Part shown: one piece after another, positions 1-64,000 of the stretch | Layout of the letters: each line of letters starts with the position of its first letter | Position numbering within the stretch: the first letter of the stretch is position 1 | DNA from: Mizuhopecten yessoensis | Lineage: Eukaryota | Direction of reading: 5' to 3' | Length of the DNA stretch: 64,000 nucleotides | NCBI RefSeq assembly: GCF_002113885.1 | Contig: NW_018408080.1 | Location: 417,199-481,198 of the forward strand | Made by a program: the position numbers and the translations under genes | The notes under the pieces: model-generated | Seen by the model: the letters and a program-made list of their open reading frames with translations, nothing else | Databases searched by the model: none | What the model was told of the DNA's origin: nothing

Positions 1-3000
1 TAGAGTTAACAAGCTTGTGCACTAGAGTTAACAAGCCTGTGCACTAGAGTTAACAAACTTGTGAACTAAAGTTAACAAGCCTGTGTACTAGAGTTAACAA
101 GCCTGTACAATAGAGTTAACAAGCTTGTACGCAAGAGTTAACAAGCCTGTGCACTAGAGTTACCAAGCTTGTACACAAGAGTTAACAAGCCTGTGAACTA
201 GAGTTAACAAGCTTGTGCACTAGAGTTAACAAGCCTGTACACTAGGGTTAACAAGCCTGTGCACTAGAGTTAACAAGCCTGTGCACTAGAGTTAACAAGC
301 TTGTACACAAGAGTTAACAAGCCTGTGCACAAGAGTTAACAAGCCTGTGCACTAGAGTTACATTGTAACAGGCCTGTGAACTAGAGTTAACAAGCTTGTG
401 CACTAGAGTTAACAAGCCTGTGCACTAGAGTTAACAAGCCTGTGCACTAGAGTTAACAAGCTTGTACACTAGGGTTAACAAGTGTGTGCACTAGAGTTAA
501 CAAGCCTGTGCAGTAGAGTTAACAAGCTTGTACACAAGAGTTAACAAGCCTGTGCACAAGAGTTAACAAGCCTGTGCACTAGAGTTACATTGTAACAGGC
601 CTGTGAACTAGAGTTAACAAGCTTGTGCACTAGAGTTAACAAGCCTGTGCACTAGAGTTAACAAGCCTGTGCACTAGAGTTAACAAGCTCGTACACAAGA
701 GTGAACAAGCCTGTGAACTAGAGTTAACAAGCTTGTGCACTAGAGTAAACAAGCTTGTATACAAGAGTTAACAAGCCTGTAAACTGGAGTTAACAAGCCT
801 GTATACTAGAGTAAACAAGCCTGTACACTAAAGTTAACAAGCTTGTACACTACAGTTAACAAGCCTGTATACTAGAGTTAACAAGCATGTGCACTAGAGT
901 TAACAAGCTTGTACACAAGAGTTAACAAGCCTGTGAACTAGAGTTAACAAGCTTGTGCACTACAGTTAACAAGCCTGTACACTAGTGTTAACAAGCATGT
1001 GCACTAGAGTTAACAATCCTGTGCATTAGAGTTAACAAGCTTGTACACAAGAGTTAACAAGCCTGTGCACAAGAGTTAACAAGCCTGTGCACTAGAGTTA
1101 CATTCTAACAGGCCTGTGAACTAGAGTTAACAAGCTTGTGCACTAGAGTTAACAAGCCTGTGCACTAGCATTAACAAGCCTGTGCACTAGAGTTAACAAG
1201 CCTGTGCACTAGAGTTACATTCTAACAGGCCTGTGAACTAGAGTTAACAAGCTTGTGCACTAGATTTAACAAGCTTGTGCACTAGAGTTAACAAGCTTGT
1301 GCACTAGATTAAACAAGCCTGTGCACTAGAGTTAACAAGCCTGTGCACTAGAGTTACATTGTAACAGGCCTGTGAACTAGAGTTAACAAGCTTGTGCACT
1401 AGAGTTAAAAAGCCTGTACCCTAGTGTTAACAAGCCTGTGCACTAGAGTTAACAAGCCTGCGCGCTAGAATTAACAAGCTTGTGAATTAGAGTTAACAAG
1501 TCGGTACACTAGGGTTAACAAGTGTGTACACTAGAGTTAACAGGCCTATGCATTAGAGTTAACAAGCTTGTGCACTAGAGTTAACAAGCTTGTGCACTAG
1601 ATTAAACAAGCCTGTGCACTAGCATTAACAAGCCTGTGCACTAGAGTTAACAAACCTGTGCACTAGAGTTAACAAGCCTGTACACTAGAGTTAACAAGCT
1701 TGTACACTAGGGTTAACAAGTGTGTACACTAGAGTTAACAAGCCTATGCATTAGAGTTAACAAGCTTGTGCACTAGAGTTAACAAGCTTGTGCACTAGAT
1801 TAAACAAGCCTGTGCACTAGCATTAACAAGCCTGTGCACTAGAGTTAACAAGCCTGTGCACTAGAGTTACATTGTAACAGGCCTGTGAACTAAAGTTAAC
1901 AAGCTTGTGCACTAGAGTTAACAAACCTGTGCACTAGAGTTAACAAGCCTGTACACTAGAGTTAACAAGCTTGTACACTAGAGTTAACAAGCCTATGCAC
2001 TAGAGATAACAAGTTTGTGAACTAGAGTTAACGAGCTTGTACACAAGAGTTAACAAGCCTGTGCACTAGAGTTACATTCTAACAGGCCTGTGAACTAGAG
2101 TTAACAAGCTTTTGCACTAGAGTTAACAAGCTTGTGCACTAGAGTTAAAAAGCCTGTGCACTAGCATTAACAAGCCTGTGCACTAGAGTTAACAAACCTG
2201 TGCACTAGAGTTAACAAGCCTGTACACTAGAGTTAACAAGCTTGTACACTAGGGTTAACAAGTGTGTACACTAGAGTTAACAAGCCTATGCATTAGAGTT
2301 AACAAGCTTGTGCACTAGAGTTAACAAGCTTGTGCACTAGAGTTAACAAGCCTGTACACTAGTGTTAACAAGCCTGTGCACTAGAGTTAACAAGCCTGCG
2401 CGCTAGAATTAACAAGCTTGTGAATTAGAGTTAACAAGTCGGTACACTAGGGTTAACAAGTGTGTACACTAGAGTTAACAGGCCTATGCATTAGAGTTAA
2501 CAAGCTTGTGCACTAGAGTTAACAAGCCTGTACACTAGTGTTAACAAGCCTGTGCACTAGAGTTAACAAGCCTGTGTATTAGAGTTAACAAGTCTGTACA
2601 CTAGAGTTAACAAGCCTGTGCACTAGAGTTAACAAGTCTGTGCATTAGAGTAAACAAGTCTGTACACTAGGGTTAACAAGCCTGTACACTAGAATTAACA
2701 AGTTTGTACACAAGAGTTAACAAGCCTGTGCACAAGAGTAAACAAGCCTGTGCACTAGAGTTAACAAACTTGTGCACTAGAGTTAACAAGCCTGTGTACT
2801 AGAGTTAACAAGCCTGTACAATAGAGTTAACAAGCTTGTACGCAAGAGTTAACAAGCCTGTGCACTAGAGTTACCAAGCTTGTACACAAGAGTTAACAAG
2901 CCTGTGAACTAGAGTTAACAAGCTTGTGCACTAGATTTAACAAGCTTGTGCACTAGAGTTAACAAGCCTGTGCACTAGCATTAACAAGCCTGTGCACTAG

Positions 3001-3330
3001 AGTTAACAAACCTGTGTATTAGAGTTACAAAGTTTGTACACTAGAGTTAACAAGCTTGTACACTAGAGTTAACAAGCCTATGCACTAGAGATAACAAGTT
3101 TGTGAACTAGAGTTAACAAGCTTGTACACAAGAGTTAACAAGCCTGTGCACTAGAGTTAACAAGCCTGTGTACTAGAGTTAACATGACTGTACACTAGAC
3201 CTAACAAGCCTGTGGACTAGAGTTAACAAGCCTGTGCACTAGAGTTAACAAGCATGTGTACTAGAGTTAACAAGCCTGTACACTAGACCTAACAAGCCTG
3301 TGGACTAGAGCTCACAAGCTTTTGCACTAG
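1..3330. repeat. 22-bp tandem satellite, ~150 copies, consensus TAGAGTTAACAAGC(C/T)TGTGCAC; runs off the window start
   Basis: 22-nt periodicity is directly visible, with recurrent 29-nt variant units (TAGAGTTACATTGTAACAGGCCTGTGAAC). The array ends at ...TTTGCACTAG, ~3330. No unique spacers. Confidence 0.97.
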
Positions 3331-3585
3331 GTAAAAACAAGGAGAAATATGTGGTCATTTTGCGTGTGAATTGTATTCAGTTTTAATGACTCGTTTGAAC
3401 AATTTTCGTAACTACTGTGTTCTATTCGTCCTATTGTAAACATCTATAGAAGTCGAATAAAATGATCGAATAACGCTTATTGGCTTGAATTAACTTTTGA
3501 GATATCAAAAAAATATGCTGAAATGTCAACAAATCTCTAGAAGTCAAAAAAGCTTCGGAACGAATTTGAAGAAAAAAAACCCATT

Positions 3586-4020
3586 ACATGGCAGCAATTG
3601 CAAAAGATTAAGGAGGATAAGACCAGATGTTCCGGAAGGGTAATCCTCTTCTGCTTCATCGACGGCAACCGCTATGTGAGTATAGGTCGAATCGAACATG
3701 GCGGCAATTGAAAAAAAAAGAATAAGGAGGATAAGACCAATGTTCCGGATGGGTAATCTTCCTCTACTTCGTCGACACCCTCCATGTAAATATAGGTCAA
3801 ATCAAAGTAATGATGAGTGCCTGGTGGGTTCAATGAAACAATGACGCATATAAACGAGTACATCAAAAGCATCGCATAGAATATTTCCGAACACGATCAT
3901 AATTTCTACCATCAAAAAGTGTCTGTAAATTTCAACTAACATCGTTTAAAACCTTGCGTCGTAAGTTTCCCGATCAGCAGACGACATCTATCACGGAAAA
4001 CATTATACACAGAGGAAGCT
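3586..4020 (-). mobile_element. Decayed 3' end of a Penelope-like retroelement: RT C-terminal remnant followed by two ~110-bp tandem terminal repeats
   Basis: Minus-strand translation from 4019 reads ASSVYNVFRDRCRLLIGKLTTQGFKRC*LKF, then after a frameshift FDGRNYDRVRKY. This resembles the C-terminal region of Penelope-like RTs as I recall it (xxYxxFxxRxxLLxxKLxxQGxxxxxLKxxFxKFxGR). The repeat units start at 3586 and 3696. Confidence 0.6.
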
Positions 4021-5592
4021 AATTCATTTTGACGTTCTGTAATATAATACTGTTTATGTTAAAACTACCTCAATAGCGTAACTGATAATATTGTAATAGT
4101 TCTATTTAAACTATGTCACACAGGTACATGGCCACGCTTGGTTGATTCTGATCTACCTTTAGATTGTCCGTACAACAACGGGTGCTGATGTACTCTATCG
4201 TATCATTCGTGTAAACGCTCATACCATGTTTGTTAAGGAACATCATTTCTACCTTTTGTATTATTTATTATTTAATTGTCATGTCAGCGAATTGATACAT
4301 GTTTCTTTGAAGGTATTGGGTATTATGATTGCTGAGAAGTGTGTTTGTATCATTTTGATATCGTTGTTAGTTAGCTTTTTGATTAAATATGTAAAAAGGT
4401 TTCACCTTTCCTAAATATCATTTATATTGTACTAAAAGTTCTTTTACGCTTAGCACGTGCAAATTATTTTTTTTTATAACGAATGGAAGACCCTTGTAAT
4501 CTTATTTACTTACTTATGTATGATCATGCGAATAGAAGCGCGTGTTATAAATCGTTGGTAAAACATTATAGAAAGTTGGTTGTAAAGTTTTATATATAAA
4601 TATATAAATCCAGCATCCATTCAGTGTGTTCAAAATGAAAATTATAGAAAAAAATACTTTCTTTAAAAAAGCCCAAGATGTTTTCTATTGTATGTGTGAT
4701 GTTCTCATACTTCTTTCATATCCTTTTATTCCATAACAAACACTGAGTTTCATATCGAACATGATCACCAAAGTGTACTGAGTAGTGTGATCCACAGCAG
4801 TCTATCTGATCACACTAAATATGTTGTTACATTGAAATTTAATACATTGCTCTCCATTACTCTTCCTCGGCAAAAGTATGAGGCTGTTTTTCTGGTCCCT
4901 GGTTATGTCCTATCGTTTATATTATAAGAAGTCAGGCATGCGATTAACAAAAGATCCGTAAAAAGTTATTGTTCTTTTCAGCTTTTTATTGTTTACGTCA
5001 TAGAAAAGTTATATTTCCGTACTTCTAGTGACATTATCGTGTATAATGACTTTGTGAGAAAAACGAGTAACCGACATCCTACAATTTACTGGTACAGTAT
5101 CTAAATAAAATTGTAATATGACGACCAATAACTTAAACTTAAATATTTCTATATAAGCAATTTATGCTTCATATGCATATTTCACATGCGTCCATATAAT
5201 AAAAAGAACACGGCAAACAATATACGTCAAATGCAACACTGTTTTATTACATCAAAACGAGTAAATAATGAAAATATATTGAGACTTTGAACCTTGTTAA
5301 AACAAGACAAAATGTAAATGGTTTATTATGCATAAATATATCTCTTTCTATAATGATTCATATGTAAAATGAAAATAACAGAATACTGCTAAAAAGAAAA
5401 GATCTTCATAAAATCCTTTATTACATAAAAAATGTCACTTTAGGCTACCTCGAATTATTTTTTACTTAACTCATTCACCAATAAGGACACATTTGAACTC
5501 TTCCAGTTCAAATGTTGGAATACTTTATTATGAAATTTCAGGGGTGAATGATTTAAACTAGTATTTCCTGTAAGCCATACTAAAATACGCCA

Positions 5593-5850
5593 GGGTTGTC
5601 GGGAGGTGCAGTGGATAGCGCACCCGCCTTTTACCAAGTCGACCGGGTTCGATTCCCAGATCGGACGTGAAATTGTATGGCGTCACCTGTCCGACGACGT
5701 GGGTTTTCTCCGGGTACTCCGGTTTCCTCCCACACTAAGACCCCCTCCCACGCTAACATCCGGGCCAACAAGAGTGATTGATATACGTTAACATCACTTG
5801 TGTCATAATTGTTGTAAAATAGATCAAGTTTATATACTAAAACAAGTTCT
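5593..5850 (+). mobile_element. tRNA-derived SINE with V-domain (V-SINE type)
   Basis: A-box-like GGTGCAGTGG (~5605), B-box GGTTCGATTCC (5646-5656) and V-domain motif GTGGGTTTTCTCCGGGTACTCCGGTTTCCTCCCACA (~5699-5733). A second partial copy lies at ~57260. Confidence 0.85.
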
Positions 5851-6140
5851 AGCTTCTAGGCTGCGGTCAACCTCGGGGACTGAAAGTCAAAAACAATTTT
5901 ACCTTAACGGCAACAAAAACGCACAAACATGTACCAAAAGTCAACAAAAAATAGCAGAGATCAAGGACAGCAAACAAAACATTAGGATATAGAAAAAATA
6001 CAAAAGTATGAATCCCTCCAACCCCCAACCGAAAAAAAAAATACAAAAGATTGCGTAAAGATATTGCATAAAATATAAACCTCCCACCAATAAGACAATT
6101 AAAAAAATTAAAAAAACAGTATTAAAAAATATATATTTAA

Positions 6141-6233
6141 GGATTGACCTTCATGTTGACGGCGTATATGGTAGAATGAACTCGGTTGGCAACGAACATA
6201 TTCTATGGTGCGCGTCATAATGAAGGCCAATCC
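6141..6233. mobile_element. 93-bp hairpin MITE with GG...CC ends and TTAA flanks (Kolobok-like)
   Basis: TTAA|GGATTGACCTTCAT...ATGAAGGCCAATCC|TTAA. The inverted arms continue imperfectly inward. Confidence 0.6.
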
Positions 6234-6922
6234 TTAAATTTACATTCAAAAGGTGTTTAAATGATACATTACGCAGAAAAAGTCAAAGTGGGTTGCCACA
6301 ATGGTAACATCGGCAGCCTTGGTTGCTAAAACAATATAGTTCCAGTTATTCTACATCGATATATGAGTAACTTTAGAAAATACGCAGTGAACAGCAATAT
6401 TTGTTTCCTTTCATGGTTTTCAAATTCAAAACTGAGCAATGTGAGAAGCCCTCCGAACTGTTCTATCCATTTACAACGGTCGTCATGTTCGCACATTGAC
6501 ACACTGCTCATGGAGTGACGCGGTCGAATGTTTCAGAACAAAGCAGCCATTGTTGACGTTACCGCCAAAGAAATGTTAACGTGCATCCATGGAATAAGAC
6601 GTTTGTCAGCATTTTTTTGTTGTATCATTAGACACAATGGATCCCGAATATGTTCTGTGTATCTAGCTGGTGAATGAACCAAGCATTGGTTGTCATTGGA
6701 CTGTTATCTTGCTGAAGCGTAAACGGCGCCTTATTTGAAACGGGTATCAATCCACCGAACCTTTTTTCACTGCATATACGCTAATTTATACTCAATCAGA
6801 CTTTACTAAGCTAAAGGAGGGAGACATGTAAATATAAGAATGTACAACTCCCCACAAATCTATACCACATATCACATCTGAGTGTATAAAGCTCTTCAAA
6901 AATGAACAAAAAAATCACAAAG

Positions 6923-6928
6923 TTTATT
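6923..6928 (-). terminator. Candidate polyadenylation signal (AATAAA) for IL-17-like gene A
   Basis: TTTATT on the plus strand, ~330 nt past the stop codon, followed on the minus strand by GT/T-rich sequence. Confidence 0.45.
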
Positions 6929-7258
6929 AAAACGATTAAATTGAGATAAAATCTATCTTAAAAAAACACTAAACAAACTACATCATACATGCACCTTCAG
7001 GTTTTGTATATTAAACACTGTATCTTGGTCCCTTAACATATTTTTTCATAAACTTAATTTCCTCTTATTTCCGATTGGTAAATATATATCGTATACTGGT
7101 TCATATAACACGACCAGTGACATGCTTCAATGTGTAGACTGACAAAGCTATAGACAAGGAGGTGACAAATAGTGTACGAGATGACAATCAAATCGACAAG
7201 TCAAGTCATTAAGCTCGGAGACTTAGAACAATAGGATCATTTTAGTGAATTCTTGCAT

Positions 7259-10200
7259 TTAAGTATTCCGCCGAGGTAAACATATGCACCCCACCGCAAC
7301 TTGTTGCATTTCGACATTATAAACAACCTCGCCATTTCTACACGTTCCAGACTTTCTGAGAACCGGAAGTTGTCGATGAATAGCATGGCACATGTTGTTC
7401 TGTCCAACAAGGCAATGTCTACAGAGACATCTGGTTTGGGAAATGTTGACAGGAATTCGGTCAAGGTCGGACTCGATGAAATTATAGGAAGGACAGACTG
7501 TATTCATAGCGCCTTGCTGCATCAGTGAACGCCGAGACGGGCATCGATCGTCATTGGGTACAGGACTGTAAACAAAAAACAGATTAGTTTTACATTTTCC
7601 ATAAATCGCAGAGAACAATATTTAGCTAAGTTTTGCATTTATTTGAAAAGTTACTAAAAAATAATTAAGGAAGAATCAATACTAGTATATCAAAATTATG
7701 TTTTTTTTATTAAAAAATAAAAAAGTAACAATGGTCACAATTTGTGGAACTTCTTTCTTCCATAATTTTATGCTTTGTTCAACAAGTTGGCATTATTGTG
7801 TTTCAAGCGATCCGTCTGATTACAAAGAGAATAGTGTTTAGATGATGAATGTGATAATTGATGTTACAAAATTTTATGTTTACATATTGTTTGTGTTTAA
7901 AAACCTGACGACTTGTAAGCTGAATGCAAATCTTTTGAAAGCATGTCTACATCGCTGAGGAAAGTTTGAACATCCGGTTTTATTCTGAAAGTACTTGTTC
8001 TGGTGTCTCCATCTAAATATTTTTTTTATATATAAAGACATATTCCAGGGGCGCAGATTGTAAGTGAGGATAACCCCTTGGATTTCGAGGATGAGTTTTG
8101 CCCTAACTTTATCGATTTTCAGTTCGAATTTGTTGATACTTTCATATTCTCTTGTTGTTTATTGAGGAGCACGATGACAAATGTAAAAAATAAAAAAAAC
8201 GTTTTCGAAAGTTCAGAATTTCAGCTCCTTAGATTTACAGAGGGAACCAATCCACCTGTCGATCAAGGCTTGTGTTAGACCGAAAACTGAAACATCCCGT
8301 TATACTAACTCCTTCGGCAGTTTTCGTTACTAAATCACGGAAATGAGCGAGCCAATCAGGTAAGACGTAGGAGGAGCATGTACTGACCTGACCCATCGTT
8401 GTTGTTATCGATCGTGTGATAAAGGCTCAATTATATCAACAGAACAGAATGGTTTCCGGAACTTGCGGTTCGAAATATGGTATTCGAAGAATATCACCGA
8501 TTTTTGTTTGACATAATAAATTATAAAAGTATAATAGCTTTGACTTTCAGGATATATCTTCGCCCCAGGAAAAAAAGCTATTGTTGCATGGAAATCAGAA
8601 CATTCAACCTGACCCATCGTTGTTGTTATCGATCGTGTGATAAAGGCTCAATTATATCAACAGAACAGAATGGTTTCCGGAACTTGCGGTTCGAAATATG
8701 GTTTTCGAAGAATATCACCGATTTTTGTTTGACATAATAAATTATAAAAGTATAATAGCTTTGACTTTCAGGATATATCTTCGCCCCAGGAAAAAAAGCT
8801 ATTGTTGCATGGAAATCAGAACATTCAACCCAATGCTTCAAATGTATACAAATATAAAGTGTATGACTTACTCTCCGTAGGGGGAATGACTGTTTATGTA
8901 AAGATACTCCGGAAGGGTACTCTTGAGCTGAGTTAAATCCTCTAAGCTTGGTTCTCTACACACCACCGCAGCAGACAGGCCTACAGTCAAGATCAGAAAC
9001 AGCAAGGCCACCTGAAACAAGGCATTTGACATATAATGAAAGAAGGTAAAAGGATTATGTTTATTCTTTAGCAGTACAATAAGTAAGTTTTATAAATCAG
9101 TGTAAAGCTCGTGTACAAGGTGGTGAGAAATCATGAATGAAATAAAAATCCTTATTTCTAAGCTGATCTATTTAAAGAATGGAAAGCTCAAAAGATATTA
9201 GAATGGAAAGTTTTCTTTTTGTTTGGAAAATGCAGACATTTGTTTTGATTCGTTTCTTAAACAAATAATCATATTGAATCCTTACACATGCAGTTTTAGT
9301 TTTGAATATCAATATATTTTTGAAACAGGTTGTTTTCGATAAGTCACCAATTATCTAATTATCCTTTGAATAACTTGTTCCAAAAAACTTTAAAAAGGTT
9401 TTCGTACATGACGTACCGGAAGTTAGCTATTTAATTTCCTTTCTTCGTTAAAACTTGCCCCTAAGCCATATACTCATGATTCGTGTCATTCTAAGTTTGC
9501 CATCAAATGAACATTTCTAACAATGCTTTCGGAACTAAATGATTAAGGCACATAAAACGTTTAACATTTTGGTTGTAAGTTTTAACACAAACCAGTAGCA
9601 ATAATGGAAACAGTTCAGATCTCTGGATATTCATGTTAATTTAGAGAAGCAATACGGACGATATAAGGCAGAAAACAATATAATGTTCGTGTAAAGATAT
9701 TTTAATGCAAATGGGATAGTTATATCATACGCCGTTAAATATTTTCGCTTTAGTCGAACATTCGTCAATTTCTTTGTCTGACGTATTGTTCGTTGCTCGT
9801 ATTTGTTAAGCAATGTTGTCTTGTCGCTTTGACACTAAATGCTTTGTACAATTAGTAATAATTTGTGGGAAAACAAACTCATCAAAGACTACATCAAATC
9901 TTATCCTTTGAAAACATAGAAGAGGTAAAATGATTTCATTCTTTCGAACAAATACTATTAACTAAATCGGCAACAAGTTCAAACAAAGCAATCAACTTGA
10001 TTTTATTTTTGCTGAGGTATTTTGCATGTGTTAATAATCCTGCATTTTGATTTATGTACATGTGTATAATTTAACCATCGATATAGGTAGAGTTCTAAGC
10101 TCGCATCTGTGTTGCATGTGTAATCTATGGATCTATCAGATCGAATTAAATTTTGTTACTTTTCACTAAAAAATGGTTATGTTGCGATTTTAATATGTCA

Positions 10201-11433
10201 ATGTGACATTGAAAATTGTACTTATCTATCAACAACAATTATCAATCACTAAACTGACAACGTGTTTGTAGGGTTGTCCCTTCATTGTCGTTCAAGTAAT
10301 ACGGATACACGTCGTATTTATAAAAGCACCTTGTTGAATTCGTCACGGTTTACTAGATATTTATGATGTAAATATACAGATTAAACGGCATTTAAAGAAT
10401 TGTTATGCAGTTATGATCCACAGTGACGTTCGTGCATACATATTCGCAGTAAACGCCCTTAATTGCATATTAATATATAAACCGCAGAGCATCCTACCTG
10501 CAGGCAAAACAAATAACAGTCAAACCAAGTATATTTAAGCTGTATGTTACTATACCATTAACGTTTTTATAGATATTAGACTGTTGTAATCAACTAATTT
10601 CAAAACGTAGGAACATGTATACAATTGATTAATAACACATATGTAATAAACTATTATCAGCAATGATATGTAATTTCATTTTAAAGATATTTGAAATATA
10701 TCTAGAAACAATTATGATACAAAACATTGAAAAAAATATGTAAAATTGCTTTTTCTTAATATCAACTAAAATGAACTATGACCGTAATGCACTCTTCATA
10801 TCACACGAGGAAACGTCATGATTGCTATCTTAATACAAATAACAAAATAAGATGCTGGAGATGCAATATAAAACGCAACAATAGGTAATAAACTGGTACA
10901 AGAAAGGACATCGTGAAACCCTACATAAAACCGGATGCCAAACAGATGCCCCAAGAAGGTAAATGCATCCTATCTAAATGCGACACCAATTATGCCCTTT
11001 GTTCAGTGCAAAACGTGTCTCGCACCAAACCTACACGACTCTAAGCTAATGCAGTATATATCTGTTCATGTACTCCAAGTGGAGGCAAAACCGTAATTCG
11101 AAATCGAAATTGATAAAACTAAACCAAAATACGAAAAAAACACAAATGAACAAACATGGAGGCTACTATAAAAGAAGAAGAGTAATAAAACCAGGTATTC
11201 CAGAAGGGTTACATAAATGACGACACACCATGTTTACCAAGGTTAAATCTACGAACTGCCATGTCCAGAAAGCGTGAGCCGGGTTAGTTACAAAGAACCA
11301 AAGCTCCCTAATGAGCATAACCTAAAACATAAACCGTCACATCATACTCAGAAATAGTATATTTTCCTATGCCATCATGATATCATAAAAAGTAAGTTCA
11401 AATTATATACATTACCTTGATAAAGTACGCCAT
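7259..11433 (-). CDS. IL17: Interleukin-17-like cytokine A, secreted, 154 aa; exons 11433-11416, 9011-8872, 7565-7259
   Basis: The spliced product is MAYFIK|VALLFLILTVGLSAAVVCREPS...SPYG|DPVPNDDRCPS...VCPSY...DRIP...TRCLCRHC...MC...LPVLR...C...VAVGCICLPRRNT. All junctions are GT-AG with compatible phases (0, 2). It has a signal peptide and the IL-17 cystine-knot pattern (CP, RxP, CxC...C, V-x-V-G-C-x-C). Confidence 0.92.
8386..8827. repeat. Tandem 221-bp duplication in intron 2 of IL-17-like A (8386-8606 and 8607-8827)
   Basis: The two copies differ at only one site that I can see (GGTATTCG vs GGTTTTCG). ACC microhomology at the junction. This explains the duplicated spurious ORFs. Confidence 0.95.
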
Positions 11434-11490
11434 AGTAGTCAATATTGTTTTGCTGCAAACTCAAATTAAATCTTGATGAAAAAAACGAGC

Positions 11491-11519
11491 TTTTATATTG
11501 TTTAATGAAAGGAAAATCC
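11491..11519 (-). promoter_or_regulatory. IL-17-like A core promoter: TATAAAA plus kB-like GGAAAATCC
   Basis: TTTTATA at 11491-11497 (TATAAAA on the minus strand), 58 nt upstream of the ATG. GGAAAATCC at 11511-11519; the same 9-mer occurs in the paralogue's promoter. Confidence 0.55.
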
Positions 11520-12294
11520 AAAAAATCCACATGCTTCCGTTTTCCTATAATAATAGTTTTCCAGATTGGCTAGAACCGTTTCCGATCTGGTGGCCAGAGA
11601 AAATGTCATAGTGGGCATTCAAGACTTCCTTGTTGCGATGTACTTTGGAATTCTCAGGGTAATTTTTCCCTTCTTGTATAAACCATTTGGTATTGGAGGG
11701 GTTGTAATCCAAAACGGTCAGTATGTAGCACGAAACGCAATCCTACATGACTGTTGCAATTGATTGCGTGACCGACTACATTCCAGGTAGAGTTTCCTCC
11801 CTATTGTATTGTAATGGACCGGGTATCTCTAGGCCTTGAACATATGTCCTGACTCGCATTACTCAGCATTTATCATTAACATTTAAAATTAAAAACACAA
11901 CGCACTTAAACGTCACGTTCGCCTCCTTTTGTTTGTTCGCGGCTTTTGTTTTGTTTTGTTGTCTAATAATTACCAATCATTGCCTTTTTTGTGTTTTTAT
12001 TAAGGTTAAAGTTTTGACTTTCTGTTTCACTTGATAGACTTGCTTTGTTTTGAAATGAATCGTTTTCCGCATTAAATGCAATTAATAACGATAATGTACA
12101 TACACATATACTAATTCATGATAAAGAATTTCACAGTGTTAAACAACAGAAATATCCAGTATGTTTTTTTCATGAAAGTGAATGTGTTTTTTATGAAAGC
12201 AATTCTTTAAGCTATTGTGGCGACCGCTGAAATAAGCTGGTATTGAATAAGTTTATTATTACCTATCTGTCATATAATTTTACATCTATCTTCG

Positions 12295-12331
<37 letters not shown>

Positions 12332-14321
12332 NTTATCACTAAGTTAACTAAGGTTGTCCATCTTTTAGTTATTTAAAACATCCTCTATTACTGCGCCACT
12401 ATAATTACATAATTTACTTATAAATCCTCCATGCCTGTAAATAGGTAATATGGTAAGTTGTTAATCTCATTCTCCCATCTGTTTTAATAGTTGAATGTTT
12501 GTCTTTCTAAACGAGGTTTTGTGCACTGAAAAACAAATACAAGATCTAAATGTGTACATTTATTTTTTCTATTTTTGTAACTATTCAAACCAAAAGTAGG
12601 TCTTGTAAAACTCCGAGTAAAAATGATGAAATCTGAATGATTTTTTTTTTTTTAGGTTTAAATAATCTCGTGATAATATTGGAAACCCACCAGAACGTCC
12701 TATCTTCAAAGATATCCTTTATTGTATTTCCAGTGAATGTTCGTGAACAGATTTGATGAAGTTGCTGTGTCGTTTTGGTGATTCGGTTTACTCGCCATAT
12801 TTATATTGTCCATCATATAGGAAAATGTCTGAAAGAATTTCATCATTGCAATGAATACAACGTTAGTTCAAATTGAACTTAGGACTAGCTGTATGAACAA
12901 TTACTTTGCTTATGTTTGTCAAGTATTGAAATTAATTTGCAGAACATGTACCGCGCGTGAAATATTCTGACAAATAATCGTTATAGAAAATATTATTTTT
13001 TATGTAATATGACATACCGTATAAGACATTAGTTTGATTGACTGAGGTATTTTCAATATTACGAGATTCATATTCGAATTTTCCGCATATTATGATTTGG
13101 TTTCGTTTCTATGATTTCCTGTTTTGCATATTGCCTATATGATATATAGGTAGCATTGCTTTAATATTTAAAAAAATCATCATAACATATGGTGTAGGGT
13201 GAAAATGTGTTCCATTTAGTAATAAGTCTACCGAAGATTCCATTTTTACGGCTTTATAAGGTTTTTAACCGTAAAATCAAAGCTGGGGATTAAGAAAATT
13301 GGATAGGTAGAACCATTCTACCATAAGGGTTATCGACTCATAAGCAACACAGGAGATTTCAAAAAGAATAGTGTATTATTAATTCTCAGTCGGAAAATTT
13401 GGTTCAAAGTCTCTCTTTCTTAACGTTAGTAAATAAACTGTATGCATTGCTTGAAAGAAGATAATTAACTGTTACTGTGATCGAAAATATGTTGGAAAAG
13501 ATCTTAAACAACTTCAATGGCTTGCTAGCACTCTGATTTAATAGCGATTGGTTGCATTACTGAACTACTCTTTCAATTGGCTAATTACAAGTCCTCTAAG
13601 ATTTAAACAGCTATTATTTTCTGATAAAAATACAAAATGAAATACATCGAATTCTGCTTCCGGAAATATATACTGGGAAATTTTGACTAGATAGAAATGT
13701 TCATATCTGTGAAAATAATATATCACTAACTACCATGCGTTTTGATGTCAAAGTAAAGTCAACGGAAAAACAAAACTCAATTTAAACGAAAAATCTTTAT
13801 TTTAAAGCATAGATATATGTTAAAAAATCTGAAAACCCATATGTAGATAAAATGAATATTGTAAATTTGTATAAATGTAAACGACAATAATTATTCATCG
13901 GACATTTAAAGGTTGGCATGCAATGTACATTAACGAGGTAGAATGGACTTCATTGTCTCTTGACATTTAACAAATATAATAAACACTTAAATAGACCATA
14001 GCCAGTTTGTGTTTACAACACTGTAAAATAAATACCTGTCAACGATTTCGTCAAGCAAGATATGCTTGGATGAAATCACTTGTCTGTCTGAACGATAAAA
14101 ACGTCAATCTGAGTATCACAACAGTAATTTCCCAAACGGATTTACAGTGTTTTAATAAGTAATTCGTACTTAAATGCACTGCATTCTGATCCTCGAAAGA
14201 CCGCCTTTCTCTTCTTTCCCCTTCTAGGCAAATATTTAAAGAAACTTCGATAAAGATTTTTTCAGAATATGTGATTCAATGCCATCTTCACGACTACGGC
14301 TAAAACGTCCATGTAAACCAT

Positions 14322-16244
14322 TTATTTCGGCATTCGTTCATGACTTGTGAAGTGCGTACCATGTTCATGGATATGTTCAAAGTCGGTAGGCATTTTCTGA
14401 TTGTCAGGAATAAACGCATTGTGGGGTTGAGCATTTACTGGTTGGAAGTCTTGGGGCATTTTTTCGGTTGGGTTTGACGTCATGTCTCGTTGATTTGGAC
14501 TCATCTCTTCTGTATTGTGTTCAGCAGATTCCATTATATCTTCCCTGGATGAATAAATTTCTGGCATTTTCTCTGTGTCTAAAATTGGTATTTCCGGTTG
14601 ATTATCTTGAACGTCTTCATTTGTATCAACAGCGTCTTCGATTGGTACGAATGTTTTGGGCATTTTCTCAGTTTCAGGTGAACTTTCTGCTCTTTGATGT
14701 TCCTGAATTTCTTCCATATCAATTTCATTTTGATTGGAGTCAAGGACACTTACCAATGATTCCAATACCTCGGACATTTTTTTCAGTTCAGGCCGTAATA
14801 GTTTTGCATTCTCATTGTTCGTGGCCATTTTTTCTGTTTCAGAAATACTTTCACCGTCACTAGACCCATACTGTTCCATCATTTGCTCAGTGGAGACGAC
14901 AGTTCGATTGCCTAGCTTAGATTTAGGTTTCTCCTTACAAACACATGCAACTGATACTTTCTGTTCAGCAATCATATAATCATAAATACCGTTTGTACAC
15001 CCCACCCTCATGATAACAGGGATATACCGGTAGACGGACTCACAAATGTACTTATGATGTCGTCTACGGCGCATGGCACAACGTTCGCAGCGACACCTGT
15101 TTTGAAGGATGTCAGATGGTGTTCGCCTTTCGTCTCTGTCAAGTTCCTGGTACGTCGGGCACAATGAAAAGCTATTTTGGCTAGATAGCAAGCTTCTTGG
15201 CGGACAATTTTGTTCGTCCCTGCGTTAAAATAACAAAATCAAATATAGAAATTGTTATTTACAAACTGTTCAACCCCCAAAAAATTAAAACATTGTCACC
15301 AAGTGTAAACAAAGCTGGAATTCGGAGTCGTTGCGACATGAACACAAAAACAAGAACATACCGAAGTATCAAGAAAACCCGTATTGAACTCAAAATATGA
15401 ACAAACGAAAGATTTACATTGAAAAAGAAGAAAAAATTACTATGAACAAAACCTAACATTAGACTTAACGGGAAGACACAAAATATTTCAACATATGAAG
15501 CATAAATGATCGTCGAACGCATACAATATATACCGTTAAACGTTATCAACAAAGCATACCAATGACATTTATTGAGTATTTTTTACAATTTTATTTTCCC
15601 TTTATATTTACTTACTGTTTTGTCACTTCATCGATTTGTACATGTGCCTCAGACATGTAAACAAAATCCTCCAGTACACTCCTGCGCATCAGGCTCAAAT
15701 AATCATCGTCTGGTTCACGACACTCTTGTCGTGTTGGTAAAGGGTCCCCTCGTGCAATTGTAAGAAATAGTGAAATCTACGAAATACACAACGTTGTTAG
15801 TGTTAAGTGTTCATTCAAATAAACGAGAAAGCTATATTGTATTGGATATTTCATCCACAAGCTGAGAACTAAGTCGATTTGTATATGCCGGAACAAGCAA
15901 ACAAGCGTCAAGTATATCAATAGCATGTTGTATATTACCAAAGGAAAATTGTAAAATTAAACACCATACTCAGACGAGGAAAGGTGATAAAGTAAACATT
16001 GTATATTAGTTTATGGTGTTCTAACCCAATGATTTTCTCAATAATCATACGCTCTATAGCTAAACATAATGTTAAATACCACATTACTGATCTTATCATT
16101 TATAGAAACTTGTCACTTTCATTAATCTACAATTCCAATCTTTATGAGTGAAAATAAAGACATCTAGTTCACTTTGATATATATATCAGGTTATTGAAGC
16201 GATCGTTAGCTACATTGTACCTGCAATACACGTAGCAAAGTCAT
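14322..16244 (-). CDS. IL17: Interleukin-17-like cytokine B with long acidic repeat tail, 360 aa; exons 16244-16221, 15776-15616, 15219-14322
   Basis: The spliced product is MTLLRVLQ|ISLFLTIARGDPLPTRQECREPD...VTK|QDEQNCPPRS...LCPTY...RRTP...RCRCERC...C...IPVIMR..C...VSVACVC, then 204 aa. Junctions are GT-AG with phases 0 and 2 as in gene A. Signal peptide and the same 10 Cys. Confidence 0.9.
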
Positions 16245-16319
16245 AGTGTTTTCTCAAGTGTATTCTTCAACTTCTAGTCAGAACAATTTCAGTAATGATT
16301 CAATCCAATTTTTCAGTTC

Positions 16320-16402
16320 TTTTATAGACCAATTCGAGAATTCCCAAAATAAATGTTTGCTAATAAAAGAGCTTCCTCCCTATTCCTAGTATGGGAAAAT
16401 CC
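16320..16402 (-). promoter_or_regulatory. IL-17-like B core promoter: TATAAAA plus two NF-kB-like sites
   Basis: TATAAAA (minus strand) at 16320-16326, GGGAATTCTC (minus strand) at 16336-16345 and GGGAAAATCC (plus strand) at 16393-16402. Confidence 0.6.
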
Positions 16403-17307
16403 TTGTCCATTCAGATTTAGAGTGGAGCAATTATGTTTTAAACATGAAGAGCAATTATTTCGAATAGCCGCAAGAATGAGTACACACCCAATGAGAGGAC
16501 ATCCTTAAAATAACGTGTAGCACAGTACAGAAACAAATCCACATATTTCCGGATGGTATCTGCTCATTGATCATCTACTGAATTAGTATCTGTCGAGTAT
16601 ATTAAGAGTGTATATTTATATATAAAAAAAGTTTTATTGCAGAAATATGTCATTTGGAATCTAATTCATCATTTTGTTAGAACAATATGAAACGTTGAGA
16701 AAAAATTGAACGATACAATTGCAATAACGTTTACCATGGTAGAACATCTCATTATAAAAAAAAAGAAAAAGAAACCTAAAAAAGTGACAGAAAATTATCT
16801 TCTTGGTACTCAGTTATAATACGCAGATCAATTTTAATCGATAGTGGAGTCGATACTGATGTAATACATTAGCAAAAAGCGATCACGACGATTTTACCAA
16901 TCTATAACACTATTAATAAAGCCATAATTAATCATCTCCCACAACCACTATAAGTTACCTCACTCAATGGAATAAACTGTTAGAAGTTGGTTAACATTTT
17001 TGGTTACCCACTAATGGGTAACACCCTGGACGTTATTTCGATGGTCAAACTTCTAATTATAACATCAAGTATTCATGCTATTCGACGTCATCATCAGTTG
17101 TGACGTCATAGTTTATGGAAATGTTTCCCCCGAGTTATTGAACAGCAGTCAATGCAACTGCAGGCCTATCTTTTGATTGCTGTAACCAACTTCGTGTAAG
17201 CTTCAAAAATCAGTGATATACATTTGACTTTGAATTCACATGTTTTGATGAACTGCTCGAAAGGGACTGGGAGGAAATAGTATTTATGTTATACCAGACG
17301 AGTAAAT

Positions 17308-17537
17308 GTTTTGAAGAAAGGTCTCACTAGTTTTGATTTTACAGTTGTTTGAAGAAAGGTCTCACTAGTTCTGATTTTACAATTGTTTGAAGAAAGGTCT
17401 CACTAGTTCTGATTTTACAATTGTTTGAAGAAAGGTCTCACTAGTTCTGATTTTACAATTGTTTGAAGAAAGGTCTCACTAGTTCTGATTTTACAATTGT
17501 TTGAAGAAAGGTCTTACTAGTTCTGATTTTACAATTG
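17308..17537. repeat. 38-bp minisatellite, 6 copies (TTGTTTGAAGAAAGGTCTCACTAGTTCTGATTTTACAA)
   Basis: GAAGAAAGG recurs at 17313, 17351, 17389, 17427, 17465 and 17503. Confidence 0.95.
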
Positions 17538-18552
17538 AATACGCTTCCGTTTGTTTGTTGCAATGCTGTTTGTATTCACACCATCCACACAGACAATGTA
17601 AGATAATCATTATTTTATTTTAGCCATTAATTTAGCTCAGAGCATAAGGACATGATTACAATTAAAAAAACACCAAACAAACAGCATATAAACAACGTTA
17701 GTCGAACGTGAAATCTAGACTGTTCCGAGGTTAGCTTATTCGGAATATCTGAGTAAATACGAAAAAGAGATGATGTTTGATATAAGATATGGCTTCATTT
17801 GTACGATATTTACCAGACATCACTGGTGTATTGGGGCCACCCATGCACCCTAACTACTTCCTCTTTTCTACAGTGCGTAACCCGCTGAATAAGTTTTTGG
17901 CTTTTATCTCAATTTTTTAAAAACATTTCAGTACTTGCAAAAGATTGAAACATTTCTTTAATAAAATGACAGTAGATTTTGTTATTGCAGAGTGCCGCAT
18001 CTTAGAAAACATATATTTATCTGACGAATCACTTGCAAAGGTGCTTTGGGGTTAGGATAGAGCTGTCCCTATTTGAAACATCAGTATCGTGGGATTGTAG
18101 ATTATGTTTATCCACTATTCATTGAACAATGAAAGCTGATGAAATCATTTAAATGACGTCACATATTGAAATTTGATTACGTCATATATAGCAGGGTGAT
18201 TTGTCAGAAAAATATTTTTGTTTTGTTTTCGCTGAAACAATTCTTTCTAAAGGAATTTTACACAGAAATATCTGAGAGAAGCAACTTAAGGTTTTTTGCA
18301 GATGTGAGGTGTATATGAAAATTCCTGGTTTTTAAATATTTATTTTACGAGACCTTTGACACACCTATATCATGATTGCCATTTCGCTCACACATCTTTT
18401 CTGGAAATGATAAGCCTCGATTTATGCAGGATGTAAAAGTATTTGTAACTTTGTCCAACCGACACAACAAGGAACTTCACGGTACACTGAAGGTCAATTT
18501 AATTACGGCAACATTTTACAGACTAAATGAAAAGAATATAACTAGTTTACAT

Positions 18553-18910
18553 AATAATAAATAATATATAATAATTCGAGGTTCTTATATACGGCTTCAT
18601 CACAACCTAGTTCGTAGGTTGTCTCAAAGCGGTTCACAAATTATTATCCGTGGTTATAGGGCCTTTGCAACAAGCAAATATTTTTCTCAACTCCCTGGGG
18701 AGCATACGGGTAGTGCTGCCATTTCGGCGCTCACAACTAGCATTCAACAATTCTAGCACTGCCCAACCACGTAATAATTTACAGCTGAATACACTAGACA
18801 AGCGGAGTAAAGTATCTTGCTCAAAGATACAACACAGCGCCGTGCCGTGACTCGAACCCGCAACCCTTCGGTCACGACCCGACGTCCTACCACTAGTCTA
18901 CCGTGCCTCC
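18553..18910 (-). mobile_element. tRNA-derived CORE-type SINE with LINE-like tail
   Basis: Minus strand: GGAGGCACGGTAGACTAGTGG (A box), GGTTCGAGTC (B box), CORE-like TGTATCTTTGAGCAAGATACTTTAC...CAGCTGTAAA, then a tail CGCTTTGAG...TATATAAGAA...(TTA)n. Confidence 0.8.
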
Positions 18911-19149
18911 ATGATAACGTAACGTAATTAACGTAATAAGACTAGTTGCCCATCCAAAAAGTAGGGCCTTTGATAAGCAATGTTCAGAGATACATTACGT
19001 ACGAGAATACATGCTTTTTACCTTGATCATTATATGATCTATTGATTGATTACACATTTAAGCCTTTCAGGTATTTAAAGGACTTCATTTGAAGAAAACA
19101 TTTTGCATGTACATGGTCACACCTTTTATTGTGTTTTGCTTGTTGGTTA

Positions 19150-19530
19150 AAAATGATTAGAAAACAATCATCACCAAGATTATTAACAATATATTTGATG
19201 AGAGAGTCAGTAATGGACTCTTTGTACCAGATAATTCATCAAGATATCGCGGTCATTCACAAAACATAGAGATCAACCATTATAATTTTGATCTCAAAAA
19301 CTTCAGCATTTACAGGACAGTAAGAATATGGAACAGTTTTCCACAGAGAGTTATACACTCAACTTCAATTAAATAATTCGAGGACAATTTATATGAACAC
19401 TGGAAAAATAGTTTTTACATGTATGATCAAATTGAATGTTAACGAATTATATGTATGTATTGTATCATTGATATGTGAAGAGGCAGATATTTGCCTGCGT
19501 TCGTCTCTTTTCTATTAAATCCCATTAAAG
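19150..19530 (+). mobile_element. CR1-type LINE 3' fragment (decayed ORF2 C-terminus)
   Basis: Translates as SSRYRGHSQNI...YRTVRIWNSFPQRVIHSTSIK*FEDNLYEHW, matching the CR1 ORF2 tail pattern RGH...RxVxxWNxLPxxVVxxxSxxxFKxxLDxxW. Contains an in-frame stop. Confidence 0.75.
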
Positions 19531-21614
19531 TGTTTGTTCATAGTTAGCAAGGGGTGATTGTCAGCCAATGAAGACATCACAATTATTTCGTTAGATATAG
19601 TTTTTGTATGGATGAGGCAATGATATCATATACTGTTAAATCATAAGTAAACACATCACAATAACTATCACCACTGGTCATTGGTAAAATTTATAGGCTT
19701 TGAAAAATTGTAAACTACATTCAACGGATTAAGAAAAAAATATAAACAATTATAAAATAAAAATGGGTTTCACAAAAAAACACGTCGAAAGCTTGTTGTA
19801 ACAGTCCATATATTAAGTGAAAATTTGACTGTTATCTTTATTCTTACCAAAAATGAAATGCTATTTCGTATTTATCTTCATAATCAATTTGTGAGAACGA
19901 AGTGTGTCAAAATGTTTAATGTAAGACTGTTTTTATGATGCAGGAAATACACTTCCTAAGTGCAAAGAAAACATATTTTTTATTGAATTAAAACCACAAA
20001 CTTGATCTGTTTATGTCAACATATCGATCAAATATCAACATTAAGATATGTATTTCAGAAGATATACGATATTGTTATAATCTATTAAAAGCTTAATAAT
20101 GAGTCACTACGCACAATCACCACGCTATCTACAGAAAGATACCCTCCCCCGCCCCTTAAGCATTTTAATAATATTTAGAATATGCAGAAGCAGTAGCAGG
20201 AACAGATATTCAGTGAAAATGAAGCAAATATATTATGTTCACGAAAACGAAAACTTCCACCAATTAACACCGATCTGCTAAGTTCGGAACAAGGTAATGT
20301 CGGATGGTCATCAATGACATCCAAACTAACAATGCATAACATTGTAAGCTTAAGCTAGTATTTAAAGCATGTTTACAACCGAAATGATCTGAACCATACA
20401 CGTTCTTTCAACATTAGCAATTGATTCTAATATAGGAATATAGGAATATAGGAATGTTTTATCTAGATAAAAAATACACATAAACGAATCCTTAAGCTGA
20501 CACAACTTTGTTTATTCTGTCGTTCGAACTGAGATGTCTGTATCATATATAGATACTGACATATTACTTTGTACCTGAACTACCTACTTCCTTATTAAGA
20601 TATCACTTGAATGAAAGTATACGAGTCCTGCGTTACTTTCCTCATACGATAGGAGAAACAACCAATAAAGAGAAATTCTGATCTTAGGAAGTCAATACGT
20701 CATTATTGAAGTTACTGACGTCATGCTACTGTCATGTGATTATTAGGTATGTGAAAATGAGTTCTAAAAATGAAGCACTGTGATAGATGCTTTACAATAG
20801 CTCGAAGATAGGGCTTTTGAATAAATTAAACAAATATCTTGGGGGTTCCCTGGCAGTTTTAGATGTGATGCAATCAATGGTGTTTTCCAGCAACCTGGAA
20901 GTTAGTGCATCAGTTTAAGGATTTTAGGCGAATAGCATTACTTCCCTTTCAACGTAAAGCACATCGATGTATTAGGTCAATCTAGATTTAAATCATACCT
21001 TTTCTTAAAAGATTCTCAGATCATTGCTGTGTTGAAGATATCTATAATTATTTAACTAGTTATTAATTGAGAATTATTATTATTAATTCTTTTTTTTATT
21101 AATAAATATAAACTGATATTTTCCCGGTTAAAACCCAAATCGACATACCATATTAAAATGATCTTAATACATTCATAATATCTGAAAAAATCAAATTTTC
21201 ATAAATGTAAATTACATATAAAAGTCAGGTCCATTCAGCAAAAGAAAAATCGCTTGACATTGTTTGAACTCGGGTGTGTCAGAGGTCAGGTGTCTGATAC
21301 ACGGCGGTTTCTAAAACTACTTGTTTCGAACCTCTCTTTCAGCTCTTAAATTAACTAAATTTTATTTTAAGGATGAGCCCTTTTTGAAAGCATACATTTT
21401 CCATATCTAATTTAAGGCGATATATTTCTATTTAAAATGAAATAATGAACAGTAGTAAAAATACATCCATCCTGTTATTTAAAATCGAAAAGTAACAAGA
21501 TATAATGAAGTTACAATTCAATGCTTAATTAAAGAAGGATGTGTATTTTTGATAACAAAAAATACATTGAGTTCATTATGATTGATACTTTTGAGTTTTT
21601 TTAACAATATCAAA

Positions 21615-21823
21615 TACTGTATAACACAAAATATTCTTTAGTACTTAAGTTGTTTGAAACCATTTAGATGGCTTTGTGGTACAAACTTTCGTGGATATCC
21701 TATATTAACAAACAGTAGACACGTATATCATCCGAATTCGTTTTTATTTATTTTCGTCGTTCAATACCAACGACCAAAAGCCACGAGTGATTATACACAA
21801 CGAACATTGAATGTTATACAGTA
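21615..21823. mobile_element. MITE with TACTGT...ACAGTA ends (TA target)
   Basis: Perfect 12-bp inverted ends TACTGTATAACA / TGTTATACAGTA, with subterminal TTTCGTGG / CCACGA motifs. Confidence 0.7.
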
Positions 21824-24149
21824 GCACGTGATAATCACCATAGGACAAACAAGGACCGATTTGTTATCATTGGTGAAGATGATATTTCCTTCAGTTTCAT
21901 TGTTTGACTGTGTATATTGGTGTAAACTACCGTCAAATCAGGTGAGTAGTAAAGTAATGTAAGAAAGATGGCCTACCCATCCATAAATATCTAGTGATAT
22001 CATATTACGATACGTATCAAATGAAATGCATACTAAATACTCTGCCGGGAATACTACAATACATTTCACCAGGAACGATTTTACTCATATGATGTCTAAA
22101 ATTGACAAAATTTATGATGTGTAAAAGAAAAAAAGACTGCTTCTCAGGAAGTAAATTATGACTCAACATTGTTTTAATGAGTAATGATAAGGAAACCTGC
22201 ATCTGCTTTGATATTTATGTAATATCAGATGTAGATACAAATGTATATAAATGCATAGCTTATAAATATATGTAACACCAGAACACCTGGTATAATCTTT
22301 TTTTCTATTTAACTATTTTCAAGCGACTCCGTGTGATTCATTCCTTTATTCATATTTTCCATTATTAAATCAATTCTACTTATGATTTACGTTCCCTCTA
22401 CACTGAAGTAGTTTAACGAACTAAGAAAAATGAAGTCATCTTCTGAATTCGTGTCCAACTGCTTTGTTATTTTCCTTATATAAAGTAACCTTTCCTTCAA
22501 TTTCGTTTTGGATTTATTCATCTTAACCATAAATCCATTATTTATAAATATAGTAAAAAAAATGTTTTGTTTTAACATATGTGAGAGGTTTTCGGTATAT
22601 ATTTTATATTGTATGATAAGTTATATTCAATAATTTATTTGCATGCATCTATGAATTTTTATAATATAACAACTCGATATAAACAAAAAGCATGATAAAT
22701 AAAAAATGCAGCATAAAATGAATATGTACCACAACTCTGAAACCATACAGTAAACACACGTTTTGTTTGAGCTTAACTGCGATATGCGGACGAGATGAAT
22801 AAAGACATGTAATATATAATTCAAGTCGTGTACACCTGCACCTGTTTTTAGACGTGTTATATTCCCGGTCAATACATGACGAATTTGTGACACTTAGTTG
22901 TTCTGCCTAAATAGGAACGATATGATGAAAATTGGTGCTCAACATCCCATGACTGGTTACAAAGAATCAAGCATCAGATCATTTCGTTTTAACATGCTTT
23001 TGTCATGGTTAACGAACGTTTCATATATCTAGAATATGTCCGCATTAAACATTACCTGTACGTTTCATATTTTATAAAAAGAGATTTTCTAACGATTTGT
23101 GGCTAGGTATTTAGTTCGATTTTTACTGCTTATGTTTTTTTCACACTTACATTTGCACTTAATTTGTCTTATGAATGAGCCAGAGTCTATTTGTAACTAC
23201 AACATCCGATGAGGCTAAGTTCACTAGCATTAGGAAGTAAGTAGCGTTCGAACTTTGCGACCTGTATACGTAAGGCACTTTTCTTTATTGAATCACCATG
23301 ATACGTTGACTTCGTTTCACTTTGTTTAATATTAATGAGTGTTGTTATGTTACACGGTCACAATCCTGAAAAATGTAAATTTACTTAACTTAGCGTATAT
23401 TTTACATTAACATACCAGTGTTAAGTGTAGTGGCCTACCTATTGACAATCTCCTCAATCTGAATATTTACACGCCAAGGCAAATATTTAATCGCAACACA
23501 TCCGTCAATTACATATTCGGTTTAGTAATTTGATATTGATACGTGTATTGTGAAACCTACTCTTTCCTTTCTGTTGTGTTTTCCGACCATCGTGTTTCAA
23601 AATATATGTATACACTTTGTATATGAAATATCCCCATTAGAGAAAGTAACAAGAGTTAAAAGGATTTTCCCAAGATTTATTTGATTTGTGTTTAAGGCCA
23701 ACCATGTGTAAAGGAAAACGGGCGGAACAATTATAAGTTTATCGTATGCTACTATTGGTGACGGGGTTAAAAAGTATCAAACACATTCGCGGTTTTCATC
23801 CCCCTTCCAAAACGAAGTCCGGAAAGCTTGAACCAATCAGAAAACAATGTCCGGAGAGTATTAACCAATCAGAATAAAAGAAGTGTTCGAGCCGTAACTA
23901 ATTTGCGCACATAACACCAATCTTCAAACTTGATCATTAATAAATAGTTGAAATTGTGTCGATAAAGCAATACCTTAATGAACACAGCAAAGGTGTACCG
24001 TGGCCAAAAAAACATCCTTTTATTCTATGTACTCTTCGTTTGTATTAAAAGATCTACGGCTTTGAATGAAGTGAATAGAAAGAAATGTTCTGATTGGTCA
24101 GTTCCGAAAGTGATATTTTCACGCTTGAAATATAATATTTGATATAAAA

Positions 24150-24609
24150 TAATAATAACATGCAACATTTGATATAGCGCCCATCTCGCTAACATAAGTC
24201 ACTCTAAAGCGATTTACAGTGCATTGATATACAATGAATGCAATTAGCATATACATTAATCAATACAATTTTGAGGAATTCCACGAAGCTGCCTTATCAG
24301 GCGCTAACTACTAGTGCTATGCCACTTGGCTAATATCTCCAAATGTGTGTATGCCTGCGTGTTGTGATGTGTTCTGTTTGTAGTGAGAATGTGCTTCCAA
24401 CAGCATCATTTATAGTGCAACCTCAAATACTACAGCACAGATACCGCAACATCCAGCCCAGACCAATTCATACTCCACCTGGGTTGTTGGAGTTTTGTGG
24501 GAAGGAGAAAACATTTTCTCTGGATATCCATACGTACAACGACTTTGGGGATGGAATCCCGGCCGCCTGCGTGGAAGGCCAGAGTGTTAACCACTCGACC
24601 AATCCTCCC
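24150..24609 (-). mobile_element. tRNA-derived SINE (central domain possibly Meta-like)
   Basis: Minus-strand head GGGAGGATTGGTCGAGTGGTTAACAC...CCGGGATTCCATCCC. Central TTTATAGTG motif shared with the SINE at ~37970. Tail GTAAATCGCTTTAGAG...GCGCTATATCAAATG...(TTA)n. Confidence 0.7.
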
Positions 24610-26231
24610 GTCTTTGTCACAGAGTAAAGAATATCATTTTTATCAAGTTGATAGAGTTATTTAAAGATAGTTTTGGTCTCGAGCCATATTTAAATAAGTT
24701 AAACAGAAGGAATCGAATAGCAATGTGCAAATTTCGTTCTGCTAGCTCTCCTATACCGTTATAATCTCGGCGAAAGATAGGAACAACGCGTAATGAAATA
24801 ACATGTAGATTATGCAAAGAACATGTAGATTATGCAAAGAACATGAAACAGGAGAGAAGTTTCATTATTTGTTTAAATGTAAAGTGAAATTTATTTGTCA
24901 GATAAAGGAACAAATTGTCCCAAAATATTACTATGGCAATCCTGATGTCAATGAAATCACAGGAATGTTAATTATATTAAATGTCCGCTAAACAAAAAGG
25001 TTAGCCTTTTTTTCGGAAAAAATAGAAACAGTTCTAAAAACTCGTGAGGTGAAATATTATTTTTCTTTTTAGTAGTATTGCTGTTTACACTGATGTGACA
25101 TACTAAAAGTGTTGCCATGCATATTGTATACTGTGATAAAATGTTGATTGTGTCCATATTTGCACTATTTGTTCTGTTTATTTATTTTTACAACTTTTCA
25201 CAAAGTACAGTGTATCTGAGAGAAAATAAAAAGTTGAAAGATCTAGAATTCGATATGTCACAAAATTGTAATAGATAATAGCTTTCACCGCAAAGCTCAT
25301 ACATCTTGTAAAATATGAAGTTTCCGTATGTCGTTCTCAACATGCCCAAGAGATCCACTATATCTCGCATGCTTGATCATTCATGTAACAAGAATAAATA
25401 AAAGTGTTTATTAACTATTAACATTATTATGATTAATCATAACCTTGATGGAACATATAATCGTGCGAAATCACTGTGCCTGAATTGCAATTAACTTGTC
25501 TAGACCTCTCGGATCATAATCGGATAGCAAAAAAGCAGAGTAATAATACATACTTAAATCAGGTTGATTTTGCAACACAAATTGATGAATTGTCTGATGT
25601 TCAAATAATATACCTCTTTATGATTAAACCGATACATTATATATTACATATGATTTTATATCTTATCTTTCTTTAAATAATGAAAAATAGCTGATTAATT
25701 GTCTATATACTTAAACAGTGACGATTCTAATATGCAAAACGGAACACGTACTAATAAATTGTTAAAAATTAATTAACATGCATGGAACAATAACACGTTA
25801 CATTCTATAAAGTGACCCCGGTATGTTGACTAACGCCGTCGTTACGCCCTTGTGACGCCACGATGTTAACTTGCAATGTTTCCATTATTAGATGACATTA
25901 GTGATGACATTAGTGATTAGTGATGACATTAGTGATGTTCATGTATATCACATCTGGCAGTGGATATATTACATTATAAAGATGTCCTGTGAAATATTTC
26001 CAAAATTTCATTTAACACTTTATTTTATTGATTTCACTTTTTTTTCTCAGGTTGACATATCACCATGACCCATCTACGAGATGATAAAATCTTTACTGAA
26101 AAAACCCAAATCGCGAACTTACATGATTAAACATATGTCAATTTTGCCTGAGAAAAAGGTCACACACATTTCCTGTATGAAACAAGATATGCAATGGAAG
26201 GATGGTAAAAGGAGGTATAATGACTGGTATC

Positions 26232-26535
26232 CAAAGTGGTGACAGGAAACAACATGACAAACAACAAAAGTAGTGACAGAAGACTATATGATGGGAGCAA
26301 CAAGTGGTAACAAGATACTACATGACGAACAACAAAAGTAGTGACGGAAGACTAGATGACGGCGCCACAAGTGGTGACAGGAAACAACATGACGAGCAAC
26401 AAAAGTAGTGATAGAAGACTATATGACGGGAGCAACAAGTGGTAACAAGATACTACATGTCAATCGCCACAAGTGGTAACAGGAGAGAACATGACGGCGC
26501 CACAAGTGGTGACAGGAAACAACATAACGGGCGCT
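26232..26535. repeat. ~33-35-bp minisatellite, ~9 units, with ~135-bp higher-order repeat
   Basis: Units are of the form ATGACGGCGCCACAAGTGGTGACAGGAAACAAC. The variant order A-B-C-D-A-B-C is visible. Confidence 0.85.
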
Positions 26536-29500
26536 CCGTTTGATACAGAAAAAGTTCACTCTTCCATAGAATATGTCTTCGTAATTCTATTCTTCTTTTG
26601 GGGGTCTTTCCATGGGTATTTTTCTATCAATTTCTATTTCCGATTTTAACCTTCGTATCTATCAACGAAGTCATATTAAATTAGCCAAGTATCTAGTGCG
26701 TTAATAGATAAGCTTGTGATATGTATATTGTTATGTTATTCGCTCCCCCTACCCTGGCCAACGCATTCGCACGTATTCACTAAAATTGGATTCTCAATTT
26801 GAGGATGTGACATTTTGTTTTAATCTGACCTCAATTTACACGACTAGTGTCTTCGATGACGGCAAAGGCGCTTTCCACTCCGAAACACATGGTCTCGTTC
26901 TCATTGTTGTTCAAGGGTCTCCATGTAAATAATCATCATATTTTTGTTCATATTTTGTCGAGTTTACCTCGATATTTAGTTGAAATTACGGTTAAACTAC
27001 CAACAATTTTATATTTGGAAAGCTTTATTTGTTTGTGATTTCAAATATATGTTTAAGAAGCGATTACACATATGCTATTTTTTAAGCAAGAAATGGAAAC
27101 CGGCGCAAGTAATTGATTTATACACGTTTACAAAGATGAAAGTGGCTGCAAGATTTAAATTATAAACAGAAGTCTAGATATATTTGATATTAAAACAATT
27201 GCAAATTAAAGTTGATACACAATAGGAAAAAGTGCATAACAAGTTATTAACAAGAGTGAAGGTTCAAATGAATGAAAGAATGAATGAATGAATGCAGGCA
27301 CGGATGCACTAAATACTTAAAACTGTTGGCGGTTGTCCACAGAACGAGAATGAATGTAAATGTGATCACAACCGTTAATGTCAGTGTACAGTGTAACGCT
27401 GCGTCTGTGTGATGTCACGTACTATTAGGTTTGTGTCAGTACAGTTCCAGTTTTATTTCAACCCCCGCCCACCTCCCACTCCTATATCAAAACGAGGATG
27501 TTACCCAAGACAGGTTTGACGTAAATGACTTGGATAAAAACACAATGATATGCCTGTTGCTATATCGGAAAGGAATAACTCTCAGCTTGATAAAGATTGG
27601 CTTTGACAAATATTATTTTTTATATATTTAACATAAAAATATGCCTAGACAAGAGATTATGTTGGCCGTTTATAGCCCAGAACACAAATCTGCAAACAAA
27701 GAATAGGTTTTGTTTTGAAGAATAATTTTATATTTATGTTACAAAAAGTAAGAAAAGTCTTGATATCTATTGCAAATACAGTTCTTTTTGTTAATATTTA
27801 TTTTAATGGCAATATTCAAACGATATAGACAAAGTCGCATAAGGGCAAAATATACATTTTCGGAAAAAGAGATATTTAAGAACCAAATTATCATTATATT
27901 TCAAAATTTGCGATTGACACATCTGTTAAATGCAAAGCTTGCAGCAAAATAGAAATAACTTATTTTAAAGATGATAGCTTTAAAATGTTTCGATTAATAG
28001 TTTTGCATTTGTAATTTGTAATAACCTTATATTTCCTGCATTTAGGCCACAAATATGTGAAAATTCACCGCCATGAATAAACATGACATCATGCTCGTGA
28101 CACGTTCTGATTGAACTTCGGATTTAAATTGTGAAAATGAATATAATAAGACAATGCTATTGTTTAAATTTAGAGGAATCATTGTACTGTTGTATAATCA
28201 TGAAACAACGCGGTATGTATTATTCCACTACAATTGGCGAGTGTTTCTAGTGTGTTTTTGGCACCTTGTATATATTTCCAAATATTAAAGGTACAATCAC
28301 CTGTGTGTGTTACGTTCGTATTTCAATATAAAGAGTAAGAATAACTATCTATTTAGGAGATTTTAGTTCTAGGAAAAAGAACAACTAAGCACAAATGTCA
28401 AAATTCTATTCATTATTATTTATCTGTTAGATGTGTTAAAAAAAATCATTGCTCAAATGCAAGAGCAAAGATGCTGGCTAAGAATTATTCTGATTATGGA
28501 GGGGTTAGTGATAACCTGGTGATTGTTCTTATGAATCAACAAGACTTATTTCTAGGAAAACAAAGTAAGAAAGTCACTACAATTTCCAAACATTTTTTTT
28601 TTACTTTGATGATGTAAGAAGCAAAACAAATAAAAGAATCACCGCATCACTTCGCCATTTTTGCATTAGATCAATTTGGAACGCATAAGGTATTTGAGTA
28701 AAAGAAAGAAAAGTGAAAATCCATGTTTAAAGTGTTCAAAAACACATGCATAGTAAGTTAAGGATATTTTTGTCAAAAATATACGATAGCTTTTACACAT
28801 CGTGGCAAACTATATACCACAGTGTTTTCGAACGATTCAATATATCCTACAGCTTATATGTACTTTATAATGACATGACGAACCACAGCGTTAGCAAAGA
28901 TATACCGCAGGTTAAAAATGTGATATACCACAAGGCGAGAAATGTCACAGCGACAAACCAGTTCTCAAGATATTAACAAGGAAATACATCAGGAATGCTA
29001 ACAAAACCGGGAGACGGAATATGCTTGGTGTACCACAAACAAGAACCAGATAGACAACAAAGCCAACAGAAAACGACAATATATAATAGAGCGCAAGCAC
29101 ACGAAGGCAACAAATACCACAGCGTCAACATACAAACACAACAATATACCCGAGCGATACAATTAAATGGAATATGTTTCTCAGGAAGAGAAGTAGACGA
29201 TTCCTGCCCCCTATGGAACACTGGTCATCATGCCATCCGAAACTCCAGGAGATCATTAATGATCACAGTACGCAACTCTGCAATTATGGTAAATAGGGGA
29301 TGTTTAATAGTTTCCCGTTGAAAACCACATAAATGTCAGGAGCATGATACCTTTTTTATATTGTTTACAAGTGCTCTGCAAGAATGAAAATATCGGTATA
29401 TTAGAGTGCAATTTGGCGAAATGTCTTTATTAAGTTTGACAGGTGATTTTACTTATTCGGCACAATGTGGCTAAGTGAATTGTTTTTAGCGGTTAAGAGT

Positions 29501-29644
29501 CGGGACACCGGCCATTAAACCCTTTGCTTGACAAAGGAAACTAGAAAACAGACGTTTTTGAAAGCTCGTTAAATAAGTTTTCAATTCCTATATGTGTTTA
29601 AAAAAAACTTACCTTTACTGATATGAGACAGTTTAACAAAACCA

Positions 29645-29720
29645 GTGTCACATATCGGTAACAGAAGCAGGAAAAATGCACGGGCTGACCGAGGTTCGAA
29701 CCCGAGACCCTCCGAATAGG
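29645..29720 (-). mobile_element. tRNA-related repeat fragment (B-box followed by T-run)
   Basis: Minus strand GGAGGGTCTCGGGTTCGAACCTCGGTCAGCCCGTGCATTTTT. The 5' half of a tRNA is missing. Confidence 0.45.
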
Positions 29721-32605
29721 ATATTGAGGAACGAAAAAACTATCAAACACGGGAGGCTGGTATGTTTCTGCTAGGAAAAGGAATGATTACTAATCTGAAT
29801 AATGTAATTCTGTTTGTCATGCTGTCATTCTTTCTTTCCATACAATATATCGCTTTGATTTGAAGTACTGTCAGGTTTTTTGTATGTGAATATTTACTAG
29901 TGAGGTGACAGTTATTGTCCTAGTCAGGTTGTTTAATAAAATTATTTGAAGAAAACGAATCTGTGGTATCTTTAATTTAACGTTCCGCGTATTATTGACA
30001 CCACAACATTTGAATGTTTTGAAAAAATCATTAATCATTGAGATAAGATATAATAAATTGAATTCTCATGCAAACTAAATTATGTCAAACAATTAAATAT
30101 TTATGACTGAAACAATGTTCAGTGAGAGACTGTAAGATTAAAGAGCCACTGCTGTTTATTAATTAGGCGCAACGTAAGACGTACGACTATGCGACAGGCG
30201 AGCTGACATATTCAACGAATGTGTGGTGGAAGATCACAAACATATTACAAAGGTTTTATAACAACGTTAAAAATGGTGTGTACTATGTTAAGTCAATTAC
30301 CATAGGTGAAATTGATCTACAGAGCTGGTTAATTAATAAAACATATTAGGGGACTTGTCACTTGTCAATCAAACAGGACGAGGAGCGTTTGTCTGTGTGT
30401 TACTGGTACACAGATGTCAGGGTCTTTCGTGTCTTAATATTAGTTCAACTGCCATCACTAGCCAGGGGAATATTTCCGGGACGACGACCTGCACCTACAT
30501 GGTGAGTACATGCTCTTTTTGTCTTTAACTAAATATTTATTGTTCCTAACATTTTAACTTCCTAACTATGTACACGAGATAATATTGATAATTTAACAAT
30601 ATCAATACAATGTAAGGTATCATACGAGTCAATTATAACGCTAACCTATAGCCCTTGTCAATGATGATAATGTTACAATAGGGAAACATGACTATCATAT
30701 TGTTTAATATACACACTTTACTCTTTATTATTAATTTAAATAACGAATAAATTAATTATTATTATTTAAATTATTGAAATTAAATATAACTCCTTTCATT
30801 TAATCATTTATAGAAATGAGGAGTTTTACACACTAATACTTGTGATTCAACCTTAGCTAAGACAAATTTGGCTATATGATGCATATATAGTGCCGTTTAT
30901 TTTTGGTATGCCGTGTCTATTATCGTATACTCACCTGCGTTTTAGGTTCCTCCTTAAGTCGTACCATACATGTTTATATACTGCTCTTAATACAGCTTCT
31001 ATATAACAGTTCCTAAAGAAACTTTGATATATCTTTGTAAACGAAGCAAACGTTTCCCATTTGATGTTCTAGAAGAGATGCATTGTTCTGTTCAGTTGGA
31101 TTGGAAGGTTTGTGGATAATTCAATTGTATTGCTAATCATGTGCTCTTAAAACCCTTAAGGACCCATAATGGAATAGTAAAAGTCCATCAGAACAAGAGG
31201 TTTGATATATATTTTTTTCCATTTCTAGTTTGCTTATAAGGGATTCGACACATAGGTGATAGTGAAATGCGATTATCTCTTTCAAAAATGTTTAAGTGAT
31301 GAACACAGAATTTTTGTTTTTAAACACTATGTGAATACATATAAAAACAGTTTAATTTTAAGTATTTTTTCTATATATAAGCTGTGTATGGACTTCAGAT
31401 CGCTATTATCCGAAGATAAAAGTGTTAAATGTCATTTAATGACCGCTGTCTTGTGAACCATAACAATTGATACCAGATGTGTTATCAAACACAGATGTAT
31501 TTTACGTCCTGATAGGGATATGTAACATATGTACATAAACAATATTTATTGAATCATGATATACATTCTGAATTATGCTTTCACACAATTATGCAGTAAT
31601 GTATGAAAAGAGAACGTCTGCAGACACATGAATTGAAGATTTGTGGCAGAGAATATATTTTGTATAAAACCCACTAGTCTCATTCGTAACTTTCCAAATT
31701 CAAGAGTATTGTTGATGAGAATATGTCTGTATTTTTGGGGTATTTATTATGTATTTTTTTATTAAGGATATAAAATGTGCAATGTTTGTTGAAAATATCG
31801 CAAATAATATGTGTTGTTCATACCGGTAAGAATCATACGAACTAAAATTGTAACCTTCCGTCTTAACCATAGGTTTCATAATTTCTTTCGATTTCTTTTG
31901 CAAATAAAGGATTGGACGCAATCAATACCTATTAAACGCTGCAGTTCAATATGGAACAAACGCTGAAGCAAATTATTTTAGATTCTGTCAGATCTGTTTG
32001 TGTACTTCGTCAAATACTTGTCATAGTCCTACCAGCTGTGACCTTGGTGTGACCTCTGTCTTGTGAACCATAACAAGCATCAAGGTTAAAAGCTAAGAAT
32101 TGATAAGCACCATCTATCACTCATATAAAGATCAATTTAAATTCCTTATGGATACTTCCGAGGTGTATGACAATAAAATAAAACAGGAAAAAGTTCTAAC
32201 AATTCCGGATTGAATAAAACTATACAAGCATATTGTTATGAAAATGCACTTGTAGAGTGGTCTAGCCGACTTCTATGTATGCTCGGTGAGCAGGTCGACT
32301 CGGCCGAAGGTGATGAGCTGTCGTGCGTGACAAGATCGAGTGTAGTCTACACTTAATTGGTCAAGCCGCTATACGGACGTTTTTCGCGTACTGTTGGTCT
32401 GATCGTAGATTAAACTCGCCGTTGCAGGCTAACCTCATAATAAGCATTCATATTACTTGTAGCTTCTTACTACAATATTTTGCAAAATCGAATTGCTAAG
32501 TTGAGCAGGCTTGTCATTGTTTAAAAACGAGTTTATTTAACTTGGCCCAGATATTAAGATATTTCGAACTCTGAGACTCCATTGTCTACTACGACTTATA
32601 CTATA

Positions 32606-33380
32606 GTGTTTAGTCTGCATTAAACCCAACAGCACACACAGGTTATACTCTGCTATGTTTTTTGTCGATAAAATAACAAACACTTAAATTGTCGAAAATG
32701 AGCATTTATTCTAAATGCCAGAAATCGAACATATGTATACATATTTGTGTTGATTTTTATAATAAGGTGTACAAAGAACAAAAAAAGATGGGGCTTGCTT
32801 CAAAATAAACGCACCATTTGTAATTAAAAGATGTACAACAAATGAAACAAAATTTAAAACAAAGATGTGCAACAATTACATTGTTACACAATAGTATATA
32901 AAGGTGGATACAAATTAGGGGAGGAGGAGGGTAGCTGATTTTTAAGGAGATTTTTCAAAATGTCAGCATGGACAAATATTCTGCACAGGTCACGTGACTT
33001 TAGTACACCAAAACATCACGTGACTATTTCTATAGGGATGGACTAGTTTCAAAAACGGAAAGTTATCCTCCATCCGGAACCCACAAAATATAACAAATAA
33101 AAATATCATATACATTGTACTAACCAGATAATATAAATTACTTTATGCATTGCATAAATACAATTATATTATCGTGTTTAGTCTGCATTAAACCCAACAG
33201 CACACACAGGTTATACTCTGCTATGTTTTTTGTCGATAAAATAACAAATACTTAAATTGTCGAAAATGAGCATTTATTCTAAATGCCAGAAATCGAACAT
33301 ATGTATGCATCTTTGTGTCGATTTTTATAATATGGTGTACAAAGAACCAAAAAAGATGGGGCTTGCTTCAAAATAAACGC
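32606..33380. repeat. 207-bp direct repeat pair (32606-32812 and 33174-33380)
   Basis: Both copies run GTGTTTAGTCTGCATTAAACCC...CTTCAAAATAAACGC with a handful of substitutions. Offset 568 bp. Confidence 0.9.
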
Positions 33381-33399
33381 CACAAACTTGAACTTAAAT

Positions 33400-33800
33400 A
33401 TAACCATATTTCTGTTCACGTGCCCCACTGGGATACCCCTGCCATTAGCTAACCTCGCCTCTTAACTTTACTCATTATCAATTTCAGGTTCACCAGTTTT
33501 AAACTTCGTATAATAACAGATGTTTGCGTATCCCTTCTGTTCCGTTAGTTATTTGGTCCAAATTGGATTTCCATCCTTTTGGCCCTTAGCCTCACCGATG
33601 ACTCCTAGAATATTAAAACAGCTGTATGATGGAGTGGAATTAATTTTAGGGATACTGTCTCTATTACCAAAGTCTATAGATTCATCCATCGTAGAAGACG
33701 GACACACATCAGATTATTTCCCAAAGTACAACTTGTGATGCAGGAATTATTAAACATTACTGAATACGTAGTTGCACTTTCATATATTTTCGTAATGACT
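33400..33800 (-). mobile_element. Highly decayed LINE (L2/CR1-group) ORF2 fragment
   Basis: Minus-strand peptide KHLLLYTKFKTGEPE...RLANGRG resembles the KLxxYxxFKxxxxxE...RxxLAxxRxG LINE tail motif. Many stops. Confidence 0.35.
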
Positions 33801-34472
33801 TGTCTCTTTCATTTTCTTCGATGTCTGTTTGGAGGGACGCTGACCTCCCTTGGTCAGTTCATTATTTGTTCATGGCTAAACTGCTTGACCAAAGGTAGCT
33901 GACCTTGACATGCCTTGTGATAAGTTAAAGCCAATCAGCGATCTAATTAAAATTAGACTTGAAAGTCCTTACCTAATAATAACCTTACTGTTACGTGTTT
34001 ATAGCGAGATGGAACATGTGGAACCGTTTTGTTTTATAATAAAACATACAAACGTCATACACGTGCTGTTACACGTGCTTACACTAATTAAACCCATACA
34101 CAATTAACTTTATAGTACGTAATGACTTAACACGCTATAGACAATGTACTACAGTGTATTTCCATAAAATTATACCACTGGCACGCATATTTATATATAA
34201 TTAAACTGAAGCATACCATAATTCTTACTCATGACAAATATATTTTATTTTTATATTTACAGACTTACTCTTGCAAAACTTAATAAACAAATGACTGTTT
34301 ACAACTCAAGTTTATTGTTAATATTTAACCACAGATGTGAATAACATGTATACACACGTATTATGCTTGATTTGATGACGTCTTTAGGTAGTTTCATGCT
34401 GTATATCATCCCAAGTGCGACAAAGACGTCATGTGACTTAGGGTTACGAAAATGAGACATAAGCTCCCTAAA

Positions 34473-34506
<34 letters not shown>

Positions 34507-35062
34507 ACAATAAAACAATCTGGTTTTGTGAATATGCTATCTTATCTGGTTATAGAGACACACAGTTGTATCACGGCAAAAGTGTTCGTTGACATGGCAA
34601 AATTGTTAACTATGAAACAGTTGGAAAACAAATAAAGCTAGAAAAAGCGTAAACATATCAAAACAAATTTTAATTCCATTCATCTCCTTCTCATTCATTC
34701 ATCTAACAAACAACAAGAGAATATCGATGTCCACTAAACAACAATTTGAACTCAAAATCGAGTAAAAAATGTTGAAATATAAACAAAGGAAGGATTTACA
34801 TGGAACGCCTAGAAAAATACAAGGAGAATGATAACACCAGGTGTTCCGGAAGGGTAAGCGTCTTCTGCTTCATCGACGTGATCCGCCATGTAAATATAGG
34901 TCAAACCAAAGTGTTGTCACATCATCATATGGAAAACGCGGCTAACATAGGCTATCATTTCAAAGATAGAAATGATATTTAAAGAAAAAAAATGAATTAG
35001 TTCTCTAAATTAAATAACCTTATTTCAACTTTCATCTTGTTTTCTTTCCATTCACGGCAGGA

Positions 35063-38000
35063 ATGATGACGACGGTAATTTTGTGCGTGTCCTTGACCCT
35101 GGCTGGCCTTTTTAGTTGTTCTCTCTCATCGCACGTGCCCACCAGTGTAGACCTCGTATCGAACCTTATCAAGATCTGTGTTGAAACAGCAGTTGAACAG
35201 ATAAACTCCGAACTGACGGTCAACCACGGTGGTCATTCAGCCGGACAACACTCTTCACATGGACAACACTCTTCACATGGAAAACACTCTTCACATGGAC
35301 ACCAAGCCCAAGTTATGCACGCGCCTGGCAACAAAGCACACAGTGGACACTCCAAAGGTTAGAGAGTTCCATGTATAAGATCGAAAGCACTCCAAAATGT
35401 TCAGTATACATTAATTACTTTATTCGTTGGGTTAAACACCAAACTGGAAATATATTAACACGTGGTCGGCCTAAGTGTTTTATTTCCTCGTTTGTTGGAA
35501 TTCGCTTACGGCATGACGCATATGCTCTCTGTCTCGACTTAATAAACGTTTTATCAGTGCCTTCTCACTTCGTCTTTTTAAGTGATTATCATACTTTCTT
35601 TCTTTCAAGAAAATCAGATAGGACCGTCGATGGAATAGGATTAGTTTTATTTTCGACTTTCGAGAGAGAAAAAGAAAAGAAAAAAAGGAGTTCTTTAAAT
35701 GTTTAAATACAAGTGTTTATCTTCACATCCTTGTAGGTCACGGTCACATGGATCACAACGAAGGTGGTCACTCGCATGCGCACGTGCGAATTCTAGATAG
35801 GAATGCTCGTGTCATAAGACGAGTGCAGGAAAACTTCAGAAAATTGTAAGTGTATTAGTAAGACAACACAGTGAAAATGTAATGCAACATTGAAAAGGAT
35901 ATCGCTGTCGTAATAGCGATGTTAATTGTAAGCTTCCAAATGGCGTTGCAATGTGAAGGATATTTGTCTTAATGAATTGCTTACGTTTAGGCACGAGTGC
36001 ATACCATTGGGAGTTATATGAATTCGATACGAATGTTTTATAGGTAATGGATTCTGCAAAAATAATTCCCATTTTTGATGAATGATTAATAAAATATTTT
36101 ATTGAATTGATCGTTTAGGACCGGAGCCTGGCCGGAAGCCATCATGAAAGACGAGATGTTGAAGAAGGAATGGCGAAAGCAAGTGAAGCCACATTGTGAT
36201 TTCATGGCGCCAAGTTTCACGTGTGACGCTTCGGCTCGGTACAGGACCGCAGACGGAACGTGTAATAACATGGCCCATCCTTTATGGGGTAGTACCATGA
36301 CGCCACAAACTCGGTTTCTGCCACCGAAATACGAAGACGGTAAGTGATATGTGTTAAAAATGAAAGCAAACTCGTCATGATAGTAAATTGGAAGTCTTTA
36401 CGCGCAATAAACCATGGGGAGAAATGAGAACTAGGCATATTGGATATTGTCGGTAATATCGGAACAAATACGTCGTTTTAAATATAGCCGTGAAAATGTG
36501 TTTGATTCAGAGAAAGGTAAAATAGACAAATGGTTAATATATATACAATAGATAGCCATTTACACTTTCTTAGTCTACAGATGATCAGTGTTTAAATTCG
36601 AATAGCACCAGAAAACGAATTCAAACTCAAATGTTAGTGTTGTGATAGCGTTTTTAAAAAATGGCGCGACGTGCGACGACTATACATTCTGTTTTGGACT
36701 ATAGGAATGAATTCACAACATAGAAATACTTTTTGTCATATAAATTTTAAAGGTTATCATAAAATGTTAATATGCTGACAAAAAAATATTCATTTGACGT
36801 GTAAGATACTGCAAAATGCAAGCCTTGATCCGATTGGGGTCCTGGTAATGATGGTTTGGTGATCCGATTTGGGTCACCTTACTTAACAGCTACCAAAATA
36901 GCCCCTACCGGACATCTTTTCGGCAACATTTCGGACAATACACAACCATATTTATAATTAGCACCCTAGTGGCCCCCTCATTGGCTGTTTCGTTAAATTT
37001 GCTGTCAATTAAGTAGGCTATTTTATCCTGTGAATGATTGGCACACCTCGGACGCTTGTGTGTGTCGGACGCCATCTTTGTTGCTATGAAGAGAGATTCT
37101 AGTTTGATTTATCTCCCCTCGCACGTGCTTTTATAGACCCCGGCAGAGCGGGGTATATAGAAATATAGACCCCGGCAAGATATCTTATCAGATAGAGTGT
37201 TACAAGTTAGAAGGGTGACACAATTAAACATGTTAAAAAATAGGGATTCACTTCGTACATTATTACACGTTCATATTTTAGCGGTATTCTAGATTTAAGA
37301 GTCTTTGTATTGCGCTTATTGAAGGTTCTGTATACATTTTATTGCATATATCATGAGAGCGCCAATTCATCAATGACATAGTTTGTTAAAATTAGATAAT
37401 AACCTTGAATTTTAGACCGCTAAAGGATCACTTTTATAGTGTATATTTCTTACTCTGATTTGCAGAAATCAACGCACCACGGACAAAATCGATCAACGGG
37501 AAACCACTGCCGAGTGCTCGACTGATTAGTAACGTTGTCCATAGCAACACAGGTCATAGTCCAGTGTACAGTAAAAAGAGCACTAATATGTTCATGGCGT
37601 ACGGTCAGTTCCTGGACCACGATATACTCCATACACCTGTCCTGAAAGGTAAATTTACACGCCGACATGTATTACTCCGAATTCAGACTAGTCACATTTT
37701 TTAAGAGTCCCTGTTCCGCTCCTCTGTGATTTTTTTTCCATAATCATATACAATACTGTGACCTCTCCTTAATTTCGTAGTACCATCTATGCTGACCAGG
37801 TTTGGTTGTGGTGTGGTTTTAATTTGTCCCTTTAACAGCTAATGTCATTTAAGAACGTACCTCCGTGTGTGGTATGTATGCGTGCGTGCGTGTGTGTGTA
37901 TGTGTATGTGCTGGAGACAGGGTATGTTGGTGAACTTGCCTACTTATTATTGAGTGGATCTGATGACAACTTTATAGTGTTATCTTACTGAAATGCATGT

Positions 38001-41000
38001 ACGATGCCGACGGCACACAGCGCAGCATTCCGTCGGTTCGAATGATAGAATACAAAGTCTAGTCCACGCGGAAACTCTACATTCAAAACACTGAGGCTGA
38101 TTACCTTTTTGTTTATTTCATCTCCATTATGTTTTCCCACGCAAGTCCCACAAGCTATATTTTATTTTTATAAATGATTTCTCAAAGCTAACGTGATTCC
38201 ACAATGTCTTTAATACGCATGCGCAGTTACAGTTGTTGTCAGTGGTACGGGGATCCTTGATTGAATGTTATCTAAATACCATGATCGATTGTTTTAAATA
38301 CTCAAACAGAAATATAGAACATGATGCTCATTGAAATATCATTAGATTATGTATCAAGTATACTTAAGCTAATTTCTTTTATCAACTTAATTAGTATTTT
38401 ATTTATTTTGATCAAAACTTAAACCAGTTGAATTTGGAAATAAAATGGTAAAAGTTTGATGAATTTTGATTAAATTATTAAAAATAATCAAAAATCTTTT
38501 TTCTATAAAGATACTACTGAAGTTTGGGCATGATCTTGTTGTCAGATTGCTGATATCAAACATGTTGGTATTTTCATATCGTCGTATTGTGTAAAGCTGG
38601 TTTGCCATTTTCACAAATATCAGACATATATCATCAGAAATCTTAAGTTATATCCCTCAGTTTATTTCGTCACACATAAATGATCTCATTTGAATATTTC
38701 TGTATTTTAGATGATAACGGGAAGGATATGCAATGCTGTCCGCTGGGAAATAGGGAGTAAGCAAAATTTTGCAAATCGACTATTCTGTATAAGTGATCTA
38801 ATTAATAAAGAGAGTTTCAAATTTGAGTTTTGCATAATAAGGATTGTAATACTGTAAAAGTGAACATTTTTGCGGTGAGGAAATATTCGCGCGATAATAT
38901 CTGCTATTAGTATTTAATTATACACCTTAAGTCAATTGTAAAGATAAATGTATAGCTTATATAGATTATAGATGAAAAGATCGATAGATTTGAGTAGTAT
39001 TACAAACGCGATAATTTCCACACCGCGATTGCTTTAAAGGGTAACAACGCGAACATTTCCACACGCGAAAACTTTCACTTTAACAGTAATGAAAACGAAA
39101 ATTCAACATTTCAACTGAACAATTTCTTTTTGAATTAATAAAAAAGAGGACAAATTGTACAATGTTAAGTTGAGCTTGAAGTGAACCTTGCCATGACTAG
39201 CCCCGTTTACTTTGCAGTGAACATTGCTTCCCGATTGCAGTCCCCCTGGATGATCCTATGTTCCGAGGATGGTGCATGAGTTTCGTACGATCATCAGCCA
39301 CGCCTCTCCCGAACTGTGACCCAGGTAATACACCTAATGACACCTGTAAATTAAACACCCATACACGAACGTGAAACATGAATTCAATTACAATCATTGA
39401 ATGTATTTGAATAATTTAGATCGGTTTTGATTAAAATGTATTAAATTATTTTCTGCGAAATTTTAGCATATATCTGCAATGTTAAACAATGGATGCACGT
39501 CATTTAGTTTATGGGATTGCATAATCACCCATCGTGACGTCAGTATTAAGTCAATAGACCTGACTGCAAGATGGGAAATTGAAACAAGTGTTCAGCGAAT
39601 AATTGCATACATCTTGATAATTGATAAAAAATATATCTGGATTTGTTTCCATGTAATAAGACATATATGAAAATCATCCTCACCTTTTTATTACTAGACA
39701 GACCCGTGGTTGAATTGAAACCTACAGACTTTGTGTATCAATAACATCGTCTTAATATAGTAAATTGTACTATAATTGTGCATGAAATTAAGCTACAGAC
39801 AGGATAATACAAAGACAGAATTAGTCAGGACAACGACATTATGCTAATTAAATCTAAATTAAATGTTGATTTTTGTTTCAAAATTTTGATTTACAGGGCA
39901 TCGGGAACAAATGAATCACCCTACGTCTTATATAGACGGATCTGCCATATATGGCTCCAACAAAGTACACCAGGAAGAGCTTCGCCTCCATCACCACGGT
40001 ATGGTCACGTATGGTAGAAATACAGGACCTTACACGAATGGCTCCGTGTCCTATTGAACTTATCAAACGAGTTCAATAATTTGATATGACACGAGCCTTT
40101 AGTAGTGTCATATTTTATTTATTGGACGAGGTTTGATATATTCAATAAGATATGGAAGAGAATGTAAGATTTAATTTATCAAATAATTTTAATAGTTTCA
40201 ATAAAAACTTTTAACAAAATTATTGTTATCAGATGATTTTATATAGGTTAAAACCGAAGTACTTTGATCATAGTAATGTCGTTCCGCGCAGTTCAAAGTA
40301 CTTCCAGATTAAAAAAAAATGAATGGTTTTAAATGCGATGAATTTAATAAATAAAAAAAAAAACACAAAAAGTATTTCAAATATATTTAAAAAACCCAGT
40401 AAATATATCATGCGGTAAAGTGAATAAAGTAGTTCCTGTAGTGGCGTGGGAATATGTTCCCACGTTTTTGTCCAATCGCAACACCTTAAGGTTTTATTAC
40501 ACGTGTGTGATACCATATTTATGACATGGCCGTATGACACAGAAAAATGGGCCAGTTATGTTATAATATAATTTATGTGATAACATGGTACTGACTATAT
40601 ACATGTAAATATTTCAGGAATAGCCATTATTATTTTGAGGGTTATGATGTATATGCCAAATATACTGTTTGCATTTTCATAAACCCTGGTTATTCATTAG
40701 AAATAGAAAAAAGACAGACAACACTTTATAGTTCGTAGTAATAAATATTTCTTATAAAAAAAATGTTTTTGCACAAAATACAACATGGCGCTGCAATTTC
40801 ATAATCGAGCTACCGCCACCAATCAGAAGTTAGTTACAAATACCGCGCCAAATATTGCGGTATACGTCATCACTTTTTGTGTTTACCTTTTCTTAGTTTA
40901 CACGATATGAGCTGCAAACGTTCAGCAATATATGAATATAAACAGTATCTGAAAAACACTTTGAATTAACTTACTTGCAATTAAACTGAATCTATTTGGT

Positions 41001-44000
41001 GACGATTGCTGTAATTATCAACCATTTTTTAACGTTTGCCGTAAAGTTTCTAGTAAATCATAATTTTGAAATTGTTTTTAATTTTATTTCACGATGAATA
41101 TGATTTGACAGGTATACCAAAACTTATAGCATAAAGATTTAAGACCATTAGCCAACGAAATAATTGGACTACAGATTGTATACGGGAGTCATGACCTTTT
41201 GGTGAAACACAAATGAACAAAATATGTTCGCTGATTTGTATGCGTGATGAAGGTTGTTTATGCTAATGACAGTATTACATTTGATTTGTAGGTCGTATCA
41301 AGCTGTCGGCATCAGGACATCTCCACAGCGCTCCGGATAACGAATGTATTCTGTCATCTCCCGGACATCACTGCTTCCAGTCAGGTATTGGCTAGGGCTG
41401 TCACATTATATCGAGAGACCGGTATGTCATAATTCGCAGGCATATCGTATCGTATCGTATCGTTTCGCAATGCAGAAATGGAATATCGCTGTATCGCAAT
41501 ATTTTTCAATGGCTTATCTTTAAATGTCTTCTAGGTGTTTTGACCTTGTAACACATTTTTCTAGTAATCATAAACTGGTAATACCATGATCAGCAGCTGG
41601 TTATTTTTTAAGCTATTTTTCCCTAGCTAATGAAGCGAGAAGTGATCGCAATACATTCCTCTTATATTACAAAATATATCGTGATATGCGATTTGTGACG
41701 TCCCAGGTATTGGCATCAGACATCCCTGTCTTAGTGTCTAAACTGGTCTATTATGTATACTGACCGGGACACAAGTTATGTTATTGTATTTTGCTGTTAA
41801 TACATTTGATTGTTTTAAATTATTTTGGAAATGGCGACGATGTAAACGTAGAATATATTCAATATCAACTATTAAAAAAATTAATGACATTTGGTTAAAT
41901 GATTCACGGGTTTAGCTGTAATTGATGTTGTCTTAACAAAGCATACAGATAGAGCCGTAAGAAGTGAATTAATTTATCAACACATGACTTTGTGTACGAA
42001 GGGCGGTAGCTCTTAGATAAATAGAGAAAAATCACTACAGCGTCAAATATCAAACAGGGAAATACGTCTACCTTGTGTAATTGTAAATTTAAAAAGGTAA
42101 GAATTTGAAATGGAAAACCATTAAATATTATATAACATATAAGAAAGAAGGTACGTAATCTCCGAAATCTACATTATTTCAGACATTTGAAACACTTAAT
42201 TGCAAAGTCCATAAGCGTATCGTTTCATTCAACTGTATTTTTTGCAATTTAAATTAAAAAAATAATATATTAAAGTTTCACTGTGTGCATAGTAAAACCG
42301 ATTAAAAAATTCGAGCACTGTTTCCTAGAATTGTGATATCAAATTAAAATGGATAGACTCCACAGCTAGCTTTTAAGACAAGACACTTTGTTGTTAATGG
42401 AAAGTATCAGAACATAAGCGGTCTTAATTTCTATTCGACTAACTCCAGACAAATATTTATAAAAGTGAAATTTGATCAACTGCAATCAAGATGACATAAC
42501 CATTGGATTTGATATGGCAATGCGTTTATTAAATAATAATTATAGGCAGGTTAGCATTCTAAAAAATAAATTAGAACATACATGTTGTCCATACGTTTCA
42601 GTGTTTTGATTTATGTGATAACAAAGAAAACATGTTCTTATTGAAACGGCGATAAGTCCCCGCAAATGATGCACTGCCAAAATACCCTTACACACGAAGT
42701 TGGAGCCAAATTAGAAAAAGGCAGGGACCGTTGTCATCCCCTTGACGTACCCCAATAAATGTATTTTAATAATGAGAAGAAACGCATCGATATCAATAAA
42801 TCCCCCACTTCGTTTGGGAAACTTAAGGAAAAGTCATTCAACATGTTACATGGTACGAATATTTGCACTGTTGAAAAAAAAACTGTATGTACAATCCTTT
42901 CTCTATAGGTGATGGTCGTCGTCACGTGACCCCGACGTTGACGTGTCTACATCTGTTGTTCGTAAAAGAACACAACTACATTGTCGACACGTTACGGACA
43001 TTGAACCAACACTGGGACGACGAGCGGCTCTTCCAGGAGGCAAAACGAATCGTATCGGCCGAGCTACAACATATCGCATTCTCAGAGTATCTGCCGATTG
43101 TCATTGGTCAAGAGCATATGGACCAGTATGGTCTTTACCCAACGACACACAGCTACAAGACGGTGTACGACGAAACGGTCGAAGCCTCCACATCGAATGC
43201 TTTTGGTGCTGCGGCGTTTCGATTTGGACATTCTGAGGTTCCGGGAGTTTTAGCGATGATGGCAAGAAATTACAGTCTCATTAAAGCAATTCCTCTCCAC
43301 ACCCAATTCAACAGACCCGATCTCATGTTTGATTCTAATGGAGACGAAAACCTGATGAGGTGGATGACCAATTCTTACCACGACCGGAACGATCGTCTTC
43401 TACAGGATAGTGTTCGAAACTTCCTTTTCTTGAAGGATGACGGAGAGAGTTTCGATCTAGCTGCCATAAACATTCAAAGGGGGCGTGACCACGGACTTCC
43501 TCCCTACAACACGTGGCGGAAGTGGTGTGGTCTACCGACTGCCTTACATTTCGGGGAGAGACTCGGGAGACTTATTGACCACGACCAAGCTACAAGAAAA
43601 CTCTTGTCTAAAGTATACAGGTGCGTATACAATGTTCACCACCAAACGCCGATTTAAATGTATTTTGAATATGGTGACGTCAGAATACTGATAATCAATA
43701 AATGCCACATAACTGAAGAATGTGTATTGATTTGAGTGATCTGCTTTCAAAACGTTAAAAGGTTGGTTTCAGTTTAGCTTATTATAGGACTAGAACTTCC
43801 GATGGTAGTTGTTCTAGTTTCATCAACCTCAAAAAATACATACAATTTTGATATTCTGTTAAATTGCTCAATGTGTAAAAATTAAATAGTAAAACAATTA
43901 TGAAACGTGAAGACGAATCTAATTCAATTCCAAACACCTAAAACTAAAATACGCCTTTAAATTTAAGCATGCATATCAGTGTATCTCTAAATTCGTTATA

Positions 44001-47000
44001 AATAACGATTGTCTCCCTTGACAGTCACCCGGATGACATAGATCTCTACACAGGAGGTCTGTCAGAGATACGTCTTCCCGGCGCTGCGACGGGTCCCACG
44101 TTTGCTTGTATCATAGCAAGACAGTTCAAGAAATATCAGAGTGGAGATAGATTCTGGTACGAGAACGATGACGCGGAAAGCAGGTTCACACTGCGTAAGT
44201 AGAGTACAGGACTTTAACTTCAATGGAATGAAAGTATTACAGTTAATAATATATGGATGCTAATAATTCATTCCTGTGTGTGCACTTTTCAAATGTGTCA
44301 CTTATTCGTGTATACTTGTCAAATGTGTCATTATTTTGTTTTCATTCTTTCTAATTCATCACCAATTTGTCAGCTGGTTTCTATTAGTTTACAGTTAAAT
44401 GAAAATGTTAATTGAACAATCTAGAGGTTGTTTCAACTTCATCTTGGAATTTTTCTATGCATACGTAGGTAAATATAACCTAATTGATCTAAAATCGTCT
44501 CAAATATGAAAAACAGCATTATCTATGGGTCGTTTTTTGAGTACCTGGTCACAATATCACAAAATCCTAGCTTGAGCTTAAAGTTTATGAAGGGTTAAGT
44601 TTGATCACATTTCGTGAGCTTTTATTTTTTTGGGACGGGGCAGTTATCAGAAACACTGATTGTTCACGGCAAGGAATAAAACAACAGAAATCAAAAACAA
44701 TAAGGTGAAATCAGAGTGTATTATTGGTTGCAGTTTTTAAGGCTACAGCCTATTGAAAATTATTTCAACGTTTTGAAAAATGGGAACAATTGTGACGACT
44801 TATGAAATATTTGTCACCTGATATGATACCGATTTTTTTTTTCTTCATCAAAATATTTACATTATATTTAAATTTGGATGCCGTAAAAGTAATATGTCAT
44901 GTTTTGTTTTGTTTTAAAGCTCAGCTGAACGAAATCAGGAAAACGACCCTGGCTTCAGTATTGTGTAAAAACACCGGTACACAAGTGACTCAACCATCAG
45001 TATTCCTAGCTAATAACGACTTCAGGTATGTTATCATATTTAATGGATTATCAATTCTGATATCAAACCCTAAAAGAGTACAGTAGGACAAAAAACTCAA
45101 AGAAACAATTTAAACAATAATTAACATAGTCTCTCAAATAAGTACCACTCACAGGTAGCATTCGGCGACCTCCTGATTACCTTACTCAGTCCTTACTGAG
45201 ATCAGTAGGGGGCTTCAGACTAGTTTGGTGATTTTGTCACGTCACCCAAATGTTTTACTTATTTCGGTTTTTGTTTTATTTGTAAAACAATAAAAAACGG
45301 AGTCAAAATGTAAAATTCTGTTCCTTATTTGGATTCCTTGTTGACATATACTATTACAGTAACACAAAGTGATTTGGGCAATAAGTTAAACTCTTGTTCC
45401 ATTTTTATGACAATCGACCAAGTGAAACTAAAACATTTTATCGATAATGCCTCAGCCAAGCAGAAATGAGAGCACCAATTCACAATTATGAAAGCATTCA
45501 TTGTTAGAATGTCAGGTCAAAATCAGCCTGACGGAGTTAAACAGGAGTTGAAAATGTATCTGTCGATCAGACAACAGGTTGAACATCTTTAATATTTAGA
45601 TCAGCTCGATAGAGGATACACTTTCTTTAAAAATAAAAAGCACTGTCCCTGGTTCCGCTCTGATAAAAGTCACATTCTTTTTTTTTTTGCACAATCATTG
45701 CATCCCATACGTCCTTGAATGCTTTGTACACGAAACCAAGGTTTCAATTTCTTCCCATGTACTGAAAGATTGCTCTAAGAAATTATTAAGGATTATCTTT
45801 TAACTTTTCTTTGTTTATAGTAATAAATTAAGTCCAGCACGCGGTAAATTGCATGAACGCGAAGCGACTTATCTTTAAATGCTGTATTTGACTTCGCCCC
45901 TCATGTCCAAGAGGTACAATAGCAAATGGGATATTGAATAGTATAGATCAAGAGATTGTTAATATCTGTTTAGGTGAAATAGTTTCATCTGCACCTAAAG
46001 AAGTCCTTGTATATGGTTAAGCGTAATTTCTTCCTTTAGGTCTTTTGTTCTTAAGGCGACAACATGCAACAGCGATACAACATTGTATTCAATAGGTCCA
46101 TGGGAAAACACAAAGAGTAAACATATATAGAAGTTTTACTACATTAACAACTAATATACAATGACTATACCTTATAGTCGCACAACGATAACCAAGTCGA
46201 ACTTGCTTAATCTTCGCCAATTCTATTAAAAGTTGTATTCTCCCGACAGTACTGAACCTCTTCACTAAAACTAAATTTAAAAAAAAAATCGGGCTTGCAG
46301 CTTTCACCTAACATGAATAGCAATTAGGACACAACAGATGCCTTGCCTAAATCTCATGCTGATGAAATTAGCACCAGCCAACTGCTGCCATTCATGTTTT
46401 CACCATTTTCTTCAAATGTTATCATAACTAAATGGCTATAATCTAACGGCATTTTAATTTTTCAAAATAATTTTATAATTAAAAAAAAAAGTCAAACTGA
46501 TCGATCCCCCCCCCNACACTGTTATGCATCTCACATCCCTTAAAGAGAAAATACATTTATGCATGGACGTTTTAACCATATTTGGAGGAAAAGTGTAAAA
46601 TTAATACAGAAATAGATATTTTTATTAAAGGTGAATAACTCTTACATCCCCATTCCTGTTTGCTCATTTATCGCGTTGTACCATGTAACATAAAAAACAG
46701 AACGTAGAATCTTAAAAGAGATCTTAGTCAGTCAAAAGGACCACAGCATGAAGATATTGATATCATTTAATGATTTTCCATATATATAGAGAAAAGGATA
46801 ATGATATTTGAATTATTTTATCACTATTGCAGCAACAGAAAGGTTTTGTGCAGTCAGATTCCTTCCATTGACCTGTCGTTTTGGAAGGAACACAGTGAGG
46901 CGGGCAGTCATACATTCCAATCACCAATAAGCCCAGTGTCCTTCCTCAATCCACTGCAGAGCCCTAATAGTCCATACGTTTTCAAGGATGTCTTCAACAA

Positions 47001-47043
47001 GTTATTGCAGAACCTACGCCAAAGAATGCTCGTCAAAGTATGA
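35063..47043 (+). CDS. Secreted animal haem peroxidase (peroxidase-cyclooxygenase superfamily; chorion peroxidase/peroxinectin-like), 784 aa, 12 coding exons: 35063-35357, 35737-35845, 36119-36339, 37466-37648, 38711-38756, 39218-39324, 39897-39998, 41292-41384, 42909-43620, 44025-44194, 44920-45025, 46833-47043
   Basis: All junctions are GT-AG and phase-compatible; the total of 2355 nt is open. Motifs: signal peptide, YRTADGTCNN, LPSARLIS, GQFLDHD (distal His), CMSFVRS, REQMN..TSYIDGS (Ca site), GDGR (catalytic Arg), AAFRFGHS (proximal His), DLAAINIQRGRDHGLPPY, DDIDLYTGG, GDRFWYEN, IDLSFW. Confidence 0.93.
37798..38070 (-). mobile_element. 5'-truncated SINE (Meta-like domain, internal (CA)n, AACC-type tail) in a peroxidase intron
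   Basis: Minus-strand tail CGTTCTTAAATGACATTAGCTGTTAAAGGGAC...AACCAAACC. The central CTTTATAGTG...ACTGAAA resembles the Meta-SINE domain as I recall it. Confidence 0.55.
38850..39088. mobile_element. MITE with TACTGT...ACAGTA ends in a peroxidase intron
   Basis: TACTGTAAAAGTGAA / TTCACTTTAACAGTA, with repeated subterminal CGCGA(A/T)...TTTCCAC motifs. Confidence 0.75.
40028..40170. repeat. ~140-bp imperfect palindrome (end of a dispersed repeat) just after peroxidase coding exon 7
   Basis: TATTGAACTTATCAAAC / GTTTGATATATTCAATA arms, inner ATATGACAC / GTGTCATAT and outer CTTACA / TGTAAG. Confidence 0.65.
41393..41706. mobile_element. hAT-like MITE with 8-bp TSD GTATTGGC, inserted at a splice donor
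   Basis: GTATTGGC at 41385-41392 and 41707-41714. Ends TAGGGCTGTCACA / TGTGACGTCCCAG. (ATCGT)n subterminal repeats. Confidence 0.8.
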
Positions 47044-47190
47044 GAATCATGATGCCTCGGAATAACGTCCATCATCGTTACGGAGTATAACCATATATGG
47101 AACTAGCATCTCCAGATTTCCGACCATAAATATCCAAAACAGTTTTCTTAACAAAGAATGAATATACTTATAGAAAGGAAATGCATATCA

Positions 47191-47196
47191 AATAAA
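47191..47196 (+). terminator. Candidate polyadenylation signal of peroxidase 1
   Basis: AATAAA 148 nt after the stop codon, with downstream T/GT-rich sequence. Confidence 0.45.
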
Positions 47197-50100
47197 CACA
47201 TTGTTATTTGGACACTAAATACATATTGATGTTTCAAATGTCTTTTTGTACACTGACTGACGAATTTTACTTAACATATATGCATTTAGTTTTAAAGATA
47301 GTTTGTTATGAAAGGCCATGAATGCGTTTTTACTGAGCTATTTTAATTCATTTGATCAATAATTTGTAACTTTTGTACTACAAGTGTTAAACATAACTAC
47401 ACGAAGGGAAGTACAAGACTACATCGTAAAGTAAGATCATAATCTCATCTTTTATGAGAGAATTGCAACTGGTAAGTGTTGGATATTGTATTTCAGAAAC
47501 TGAATAGCCCAATGTCTACACCAGTTCATCTATATATATAAAATGATAGAAACAGTCTTCTCTGATAAAATAACAACATACATGCATATCACAGAGCGTA
47601 TTCTGTTCGTACAGAGAAGATCTCTCTTGAATGTTATCAGTTGTTTTTATATGTAACACATTTTTCAGATGTAACTTACTACTTAACGAAGTTTGTTAAT
47701 ACCATCATTATATTGTTTTAAAATGAAATCGTAATCATTAAACGCTGTTCCATTGAATCCCATATACAAACTACTGTGATCAGAATAGCGTTTATTTGAC
47801 GGATTTTGATTAACTGTTGCAAACGATATATCGTCCTAAAGTGGGAACGTCTGTATTTAGTTTCAGCATCGTGATTTCACTGTCTTTGCCAGAGAGATGT
47901 GTTAATCTCAAGAAGAAGAAAACAAAAATGACATCTTTTAGATTATTTTCTTTTCATATAGAAAAAATGTTTTGTAGCGAGATCTTCCGCGATGTATACT
48001 TTATATAATTATATTACTAATTTCGTTATTGATAATAGGTGTAATTGATGCTGTATGTGCAAATTATAATAACGAATTCTAAACCACTCGTATTACAAAG
48101 TCGTGGTCAATTGTAAGATATGTTTCATTTAACACTTAATCAAAGAAAAGTAAAATACCCGAAATGTTTATGAAATGTTCTGAGGTAGCAAATAAACACA
48201 AATCAATATTTCAGAATATAATGTAGCGTAATGTATCATTTAAATTTAAAAATATTGCACAAAATAAATAATGTCGACTTCTGTCATTTAAATGTTGAAT
48301 ATTGCCACATCCATGTGATATATTTCTCCGGAATGCAGGCAATTCGTTTTTAAGTCTATGTAGTTGTTGCTGCTACAGAACTATTTTCTCATAACTTAAT
48401 CACTATTTAGATGGATATTTTAAATAATAATGTATTGTGACTTAATATGTGTATTTGTGTTTATCAATTTATCAAAGCCGACAACTTAAATTTAGTAAAT
48501 TAACCAAAACAACCCATTGACAAAAGATATTGCAAACCAAATTTTGCATTATTTCACAAAAAAACAAACCAATCTGGAATAAATTCAAAAAAATCAAGGA
48601 AGATTAAGAAAATTTTGGGCAAATGAAATTCATTAAAAATTAAGCTTTATATCTATTATTAAAACTGAAATTTGAGAACCGTTCAAAAGGTGGTAGAAGT
48701 GTGCATTTGTCATTATTTCAATGTTTTTAGTTGTGAATGTTAGAATGGGATATGAATTGAATGAAAGATAAACAGTTCACTATTTTAATAATGAACGTCC
48801 GGGAATTCCGGAAAGATCCTCGCACATGAATGAATGATGAAATTGATATATGTGTTTTGCAATTAGTGATATAAAAAAAACAACATTTTTTACCGAATAC
48901 GGAAATGTATTTGTTCTATTTGTAGTTTGGCTTGTTTTCTTGGTGTCAATATACGTGTCATCAGGAATGCTGAAACATAATTAAAGATAATTTGTTATAC
49001 AAAACAAGATAAAAATTGAAAAAGGAGTGCAAATGAGACAAGTATACGTTAAAGGTAAGAAACTATTGTCTTTTACTGGCATTACAACGGTGATTTAATT
49101 CTATTAGTAAGCAAGGCTGGAAGAAACAAGAAAATACCGAAGTGTTGTGTCGACAGAGCCGTGATTCGAACTCAAAATCGATAAAAGTAGGGCAAATATA
49201 ATTTAAAGAAATATATGACCATGAAAAAACAAGTACAAAGTATATAGCATTGATGATAAAGTAAGACAGAACAATAGATACTTCGTCGTCAACAAGAAAG
49301 ATATCGCAGAATTCTTTTTTACTTTGGAAACATTTCTACGCAATCAGAAGTTTTGACATTAACAGGGTTAAATTCAAAGTTTTTACTCGCGTCCTCATGT
49401 GTATATTATCAAAAGATTTTGATGTTTTGTATTTTACACATTTTAATCTATCTTCCCACATACAATGTTCAGACTGAAATGAAGGATTTAAGTTAAGATC
49501 TATAATCCCTGCCCAGTGGCATTGCTGACCGTCTCGTTGAAATTATCGTTCATAATCCGAGGAACCCACTTTTACCCCTTTCCAAAACAATTACAGTATG
49601 AAAGGTTTTGGACATGTGTTGAATTTCAGTACATGTCGTTTTCTTATAAAAAAAAGAGTGTTCAGCTTATCCTTCTTTCAATCGTGAACATCGGTTAAGG
49701 AAATATCATGGGGTAAAAAATCAAGAATCTCCCCTCTAAGGATTGAGATTTCAGTGAAAACAGCAATATTAAAAAATGCAGCCAATTGATCTAGGATCTA
49801 GTTTTAATTTTTATTTCATAAAAATAATAAAAAATACATTAGAGATGAGCATGCCTTACATGAAACAACTGTTCGGCTTTTCGAGAGAAAAAAACACCAT
49901 GTCTTTTATTGTTTATCGTTCGATCAAAAGAAAATGTCCGGCAGATTAACTTGGCAAGGATAATCAAGTACATGTACCTGCATTGACACTTATATGAAAA
50001 TTTATTTTGTAAAAAAATCGGAACAAAAACGGCCTTCCGAAGAAATCATATTAACACAGCTTACATACCGCAAATACGGATCTCCAGACTTTAACGTTTG

Positions 50101-52730
50101 ATCCAACAAAAACGTTTCATTTTCTCTAAATTTCCAAAACACAATTGGATTACTGATAGTCCAGGTGAACCCAATAACAAGATGAAAGTGACCATATACA
50201 TAAATTAGCCATTATCGAATCTCGATCTCTGCAGACATATATCACTCTTCCCCATTTATTAATCAATGCTTGTATACGTAAGCAAAAACCAAGTAACTTG
50301 TTGTCGTTTTTTTCGAGATCTGGGGGAGTAATAACAAAACAAAATGGCAGACCATTGAGTAATCTCTCGAAACCCTGTGTTGTAAGTCTGTCCGTCAGCG
50401 GTCGACATCAGTCACAGAAATTCTAATATGGAGGAATTCTATTTTATGGAACTTACATGATATCATACTGTATATCATGATAATGTACACATTCTGTTTT
50501 TTTCAATCAATAACATTATTGATATGTGCGGGTTTAGTGGAGTTAATCGAGCAAAATTATTTTTAAGTTTGTTGAAAAATGGATTCGAACAAAACCTCGA
50601 AATTTTATATTTTGTGTGATTGTTATACATACAAGTGTGACGTCATCGCAGTGACCTTTTGTGAAATTAGAAAGAGTGTTAATTCAGATTTTTTTTTTCA
50701 ATCAGTAGTTGTAAAGTAACGGTATGTAGACATCTTGTCACTAGTACTCTATTTCCACTTGTTTCGAAAAACTTAAGAAATACATTTTCTTCGTTCTTTC
50801 GACTCTTAGTAACACTGATGAGTCAAATTTGGCCGATATGCCCATATTGCGCTGCAAAACATTTGTTTTACTTTCGACATGCTATATTTTGTAATAAGTG
50901 CTTTGTTTGGTTTATTTCTTTTAACGTCATATACACAGCTATAGTCATTTAAGGTGGGTCCATCCTTCTCAAATTTAGCGCCACTGCGCAGGAAACTGCG
51001 CATGGTGGCTAACTTTCAGTATGATTTACGGTAACCTAACGACACCACGCTTGGATTTAAAAACTGTTATCGACAATTATTAACAACAATTAAGAACGTC
51101 AAAAAAAAAAAGAAAACTATCTAGTCCGACCATCTTTTATATTTAAATAAACGTATTTAATGTGATATTGAACTCTTGTAAATAAGAACTTAAGTCGTTT
51201 ACACCGGAAGTTTACTATCGCAGCTGATGTCAGCGATATGACAGCTGCTGAGGATGAAGTCTGAAAGTGAAAGAATATGTGCTTTCCGTTGTTATTGCTC
51301 ACTTATCTACATGTTGAATAGAACAAACGATAATCAGAAGTTTTCATCACCTGAACGGAATAGGTCATTTCGTACGATGGAATAATTATGACCGTCACCC
51401 ATCACACTGACGGCGACACTTCTCTACTCAAATGAACAGCTAAAGGTCTCGACGTTGAACATTTCATTCGAAGCATTACAGCAATTCCGTCCTGACTGTT
51501 GACAGAGATTTTGTTCAGAAATAATTAATAAATGGCGGTGTAAACAGCTTCAAGTGATCGTCTGAAAACTGCAACTGAAAATAAATATCTCGAGTCATCG
51601 TCAATGACACCAAGGAACCATACCGAACCGACACGAGTAGACGGGTTGCCACAATGAGGTAAATATAAAGTGTCATATTATATAGTGCACAGGCGTTTGA
51701 GCAGATTGTTAGATTGTTTACTTTTTATTATACTCTCAGCAAACCCCTGACCAAACTTTTTTTCACGTAGGTCATCAGTGCGTTTCTCTGTGTACCAGTT
51801 GGGGGTTTCCTTCCTTTAAGTTGTAATCTCCGTTTTAGACAGTGACATTTTGCTGATCAGGTTACATTTCAACTCTAAACATCAAAGCAACATTTTATTG
51901 AAAGATTTCAAAATTAGTAAACAAATCACTTTGCTTCTTATTGTATTTGTAGTGTATTGTGTATAGTGTATCATATTTTTTTTGTCAAATTAAATTCATA
52001 TCTGAACAAATCAGAGTAATTTTTTAAAAGATGCATGGTTTGTTTTTCATTATTACAGGAAGTAAGGACAGAAAGTAAAATGCAATAGGCCAAACCTGGA
52101 TATATCAAATCATAGAGAATAATTTATAAGGACATAGGTCATCATAACAAGGGTGGAAAATGAATATGATAACCAGGCAATAGCAAAGTAACAACAGATA
52201 ATTTGATAAATGTCATATCAAATGTGACAAAACCCCATATACTAAAATCTATCATTTGAAAATGAATCTGTAAAAGCTGCTGCTAATGTCTCTTTTAGTA
52301 TATTTAGTCTCTGTGCTGAACCAAGCATTCACCAAGATTGATTTCTGGTGATATATTAATCAAGAGATGAATTAAAATTTTGAAAAAAAATGTAATGGTG
52401 TAAAAACTTGGAAATGGGACACTGGTGGGCTGACTTACTTCCTCATAGAGTTAGCAAAACATAGTATACATGTCATAATTTTCAATATGGTTTGTGGAAT
52501 AAGCTGTTATTAAAATTTATTTTGTATTCTACATGTATATATATATATTTCTAGCTTATCTACTACATTGAACCATGAAAGTAAATATTATCAATATTTA
52601 TCATTCCTGTAAGTTTGGTTGACCAGATATAATTATGCAGTATTAGTATAATTTAATGCAGTCATTTCTAAATTATGACTTATGTACATGTGATTATCAA
52701 TAAGATATATTGAAGCACTATAATTATGTA

Positions 52731-53281
52731 CAGTCACTGGCCATAAGTATTGGCGCATAATTGCGACGTCATTAAGTGAATAAAATGTATTCCTATCGTT
52801 TTCAGCTGTATCTTTGCCCAAATAACACGTATTCTTACAAAACCAGTACCGGAGGTAGGGAATTGCGTATACACTCAAAAAGAGTTATTCACCTTTCTAT
52901 GTGTTTATATTGTCGTCTGCCCGTCAATGGTTCCAAAAAGCCGAGAATTGACCCCAGCCGATAAAGAAAACATTGTAAAGTTGTCTAACAGTGGTCTTTC
53001 GGCTCGAAAAATTGCAGGATTGTTAGAACTTAAAGCAAGAACCGTACAGATTTTTTTGTATAGTCTTTGTGCTATATTCGGAACCTATATGATACACTAC
53101 TAAAGTGATTACGAAGTGTACTTAGAGCTAGGGGACAGATAACAAAGTACTGAAAATTTCATGTAAGTAACTTCTTTATTTATTGAGATATTCCACTTTT
53201 AAATATTCCCTCCCTTATAAAATCTTAGCATTTACAAATATGACGTCGCCGATATGCGCCAATACTTATGGCCAGTGACTG
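52731..53281 (+). mobile_element. Internally deleted Tc1/mariner element (551 bp) retaining the transposase N-terminus
   Basis: TA flanks. 29-bp perfect TIR CAGTCACTGGCCATAAGTATTGGCGCATA (42 bp with 3 mismatches). ORF 52927-53103 reads MVPKSRELTPADKENIVKLSNSGLSARKIAGLLELKARTVQIFL, a Tc1-type HTH. Confidence 0.88.
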
Positions 53282-54780
53282 TATATAGTCATAATTATAT
53301 ATAATTATACATGTAATTGTAATTTGGATTCTGCATAATAGGTTTTTGTTACAAATCATTCAATTTATTTTTCCTTTTTTTACAGGAATGTTCTAGGTCA
53401 TGGATATTAAGCAGAAAGCCTTATGTAAGAAGACACCAGGATGGAAACAAAACTCTGGACAATTTAATGCGAGAAAAAAACCCAAATGCATAGGTCCTGT
53501 AAATGTGTTATTAATTTGATACATACAATTCATACTACAATGTACATACTCCGAAGACAAACATTCCTATCTTTGCTTCTAATCCTGTTTTTATGTTTCA
53601 AAAATGCGATTTGATTAAAATCAATGTAAATTTTCAAAATGTGTTTTATTCATTTTTTTCCCGTTATAAAATGACTAAAATACATAGTAAGTTAACTTAG
53701 TAAATATTAATAACTTTCCAAGAATGTATTTCTCTGTGAATTTTCAATCAGGAATTCTGGTTGAGATTCATATTCAGAATCTGATATTACACTTGTAGTT
53801 CATTCTCAAATTCAAGATATGTTTACTTGTGTTATGAATGAGAGTTCACAGAACTACGTTGTATTAGATTCCAAAATCTGCATTCATGCCCCCCCCCCAC
53901 ACACACACACTCTGGATTCAGCTTGAATACATTGCATGTGTAACCAGATGCTTTTGTGCTCATTTGAAATATACATGTAAATGGAAAAGATTTTCAAAAA
54001 TTAAGCAGAGGAGCTTTGAACTTCGAAATATTGATTTTTATTTAAGTTCCGAGCATTAATGCTATTTGATTTTAATGTATATCAAATATAAGTGTGGTGA
54101 CACGATAAAGTATTATATTTTTGACGGTATGGATAATAATATGACATAAATTTGCCTTTTACGCATTAAAATAGGAATAGGCAAAATGGGGTGGGGGAAT
54201 GGAGTTCTAACTTCAAGTGAGCGAAATTGCAAAATTTTCACCGGGAACCCCACATTTTTTTATGCTTACCGAAAATCATATATACTTGGCTGTCTTCTGT
54301 AAAAGTTTTATAAAATTGACATGGGTTTTGATCGCATTTTTGTTTGTTTTTAATGCATTCGTTCGATGTAAATTTGTTAAAATTGAACTTTGAAGAGAAT
54401 AGATGGCCAGGAAATATGCATAAATATACCAAATATAATCATGTTTGTTTTATTTCTGCTTTTGATAGTACATCACATTATATATATATGTGGAAATTTA
54501 TATATTTTTTAATGAAAATATTACTCAACGCTTTGTAATTGATTCAAAATAAAACTTCAAGTGCAAAATTACATAGCTTGGTTAAATATTCGTCTGGCGC
54601 TTTGATGAATGATCTCGCGTCATGACGTTAACAAATTTCAAACCACAAACGTCCTTGGATTATCTTAAATCAGCATATTTCCCTGTATCGCGTCAGGAAT
54701 TAAGACTTTTTTTATATAAAACTGTTCATATACATTAAACGGTTGTCATTGCGTAATGGAAACAGATCGTATTAAACCAA

Positions 54781-55260
54781 GTAAACGTGCAATATCACAG
54801 AAAAAACACATTATATTAAAGGGAGGGTAAACGTGCGGCGTCACAGAAAAAAATACTCTTTATTGAAAAGAATGCTACCGAAAATACACTACGGAAAACG
54901 CATTGTATTCAAATAAGGGAACGCGCAACATCACGGAAAACACATTTTGTTAAAAAATAGTGAACGTGGTTTGTTACCGAAAATACACTATTAAACTCGT
55001 GAACGTGCGTTGTCACGGAAAACGCATTGTATTTAAATAAGTCAACGTGCAACATCACGGAAAACGCATTGTATTTATAAGAGTGAATGTGCGGTATTAC
55101 AGAAACCACAATGTATTTAAAGAGTGGACGTTCAACATCAGGGAAAAACATATTGTATCAAAAATGAACGTGCAATTGCAGGAGAAAGAGAGTATACATG
55201 CAGTAGCATGAGGAAACACACTGTATTAAAAAGTTCGTGTTCGGTATCACAGAAAACTTA
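54781..55260. repeat. Degenerate ~40-bp tandem repeat (AACGTGCAACATCACGGAAAACGCATTGTATTTAAA-type)
   Basis: Recurrent (TC)ACRGAAAAC...ATTGTATT motifs at ~40-bp spacing. Confidence 0.75.
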
Positions 55261-57259
55261 ACTAATAATATGATTCTATATTCGACCATGACGTTTTGAA
55301 TACGTCATGTCTGGTTGCAGTAAAACCGCAAATGAATGTCATGTTTACATGTTAAGTATCAAATTAAAATCATAACACGTATTCCTTGAGTGGGATTGAT
55401 TTTATCAATTTGCAATATTTAGTATTATTGTGTTATAGACACATAGCTAAAATTCTTGTTCCGTTATAATGTTATGAAATTATTTTAAATGCAAAAACAA
55501 TGAACGTTATCAGAGAGTGATACAAAATGCATAGTAGGCTTTTAATTGTACAGTAAATTAAAATAATCATTTTGATAAACAGCTAGGTGAAATCGTGTAA
55601 CTTTATTTTGAGGTTTATTAAAGCGAACACTTTTTTCACACATGTTGTGGACGAGTACAAAATATATCATCCATTGTTTCACTGTGAAGGAATATTCAAT
55701 TATTCAACTGTTTCTTCTTTTCACGCTTCTTTTCCTGTTTCCTGATTGGCTAACTCGCTATAGAATTATATACAAAAGTGTTAATTCATTGGTAACAAAA
55801 ATGTATCTTTATTTGTATAACCTATTAAAAGCAACAAAAAAATCAGATAAGCTAAGATTGAGATATTGTCCCCATTTGCCACCCGAAACGTGATCTATAT
55901 TATTAAAACACTTTATTATATACTAAATTAACTTCAGGTTTAACCAAGGAACTCAACACTGGAGTATTATGTCAAGAAATGTATTCTTGTTTAGAACAAC
56001 TTACAATAAGCGATAATTTATATATGTTGGGCACAATACATTTATTACTCATTTAATGTCTATAAAATATTTTAAAGGCTCTAGTTAACTAGCATAGTTT
56101 TTTTACTGGTTTAGCAGAATATTTAACTTTGCTCGGGAGCGAAACAGGCGTTTTTATGCAGTTAAGAATTAAGTTCATGTACATGTATTTATGTCAAATA
56201 CAAATGTTTAAATATTTAAAAAAAAATAACGATCCTGTACTACGCATAGGATATTGATTTTTTTTTATAACTCCCTTTTAGCAAAAATTATACCTTGCGG
56301 GACTTTTGTAGAAAAAAACTTAATCAAAAAACATGTCGAGCACACGAAATGCTTCCGCTTACAACATTGAAACAATGCAGATAACGACAAAATGCAATAT
56401 TTTAATGCAGATTGTCAATTTCAAGCCTTTAACGTGCGAATGAATACAAAGCAGTGTAAAAATTCCGCGAAATGTCACGTAAAGGTACCAGACAGATCGG
56501 GCAAGATAGAAAACATCTAGCATGGGGTATGACGTGGGATATCTCTGTCTGAGGTACAAGAAAAATGTACGTAATTACCATACGAGTAATCACGTTTTAA
56601 CGGCAAGATATCAAAAGTTATCAATTAGATAAAAGAACTATTGTACATAGTGCTTTATCATAACATGATACATTTCTGTATTGATTTTATATTGAATAAT
56701 CAGAACGTTATTTTCTATTCACTGGATTCAAGTCTACAGATTTTCTAGTCATGTTTAGATAAAGCTACGGTTAAAGGAAAGGCATGGTATGTTAATTTTG
56801 GTACATACACAAAATTATCGAATGTTGGAAAGAAGCCGATTCAAAATTGCACACAGTCCTTTTGTCAAGTGTGGCGTCACTATAATAAGGCACCATAGAA
56901 AACGCCACTAAATCCTACACTTTGTGTTGCAGTAAGTATTTTTTCGTCGTCCTACCATATGAAATAAAATAAAAACAAAACTGAATGATTTTCCTGTCGA
57001 ATATCACATATCAACATTAATATATAATTTGAATTGCACAAGTAAGAAATATTGACATTTTGCCATTATTTGGATCAAATTAAATGTATCTCTCGTTATG
57101 GACTTAATCATAAAACGGATTTTTTTCTAATGATCAAACATTTAATTAGTTTAATGAAATTTGATTTTAAAAAAGGTAAAGTATCTGATACCTTTGGTAT
57201 CTTTATACATTTTTGAACAATCATTCATTCAATGAAAATCTCTTTACATAAGAAAGTAG

Positions 57260-57390
57260 TTGGTTTTCTCCATGTACCCCGGTTTACTCAGACTTTAAGA
57301 CACTATGTGGCTTCAATCCGGGCCAACAAGAGTGGCTGTTATAAGTTGGTGTAAGCTATGTTTTCTATTTTAATTTTACAAAACGTTAGT
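57260..57390 (+). mobile_element. Truncated, diverged copy of the V-SINE at 5593
   Basis: GGTTTTCTCCATGTACCCCGGTTT...TAAGAC...ATCCGGGCCAACAAGAGTG matches 5702-5776. Confidence 0.7.
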
Positions 57391-58413
57391 ATAAGTGGTA
57401 TTTATAGGAAGCAGAAATAATTTTAGCATCTCTTTAACATTTGTTTTAGACTGAGGGAAAATCATTGATCCGGAATGGATTTGCCCCAAATATCTTTCCT
57501 ATAATACCCACACACAACTAGGCTACCTGACTCAGTCGTCTGCACTGTCACGTGACATCATTGATTTTGGCGAAAGAAAAAAAACCTTTGTGACGTAATG
57601 TTGATATTTTGACGATTTGATCTGGATATGTAGATATATAGGCTTAGAGTAATGCATCTTTGTTCGAAAGACCTGTTGCAGCTTTATAAGGATTTTGGCC
57701 CGCAATATTTTTTTTCCGTAGTCTATTTTTTTTTTGGAGAAATGAATGATTCCTCTTATTTTAATAACATCAGTCATGTTTTGTTTTCATTTGGTCTGCA
57801 GTTTGCACTCCAGTCAATATCTATAGCCAAAAATAACCCCAAATTACCCAAATATTTGCACACATCAAGCAAGAATGTTTACCATTGTGCTACTTTGTGA
57901 ATGCCTGCTCTTGTGCACGGCTGCGTCTATGACCAGTAAAGCATTTTGCAATGCATACCTCCCTAATTCTTGTTATATCAAAGTGCTGAAAGGTCTGCTA
58001 TGTGTGTACCCTGATTCTAAACATGTTTCAGAAATATTCATTAGTATTCATGTCCTTACGAAGAAAAAAGACACAGTACCGTATCATTTTCGTGGTTTTA
58101 AATAACCTTTTGGTGACAAAATGGTAAATTCTAAGAAAACAACTAACAGTTTGACGGAATACTCCTGATAACTTACAGCCAACCTCATTTTTTGTTCTGT
58201 GGAAATATTACTAATTTATACAAGATCTTTAAAGGACACATTGCAGATTAACATTATTGTAATTTTATCACTGCACGTGCACTGATGCACCTTAATCATA
58301 TTCAAAGATTAAGCAAACGTTTATTTTCATCGTAATATTGCATTGCATCAAGTCGACAATTATATTTTTAAAATTGATATAAGATATACATTGAATTTCG
58401 ACGTAACGTTAAT

Positions 58414-58512
58414 ATGCAAATATAATAGACCGTTATCGGTGATTGATAGCTTGGAAGTTATACAGCAAGACGGATTAATCAGGATTGTACAGTACCTGTC
58501 TGCAGTCGCCTG
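58414..58512 (+). promoter_or_regulatory. Candidate promoter and non-coding first exon of peroxidase 2
   Basis: Octamer ATGCAAAT (58414-58421) abuts TATAATA (58421-58427). Strong donor TG|GTGAGT at 58512/58513. The ATG exon at 59381 begins with a splice acceptor, so an upstream exon is expected. Confidence 0.4.
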
Positions 58513-59382
58513 GTGAGTGTGTTATTTAAACCTTAGGGAAACAAGCAATTTTATATATATTTATAAGAATGCATTATTATCTAAATCACAACTCAAAATA
58601 ATAATTTTTCATATATTTATTAATCACTTTTTATTTATTTATATTTACAATGTAATTTAGCTTATTTTCAAACTGTTATAAATAGGACATTTTTAAAACA
58701 AAATGTACCGAGTTTCAAATCTAATCTGCAAATTTTTCTAATATCATTTTATCTACATGGTAAATATGATAACATTTTTATTCGAATCATTACGAATCAT
58801 AAATCCGTAATATGAAAGGACATACACTAATTGTAAGAAAAAGACATAAAAAGGATTGAACGGTATTTTTCCAAGTCCCAACTGCCAATATGCATCATAT
58901 ATATATTTACATACTAAATTTCATAGTTATTATAGATATAAAATATAGGTCTTACCATATATTTTTAATATTGTAGTGTTGGTGCAAACAAGATTCGTGA
59001 ACAGCCTAACGTCACTAAAATGTGTATTTGAACTAAACAGTTATCTCATGTCAATCTAGGCGGAAGGATAAGCTTTAAAATAGTTTTGATCTAATTGCAA
59101 TCATAGCTCTAATTACTTCTGATAATCCTAATAGAGGGTCTTGCAGTGTAAATGTTAATATATTTATATGTTAATTGATTGACCTAAAACGTTTTGTAAC
59201 GGATTGTTGTTTTGATATAAAAACTTCCTAACGGCATGATAATCTTATGAAAAAATGTAAATATTATTTTTCATATATATTTTGAACGTTTATAGGTAAC
59301 GTATGATATAAACGGTTATTTTTAGCAGCCGCAGTAACAATTCAACATCTTATCCCAGCATGTCAATTACATTTTAACAGGC

Positions 59383-62349
59383 ATGATGTTTCGTGGCCTG
59401 TTGTTTTCATCTATCATCCTGCTTCAACTGGTGTGTAAAGGGCATTCTACATCAAATATAAACTCTCTGTTACTGGCCATCAGAAATGCGATTATATTAC
59501 CATTGAACGAGGCCAACGCCGGGAGAAGCCTCTTCAAGTCAGATGCAGGTAAACACAAATTTACAGAGCGTTGAACTAACAATTCAATTCCATTACATTA
59601 AATTTTTGTTTTAGCATTTTTTTTATATGCAGCTTGACATGATTTATCAAAATTACCAAGAACACTTCCAAACATAGCATGAAGCATATTTGAAATTATG
59701 TCATTTATTAATTTGGTCCCAAACTATTCCCCTTCATATCCCGAAATGGTCTTCAAGATGACATTTATTTCATGTGCTTTCGTGACGGCATAACCATAAG
59801 GAATGTTTAATCAAACAACAAAATTGGCATTCATCTTTTACAATTATCGATTGTTTATTTACCAAATTGCAGGTTACATTAAGTTATGTTTCTAGTGTTT
59901 CTTTGGTTGGTGTGCCTGCCGTTTATGCAGTATCTTGTTACCTTTCTGAGTGGATCATTTTGATACTACTTTTATTGTGCTTTCCTTGATGTGTTTGACC
60001 TTTCGGTTTCTGTTGCTGCAATGCTACCTCTGTTTTTATAACAATGGTCGTTTGGTGCCTTTCGTTGTCTTTCTGAATCAACCTCTCGAAATTTAAATAC
60101 ATGCTTACATATTTCGTATCTTATCTCTGATATCGAAAGTTCTAAAATTGCTGTCTTTTGTTAACTCCTGTTATGTCTTTGTGGCGTTTTTTGGCAACCC
60201 CACTTAGGCTAGCTCAGGTTTTTAGTTATATTTTGATTGTAGTTGCTACCATGTTTGGTATATTTGCAACCACTTTGTATAATCTTAAGTTTCTGATGGA
60301 AGCCACATGGTGGCTTAATCAGTATAATAAATATAATGTCACCCTTTGGTAGGCCATTTCACTCACATTTGTTGTTTGAGTTATTCTTGTAATGGGTGGA
60401 GAGGCATAAAAGGCAGCTAAGCAATTAGCTTAATTTATGCTCATAACACCATAACAAGTTTAAATTTGTTATCTAACTGCTTTAATTGTAAGGGTTATTA
60501 TAAGTTAGCAACATTAATATTACAATATCATGGAACAAGACACCTTAATGGTTTCTGAAATTATTGGAGGTTATTGATTGGCTGCTGATGACGTAAATAT
60601 GGATGCTGGCCCCTAATTGGTCAAGGTGACCTGAGGGTCGCGTCCCTTTGTTCATAAGGCAGCCATCTTGCGAATCGTTATCATCAGATCTAACTTGATA
60701 TTTAAAACCCATCTACTTCCGACCCTCAGTTTTTGTGGTCAATACAAAATTGACATTTTTTGTGATGTAACCATCAATAAGGCTAGCTAAGATGGCGTTT
60801 GCAATTTTGGTGGCAACTCCACTAGCTAAGGTTTTTAGTTATTTTTTATTTTATTTTTTATTTTAACATGTATAATTTGTAACCTGGCAGTTATTTTTTG
60901 ATTGTAACATGTATACCTTTTAACCTGGCAGGTTGTTGCTAGTTTGTGTTAAAGTGAGACAACACTTGCCGACTGGTCAGAGCATTGATTAACAGGGTTG
61001 GGGCAGCCGGCTCGCAGTATATAATGTAAAGATGGGTCTAGTGAATAGTTCACATATATAAACAGAAACCCCGTAGTGGACTCGTAAATGTAACGCATAA
61101 CTGAAGATGTTAGCAGCCAACTCCCGTGGGGATATTCTGTTATCACAACAACTGTTACCTCCAATCTGAAGCACAACAATATGACAATATTTTAAAACTA
61201 TGACCTAACACCAAAACTCGTAATTGTATAAAAGCCATGCTAAAAGAAATGATAAAATACTTAAGTTTCAGGTCTCAGAGTGATGTTGACTCCAGGGTCA
61301 CACCCAGGTTCAAGGGCACTTTAAAAGTCACGGCCACGGCTGTCGTTACCTCACAGGAAACAATAGGGTACCCAAGCGTCACTAATGAAAGCTTGCCCGT
61401 ATTCGTTCGAAGCAGGAAGAGAAAATTCGAATGACTCGGTCGTAATAATTAAGTTTTTAAATATCAAGTTAGATCTGATGATAACGATTCGCAAGATGGC
61501 TGCCTTATGAATAAAGGGACGCGACCCTCAGGTCACCTTGACCAATTAGGGGCCAGCATCCCGATTTACGTCATCAGCAGCAAATCAATAACCTCCAATA
61601 ATTTCAGAAGCCATTAAGGTGTCTTGTTCCATGATATTGTAATATTAATGTTGCTAACTTATAATAACCCTTACAATTAAAGCAGTTAGATAACAAATTT
61701 AAACTTGTTATGGTGTTATGAGCATGAATTAAGCTAATTGCTTAGCTGCCTTATATTGTTGGTGATTAAGGCGTCCTTATAGAATCTGATATATAGAAAA
61801 GGAAAACGAATGCTTCAATGTTGCCGAACGATGATGCACAGTTCGAGTATGACTAGTGTTTTGTTTATCTATATATAAAATTGAATCAATCATGGAGAAC
61901 AAGTGATTATTGATGTGAACGATACTCGAAGATCAATCTGAATACGTAATCACATATACATTTCTAATTACAACATCCTTGCATCTGATTTCCGTTCATT
62001 CATTGATTATTTGATTTAATGGACCATCTTACGTAGTTTTTGCTTTTGCGATTTTCTTTTCTTATCACATGACTTGTATCATTAAATATTTCTTGTGTTT
62101 GATGTTTGAATACTATTTGCTAATATGTAAGTTTATTTTGGGAATATTTTTGTATTTTTCCTAATTTTTAGGTATTATATATGTTTTCATGCAGTCAATT
62201 AAATATATCTTTTTGTCATTTGTTTGATTGATTTGACATTTACCAACTGCCGCGTATGCAGAACTACATCGACAGTCGCAGCTTTTGGTCCTATCCTTAG
62301 ATCGGAACGCACAGATAATGCAGAGAGCTATGATAATCTTCAAAAGAAC
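59383..62349 (+). CDS. Second haem peroxidase paralogue, 5' part only (coding exons 59383-59548 and 62262-62349; continues beyond the window)
   Basis: Same layout as peroxidase 1: AG|NN-ATG-ATG, signal peptide and a phase-1 donor. The next exon (phase 1 to phase 2) encodes LDRNAQIMQRAMIIFKR, versus LDRNARVIRRVQENFRK in the equivalent peroxidase-1 exon. The catalytic exons are not in the window. Confidence 0.75.
60410..61752. mobile_element. 1.34-kb non-autonomous DNA element with 298-bp TIRs (60410-60707 and 61455-61752) in a peroxidase-2 intron
   Basis: The arms are reverse complements with only ~6 visible mismatches. No credible internal ORF. TSD is ambiguous (possibly TA). Confidence 0.9.
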
Positions 62350-62453
62350 GTAAGTTTACATTGACTTTGTCTATGATGTTTAAAAAGAACCATTATGATT
62401 ATATTGCATTGGTGTGCTTTATAATTTAAGAAAATGTCATATTGAGGATCAAG

Positions 62454-62569
62454 GGCCCACTTGTATAAAACATCTCAACTCTTGAGATTTTCTCAAGTCT
62501 ACGTTTTCCCATAGACAATACATTGCTTGAGGTTTTCCTTAACTTTGAGATGTTTTATACAAGTGGGCC
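62454..62569. mobile_element. 116-bp MITE with 25-bp perfect TIRs (PIF/Harbinger-like GGC ends)
   Basis: GGCCCACTTGTATAAAACATCTCAA / TTGAGATGTTTTATACAAGTGGGCC. Confidence 0.75.
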
Positions 62570-64000
62570 AATGTCCCACAAAAACACTTACGTGTTTCTT
62601 ACTTGCAGTAACCTTCCATGCATTTTTTGTTTTGGATATAATGGGTAATTTTCGCGGGCCTCAATATTTGCGATTTCTACCCAAAATAAGAAAATTAAAT
62701 TACACGGATTATAATTTCTCGATCTAGAGGTTTGAACGATAAATATGTCCGCCGTGTTGTAGCATAGAGATTGGAAATTCGGGATATAATATAGGCTGTA
62801 TGAGCAACAACAAGAACGTTTTATTTTATTAGATAAATCATCATAAGCAAAATGTGACTAAATGGGTGCTAATATGTATCCCTTAGAATACTTGCAACGA
62901 TTTCTCCCCTGGGAAATGGGTCCCAACAACTTTGTTTCCTTGAATTTGTTTTTGATTTATATATGACAAAAGTATGTCTTTGTTATATATTCAATCTGTC
63001 TGTTGCTAATAAACAGCAAGCAAATACACCTATTTTTGATAATAATAATAATAATAATAATAAAATGCCCATCTAGTTGTGTTGCTCACCCTTTGAGTAT
63101 GATATTTCGAACTCTTTAAAACCACATAAATTAAATTCAATGATATAAATAAACAATGTATTGAACTAAGGCATTTTATTTGCATTGCCTGCAAGTTGAT
63201 TCGCTTTTTTATCGTATTAAGAATAATTTGAAAGCGAAGGTTGATATGCGTTCGTGTGTTTGCGTCGCACAGTTAATCCAGTTGTGGTGAGGAGTGACAA
63301 CATGATGTATCACACAGGTATGGTGTGTGTCTACATCGTATTCAATCTAATTTGGTGCGGAGGACAGTTGCTATTTTAAGTGTTTGTTGTTAGGTGCAAA
63401 GCTATCTCTTTTTAATTATTGCAAATTTAAAAAAAAATCTATCCCAGTGTTATTTTTTTTTAATTTTTTTTTTAGGTTCAAATTGTTTTATTCCCCCAGC
63501 ATCTTTGGGAGGGATGCCAGGGTTGGGGTGCCCCGGAATCATACCTCTTACATAATATAGCCTCATGCAAAAGTCCTCTTTCTCTTCATCCTCTCTTTCT
63601 TTTTCATTCATTCTTTCATACTCAAATTCAAAATCATTCATTCTTTCATACGTATATTTCATTCATTACAATAACGATACTATTTGTTTTGATTAAATTG
63701 ATATATTAAATTACATCAACCATTCCTTCTTTATATATTCAAATATTGAACGTATTTTTATATTTATAAATTCATTTACATGCCAAAAATTCTGCTTTAT
63801 TGATTTGGGATTGCCATATTGTCCTAAAATTTAAACAAGATAAAACCGAATTCATGTACTTTGAATGATGTTGTTTTTCATGTTTTTCATTTGGATTAGT
63901 TTAAGAAGGAATGTCTGGGGAAATAAAAAAAAGAGTACAAATACTAATGTACCTAGCAATTTAGACCTATATACATAAACACAAAAACATAAACAGTGTA

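What the first reader, a model, noticed from the sequence alone, without database searches (positions are those of the whole stretch)
14322..14936. IL-17 with a ~204-aa acidic, repeat-bearing C-terminal tail
Seen: after the final CVC of the IL-17 knot the frame stays open for 204 codons in the same exon. The tail is Cys-free, E/D/P/Q/T-rich and punctuated by about nine motif copies: STEQMM, ETEKMA, ELKKMS, ETEKMP, DTEKMP, NTEEMS, PTEKMP, DNQKMP and a terminal SHERMPK. The neighbouring paralogue stops 6 residues after the same Cys. Established: IL-17 family ligands are normally ~150-200 aa and end shortly after the last cysteines. Inference: this is a derived IL-17 with a disordered multivalent tail. 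The motif is conserved while the spacers vary, suggesting a binding or cleavage SLiM array (matrix/Ca2+ tethering, latency, decoy activity or released peptides).
Basis: partly seen in the sequence, partly recalled or inferred. Interest (0 to 1): 0.8.

Follow-up and report, generated by a model that had tools for sequence, protein, structure and literature searches.

The report
Scallop IL-17 with long acidic tail
A Yesso scallop interleukin-17 gene encodes a 204-residue acidic, unstructured tail after the cytokine domain; the tail carries a repeated short motif, is kept in related scallops, has no known function and has no counterpart in described IL-17s.

Summary
The gene is on the minus strand and is Mizuhopecten yessoensis LOC110458227 (360 aa, RefSeq "uncharacterized protein"). 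Its last exon (14322-15219) encodes a Pfam IL17 domain, then 204 Cys-free residues (net charge about -24).

There are 7 strict and 2 degenerate copies, far above shuffles.

The tail is coding:
- The frame stays open in four scallop genera and one unidentified sample, at dS about 1.
- dN/dS is 0.35-0.67 in the tail and 0.11-0.18 in the domain.
- Motif codons differ at synonymous sites.
- All versions end in E-[K/R]-M-P-[K/E].

A second paralogue 14 kb away has an 89-aa tail of the same kind. All tail-bearing genes form one clade. A tail profile found nothing else among 1.84 billion proteins.

"Motif conserved, spacers vary" is only half right: five copies keep their position and four are lineage-specific.

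The tail is predicted disordered and lies on a basic core. I read it as a pectinid-specific regulatory or pro-region with a multivalent short-motif array. That function is inferred, and no RNA evidence could be obtained. It is a new variant of a known kind, of moderate interest.

The parts
16221..16244 (-). Exon 1 coding part: MTLLRVLQ, the start of the predicted signal peptide; GT donor at 16220
   Evidence: Sequence read. The residues equal P0001 1-8.
15616..15776 (-). Exon 2: the rest of the signal peptide and the N-terminal region (P0001 residues 9-62, last codon split); donor GTAAGT at 15615
   Evidence: tblastn 100% over residues 9-62; sequence. The homologous exon is present in the three orthologous loci.
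14937..15219 (-). Exon 3, first part: IL-17 cystine-knot domain (P0001 63-156), ending in C-V-C
   Evidence: Pfam PF06083 E 1.6e-11, 44.9 bits. Aligned to IL-25 chain 7uwj_A. dN/dS 0.11-0.18.
14904..14936 (-). Basic linker KEKPKSKLGNR (residues 157-167; pI 10.5; NRT sequon), directly after the knot
   Evidence: Charge calculated. A basic stretch with an invariant Lys and an R/K before Thr is present in all orthologues.
14325..14936 (-). The 204-codon Cys-free acidic tail (P0001 157-360), same exon and same frame as the domain
   Evidence: 100% identical to the RefSeq model. The frame is open in 5 taxa. dN/dS 0.35-0.67. pLDDT 32-42 with no secondary structure. Net charge -24.
14877..14891 (-). 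Degenerate copy 1, TEQMM (residues 172-176); no counterpart in orthologues
14823..14837 (-). Motif copy 2, TEKMA (190-194); position kept in Pecten, Argopecten and the Logan sequence
14772..14786 (-). Motif copy 3, LKKMS (207-211); kept only in Pecten (LERMP)
14649..14672 (-). Motif copy 4, TEKMPKTF (245-252); kept in all five sequences. It aligns with the C-terminal TEKMPK of the short-tailed paralogue.
14553..14576 (-). Motif copy 5, TEKMPEIY (277-284); kept in Ylistrum and Argopecten
14499..14513 (-). Degenerate copy 6, TEEMS (298-302); M. yessoensis only
14445..14468 (-). Motif copy 7, TEKMPQDF (313-320); kept in the Logan sequence, decayed in the others
14379..14402 (-). Motif copy 8, NQKMPTDF (335-342); kept in Pecten and Argopecten
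14325..14342 (-). Terminal copy 9, HERMPK-COOH (355-360), preceded by a His-rich stretch. E, M and P are invariant in all long-tail orthologues and in the Logan sequence. The short paralogues end in TEKMPK/TEKMPE.
14322..14324 (-). Stop codon TAA, embedded in the only minus-strand AATAAA of the exon (14321-14326)
7259..7618 (-). Neighbouring short IL-17 paralogue (last exon); ends 6 residues after the last Cys. Syntenic downstream partner of the long-tailed gene in all four scallop genomes.
   Evidence: sister of the tail-bearing clade in the tree

Best explanation
SHOWN
- This is the three-exon gene LOC110458227 of Mizuhopecten yessoensis. It is a secreted-type IL-17 family ligand whose last exon continues past the cystine knot into a 204-residue tail that is translated.
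- The tail is specific to a small clade of scallop (Pectinidae) IL-17 paralogues. A short form (68-89 aa, two motif copies) and a long form (194-206 aa, 3-9 copies) both exist.
- The C-terminal 48 residues of the long tail match the last 47 residues of the short tail, and the two halves of the long tail resemble each other.
- The tail is acidic (net -9 to -28) on a basic core (+1 to +8). It follows a basic linker and is predicted disordered.
- It carries an array of [T/D]-E-[K/R]-M-[P/A]-x-x-[F/Y] motifs. These are kept at the protein level, because codons differ at synonymous sites.
- The most constant copy is the very C-terminus, E-[K/R]-M-P-[K/E]-COOH.

INFERRED
- The long tail grew from the short one by repeated duplication and turnover of 20-45-residue units, each ending in TEKMP.
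- The tail is a regulatory or pro-region. It probably stays on the secreted precursor and offsets the charge of the basic core and linker.
- Through several weak copies of one linear motif, it probably docks the cytokine multivalently to an unknown partner. The effect would be to control where and when the knot can reach its receptor (tethering or latency).
- It may be released by cleavage at the basic linker.
For: Identity and structure of the gene:
- 100% match to the 360-aa RefSeq model.
- Exon mapping.
- Pfam IL17 and alignment to IL-25.

The tail is coding:
- The frame is open for 121-206 codons in five taxa with dS about 0.7-2. The chance of one such frame is about 1e-6.
- Tail dN/dS is 0.35-0.67.
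- A natural allele carries an in-frame 12-nt deletion.
- Motif codons vary synonymously: ACA/ACT/ACC, GAA/GAG, CCC/CCA/CCT/CCG.
- There is no internal minus-strand AATAAA; the only one overlaps the stop.

Motif: enriched over shuffles in all five tails, p from 2e-4 to below 5e-5. Five copies are positionally conserved.

Origin:
- Second paralogue LOC110458246 and its Argopecten orthologue carry the same motif and the same ending.
- Similarity between the two tails is E 8e-5, and between the two halves of the long tail E 2e-4.
- One tail-bearing clade, support 90/79.
- Conserved synteny.

Restriction:
- A tail profile against 1.84e9 representatives returns only the family itself.
- The tail is single-copy in the genome.
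- It matches no Pfam family.

Disorder: pLDDT 32-42 with no secondary structure in two models. All tails lie on the disordered side of the charge-hydropathy plot.

Charge: the acidic tail and basic core are conserved in all seven proteins.

Precedent for an anionic C-terminal extension on a cationic Cys-rich bivalve immune protein: mytilins (PMC7168163).
Against: - No transcript or protein evidence. The three presumed RNA runs behave like DNA: introns are covered and there are no splice joints. The poly-A RNA run gave no reads on the gene.
- The partner of the motif is unknown, and neither AlphaFold model shows the tail docking on the core.
- Motif columns as a whole are only marginally better conserved than spacers (p 0.09).
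- The basic linker is not a canonical furin or dibasic site in M. yessoensis itself (LGNR|T).
- A charge of -24 is far more than is needed to offset a core of about +4 plus a linker of about +3.5.
- Support for the tail-bearing clade is moderate (90/79), on a domain alignment of 118 kept columns.
Confidence: 0.55

Rival explanations
1. The tail is a plain charge-neutralising pro-piece, as in mytilin, myticin or defensin precursors. It would be removed at the basic linker before or at secretion. The motif would be a by-product of how the tail grew by duplication and would have no binding role of its own.
For: - Acidic tail with basic core and basic linker in all seven proteins.
- Fast, indel-rich evolution with dN/dS up to 0.67.
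- Argopecten simply added a 19-residue poly-Glu insert.
- Mytilin precedent.
- Motif columns are not significantly more conserved than spacers overall.
Against: - Motif copies are kept with synonymous codon differences.
- The terminal E-[KR]-M-P is invariant across both paralogue groups.
- The negative charge greatly exceeds the positive charge it would offset.
- There is no canonical convertase site in M. yessoensis.
Confidence: 0.15
2. The tail binds metal or mineral. Met, His and carboxylate side chains would chelate Cu, Zn or Ca, or would bind shell or extracellular matrix, concentrating the cytokine at a surface.
For: - Met is 6.4% of the tail, and nearly every Met sits in a motif.
- There are His-rich stretches before the terminal motif: HIHEHGTH here, HNHQH and HSHGHQH in the short paralogues.
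- D+E is 19-25% in the tails.
Against: - The His stretch is not conserved; there are 0-2 His at that place in Ylistrum, Argopecten and Pecten.
- No MxM or MxxM copper motifs were seen.
- Asp is only 6%, and M. yessoensis has no poly-Asp runs of the kind seen in shell-matrix proteins.
- The Lys and Pro of the motif have no chelating role.
Confidence: 0.08
3. The tail is a polyprotein. It would be cut at each motif, for instance after the K/R of TEK|MP, to release a family of 20-36-residue peptides with their own activity.
For: - Units are bounded by a constant basic residue.
- The terminal copy ends exactly after MPK or MPE, as if units end in TEKMP(K/E).
- Copy number varies among species.
Against: - No dibasic flanks (a single KK in the whole tail), no Gly-basic amidation signals, and no basic residue at P4, P6 or P8 as monobasic convertase sites usually have.
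- The would-be peptides differ in length and sequence and are poorly conserved.
Confidence: 0.07
4. The tail is not part of the mature protein. It would be a 3'UTR or read-through artefact of gene prediction, or be removed as an internal intron, and the real cytokine would end near the C-V-C.
For: - No RNA evidence was obtained.
- All database entries are computational models.
- 7 of 7 SNPs in one allele's tail are non-synonymous.
Against: - The frame is open and all indels are in frame in five taxa at dS about 1.
- dN/dS is below 1 in every pair.
- The motif is kept through synonymous change.
- The C-terminal residues and the stop position are conserved.
- A second paralogue has the same ending.
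Confidence: 0.06

Closest known systems
IL-17 family ligands (Pfam PF06083), e.g. human IL-25/IL-17E (PDB 7uwj) and the expanded bivalve IL-17 repertoires (Saco et al. 2021, PMC8353272)
   Same: - Domain match above the Pfam cut-off.
- The C-x-C...C-x-C knot cysteines align with IL-25.
- Signal-peptide-like N-terminus.
- Sits in a tandem cluster of IL-17 genes, as described for M. yessoensis (31 genes in that paper; 34 domain matches).
   Different: - Described ligands end soon after the last Cys.
- The 23 mussel isoforms are 116-221 aa, with 2-48 residues after the domain.
- The other IL-17 exons of this genome have 2-46 residues after the last Cys.
- Here 204 disordered residues follow, more than twice the length of the domain.
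Anionic C-terminal extensions of bivalve Cys-rich defence peptides (mytilins, myticins; PMC7168163)
   Same: The plan is signal peptide, then a cationic disulfide-rich domain, then a fast-evolving anionic C-terminal extension. In mytilins the extension is thought to neutralise charge until release.
   Different: - There is no sequence relationship.
- Those extensions are a few tens of residues with charge -3 to -8 and carry no repeated motif.
- Their cleavage is documented, whereas here it is only conjectured.
- The core here is a cytokine fold, not a CS-alpha-beta peptide.
C-terminal propeptides and retention tails of other cystine-knot growth factors (VEGF-C/D C-terminal propeptide, PDGF-A/B basic retention motif). 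Recalled from general knowledge, not tested here.
   Same: A knot-fold ligand whose C-terminal appendage governs matrix association or latency and can be removed by proteolysis.
   Different: - Those tails are Cys-rich (VEGF-C/D) or basic (PDGF, VEGF-A), not acidic, Cys-free and motif-bearing.
- There is no homology.
- A paralogue in the same scallop cluster (L010) does have a short, strongly basic tail of the PDGF kind.

Membership tests
IL-17 cytokine family (PF06083) | Sequence match to the IL17 domain model above the curated cut-off | tested here: met
   44.9 bits against a cut-off of 24, E 1.6e-11, profile positions 1-79 of 81. Orthologues and the paralogue score 49-50 bits.
IL-17 cytokine family (PF06083) | Conserved knot cysteines (C-x-C in strand 2 and C-x-C in strand 4) | tested here: met
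   RCRCERC and ACVC align with RCLCPHC and ACVC of IL-25 chain 7uwj_A. These Cys are invariant in all seven relatives.
IL-17 cytokine family (PF06083) | Secretion signal | tested here: inconclusive
   The N-terminus MTLLRVLQISLFLTIARG is hydrophobic and is split over exons 1-2. The paralogue's N-terminus is modelled as a helix. No signal-peptide predictor was available.
IL-17 cytokine family (PF06083) | Dimeric ligand that signals through IL-17R/SEFIR receptors | not testable with these tools
   Needs binding and reporter assays.
Cationic domain with anionic C-terminal pro-extension (mytilin-type precursor plan) | Sharp charge switch between the Cys-rich domain and the C-terminal extension | tested here: met
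   Core pI 8.2-9.3 (+1 to +8) and tail pI 4.4-5.2 (-9 to -28) in all seven proteins.
Cationic domain with anionic C-terminal pro-extension (mytilin-type precursor plan) | Processing site between domain and extension, and actual removal of the extension | tested here: inconclusive
   A basic linker is conserved. It is dibasic (RR, RK, KKRRK) in Ylistrum, Pecten and the Logan sequence, but only a single Arg in M. yessoensis and Argopecten. Removal is not testable here.
Neuropeptide or polyprotein precursor | Repeated peptides flanked by dibasic or monobasic convertase sites, often with Gly for amidation | tested here: not met
   There is one KK in 204 residues and no G-K/R signals. The spacers are of unequal length and are divergent.
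Acidic shell-matrix proteins | Very high Asp content or poly-Asp/Glu runs | tested here: not met
   D 6.4%, E 15%, with no runs in M. yessoensis. Only Argopecten has a poly-Glu insert.

The most novel reading that the evidence does not exclude
Scallops have evolved a pro-IL-17. A C-terminal disordered domain would hold the cytokine latent or tethered through a multivalent TEKMPxxF array, including an obligatory free C-terminal copy, recognised by a dedicated extracellular partner. Proteolysis at the basic linker would release the active knot. This would be the first IL-17 ligand regulated by its own C-terminal pro-domain.
Probability: 0.2. Interest if true: 0.65.

Novelty: new variant of a known kind. 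Interest (0 to 1): 0.45.

Why it matters
IL-17 is one of the few cytokines shared by vertebrates and invertebrates. Bivalves have expanded it to dozens of genes whose individual roles are unknown.

All described ligands are essentially bare knots, and regulation is ascribed to transcription and receptors. A conserved, disordered, motif-bearing C-terminal domain more than twice the size of the knot would add post-secretory control to the family, whether by latency, tethering or partner docking. It would also give a handle for telling paralogues apart functionally.

The case is also a clean example of a short linear motif array being born, duplicated and turned over within one animal family, with a short-tailed paralogue as the likely starting state.

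The limits are that the clade is narrow (Pectinidae), the proteins are so far only predictions, and the function is inferred.

Tried and rejected
- **RNA evidence.** The three runs guessed to be RNA cover introns and intergenic DNA without splice joints, so they are DNA-like. The one true poly-A RNA run laid no read.
- **Word-index search with the tail alone.** It found only the query, as expected for a fast-evolving region. The exhaustive profile search replaced it.
- **ESM Atlas look-alikes of the tail.** There was no usable feature hit, and the structural rows (TM 0.26-0.32) are noise from a disordered model.
- **Pfam on the tail.** Only a sub-threshold Guanylin hit (E 0.39), rejected.
- **Tandem Repeats Finder.** No DNA tandem array, so this is not a recent microsatellite-type expansion.
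- **Genome-wide DNA pattern search for paired EKM[P/A] codon strings.** It returned 25-bp and 37-bp satellites and this gene only. No second kind of gene with the array was found by this crude test.
- **Two AlphaFold runs, made to see whether a motif docks on the core.** The tails are uniformly low-confidence coil. With alignments of only 5-7 sequences this is weak negative evidence.
- **Bacterial promoter/terminator scan.** Irrelevant for a eukaryotic gene and disregarded.
- **The 131-aa plus-strand ORF at 14468-14863.** It is antisense to the tail and is explained by the A-rich sense strand. It is not a gene.
- **On method.** Whole-protein searches used the database record P0001 returned, and exon 3 was searched by reference. 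In one search the N-terminal 62 residues were joined to the exon-3 translation inside a local script, solely to compute charge and pI.
Full report
**What is there.**
The finding lies on the minus strand. The ORF list and the sequence show one frame open from the splice acceptor at 15221-15220 down to TAA at 14324-14322.

- The translation carries a Pfam IL17 domain (E 1.6e-11, 44.9 bits against a cut-off of 24).
- The domain ends in C-V-C and is followed by 204 residues without a single Cys.
- The word-index protein search returned a 360-aa RefSeq model, [quoted passage not shown] (UniRef: interleukin 17-like protein). It is 100% identical over the whole exon. The window is therefore Yesso scallop DNA, G000 contig C4753.
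- Mapping that model back gives three exons:
  - exon 1: 16244-16221 (MTLLRVLQ)
  - exon 2: 15776-15616
  - exon 3: 15219-14322
- The tail (residues 157-360) is encoded at 14936-14325.

**Is the observation more than chance?**
- A 204-codon open frame in this base composition has a probability of about 1.4e-6. None of 20,000 shuffles stayed open.
- Seven copies fit [KR]-M-[PAS], against 0.25 expected. Four fit the longer [KR]-[MI]-[PAS]-x-x-[FY], against 0.02 expected. No shuffle out of 20,000 reached either count.
- The real motif is therefore [T/D]-E-[K/R]-M-[P/A]-x-x-[F/Y]. STEQMM and NTEEMS are degenerate copies.
- Nearly every one of the 13 Met residues sits in a copy.
- At the DNA level there is no tandem array. 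There are only 20-31-nt similarities around the copies, at spacings that are multiples of three.

**Is the tail coding?**
Direct transcript evidence could not be obtained.
- The three runs guessed to be RNA behave like low-coverage DNA. Their contigs run through the intron-exon boundary at 15220 and cover intergenic sequence, and no joints appear.
- The single poly-A RNA-seq run placed no read on the gene.

The comparative evidence is strong.
- Orthologous predicted proteins with tails of 194-206 residues exist in Ylistrum balloti, Pecten maximus and Argopecten irradians (there named "titin-like"). A 121-residue version sits on a 940-bp Logan contig from an unidentified sample.
- I fetched the loci and re-derived the exons from DNA. 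Every tail frame is open, and every one ends in E-[K/R]-M-P-[K/E] followed by a stop.
- Synonymous divergence between genera is about 0.7-2, so the sequences are far from identical by descent.
- dN/dS is 0.11-0.18 in the domain and 0.35-0.67 in the tail. The tail is relaxed but still under purifying selection.
- Motif copies use different synonymous codons (Thr ACA/ACT/ACC/ACG, Glu GAA/GAG, Pro CCN, Phe TTC/TTT). The motif is therefore maintained at the peptide level, not by recent DNA duplication or gene conversion.
- One natural allele in a public run carries a 12-nt in-frame deletion. It removes four residues around E288-E291 (EDIM or DIME; placement ambiguous).
- That allele also carries seven substitutions in the tail. 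All are non-synonymous, and none touches T, E, K, M or P of a motif.
- The only minus-strand AATAAA in the exon overlaps the stop codon.

**How conserved is the motif?**
- The motif is enriched in all five tails (p from 2e-4 to below 5e-5).
- Five M. yessoensis copies keep their position in most relatives: residues 190, 245, 277, 335 and the terminal 355. The central TEKMP and the terminal ERMP are kept in all.
- Four copies (172, 207, 298, 313) are lineage-specific or decayed elsewhere.
- Over all nine copies, motif columns are 40% identical against 32% for the remaining tail columns (permutation p 0.09).
- The spacers also hold conserved blocks, for example SREDIMES / SREDVIES.
- This pattern of a persistent motif with positional turnover is what is usually seen in arrays of short linear motifs. 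It is not proof of one.

**Where did the tail come from?**
- Scanning the genome with the Pfam model gave 34 IL-17 domain matches. Among the 30 loci fetched, the residues after the last Cys number 2-46, with two exceptions: this gene (204) and L016 (89).
- L016 is LOC110458246 (245 aa), about 14 kb to the left of the window in the same cluster. Its tail carries NTEKMAIGFE and ends HNHQHTSEHTETEKMPK. Its Argopecten orthologue ends ...HIETEKMPE.
- The last 47 residues of the short tail match the last 48 of the long tail (38% identity, E 8e-5). Its C-terminus also matches the central ...HQRAESSPETEKMPK of the long tail.
- The two halves of the long tail resemble each other (E 2e-4).
- A maximum-likelihood tree of the domains puts all tail-bearing genes in one clade (UFBoot 90 / SH-aLRT 79). 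Two groups have strong support: long-tailed (99/97) and short-tailed (100/98).
- The short, tail-less neighbour is the sister of the tail-bearing clade.
- The long-tailed gene is followed 3-7 kb downstream by that short neighbour in all four genomes.
- The simplest reading is that a motif-ended acidic tail arose once in an ancestor of these scallop genera. It was then lengthened in one paralogue by duplication of 20-45-residue units that each end in TEKMP.
- Copy number later changed; M. yessoensis has the most copies.

**How restricted is it?**
- A profile of the five tails, scored against all 1.84 billion representative proteins, found only members of the family itself.
- The tail is single-copy in the genome and matches no Pfam family.
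- A crude DNA pattern search for paired motif codons found only satellites and this gene.

**Physical character.**
- The tail has net charge about -24 (pI 4.6).
- The core is basic (+3 to +4), with an RRRRHHK stretch.
- The first 11 tail residues, KEKPKSKLGNR, form a basic linker (pI 10.5).
- The same arrangement holds in all seven relatives: core +1 to +8, tail -9 to -28.
- The linker has an invariant Lys and an Arg/Lys before a Thr. It is dibasic in three of the sequences, but a single Arg in M. yessoensis and Argopecten.
- AlphaFold models of the long protein and of the short paralogue give the IL-17 hairpins moderate confidence. Both tails have pLDDT 32-42, no secondary structure and no docking. 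The alignments are shallow, so this is weak evidence.
- The charge-hydropathy plot agrees: all tails fall on the disordered side.

**How it most likely works.**

Shown:
- It is an IL-17 family ligand with a translated, conserved, acidic, probably disordered C-terminal extension.
- The extension carries a multivalent linear motif whose C-terminal copy is the most constant.

Inferred:
- The tail is a regulatory or pro-region that stays on the secreted precursor.
- It offsets the basic core and linker.
- Through several weak copies of one motif, it docks the cytokine to an unknown partner and so controls access of the knot to its receptor.
- The basic linker is a candidate release site.

Two precedents support the logic but not homology. 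One is the anionic C-terminal extension of bivalve mytilins, thought to neutralise the cationic peptide until release (PMC7168163). The other, from general knowledge, is the set of C-terminal propeptides or retention tails of VEGF-C/D and PDGF.

My confidence:
- About 0.85 that the tail is a genuine, selected part of the protein.
- About 0.3 for the specific tether/latency mechanism.

Rivals:
- **A pure charge pro-piece.** The motif conservation is unexplained.
- **Metal or mineral binding.** The His stretch is not conserved and Asp is low.
- **A polyprotein.** There are no convertase flanks.
- **An annotation artefact.** It is contradicted by five open frames, dN/dS below 1 and the conserved stop position.

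**Comparison with what is known.**
- Membership in the IL-17 family is met on the domain score and on the knot cysteines aligned to IL-25. The secretion signal is plausible but untested. Receptor signalling is untestable here.
- The survey of IL-17 evolution that counted 31 genes in M. yessoensis does not mention a tail. Its 23 mussel isoforms are 116-221 aa, with at most 48 residues after the domain (PMC8353272).
- No paper in the searchable library names the gene, or combines an IL-17 domain with a C-terminal extension in molluscs.
- The proteins themselves are already in RefSeq as uncharacterised predictions. What is new is the feature and its evolutionary pattern, not the gene.

**Verdict.**
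- It is a new variant of a known kind: an IL-17 ligand with a pectinid-specific, motif-bearing disordered C-terminal domain.
- Interest is moderate. It would surprise IL-17 specialists somewhat and is easily testable. But the clade is narrow, expression is unproven, and the function is inferred.

Noticed in passing
L016 (G000:C4753:402982-403212 +, about 14 kb left of the window): A second IL-17 paralogue, LOC110458246 (245 aa), has an 89-residue acidic tail with NTEKMAIGFE, a His-rich stretch and the same ending TEKMPK. An Argopecten orthologue (190 aa) ends TEKMPE.
   Followed up: yes
L010 (G000:C4753:410568-410816 +, about 6.4 kb left of the window): Another IL-17 of the same cluster ends in a 35-residue strongly basic tail (KKGRKKGRKSKSKKQK...). 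It is reminiscent of heparin-binding retention tails and is the opposite charge solution to the acidic tail.
   Followed up: no
window 14529-14540 and SNPs at 14383, 14552, 14558, 14559, 14597, 14617, 14624: One public run carries an allele with an in-frame 12-nt deletion and seven substitutions in the tail. All seven are non-synonymous and none touches T-E-K-M-P. This may mean relaxed or diversifying selection on the spacers, but it rests on a single low-depth contig.
   Followed up: partly
window 14321-14326 (minus): The stop codon TAA lies inside an AATAAA hexamer, the only one on the coding strand of exon 3. The orthologues also end CCG AAA TAA. The next minus-strand AATAAA is at 13796-13801.
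   Followed up: no
window 42887-43657 (+): A large exon encodes an animal haem peroxidase domain (PF03098, E 9.1e-77). It probably belongs to the gene another first-stage note flagged at 35225-35783 for a His-rich N-terminal segment.
   Followed up: partly
L003, L004, L005 (Pecten, Ylistrum, Argopecten loci), about 80-115 nt upstream of position 10001: The database models of the three orthologues start at an internal Met (MRRSVLEDF...). The DNA just upstream continues to match the signal-peptide part of exon 2 of the M. yessoensis protein. Those models therefore look 5'-truncated.
   Followed up: partly
L005 (Argopecten irradians orthologue, P0004 residues about 215-235): A 19-residue Glu-rich insert (EEWKEEEEGLAEEEVEDEEDE) sits in the tail. 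It probably explains the misleading name 'titin-like'.
   Followed up: no
G000:C3450:803147-804705 and G000:C5434:2207579-2209439: These are satellite arrays with 25-bp and 37-bp units that happen to contain GAAAAGATGGCC / GAGAAGATGCC. They were found by the motif-codon pattern search and are unrelated to the gene.
   Followed up: no

Follow-up and report, generated by a model that had tools for sequence, protein, structure and literature searches.

How cross-linking enzymes are stored together with their substrates, and how they are retained once they reach seawater, is an open question in molluscan biomaterials, and the role of shell peroxidases has been called enigmatic in one account (PMC6641155). 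A gene of the Yesso scallop, Mizuhopecten yessoensis, puts this question in a concrete form: why should a predicted secreted haem peroxidase carry a stretch in which 30% of the residues are histidine (His)? Here, we describe the gene as it lies in a window of 64,000 nucleotides of contig NW_018408080.1, that is, the whole stretch of DNA that was analysed, to which all positions refer (Table 1).

Table 1. Coordinates of the His-segment gene and of the first exons of its neighbouring paralogue
Feature	Position	Strand	Remarks
5' non-coding exon	30375..30501, start approximate	+	X3 and X6 contigs have loose ends ahead of 35060 that map to 30471-30500; a GT donor comes next
Coding exon 1, ATG at 35063: signal peptide, helix 1, start of His segment	35061..35357	+	
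Likely signal peptide, ~residues 1-23	35063..35131	+	Judged by eye; hydrophobic helix, residues 3-20 in orthologue model
Predicted pro-region helix 1	35147..35218	+	Argopecten orthologue model, helix 29-52
His-rich segment part 1, residues 55-98, length varies among species	35225..35357	+	
3x18-bp tandem repeat, encoding three 6-residue units with two His each	35243..35296	+	
Phase-1 intron within His segment	35358..35736	+	Joint in X1, X2, X3, X6
His-rich segment part 2, residues 99-114	35737..35783	+	
Coding exon 2: His core, predicted helix 2, RxxR at residues 123-126	35737..35845	+	
Coding exon 3: last part of pro-region, first part of peroxidase domain	36119..36339	+	
Coding exon 4: Gln256, Asp259, His260, Asp261	37466..37648	+	
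Coding exon 5	38711..38756	+	
Coding exon 6	39218..39324	+	
Coding exon 7: calcium-site motif 330-336	39897..39998	+	
Coding exon 8	41292..41384	+	
Coding exon 9: Arg389, Val392, His493, Asn573	42909..43620	+	
Coding exon 10	44025..44194	+	
Coding exon 11	44920..45025	+	
Last exon, coding part, predicted C-terminal helix	46833..47043	+	3' UTR to ~48880
Adjacent paralogue P0116, first coding exon, no His-rich segment	59383..59548	+	
Adjacent paralogue, second coding exon	62262..62349	+	Gene runs beyond window end

The gene (35063-47043, plus strand) has 12 coding exons, separated by introns that are all of the GT-AG type, and encodes 784 amino acids with no internal stop. Its top database match, at 85% over the large exon, is a protein of Ylistrum balloti whose cluster also includes proteins of Pecten maximus and Argopecten irradians. 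When scanned, these three orthologues covered the PF03098 profile from end to end (1-530 of 530) at 585-590 bits, the cut-off being 25, and the spliced M. yessoensis protein, which is placed in the family through them, shares 448 invariant columns of 576 with them in the catalytic domain. On these grounds, the protein is assigned to the animal haem peroxidases (PF03098).

Alignment recovers the distal residues Gln256, His260, and Arg389, the proximal His493, Asn573, the ester-forming Asp259, and the calcium-site motif at residues 330-336 together with Asp261; the roles are assigned partly from a lactoperoxidase alignment. Position 392, which in lactoperoxidase is the haem-linking Glu, is Val in M. 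yessoensis and its three orthologues, so that of the two ester links typical of vertebrate-type peroxidases the Asp is present and the Glu absent. The same replacement is seen in many bivalve paralogues, Val also stands here in 38 of 335 motif matches, and the adjacent paralogue retains the second haem-linking Glu. The enzyme is likely to be active, with one covalent haem link, and it is predicted to be secreted; 15 of the 23 signal peptide columns are invariant among the four orthologues.

Some smaller features of the gene should be recorded. The last ~20 residues (46950-47040) form a predicted helix behind a low-confidence spacer and are well conserved in the four orthologues. Cys39 (35177-35179, in helix 1) is likewise invariant in all four and has no obvious partner among the listed cysteines; an inter-chain link is possible. 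The 5' leader contains two upstream ORFs (30414-30437 and 30499-35066), the second of which reads Met-Glu-stop, is created by splicing, and has a stop that overlaps the main start codon.

The initial annotation described 18 His within 60 residues, a segment that spans an intron, and a near-perfect 3x18-bp expansion, and all three descriptions stand. Residues 55-114 contain 18 His, 12 Gly, and 10 Ser (30% His, 20% Gly), the remaining 670 residues contain 33 His, and no shuffle of the whole protein reached 18 His in 60 residues (5000 shuffles, maximum 15). The intron at 35358-35736 is a GT-AG intron of phase 1, with its joint found in four runs, and the repeat at 35243-35296 consists of three 18-bp copies with one mismatch. 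The segment has neither Tyr nor Cys; Tyr is absent from all four orthologous segments, which carry 0-1 of the residues C, Y, W, F, L, and I. With the pKa of His taken as 6.5, the computed net charge of the segment in the four species is +11.0 to +16.6 at pH 5.5 and -0.7 to +1.4 at pH 8.1.

Where in the protein the segment lies can be judged from the Argopecten orthologue, which was modelled with AlphaFold2 from an alignment of 82 sequences (mean pLDDT 88.5). This model has a helix at residues 29-52, a low-confidence stretch at 54-106, and a further helix at 104-132. The pLDDT is below 50 in the loop and 87-95 in the flanking helices (residues 31-50 for helix 1). The segment is predicted, therefore, from this orthologue to be a disordered internal loop, rich in both His and Gly, between conserved pro-region helices, rather than a terminal tag. 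From residue 137 onward, the part submitted to fold searches, the model matches myeloperoxidase and lactoperoxidase with Z scores of 41-44 and an rmsd of 1.8-2.6 over 541-563 residues. None of the solved chains covers the pro-region; those of lactoperoxidase and myeloperoxidase align only from residues 137-166 on, placing the loop upstream, at the position of the propeptide. A profile made from 22 other pro-regions, which includes the first catalytic-domain residues, matches the scallop helices at 63-74 bits. Compared with the two vertebrate enzymes, then, the scallop proteins have the same whole PF03098 profile, the same fold, the same distal and proximal residues, one ester Asp, and the same calcium motif, whereas the ester Glu is Val in four of four and the pro-region, which contains the His-rich loop, is of a helical type found in invertebrates.

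The segment was expected to be kept in close orthologues if it had a function, and it is found in Ylistrum, Pecten, and Argopecten alike. Between common anchors there are 18 His in 66 residues in M. yessoensis and 13 in 52, 15 in 52, and 17 in 62 in the other three (25-29% His), and by this comparison the segment is conserved across four scallop genera. The His enrichment extends to the catalytic domain, where His makes up 5.2-5.9% of the residues in the four scallop proteins against a median of 3.2%, all four ranking in the top 6 of 121 homologues; the whole M. yessoensis protein has 52 His, and members of the clade have 46-52 each. The tandem repeat, to which the initial annotation gave weight, is absent from all three orthologues. 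As judged from the alignment, it is a recent product of local slippage in the variable half of the segment and is not needed for the function proposed below.

Evidence of transcription comes from assembled contigs of sequencing runs, denoted here by coded labels. Runs X1-X6 were found by means of the gene itself and are guessed to be RNA, none being recorded as such, with GT-AG joints marking spliced molecules. Contigs of X1 and X2 carry joints for all 11 coding introns, and those of X3 and X6 carry the first two introns as joints, including the one inside the His segment. Splicing through the segment was thus seen in four of eight runs, from three studies, and the presence of the segment in transcripts is borne out. 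X4 covers 35083-35294 only, and X18, which runs through introns with no joint, appears to be genomic. Two raw M. yessoensis RNA runs with unlabelled tissue, X22 and X24 (~12 and ~11 million reads, respectively), contain essentially zero exon reads, which fits restricted expression. As for repeat-number polymorphism, which the initial annotation named as a check, the repeat is spanned without a gap, in three copies, in X1, X2, and X6, and the contigs of X3 and X18 break off within it, a possible sign of another allele.

The adjacent paralogue shows what the loop was built from. The gene that starts at 59383 agrees exon for exon with P0116, a peroxidase-like protein on record for M. yessoensis, and has the same phase-1 and phase-2 introns as the His-segment gene. 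It was first described as having no such segment between the homologous flanks, which is correct as regards a His-rich segment, but a linker of 26 residues does exist between the same helices (69 in the His-segment gene). Linker length in the His clade is 69, 55, 55, and 65 residues, whereas a trio of more distant paralogues has 40 and the sister clade 26-31, and growth has taken place on either side of the shared phase-1 intron. By this reckoning, the segment has taken the place of an existing linker and enlarged it, rather than being inserted where there was none. For paralogue P0046, folding from the single sequence gave a mean pLDDT of 32, too low for a comparison of linkers in three dimensions.

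A quick tree built from 55 catalytic domains unites the M. yessoensis gene with its three orthologues in a clade (SH-aLRT 99) that is sister to the clade of the adjacent paralogue (support 100), and this set contains no orthologue from outside the scallops. On this basis, the loop likely arose in an ancestor of the scallops, once a tandem duplication had taken place. Nothing else in their own genome matches the His-bearing exons, and hence no donor for exon shuffling was found. At least 11 His per 40-residue window occur in only 5 of 240 usable homologue N-termini (from 271 proteins), namely, the four scallop proteins and P0179. Searches with the N-terminal region returned the scallop cluster only (1 of 46 candidates, and none of 52 that were shorter), and from the ESM Atlas came generic peroxidase clusters only, under 0.9. 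Taken by sequence, these genes make up a clade specific to scallops and encode haem peroxidases that are predicted to be secreted and to have a disordered, His/Gly/Ser-rich loop in the pro-region.

Two other peroxidases met in these comparisons are unusual in their own right. P0179, on a distant branch, has a His/Arg/Lys-rich N-terminus, a His-rich tail, and a larger share of His in its catalytic domain than any other protein compared, an independent case of His enrichment. The third peroxidase of the cluster, P0092 (G000:C4753:507525-508232, minus strand; L003), has lost the distal His motif and has an altered distal Arg motif, and is possibly non-catalytic.

What might such a loop do? From its composition, we propose that it is a handle that binds metal and is switched by pH, helping to pack the enzyme into acidic vesicles and, once secreted, to hold it in the matrix; we put the chance that this is right at about even. 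In an acidic secretory vesicle the loop would be strongly cationic and the enzyme soluble and stored beside its substrates; when the vesicle contents reach seawater, the histidines would lose their charge; once deprotonated, they could bind Zn or Cu, or couple to oxidised phenols; and the loop would then tether the enzyme in the very organic matrix that it is cross-linking. This matrix is more likely to be mantle-derived (periostracum, shell, or ligament) than to be adult byssus. The main doubt concerns processing: if the protein is cleaved at the RxxR that follows the loop, the loop is unable to anchor the mature enzyme. A further point against the proposal is that the segment, in contrast to the proteins of squid beak and Nereis, has neither Tyr nor Cys. 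We offer only tentatively, as a doubtful elaboration, that the loop and the His-enriched catalytic domain together load the peroxidase into pH-triggered condensates that Zn or Cu then lock into the matrix, which would give the enzyme a His latch like that of byssus and make the protein a convergent fusion of a sclerotising catalyst with a structural His domain. Should the loop prove to be a pH- and metal-dependent anchor, it would provide a ready design for self-immobilising enzymes, and the His-loop gene and its loop-less, Glu-keeping tandem sister form a natural matched pair in which the effect of a His loop can be seen.

Histidine-rich peptides can bind haem, and the loop might instead serve before secretion or act upon its own enzyme, with the pro-region assisting folding, haem or metal binding during maturation, or pH gating, and then being shed or retained; we regard this as unlikely. 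The loop occupies the vertebrate propeptide position, conservation in the flanking helices equals that in the catalytic domain (35 of 45 columns invariant in the helices after the segment), and the invariant core of the loop falls where many relatives have a His-containing motif followed by Phe, a match of position only. According to PMC10679500, the myeloperoxidase propeptide aids folding and haem insertion, and vertebrate enzymes shed the propeptide region that corresponds to the loop. A comparable cut could be made at the RxxR present downstream of the loop in four of four orthologues, or at dibasic pairs further on; however, all of these lie within predicted helices, the RxxR in a confidently predicted one, and the pro-region contains no R-x-K/R-R site. 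A role in maturation must also allow for paralogues that fold with linkers of 26-40 residues that are not His-rich, and it leaves the extra His of the catalytic domain unexplained.

A low-complexity expansion tolerated in a loose linker, in which His, Gly, and Ser are harmless and His has no specific job, is in our estimate quite unlikely; if true, the locus would hold an ordinary low-complexity linker. The stretch between the helices does vary in length, from 55 to 69 residues, and includes a species-specific repeat, a Gly-to-Val change is present at 35229 in one run, and in mussel and oyster members of a wider 16-row clade (support 98) the same linker, as read by eye, is expanded with Gly, Ala, Ser, and Pro, so that this site seems prone to low-complexity expansion, of which His would be the scallop version. 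The ordinary linker of the paralogue trio is even more conserved than the loop (32 of 40 columns invariant and no indels, in three species). Yet the histidines are retained as well as residues of the catalytic domain are, even as their neighbours change: among the ungapped columns of the segment, 11 of 14 with His are invariant versus 11 of 32 without, for which the Fisher P of 0.0096 is overstated because the aligner favours His-His pairs. In 60 shuffles of the segments, 3.0 of 12.8 His columns (maximum 7) and 1.2 of 27.7 others were invariant, compared with the 11 His observed, although shuffling also removes shared ancestry and this comparison does not bear on neutral descent. Drift also has to account for a conserved core at residues 101-114 (12 of 14 invariant, ungapped, 5 His) beside a first half of variable length, and for a His fraction and a near-zero charge at pH 8 that are held in four genera despite the change in length.

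The initial annotation also considered a cleavable antimicrobial propeptide, and a His-rich antimicrobial or metal-sequestering peptide, cut out or exposed beside an immune peroxidase, is improbable: although the segment is cationic at acid pH, has an RxxR downstream, and is part of an animal haem peroxidase, a family in which immune enzymes exist, an internal loop requires two cuts, no dibasic or RxxR site lies between signal peptide and segment in the four orthologues, and the segment is near neutral at the pH of seawater and nearly devoid of C, Y, W, F, L, and I.

The proposed handle has precedents in other proteins. Lottia DGLSP, PLSP2, and PLSP3 are peroxidase-like shell proteins to which long stretches of low complexity are joined; such peroxidases rank with the most abundant proteins of the Lottia shell and have been proposed as matrix cross-linkers (PMC4094399). 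Like the scallop proteins, they combine a secreted haem peroxidase domain with biased sequence that is predicted to be disordered; the Lottia extensions, compared here by description, are terminal, run to hundreds of residues, and are rich in Gly, Ser, Asp, Lys, or Asn, whereas the scallop has an internal His loop of 55-69 residues. Histidine-rich proteins of biological materials stay in solution under acid conditions and become cross-linked upon deprotonation, and the His content of one of them, NVJP-1, is 27 mol% (PMC9999432). With mussel preCol, Nereis NVJP-1, and the squid beak HBPs, the loop shares high His and Gly and a computed charge switch with pH, and we claim no homology. These proteins are structural and have Tyr or Dopa in or near their His domains, in contrast to the scallop protein, in which the His sequence is one short loop of an enzyme and has no Tyr.

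A place in the byssus, the first material suggested for the enzyme, is unsupported, though a role in the juvenile byssus is possible. Mass spectrometry found two peroxidases in the byssus of another scallop, Chlamys farreri, CF54475.1 and CF54475.2 (PMC5700196), which are likewise secreted PF03098 proteins and which nothing ties to this gene. PMC9168380 gives CF54475.2 as a two-domain model of 1374 residues with 2.8% His, or ~39 His, and it was excluded as an orthologue on this count, which is below that of any clade member. In the same source, the table of the foot secretome lists five peroxidases and marks none as His-rich, and their ORFs have 1737, 2226, 2229, 2424, and 4125 bases, as against 2355 for the M. 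yessoensis gene. The adult Yesso scallop makes no byssus, and its paired peroxidase stands at 0.0 TPM in both juvenile and adult foot. A Polydora mantle proteome table lists three peroxidases, none tied to this gene.

In the literature, subscription journals and some supplements being outside the scope of the search, no paper was found that gives the accessions of these orthologues or of the Yesso scallop entries nearby, and none that deals with a His-rich bivalve peroxidase. The enzyme family and the pairing of a peroxidase with a low-complexity extension are already known; the His-rich loop appears to be new.

The rest of the window contains several further features. On the minus strand, 7259-7621 and 14322-15224 are two interleukin-17 domain exons (PF06083, 50 and 45 bits), the second of which continues into ~200 acidic, semi-repetitive residues, an unusual tail for an interleukin-17. 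A satellite array with a 22-base unit, in ~149 copies, occupies positions 1-3330. At 52719-53293 there is a small element with 54-base inverted ends and a fragment resembling the helix-turn-helix of a Sleeping Beauty transposase (a weak match, below cut-off), and at 60406-61756, within the first coding intron of the paralogue, lies an element with inverted arms of 319 bases that are 95% complementary.
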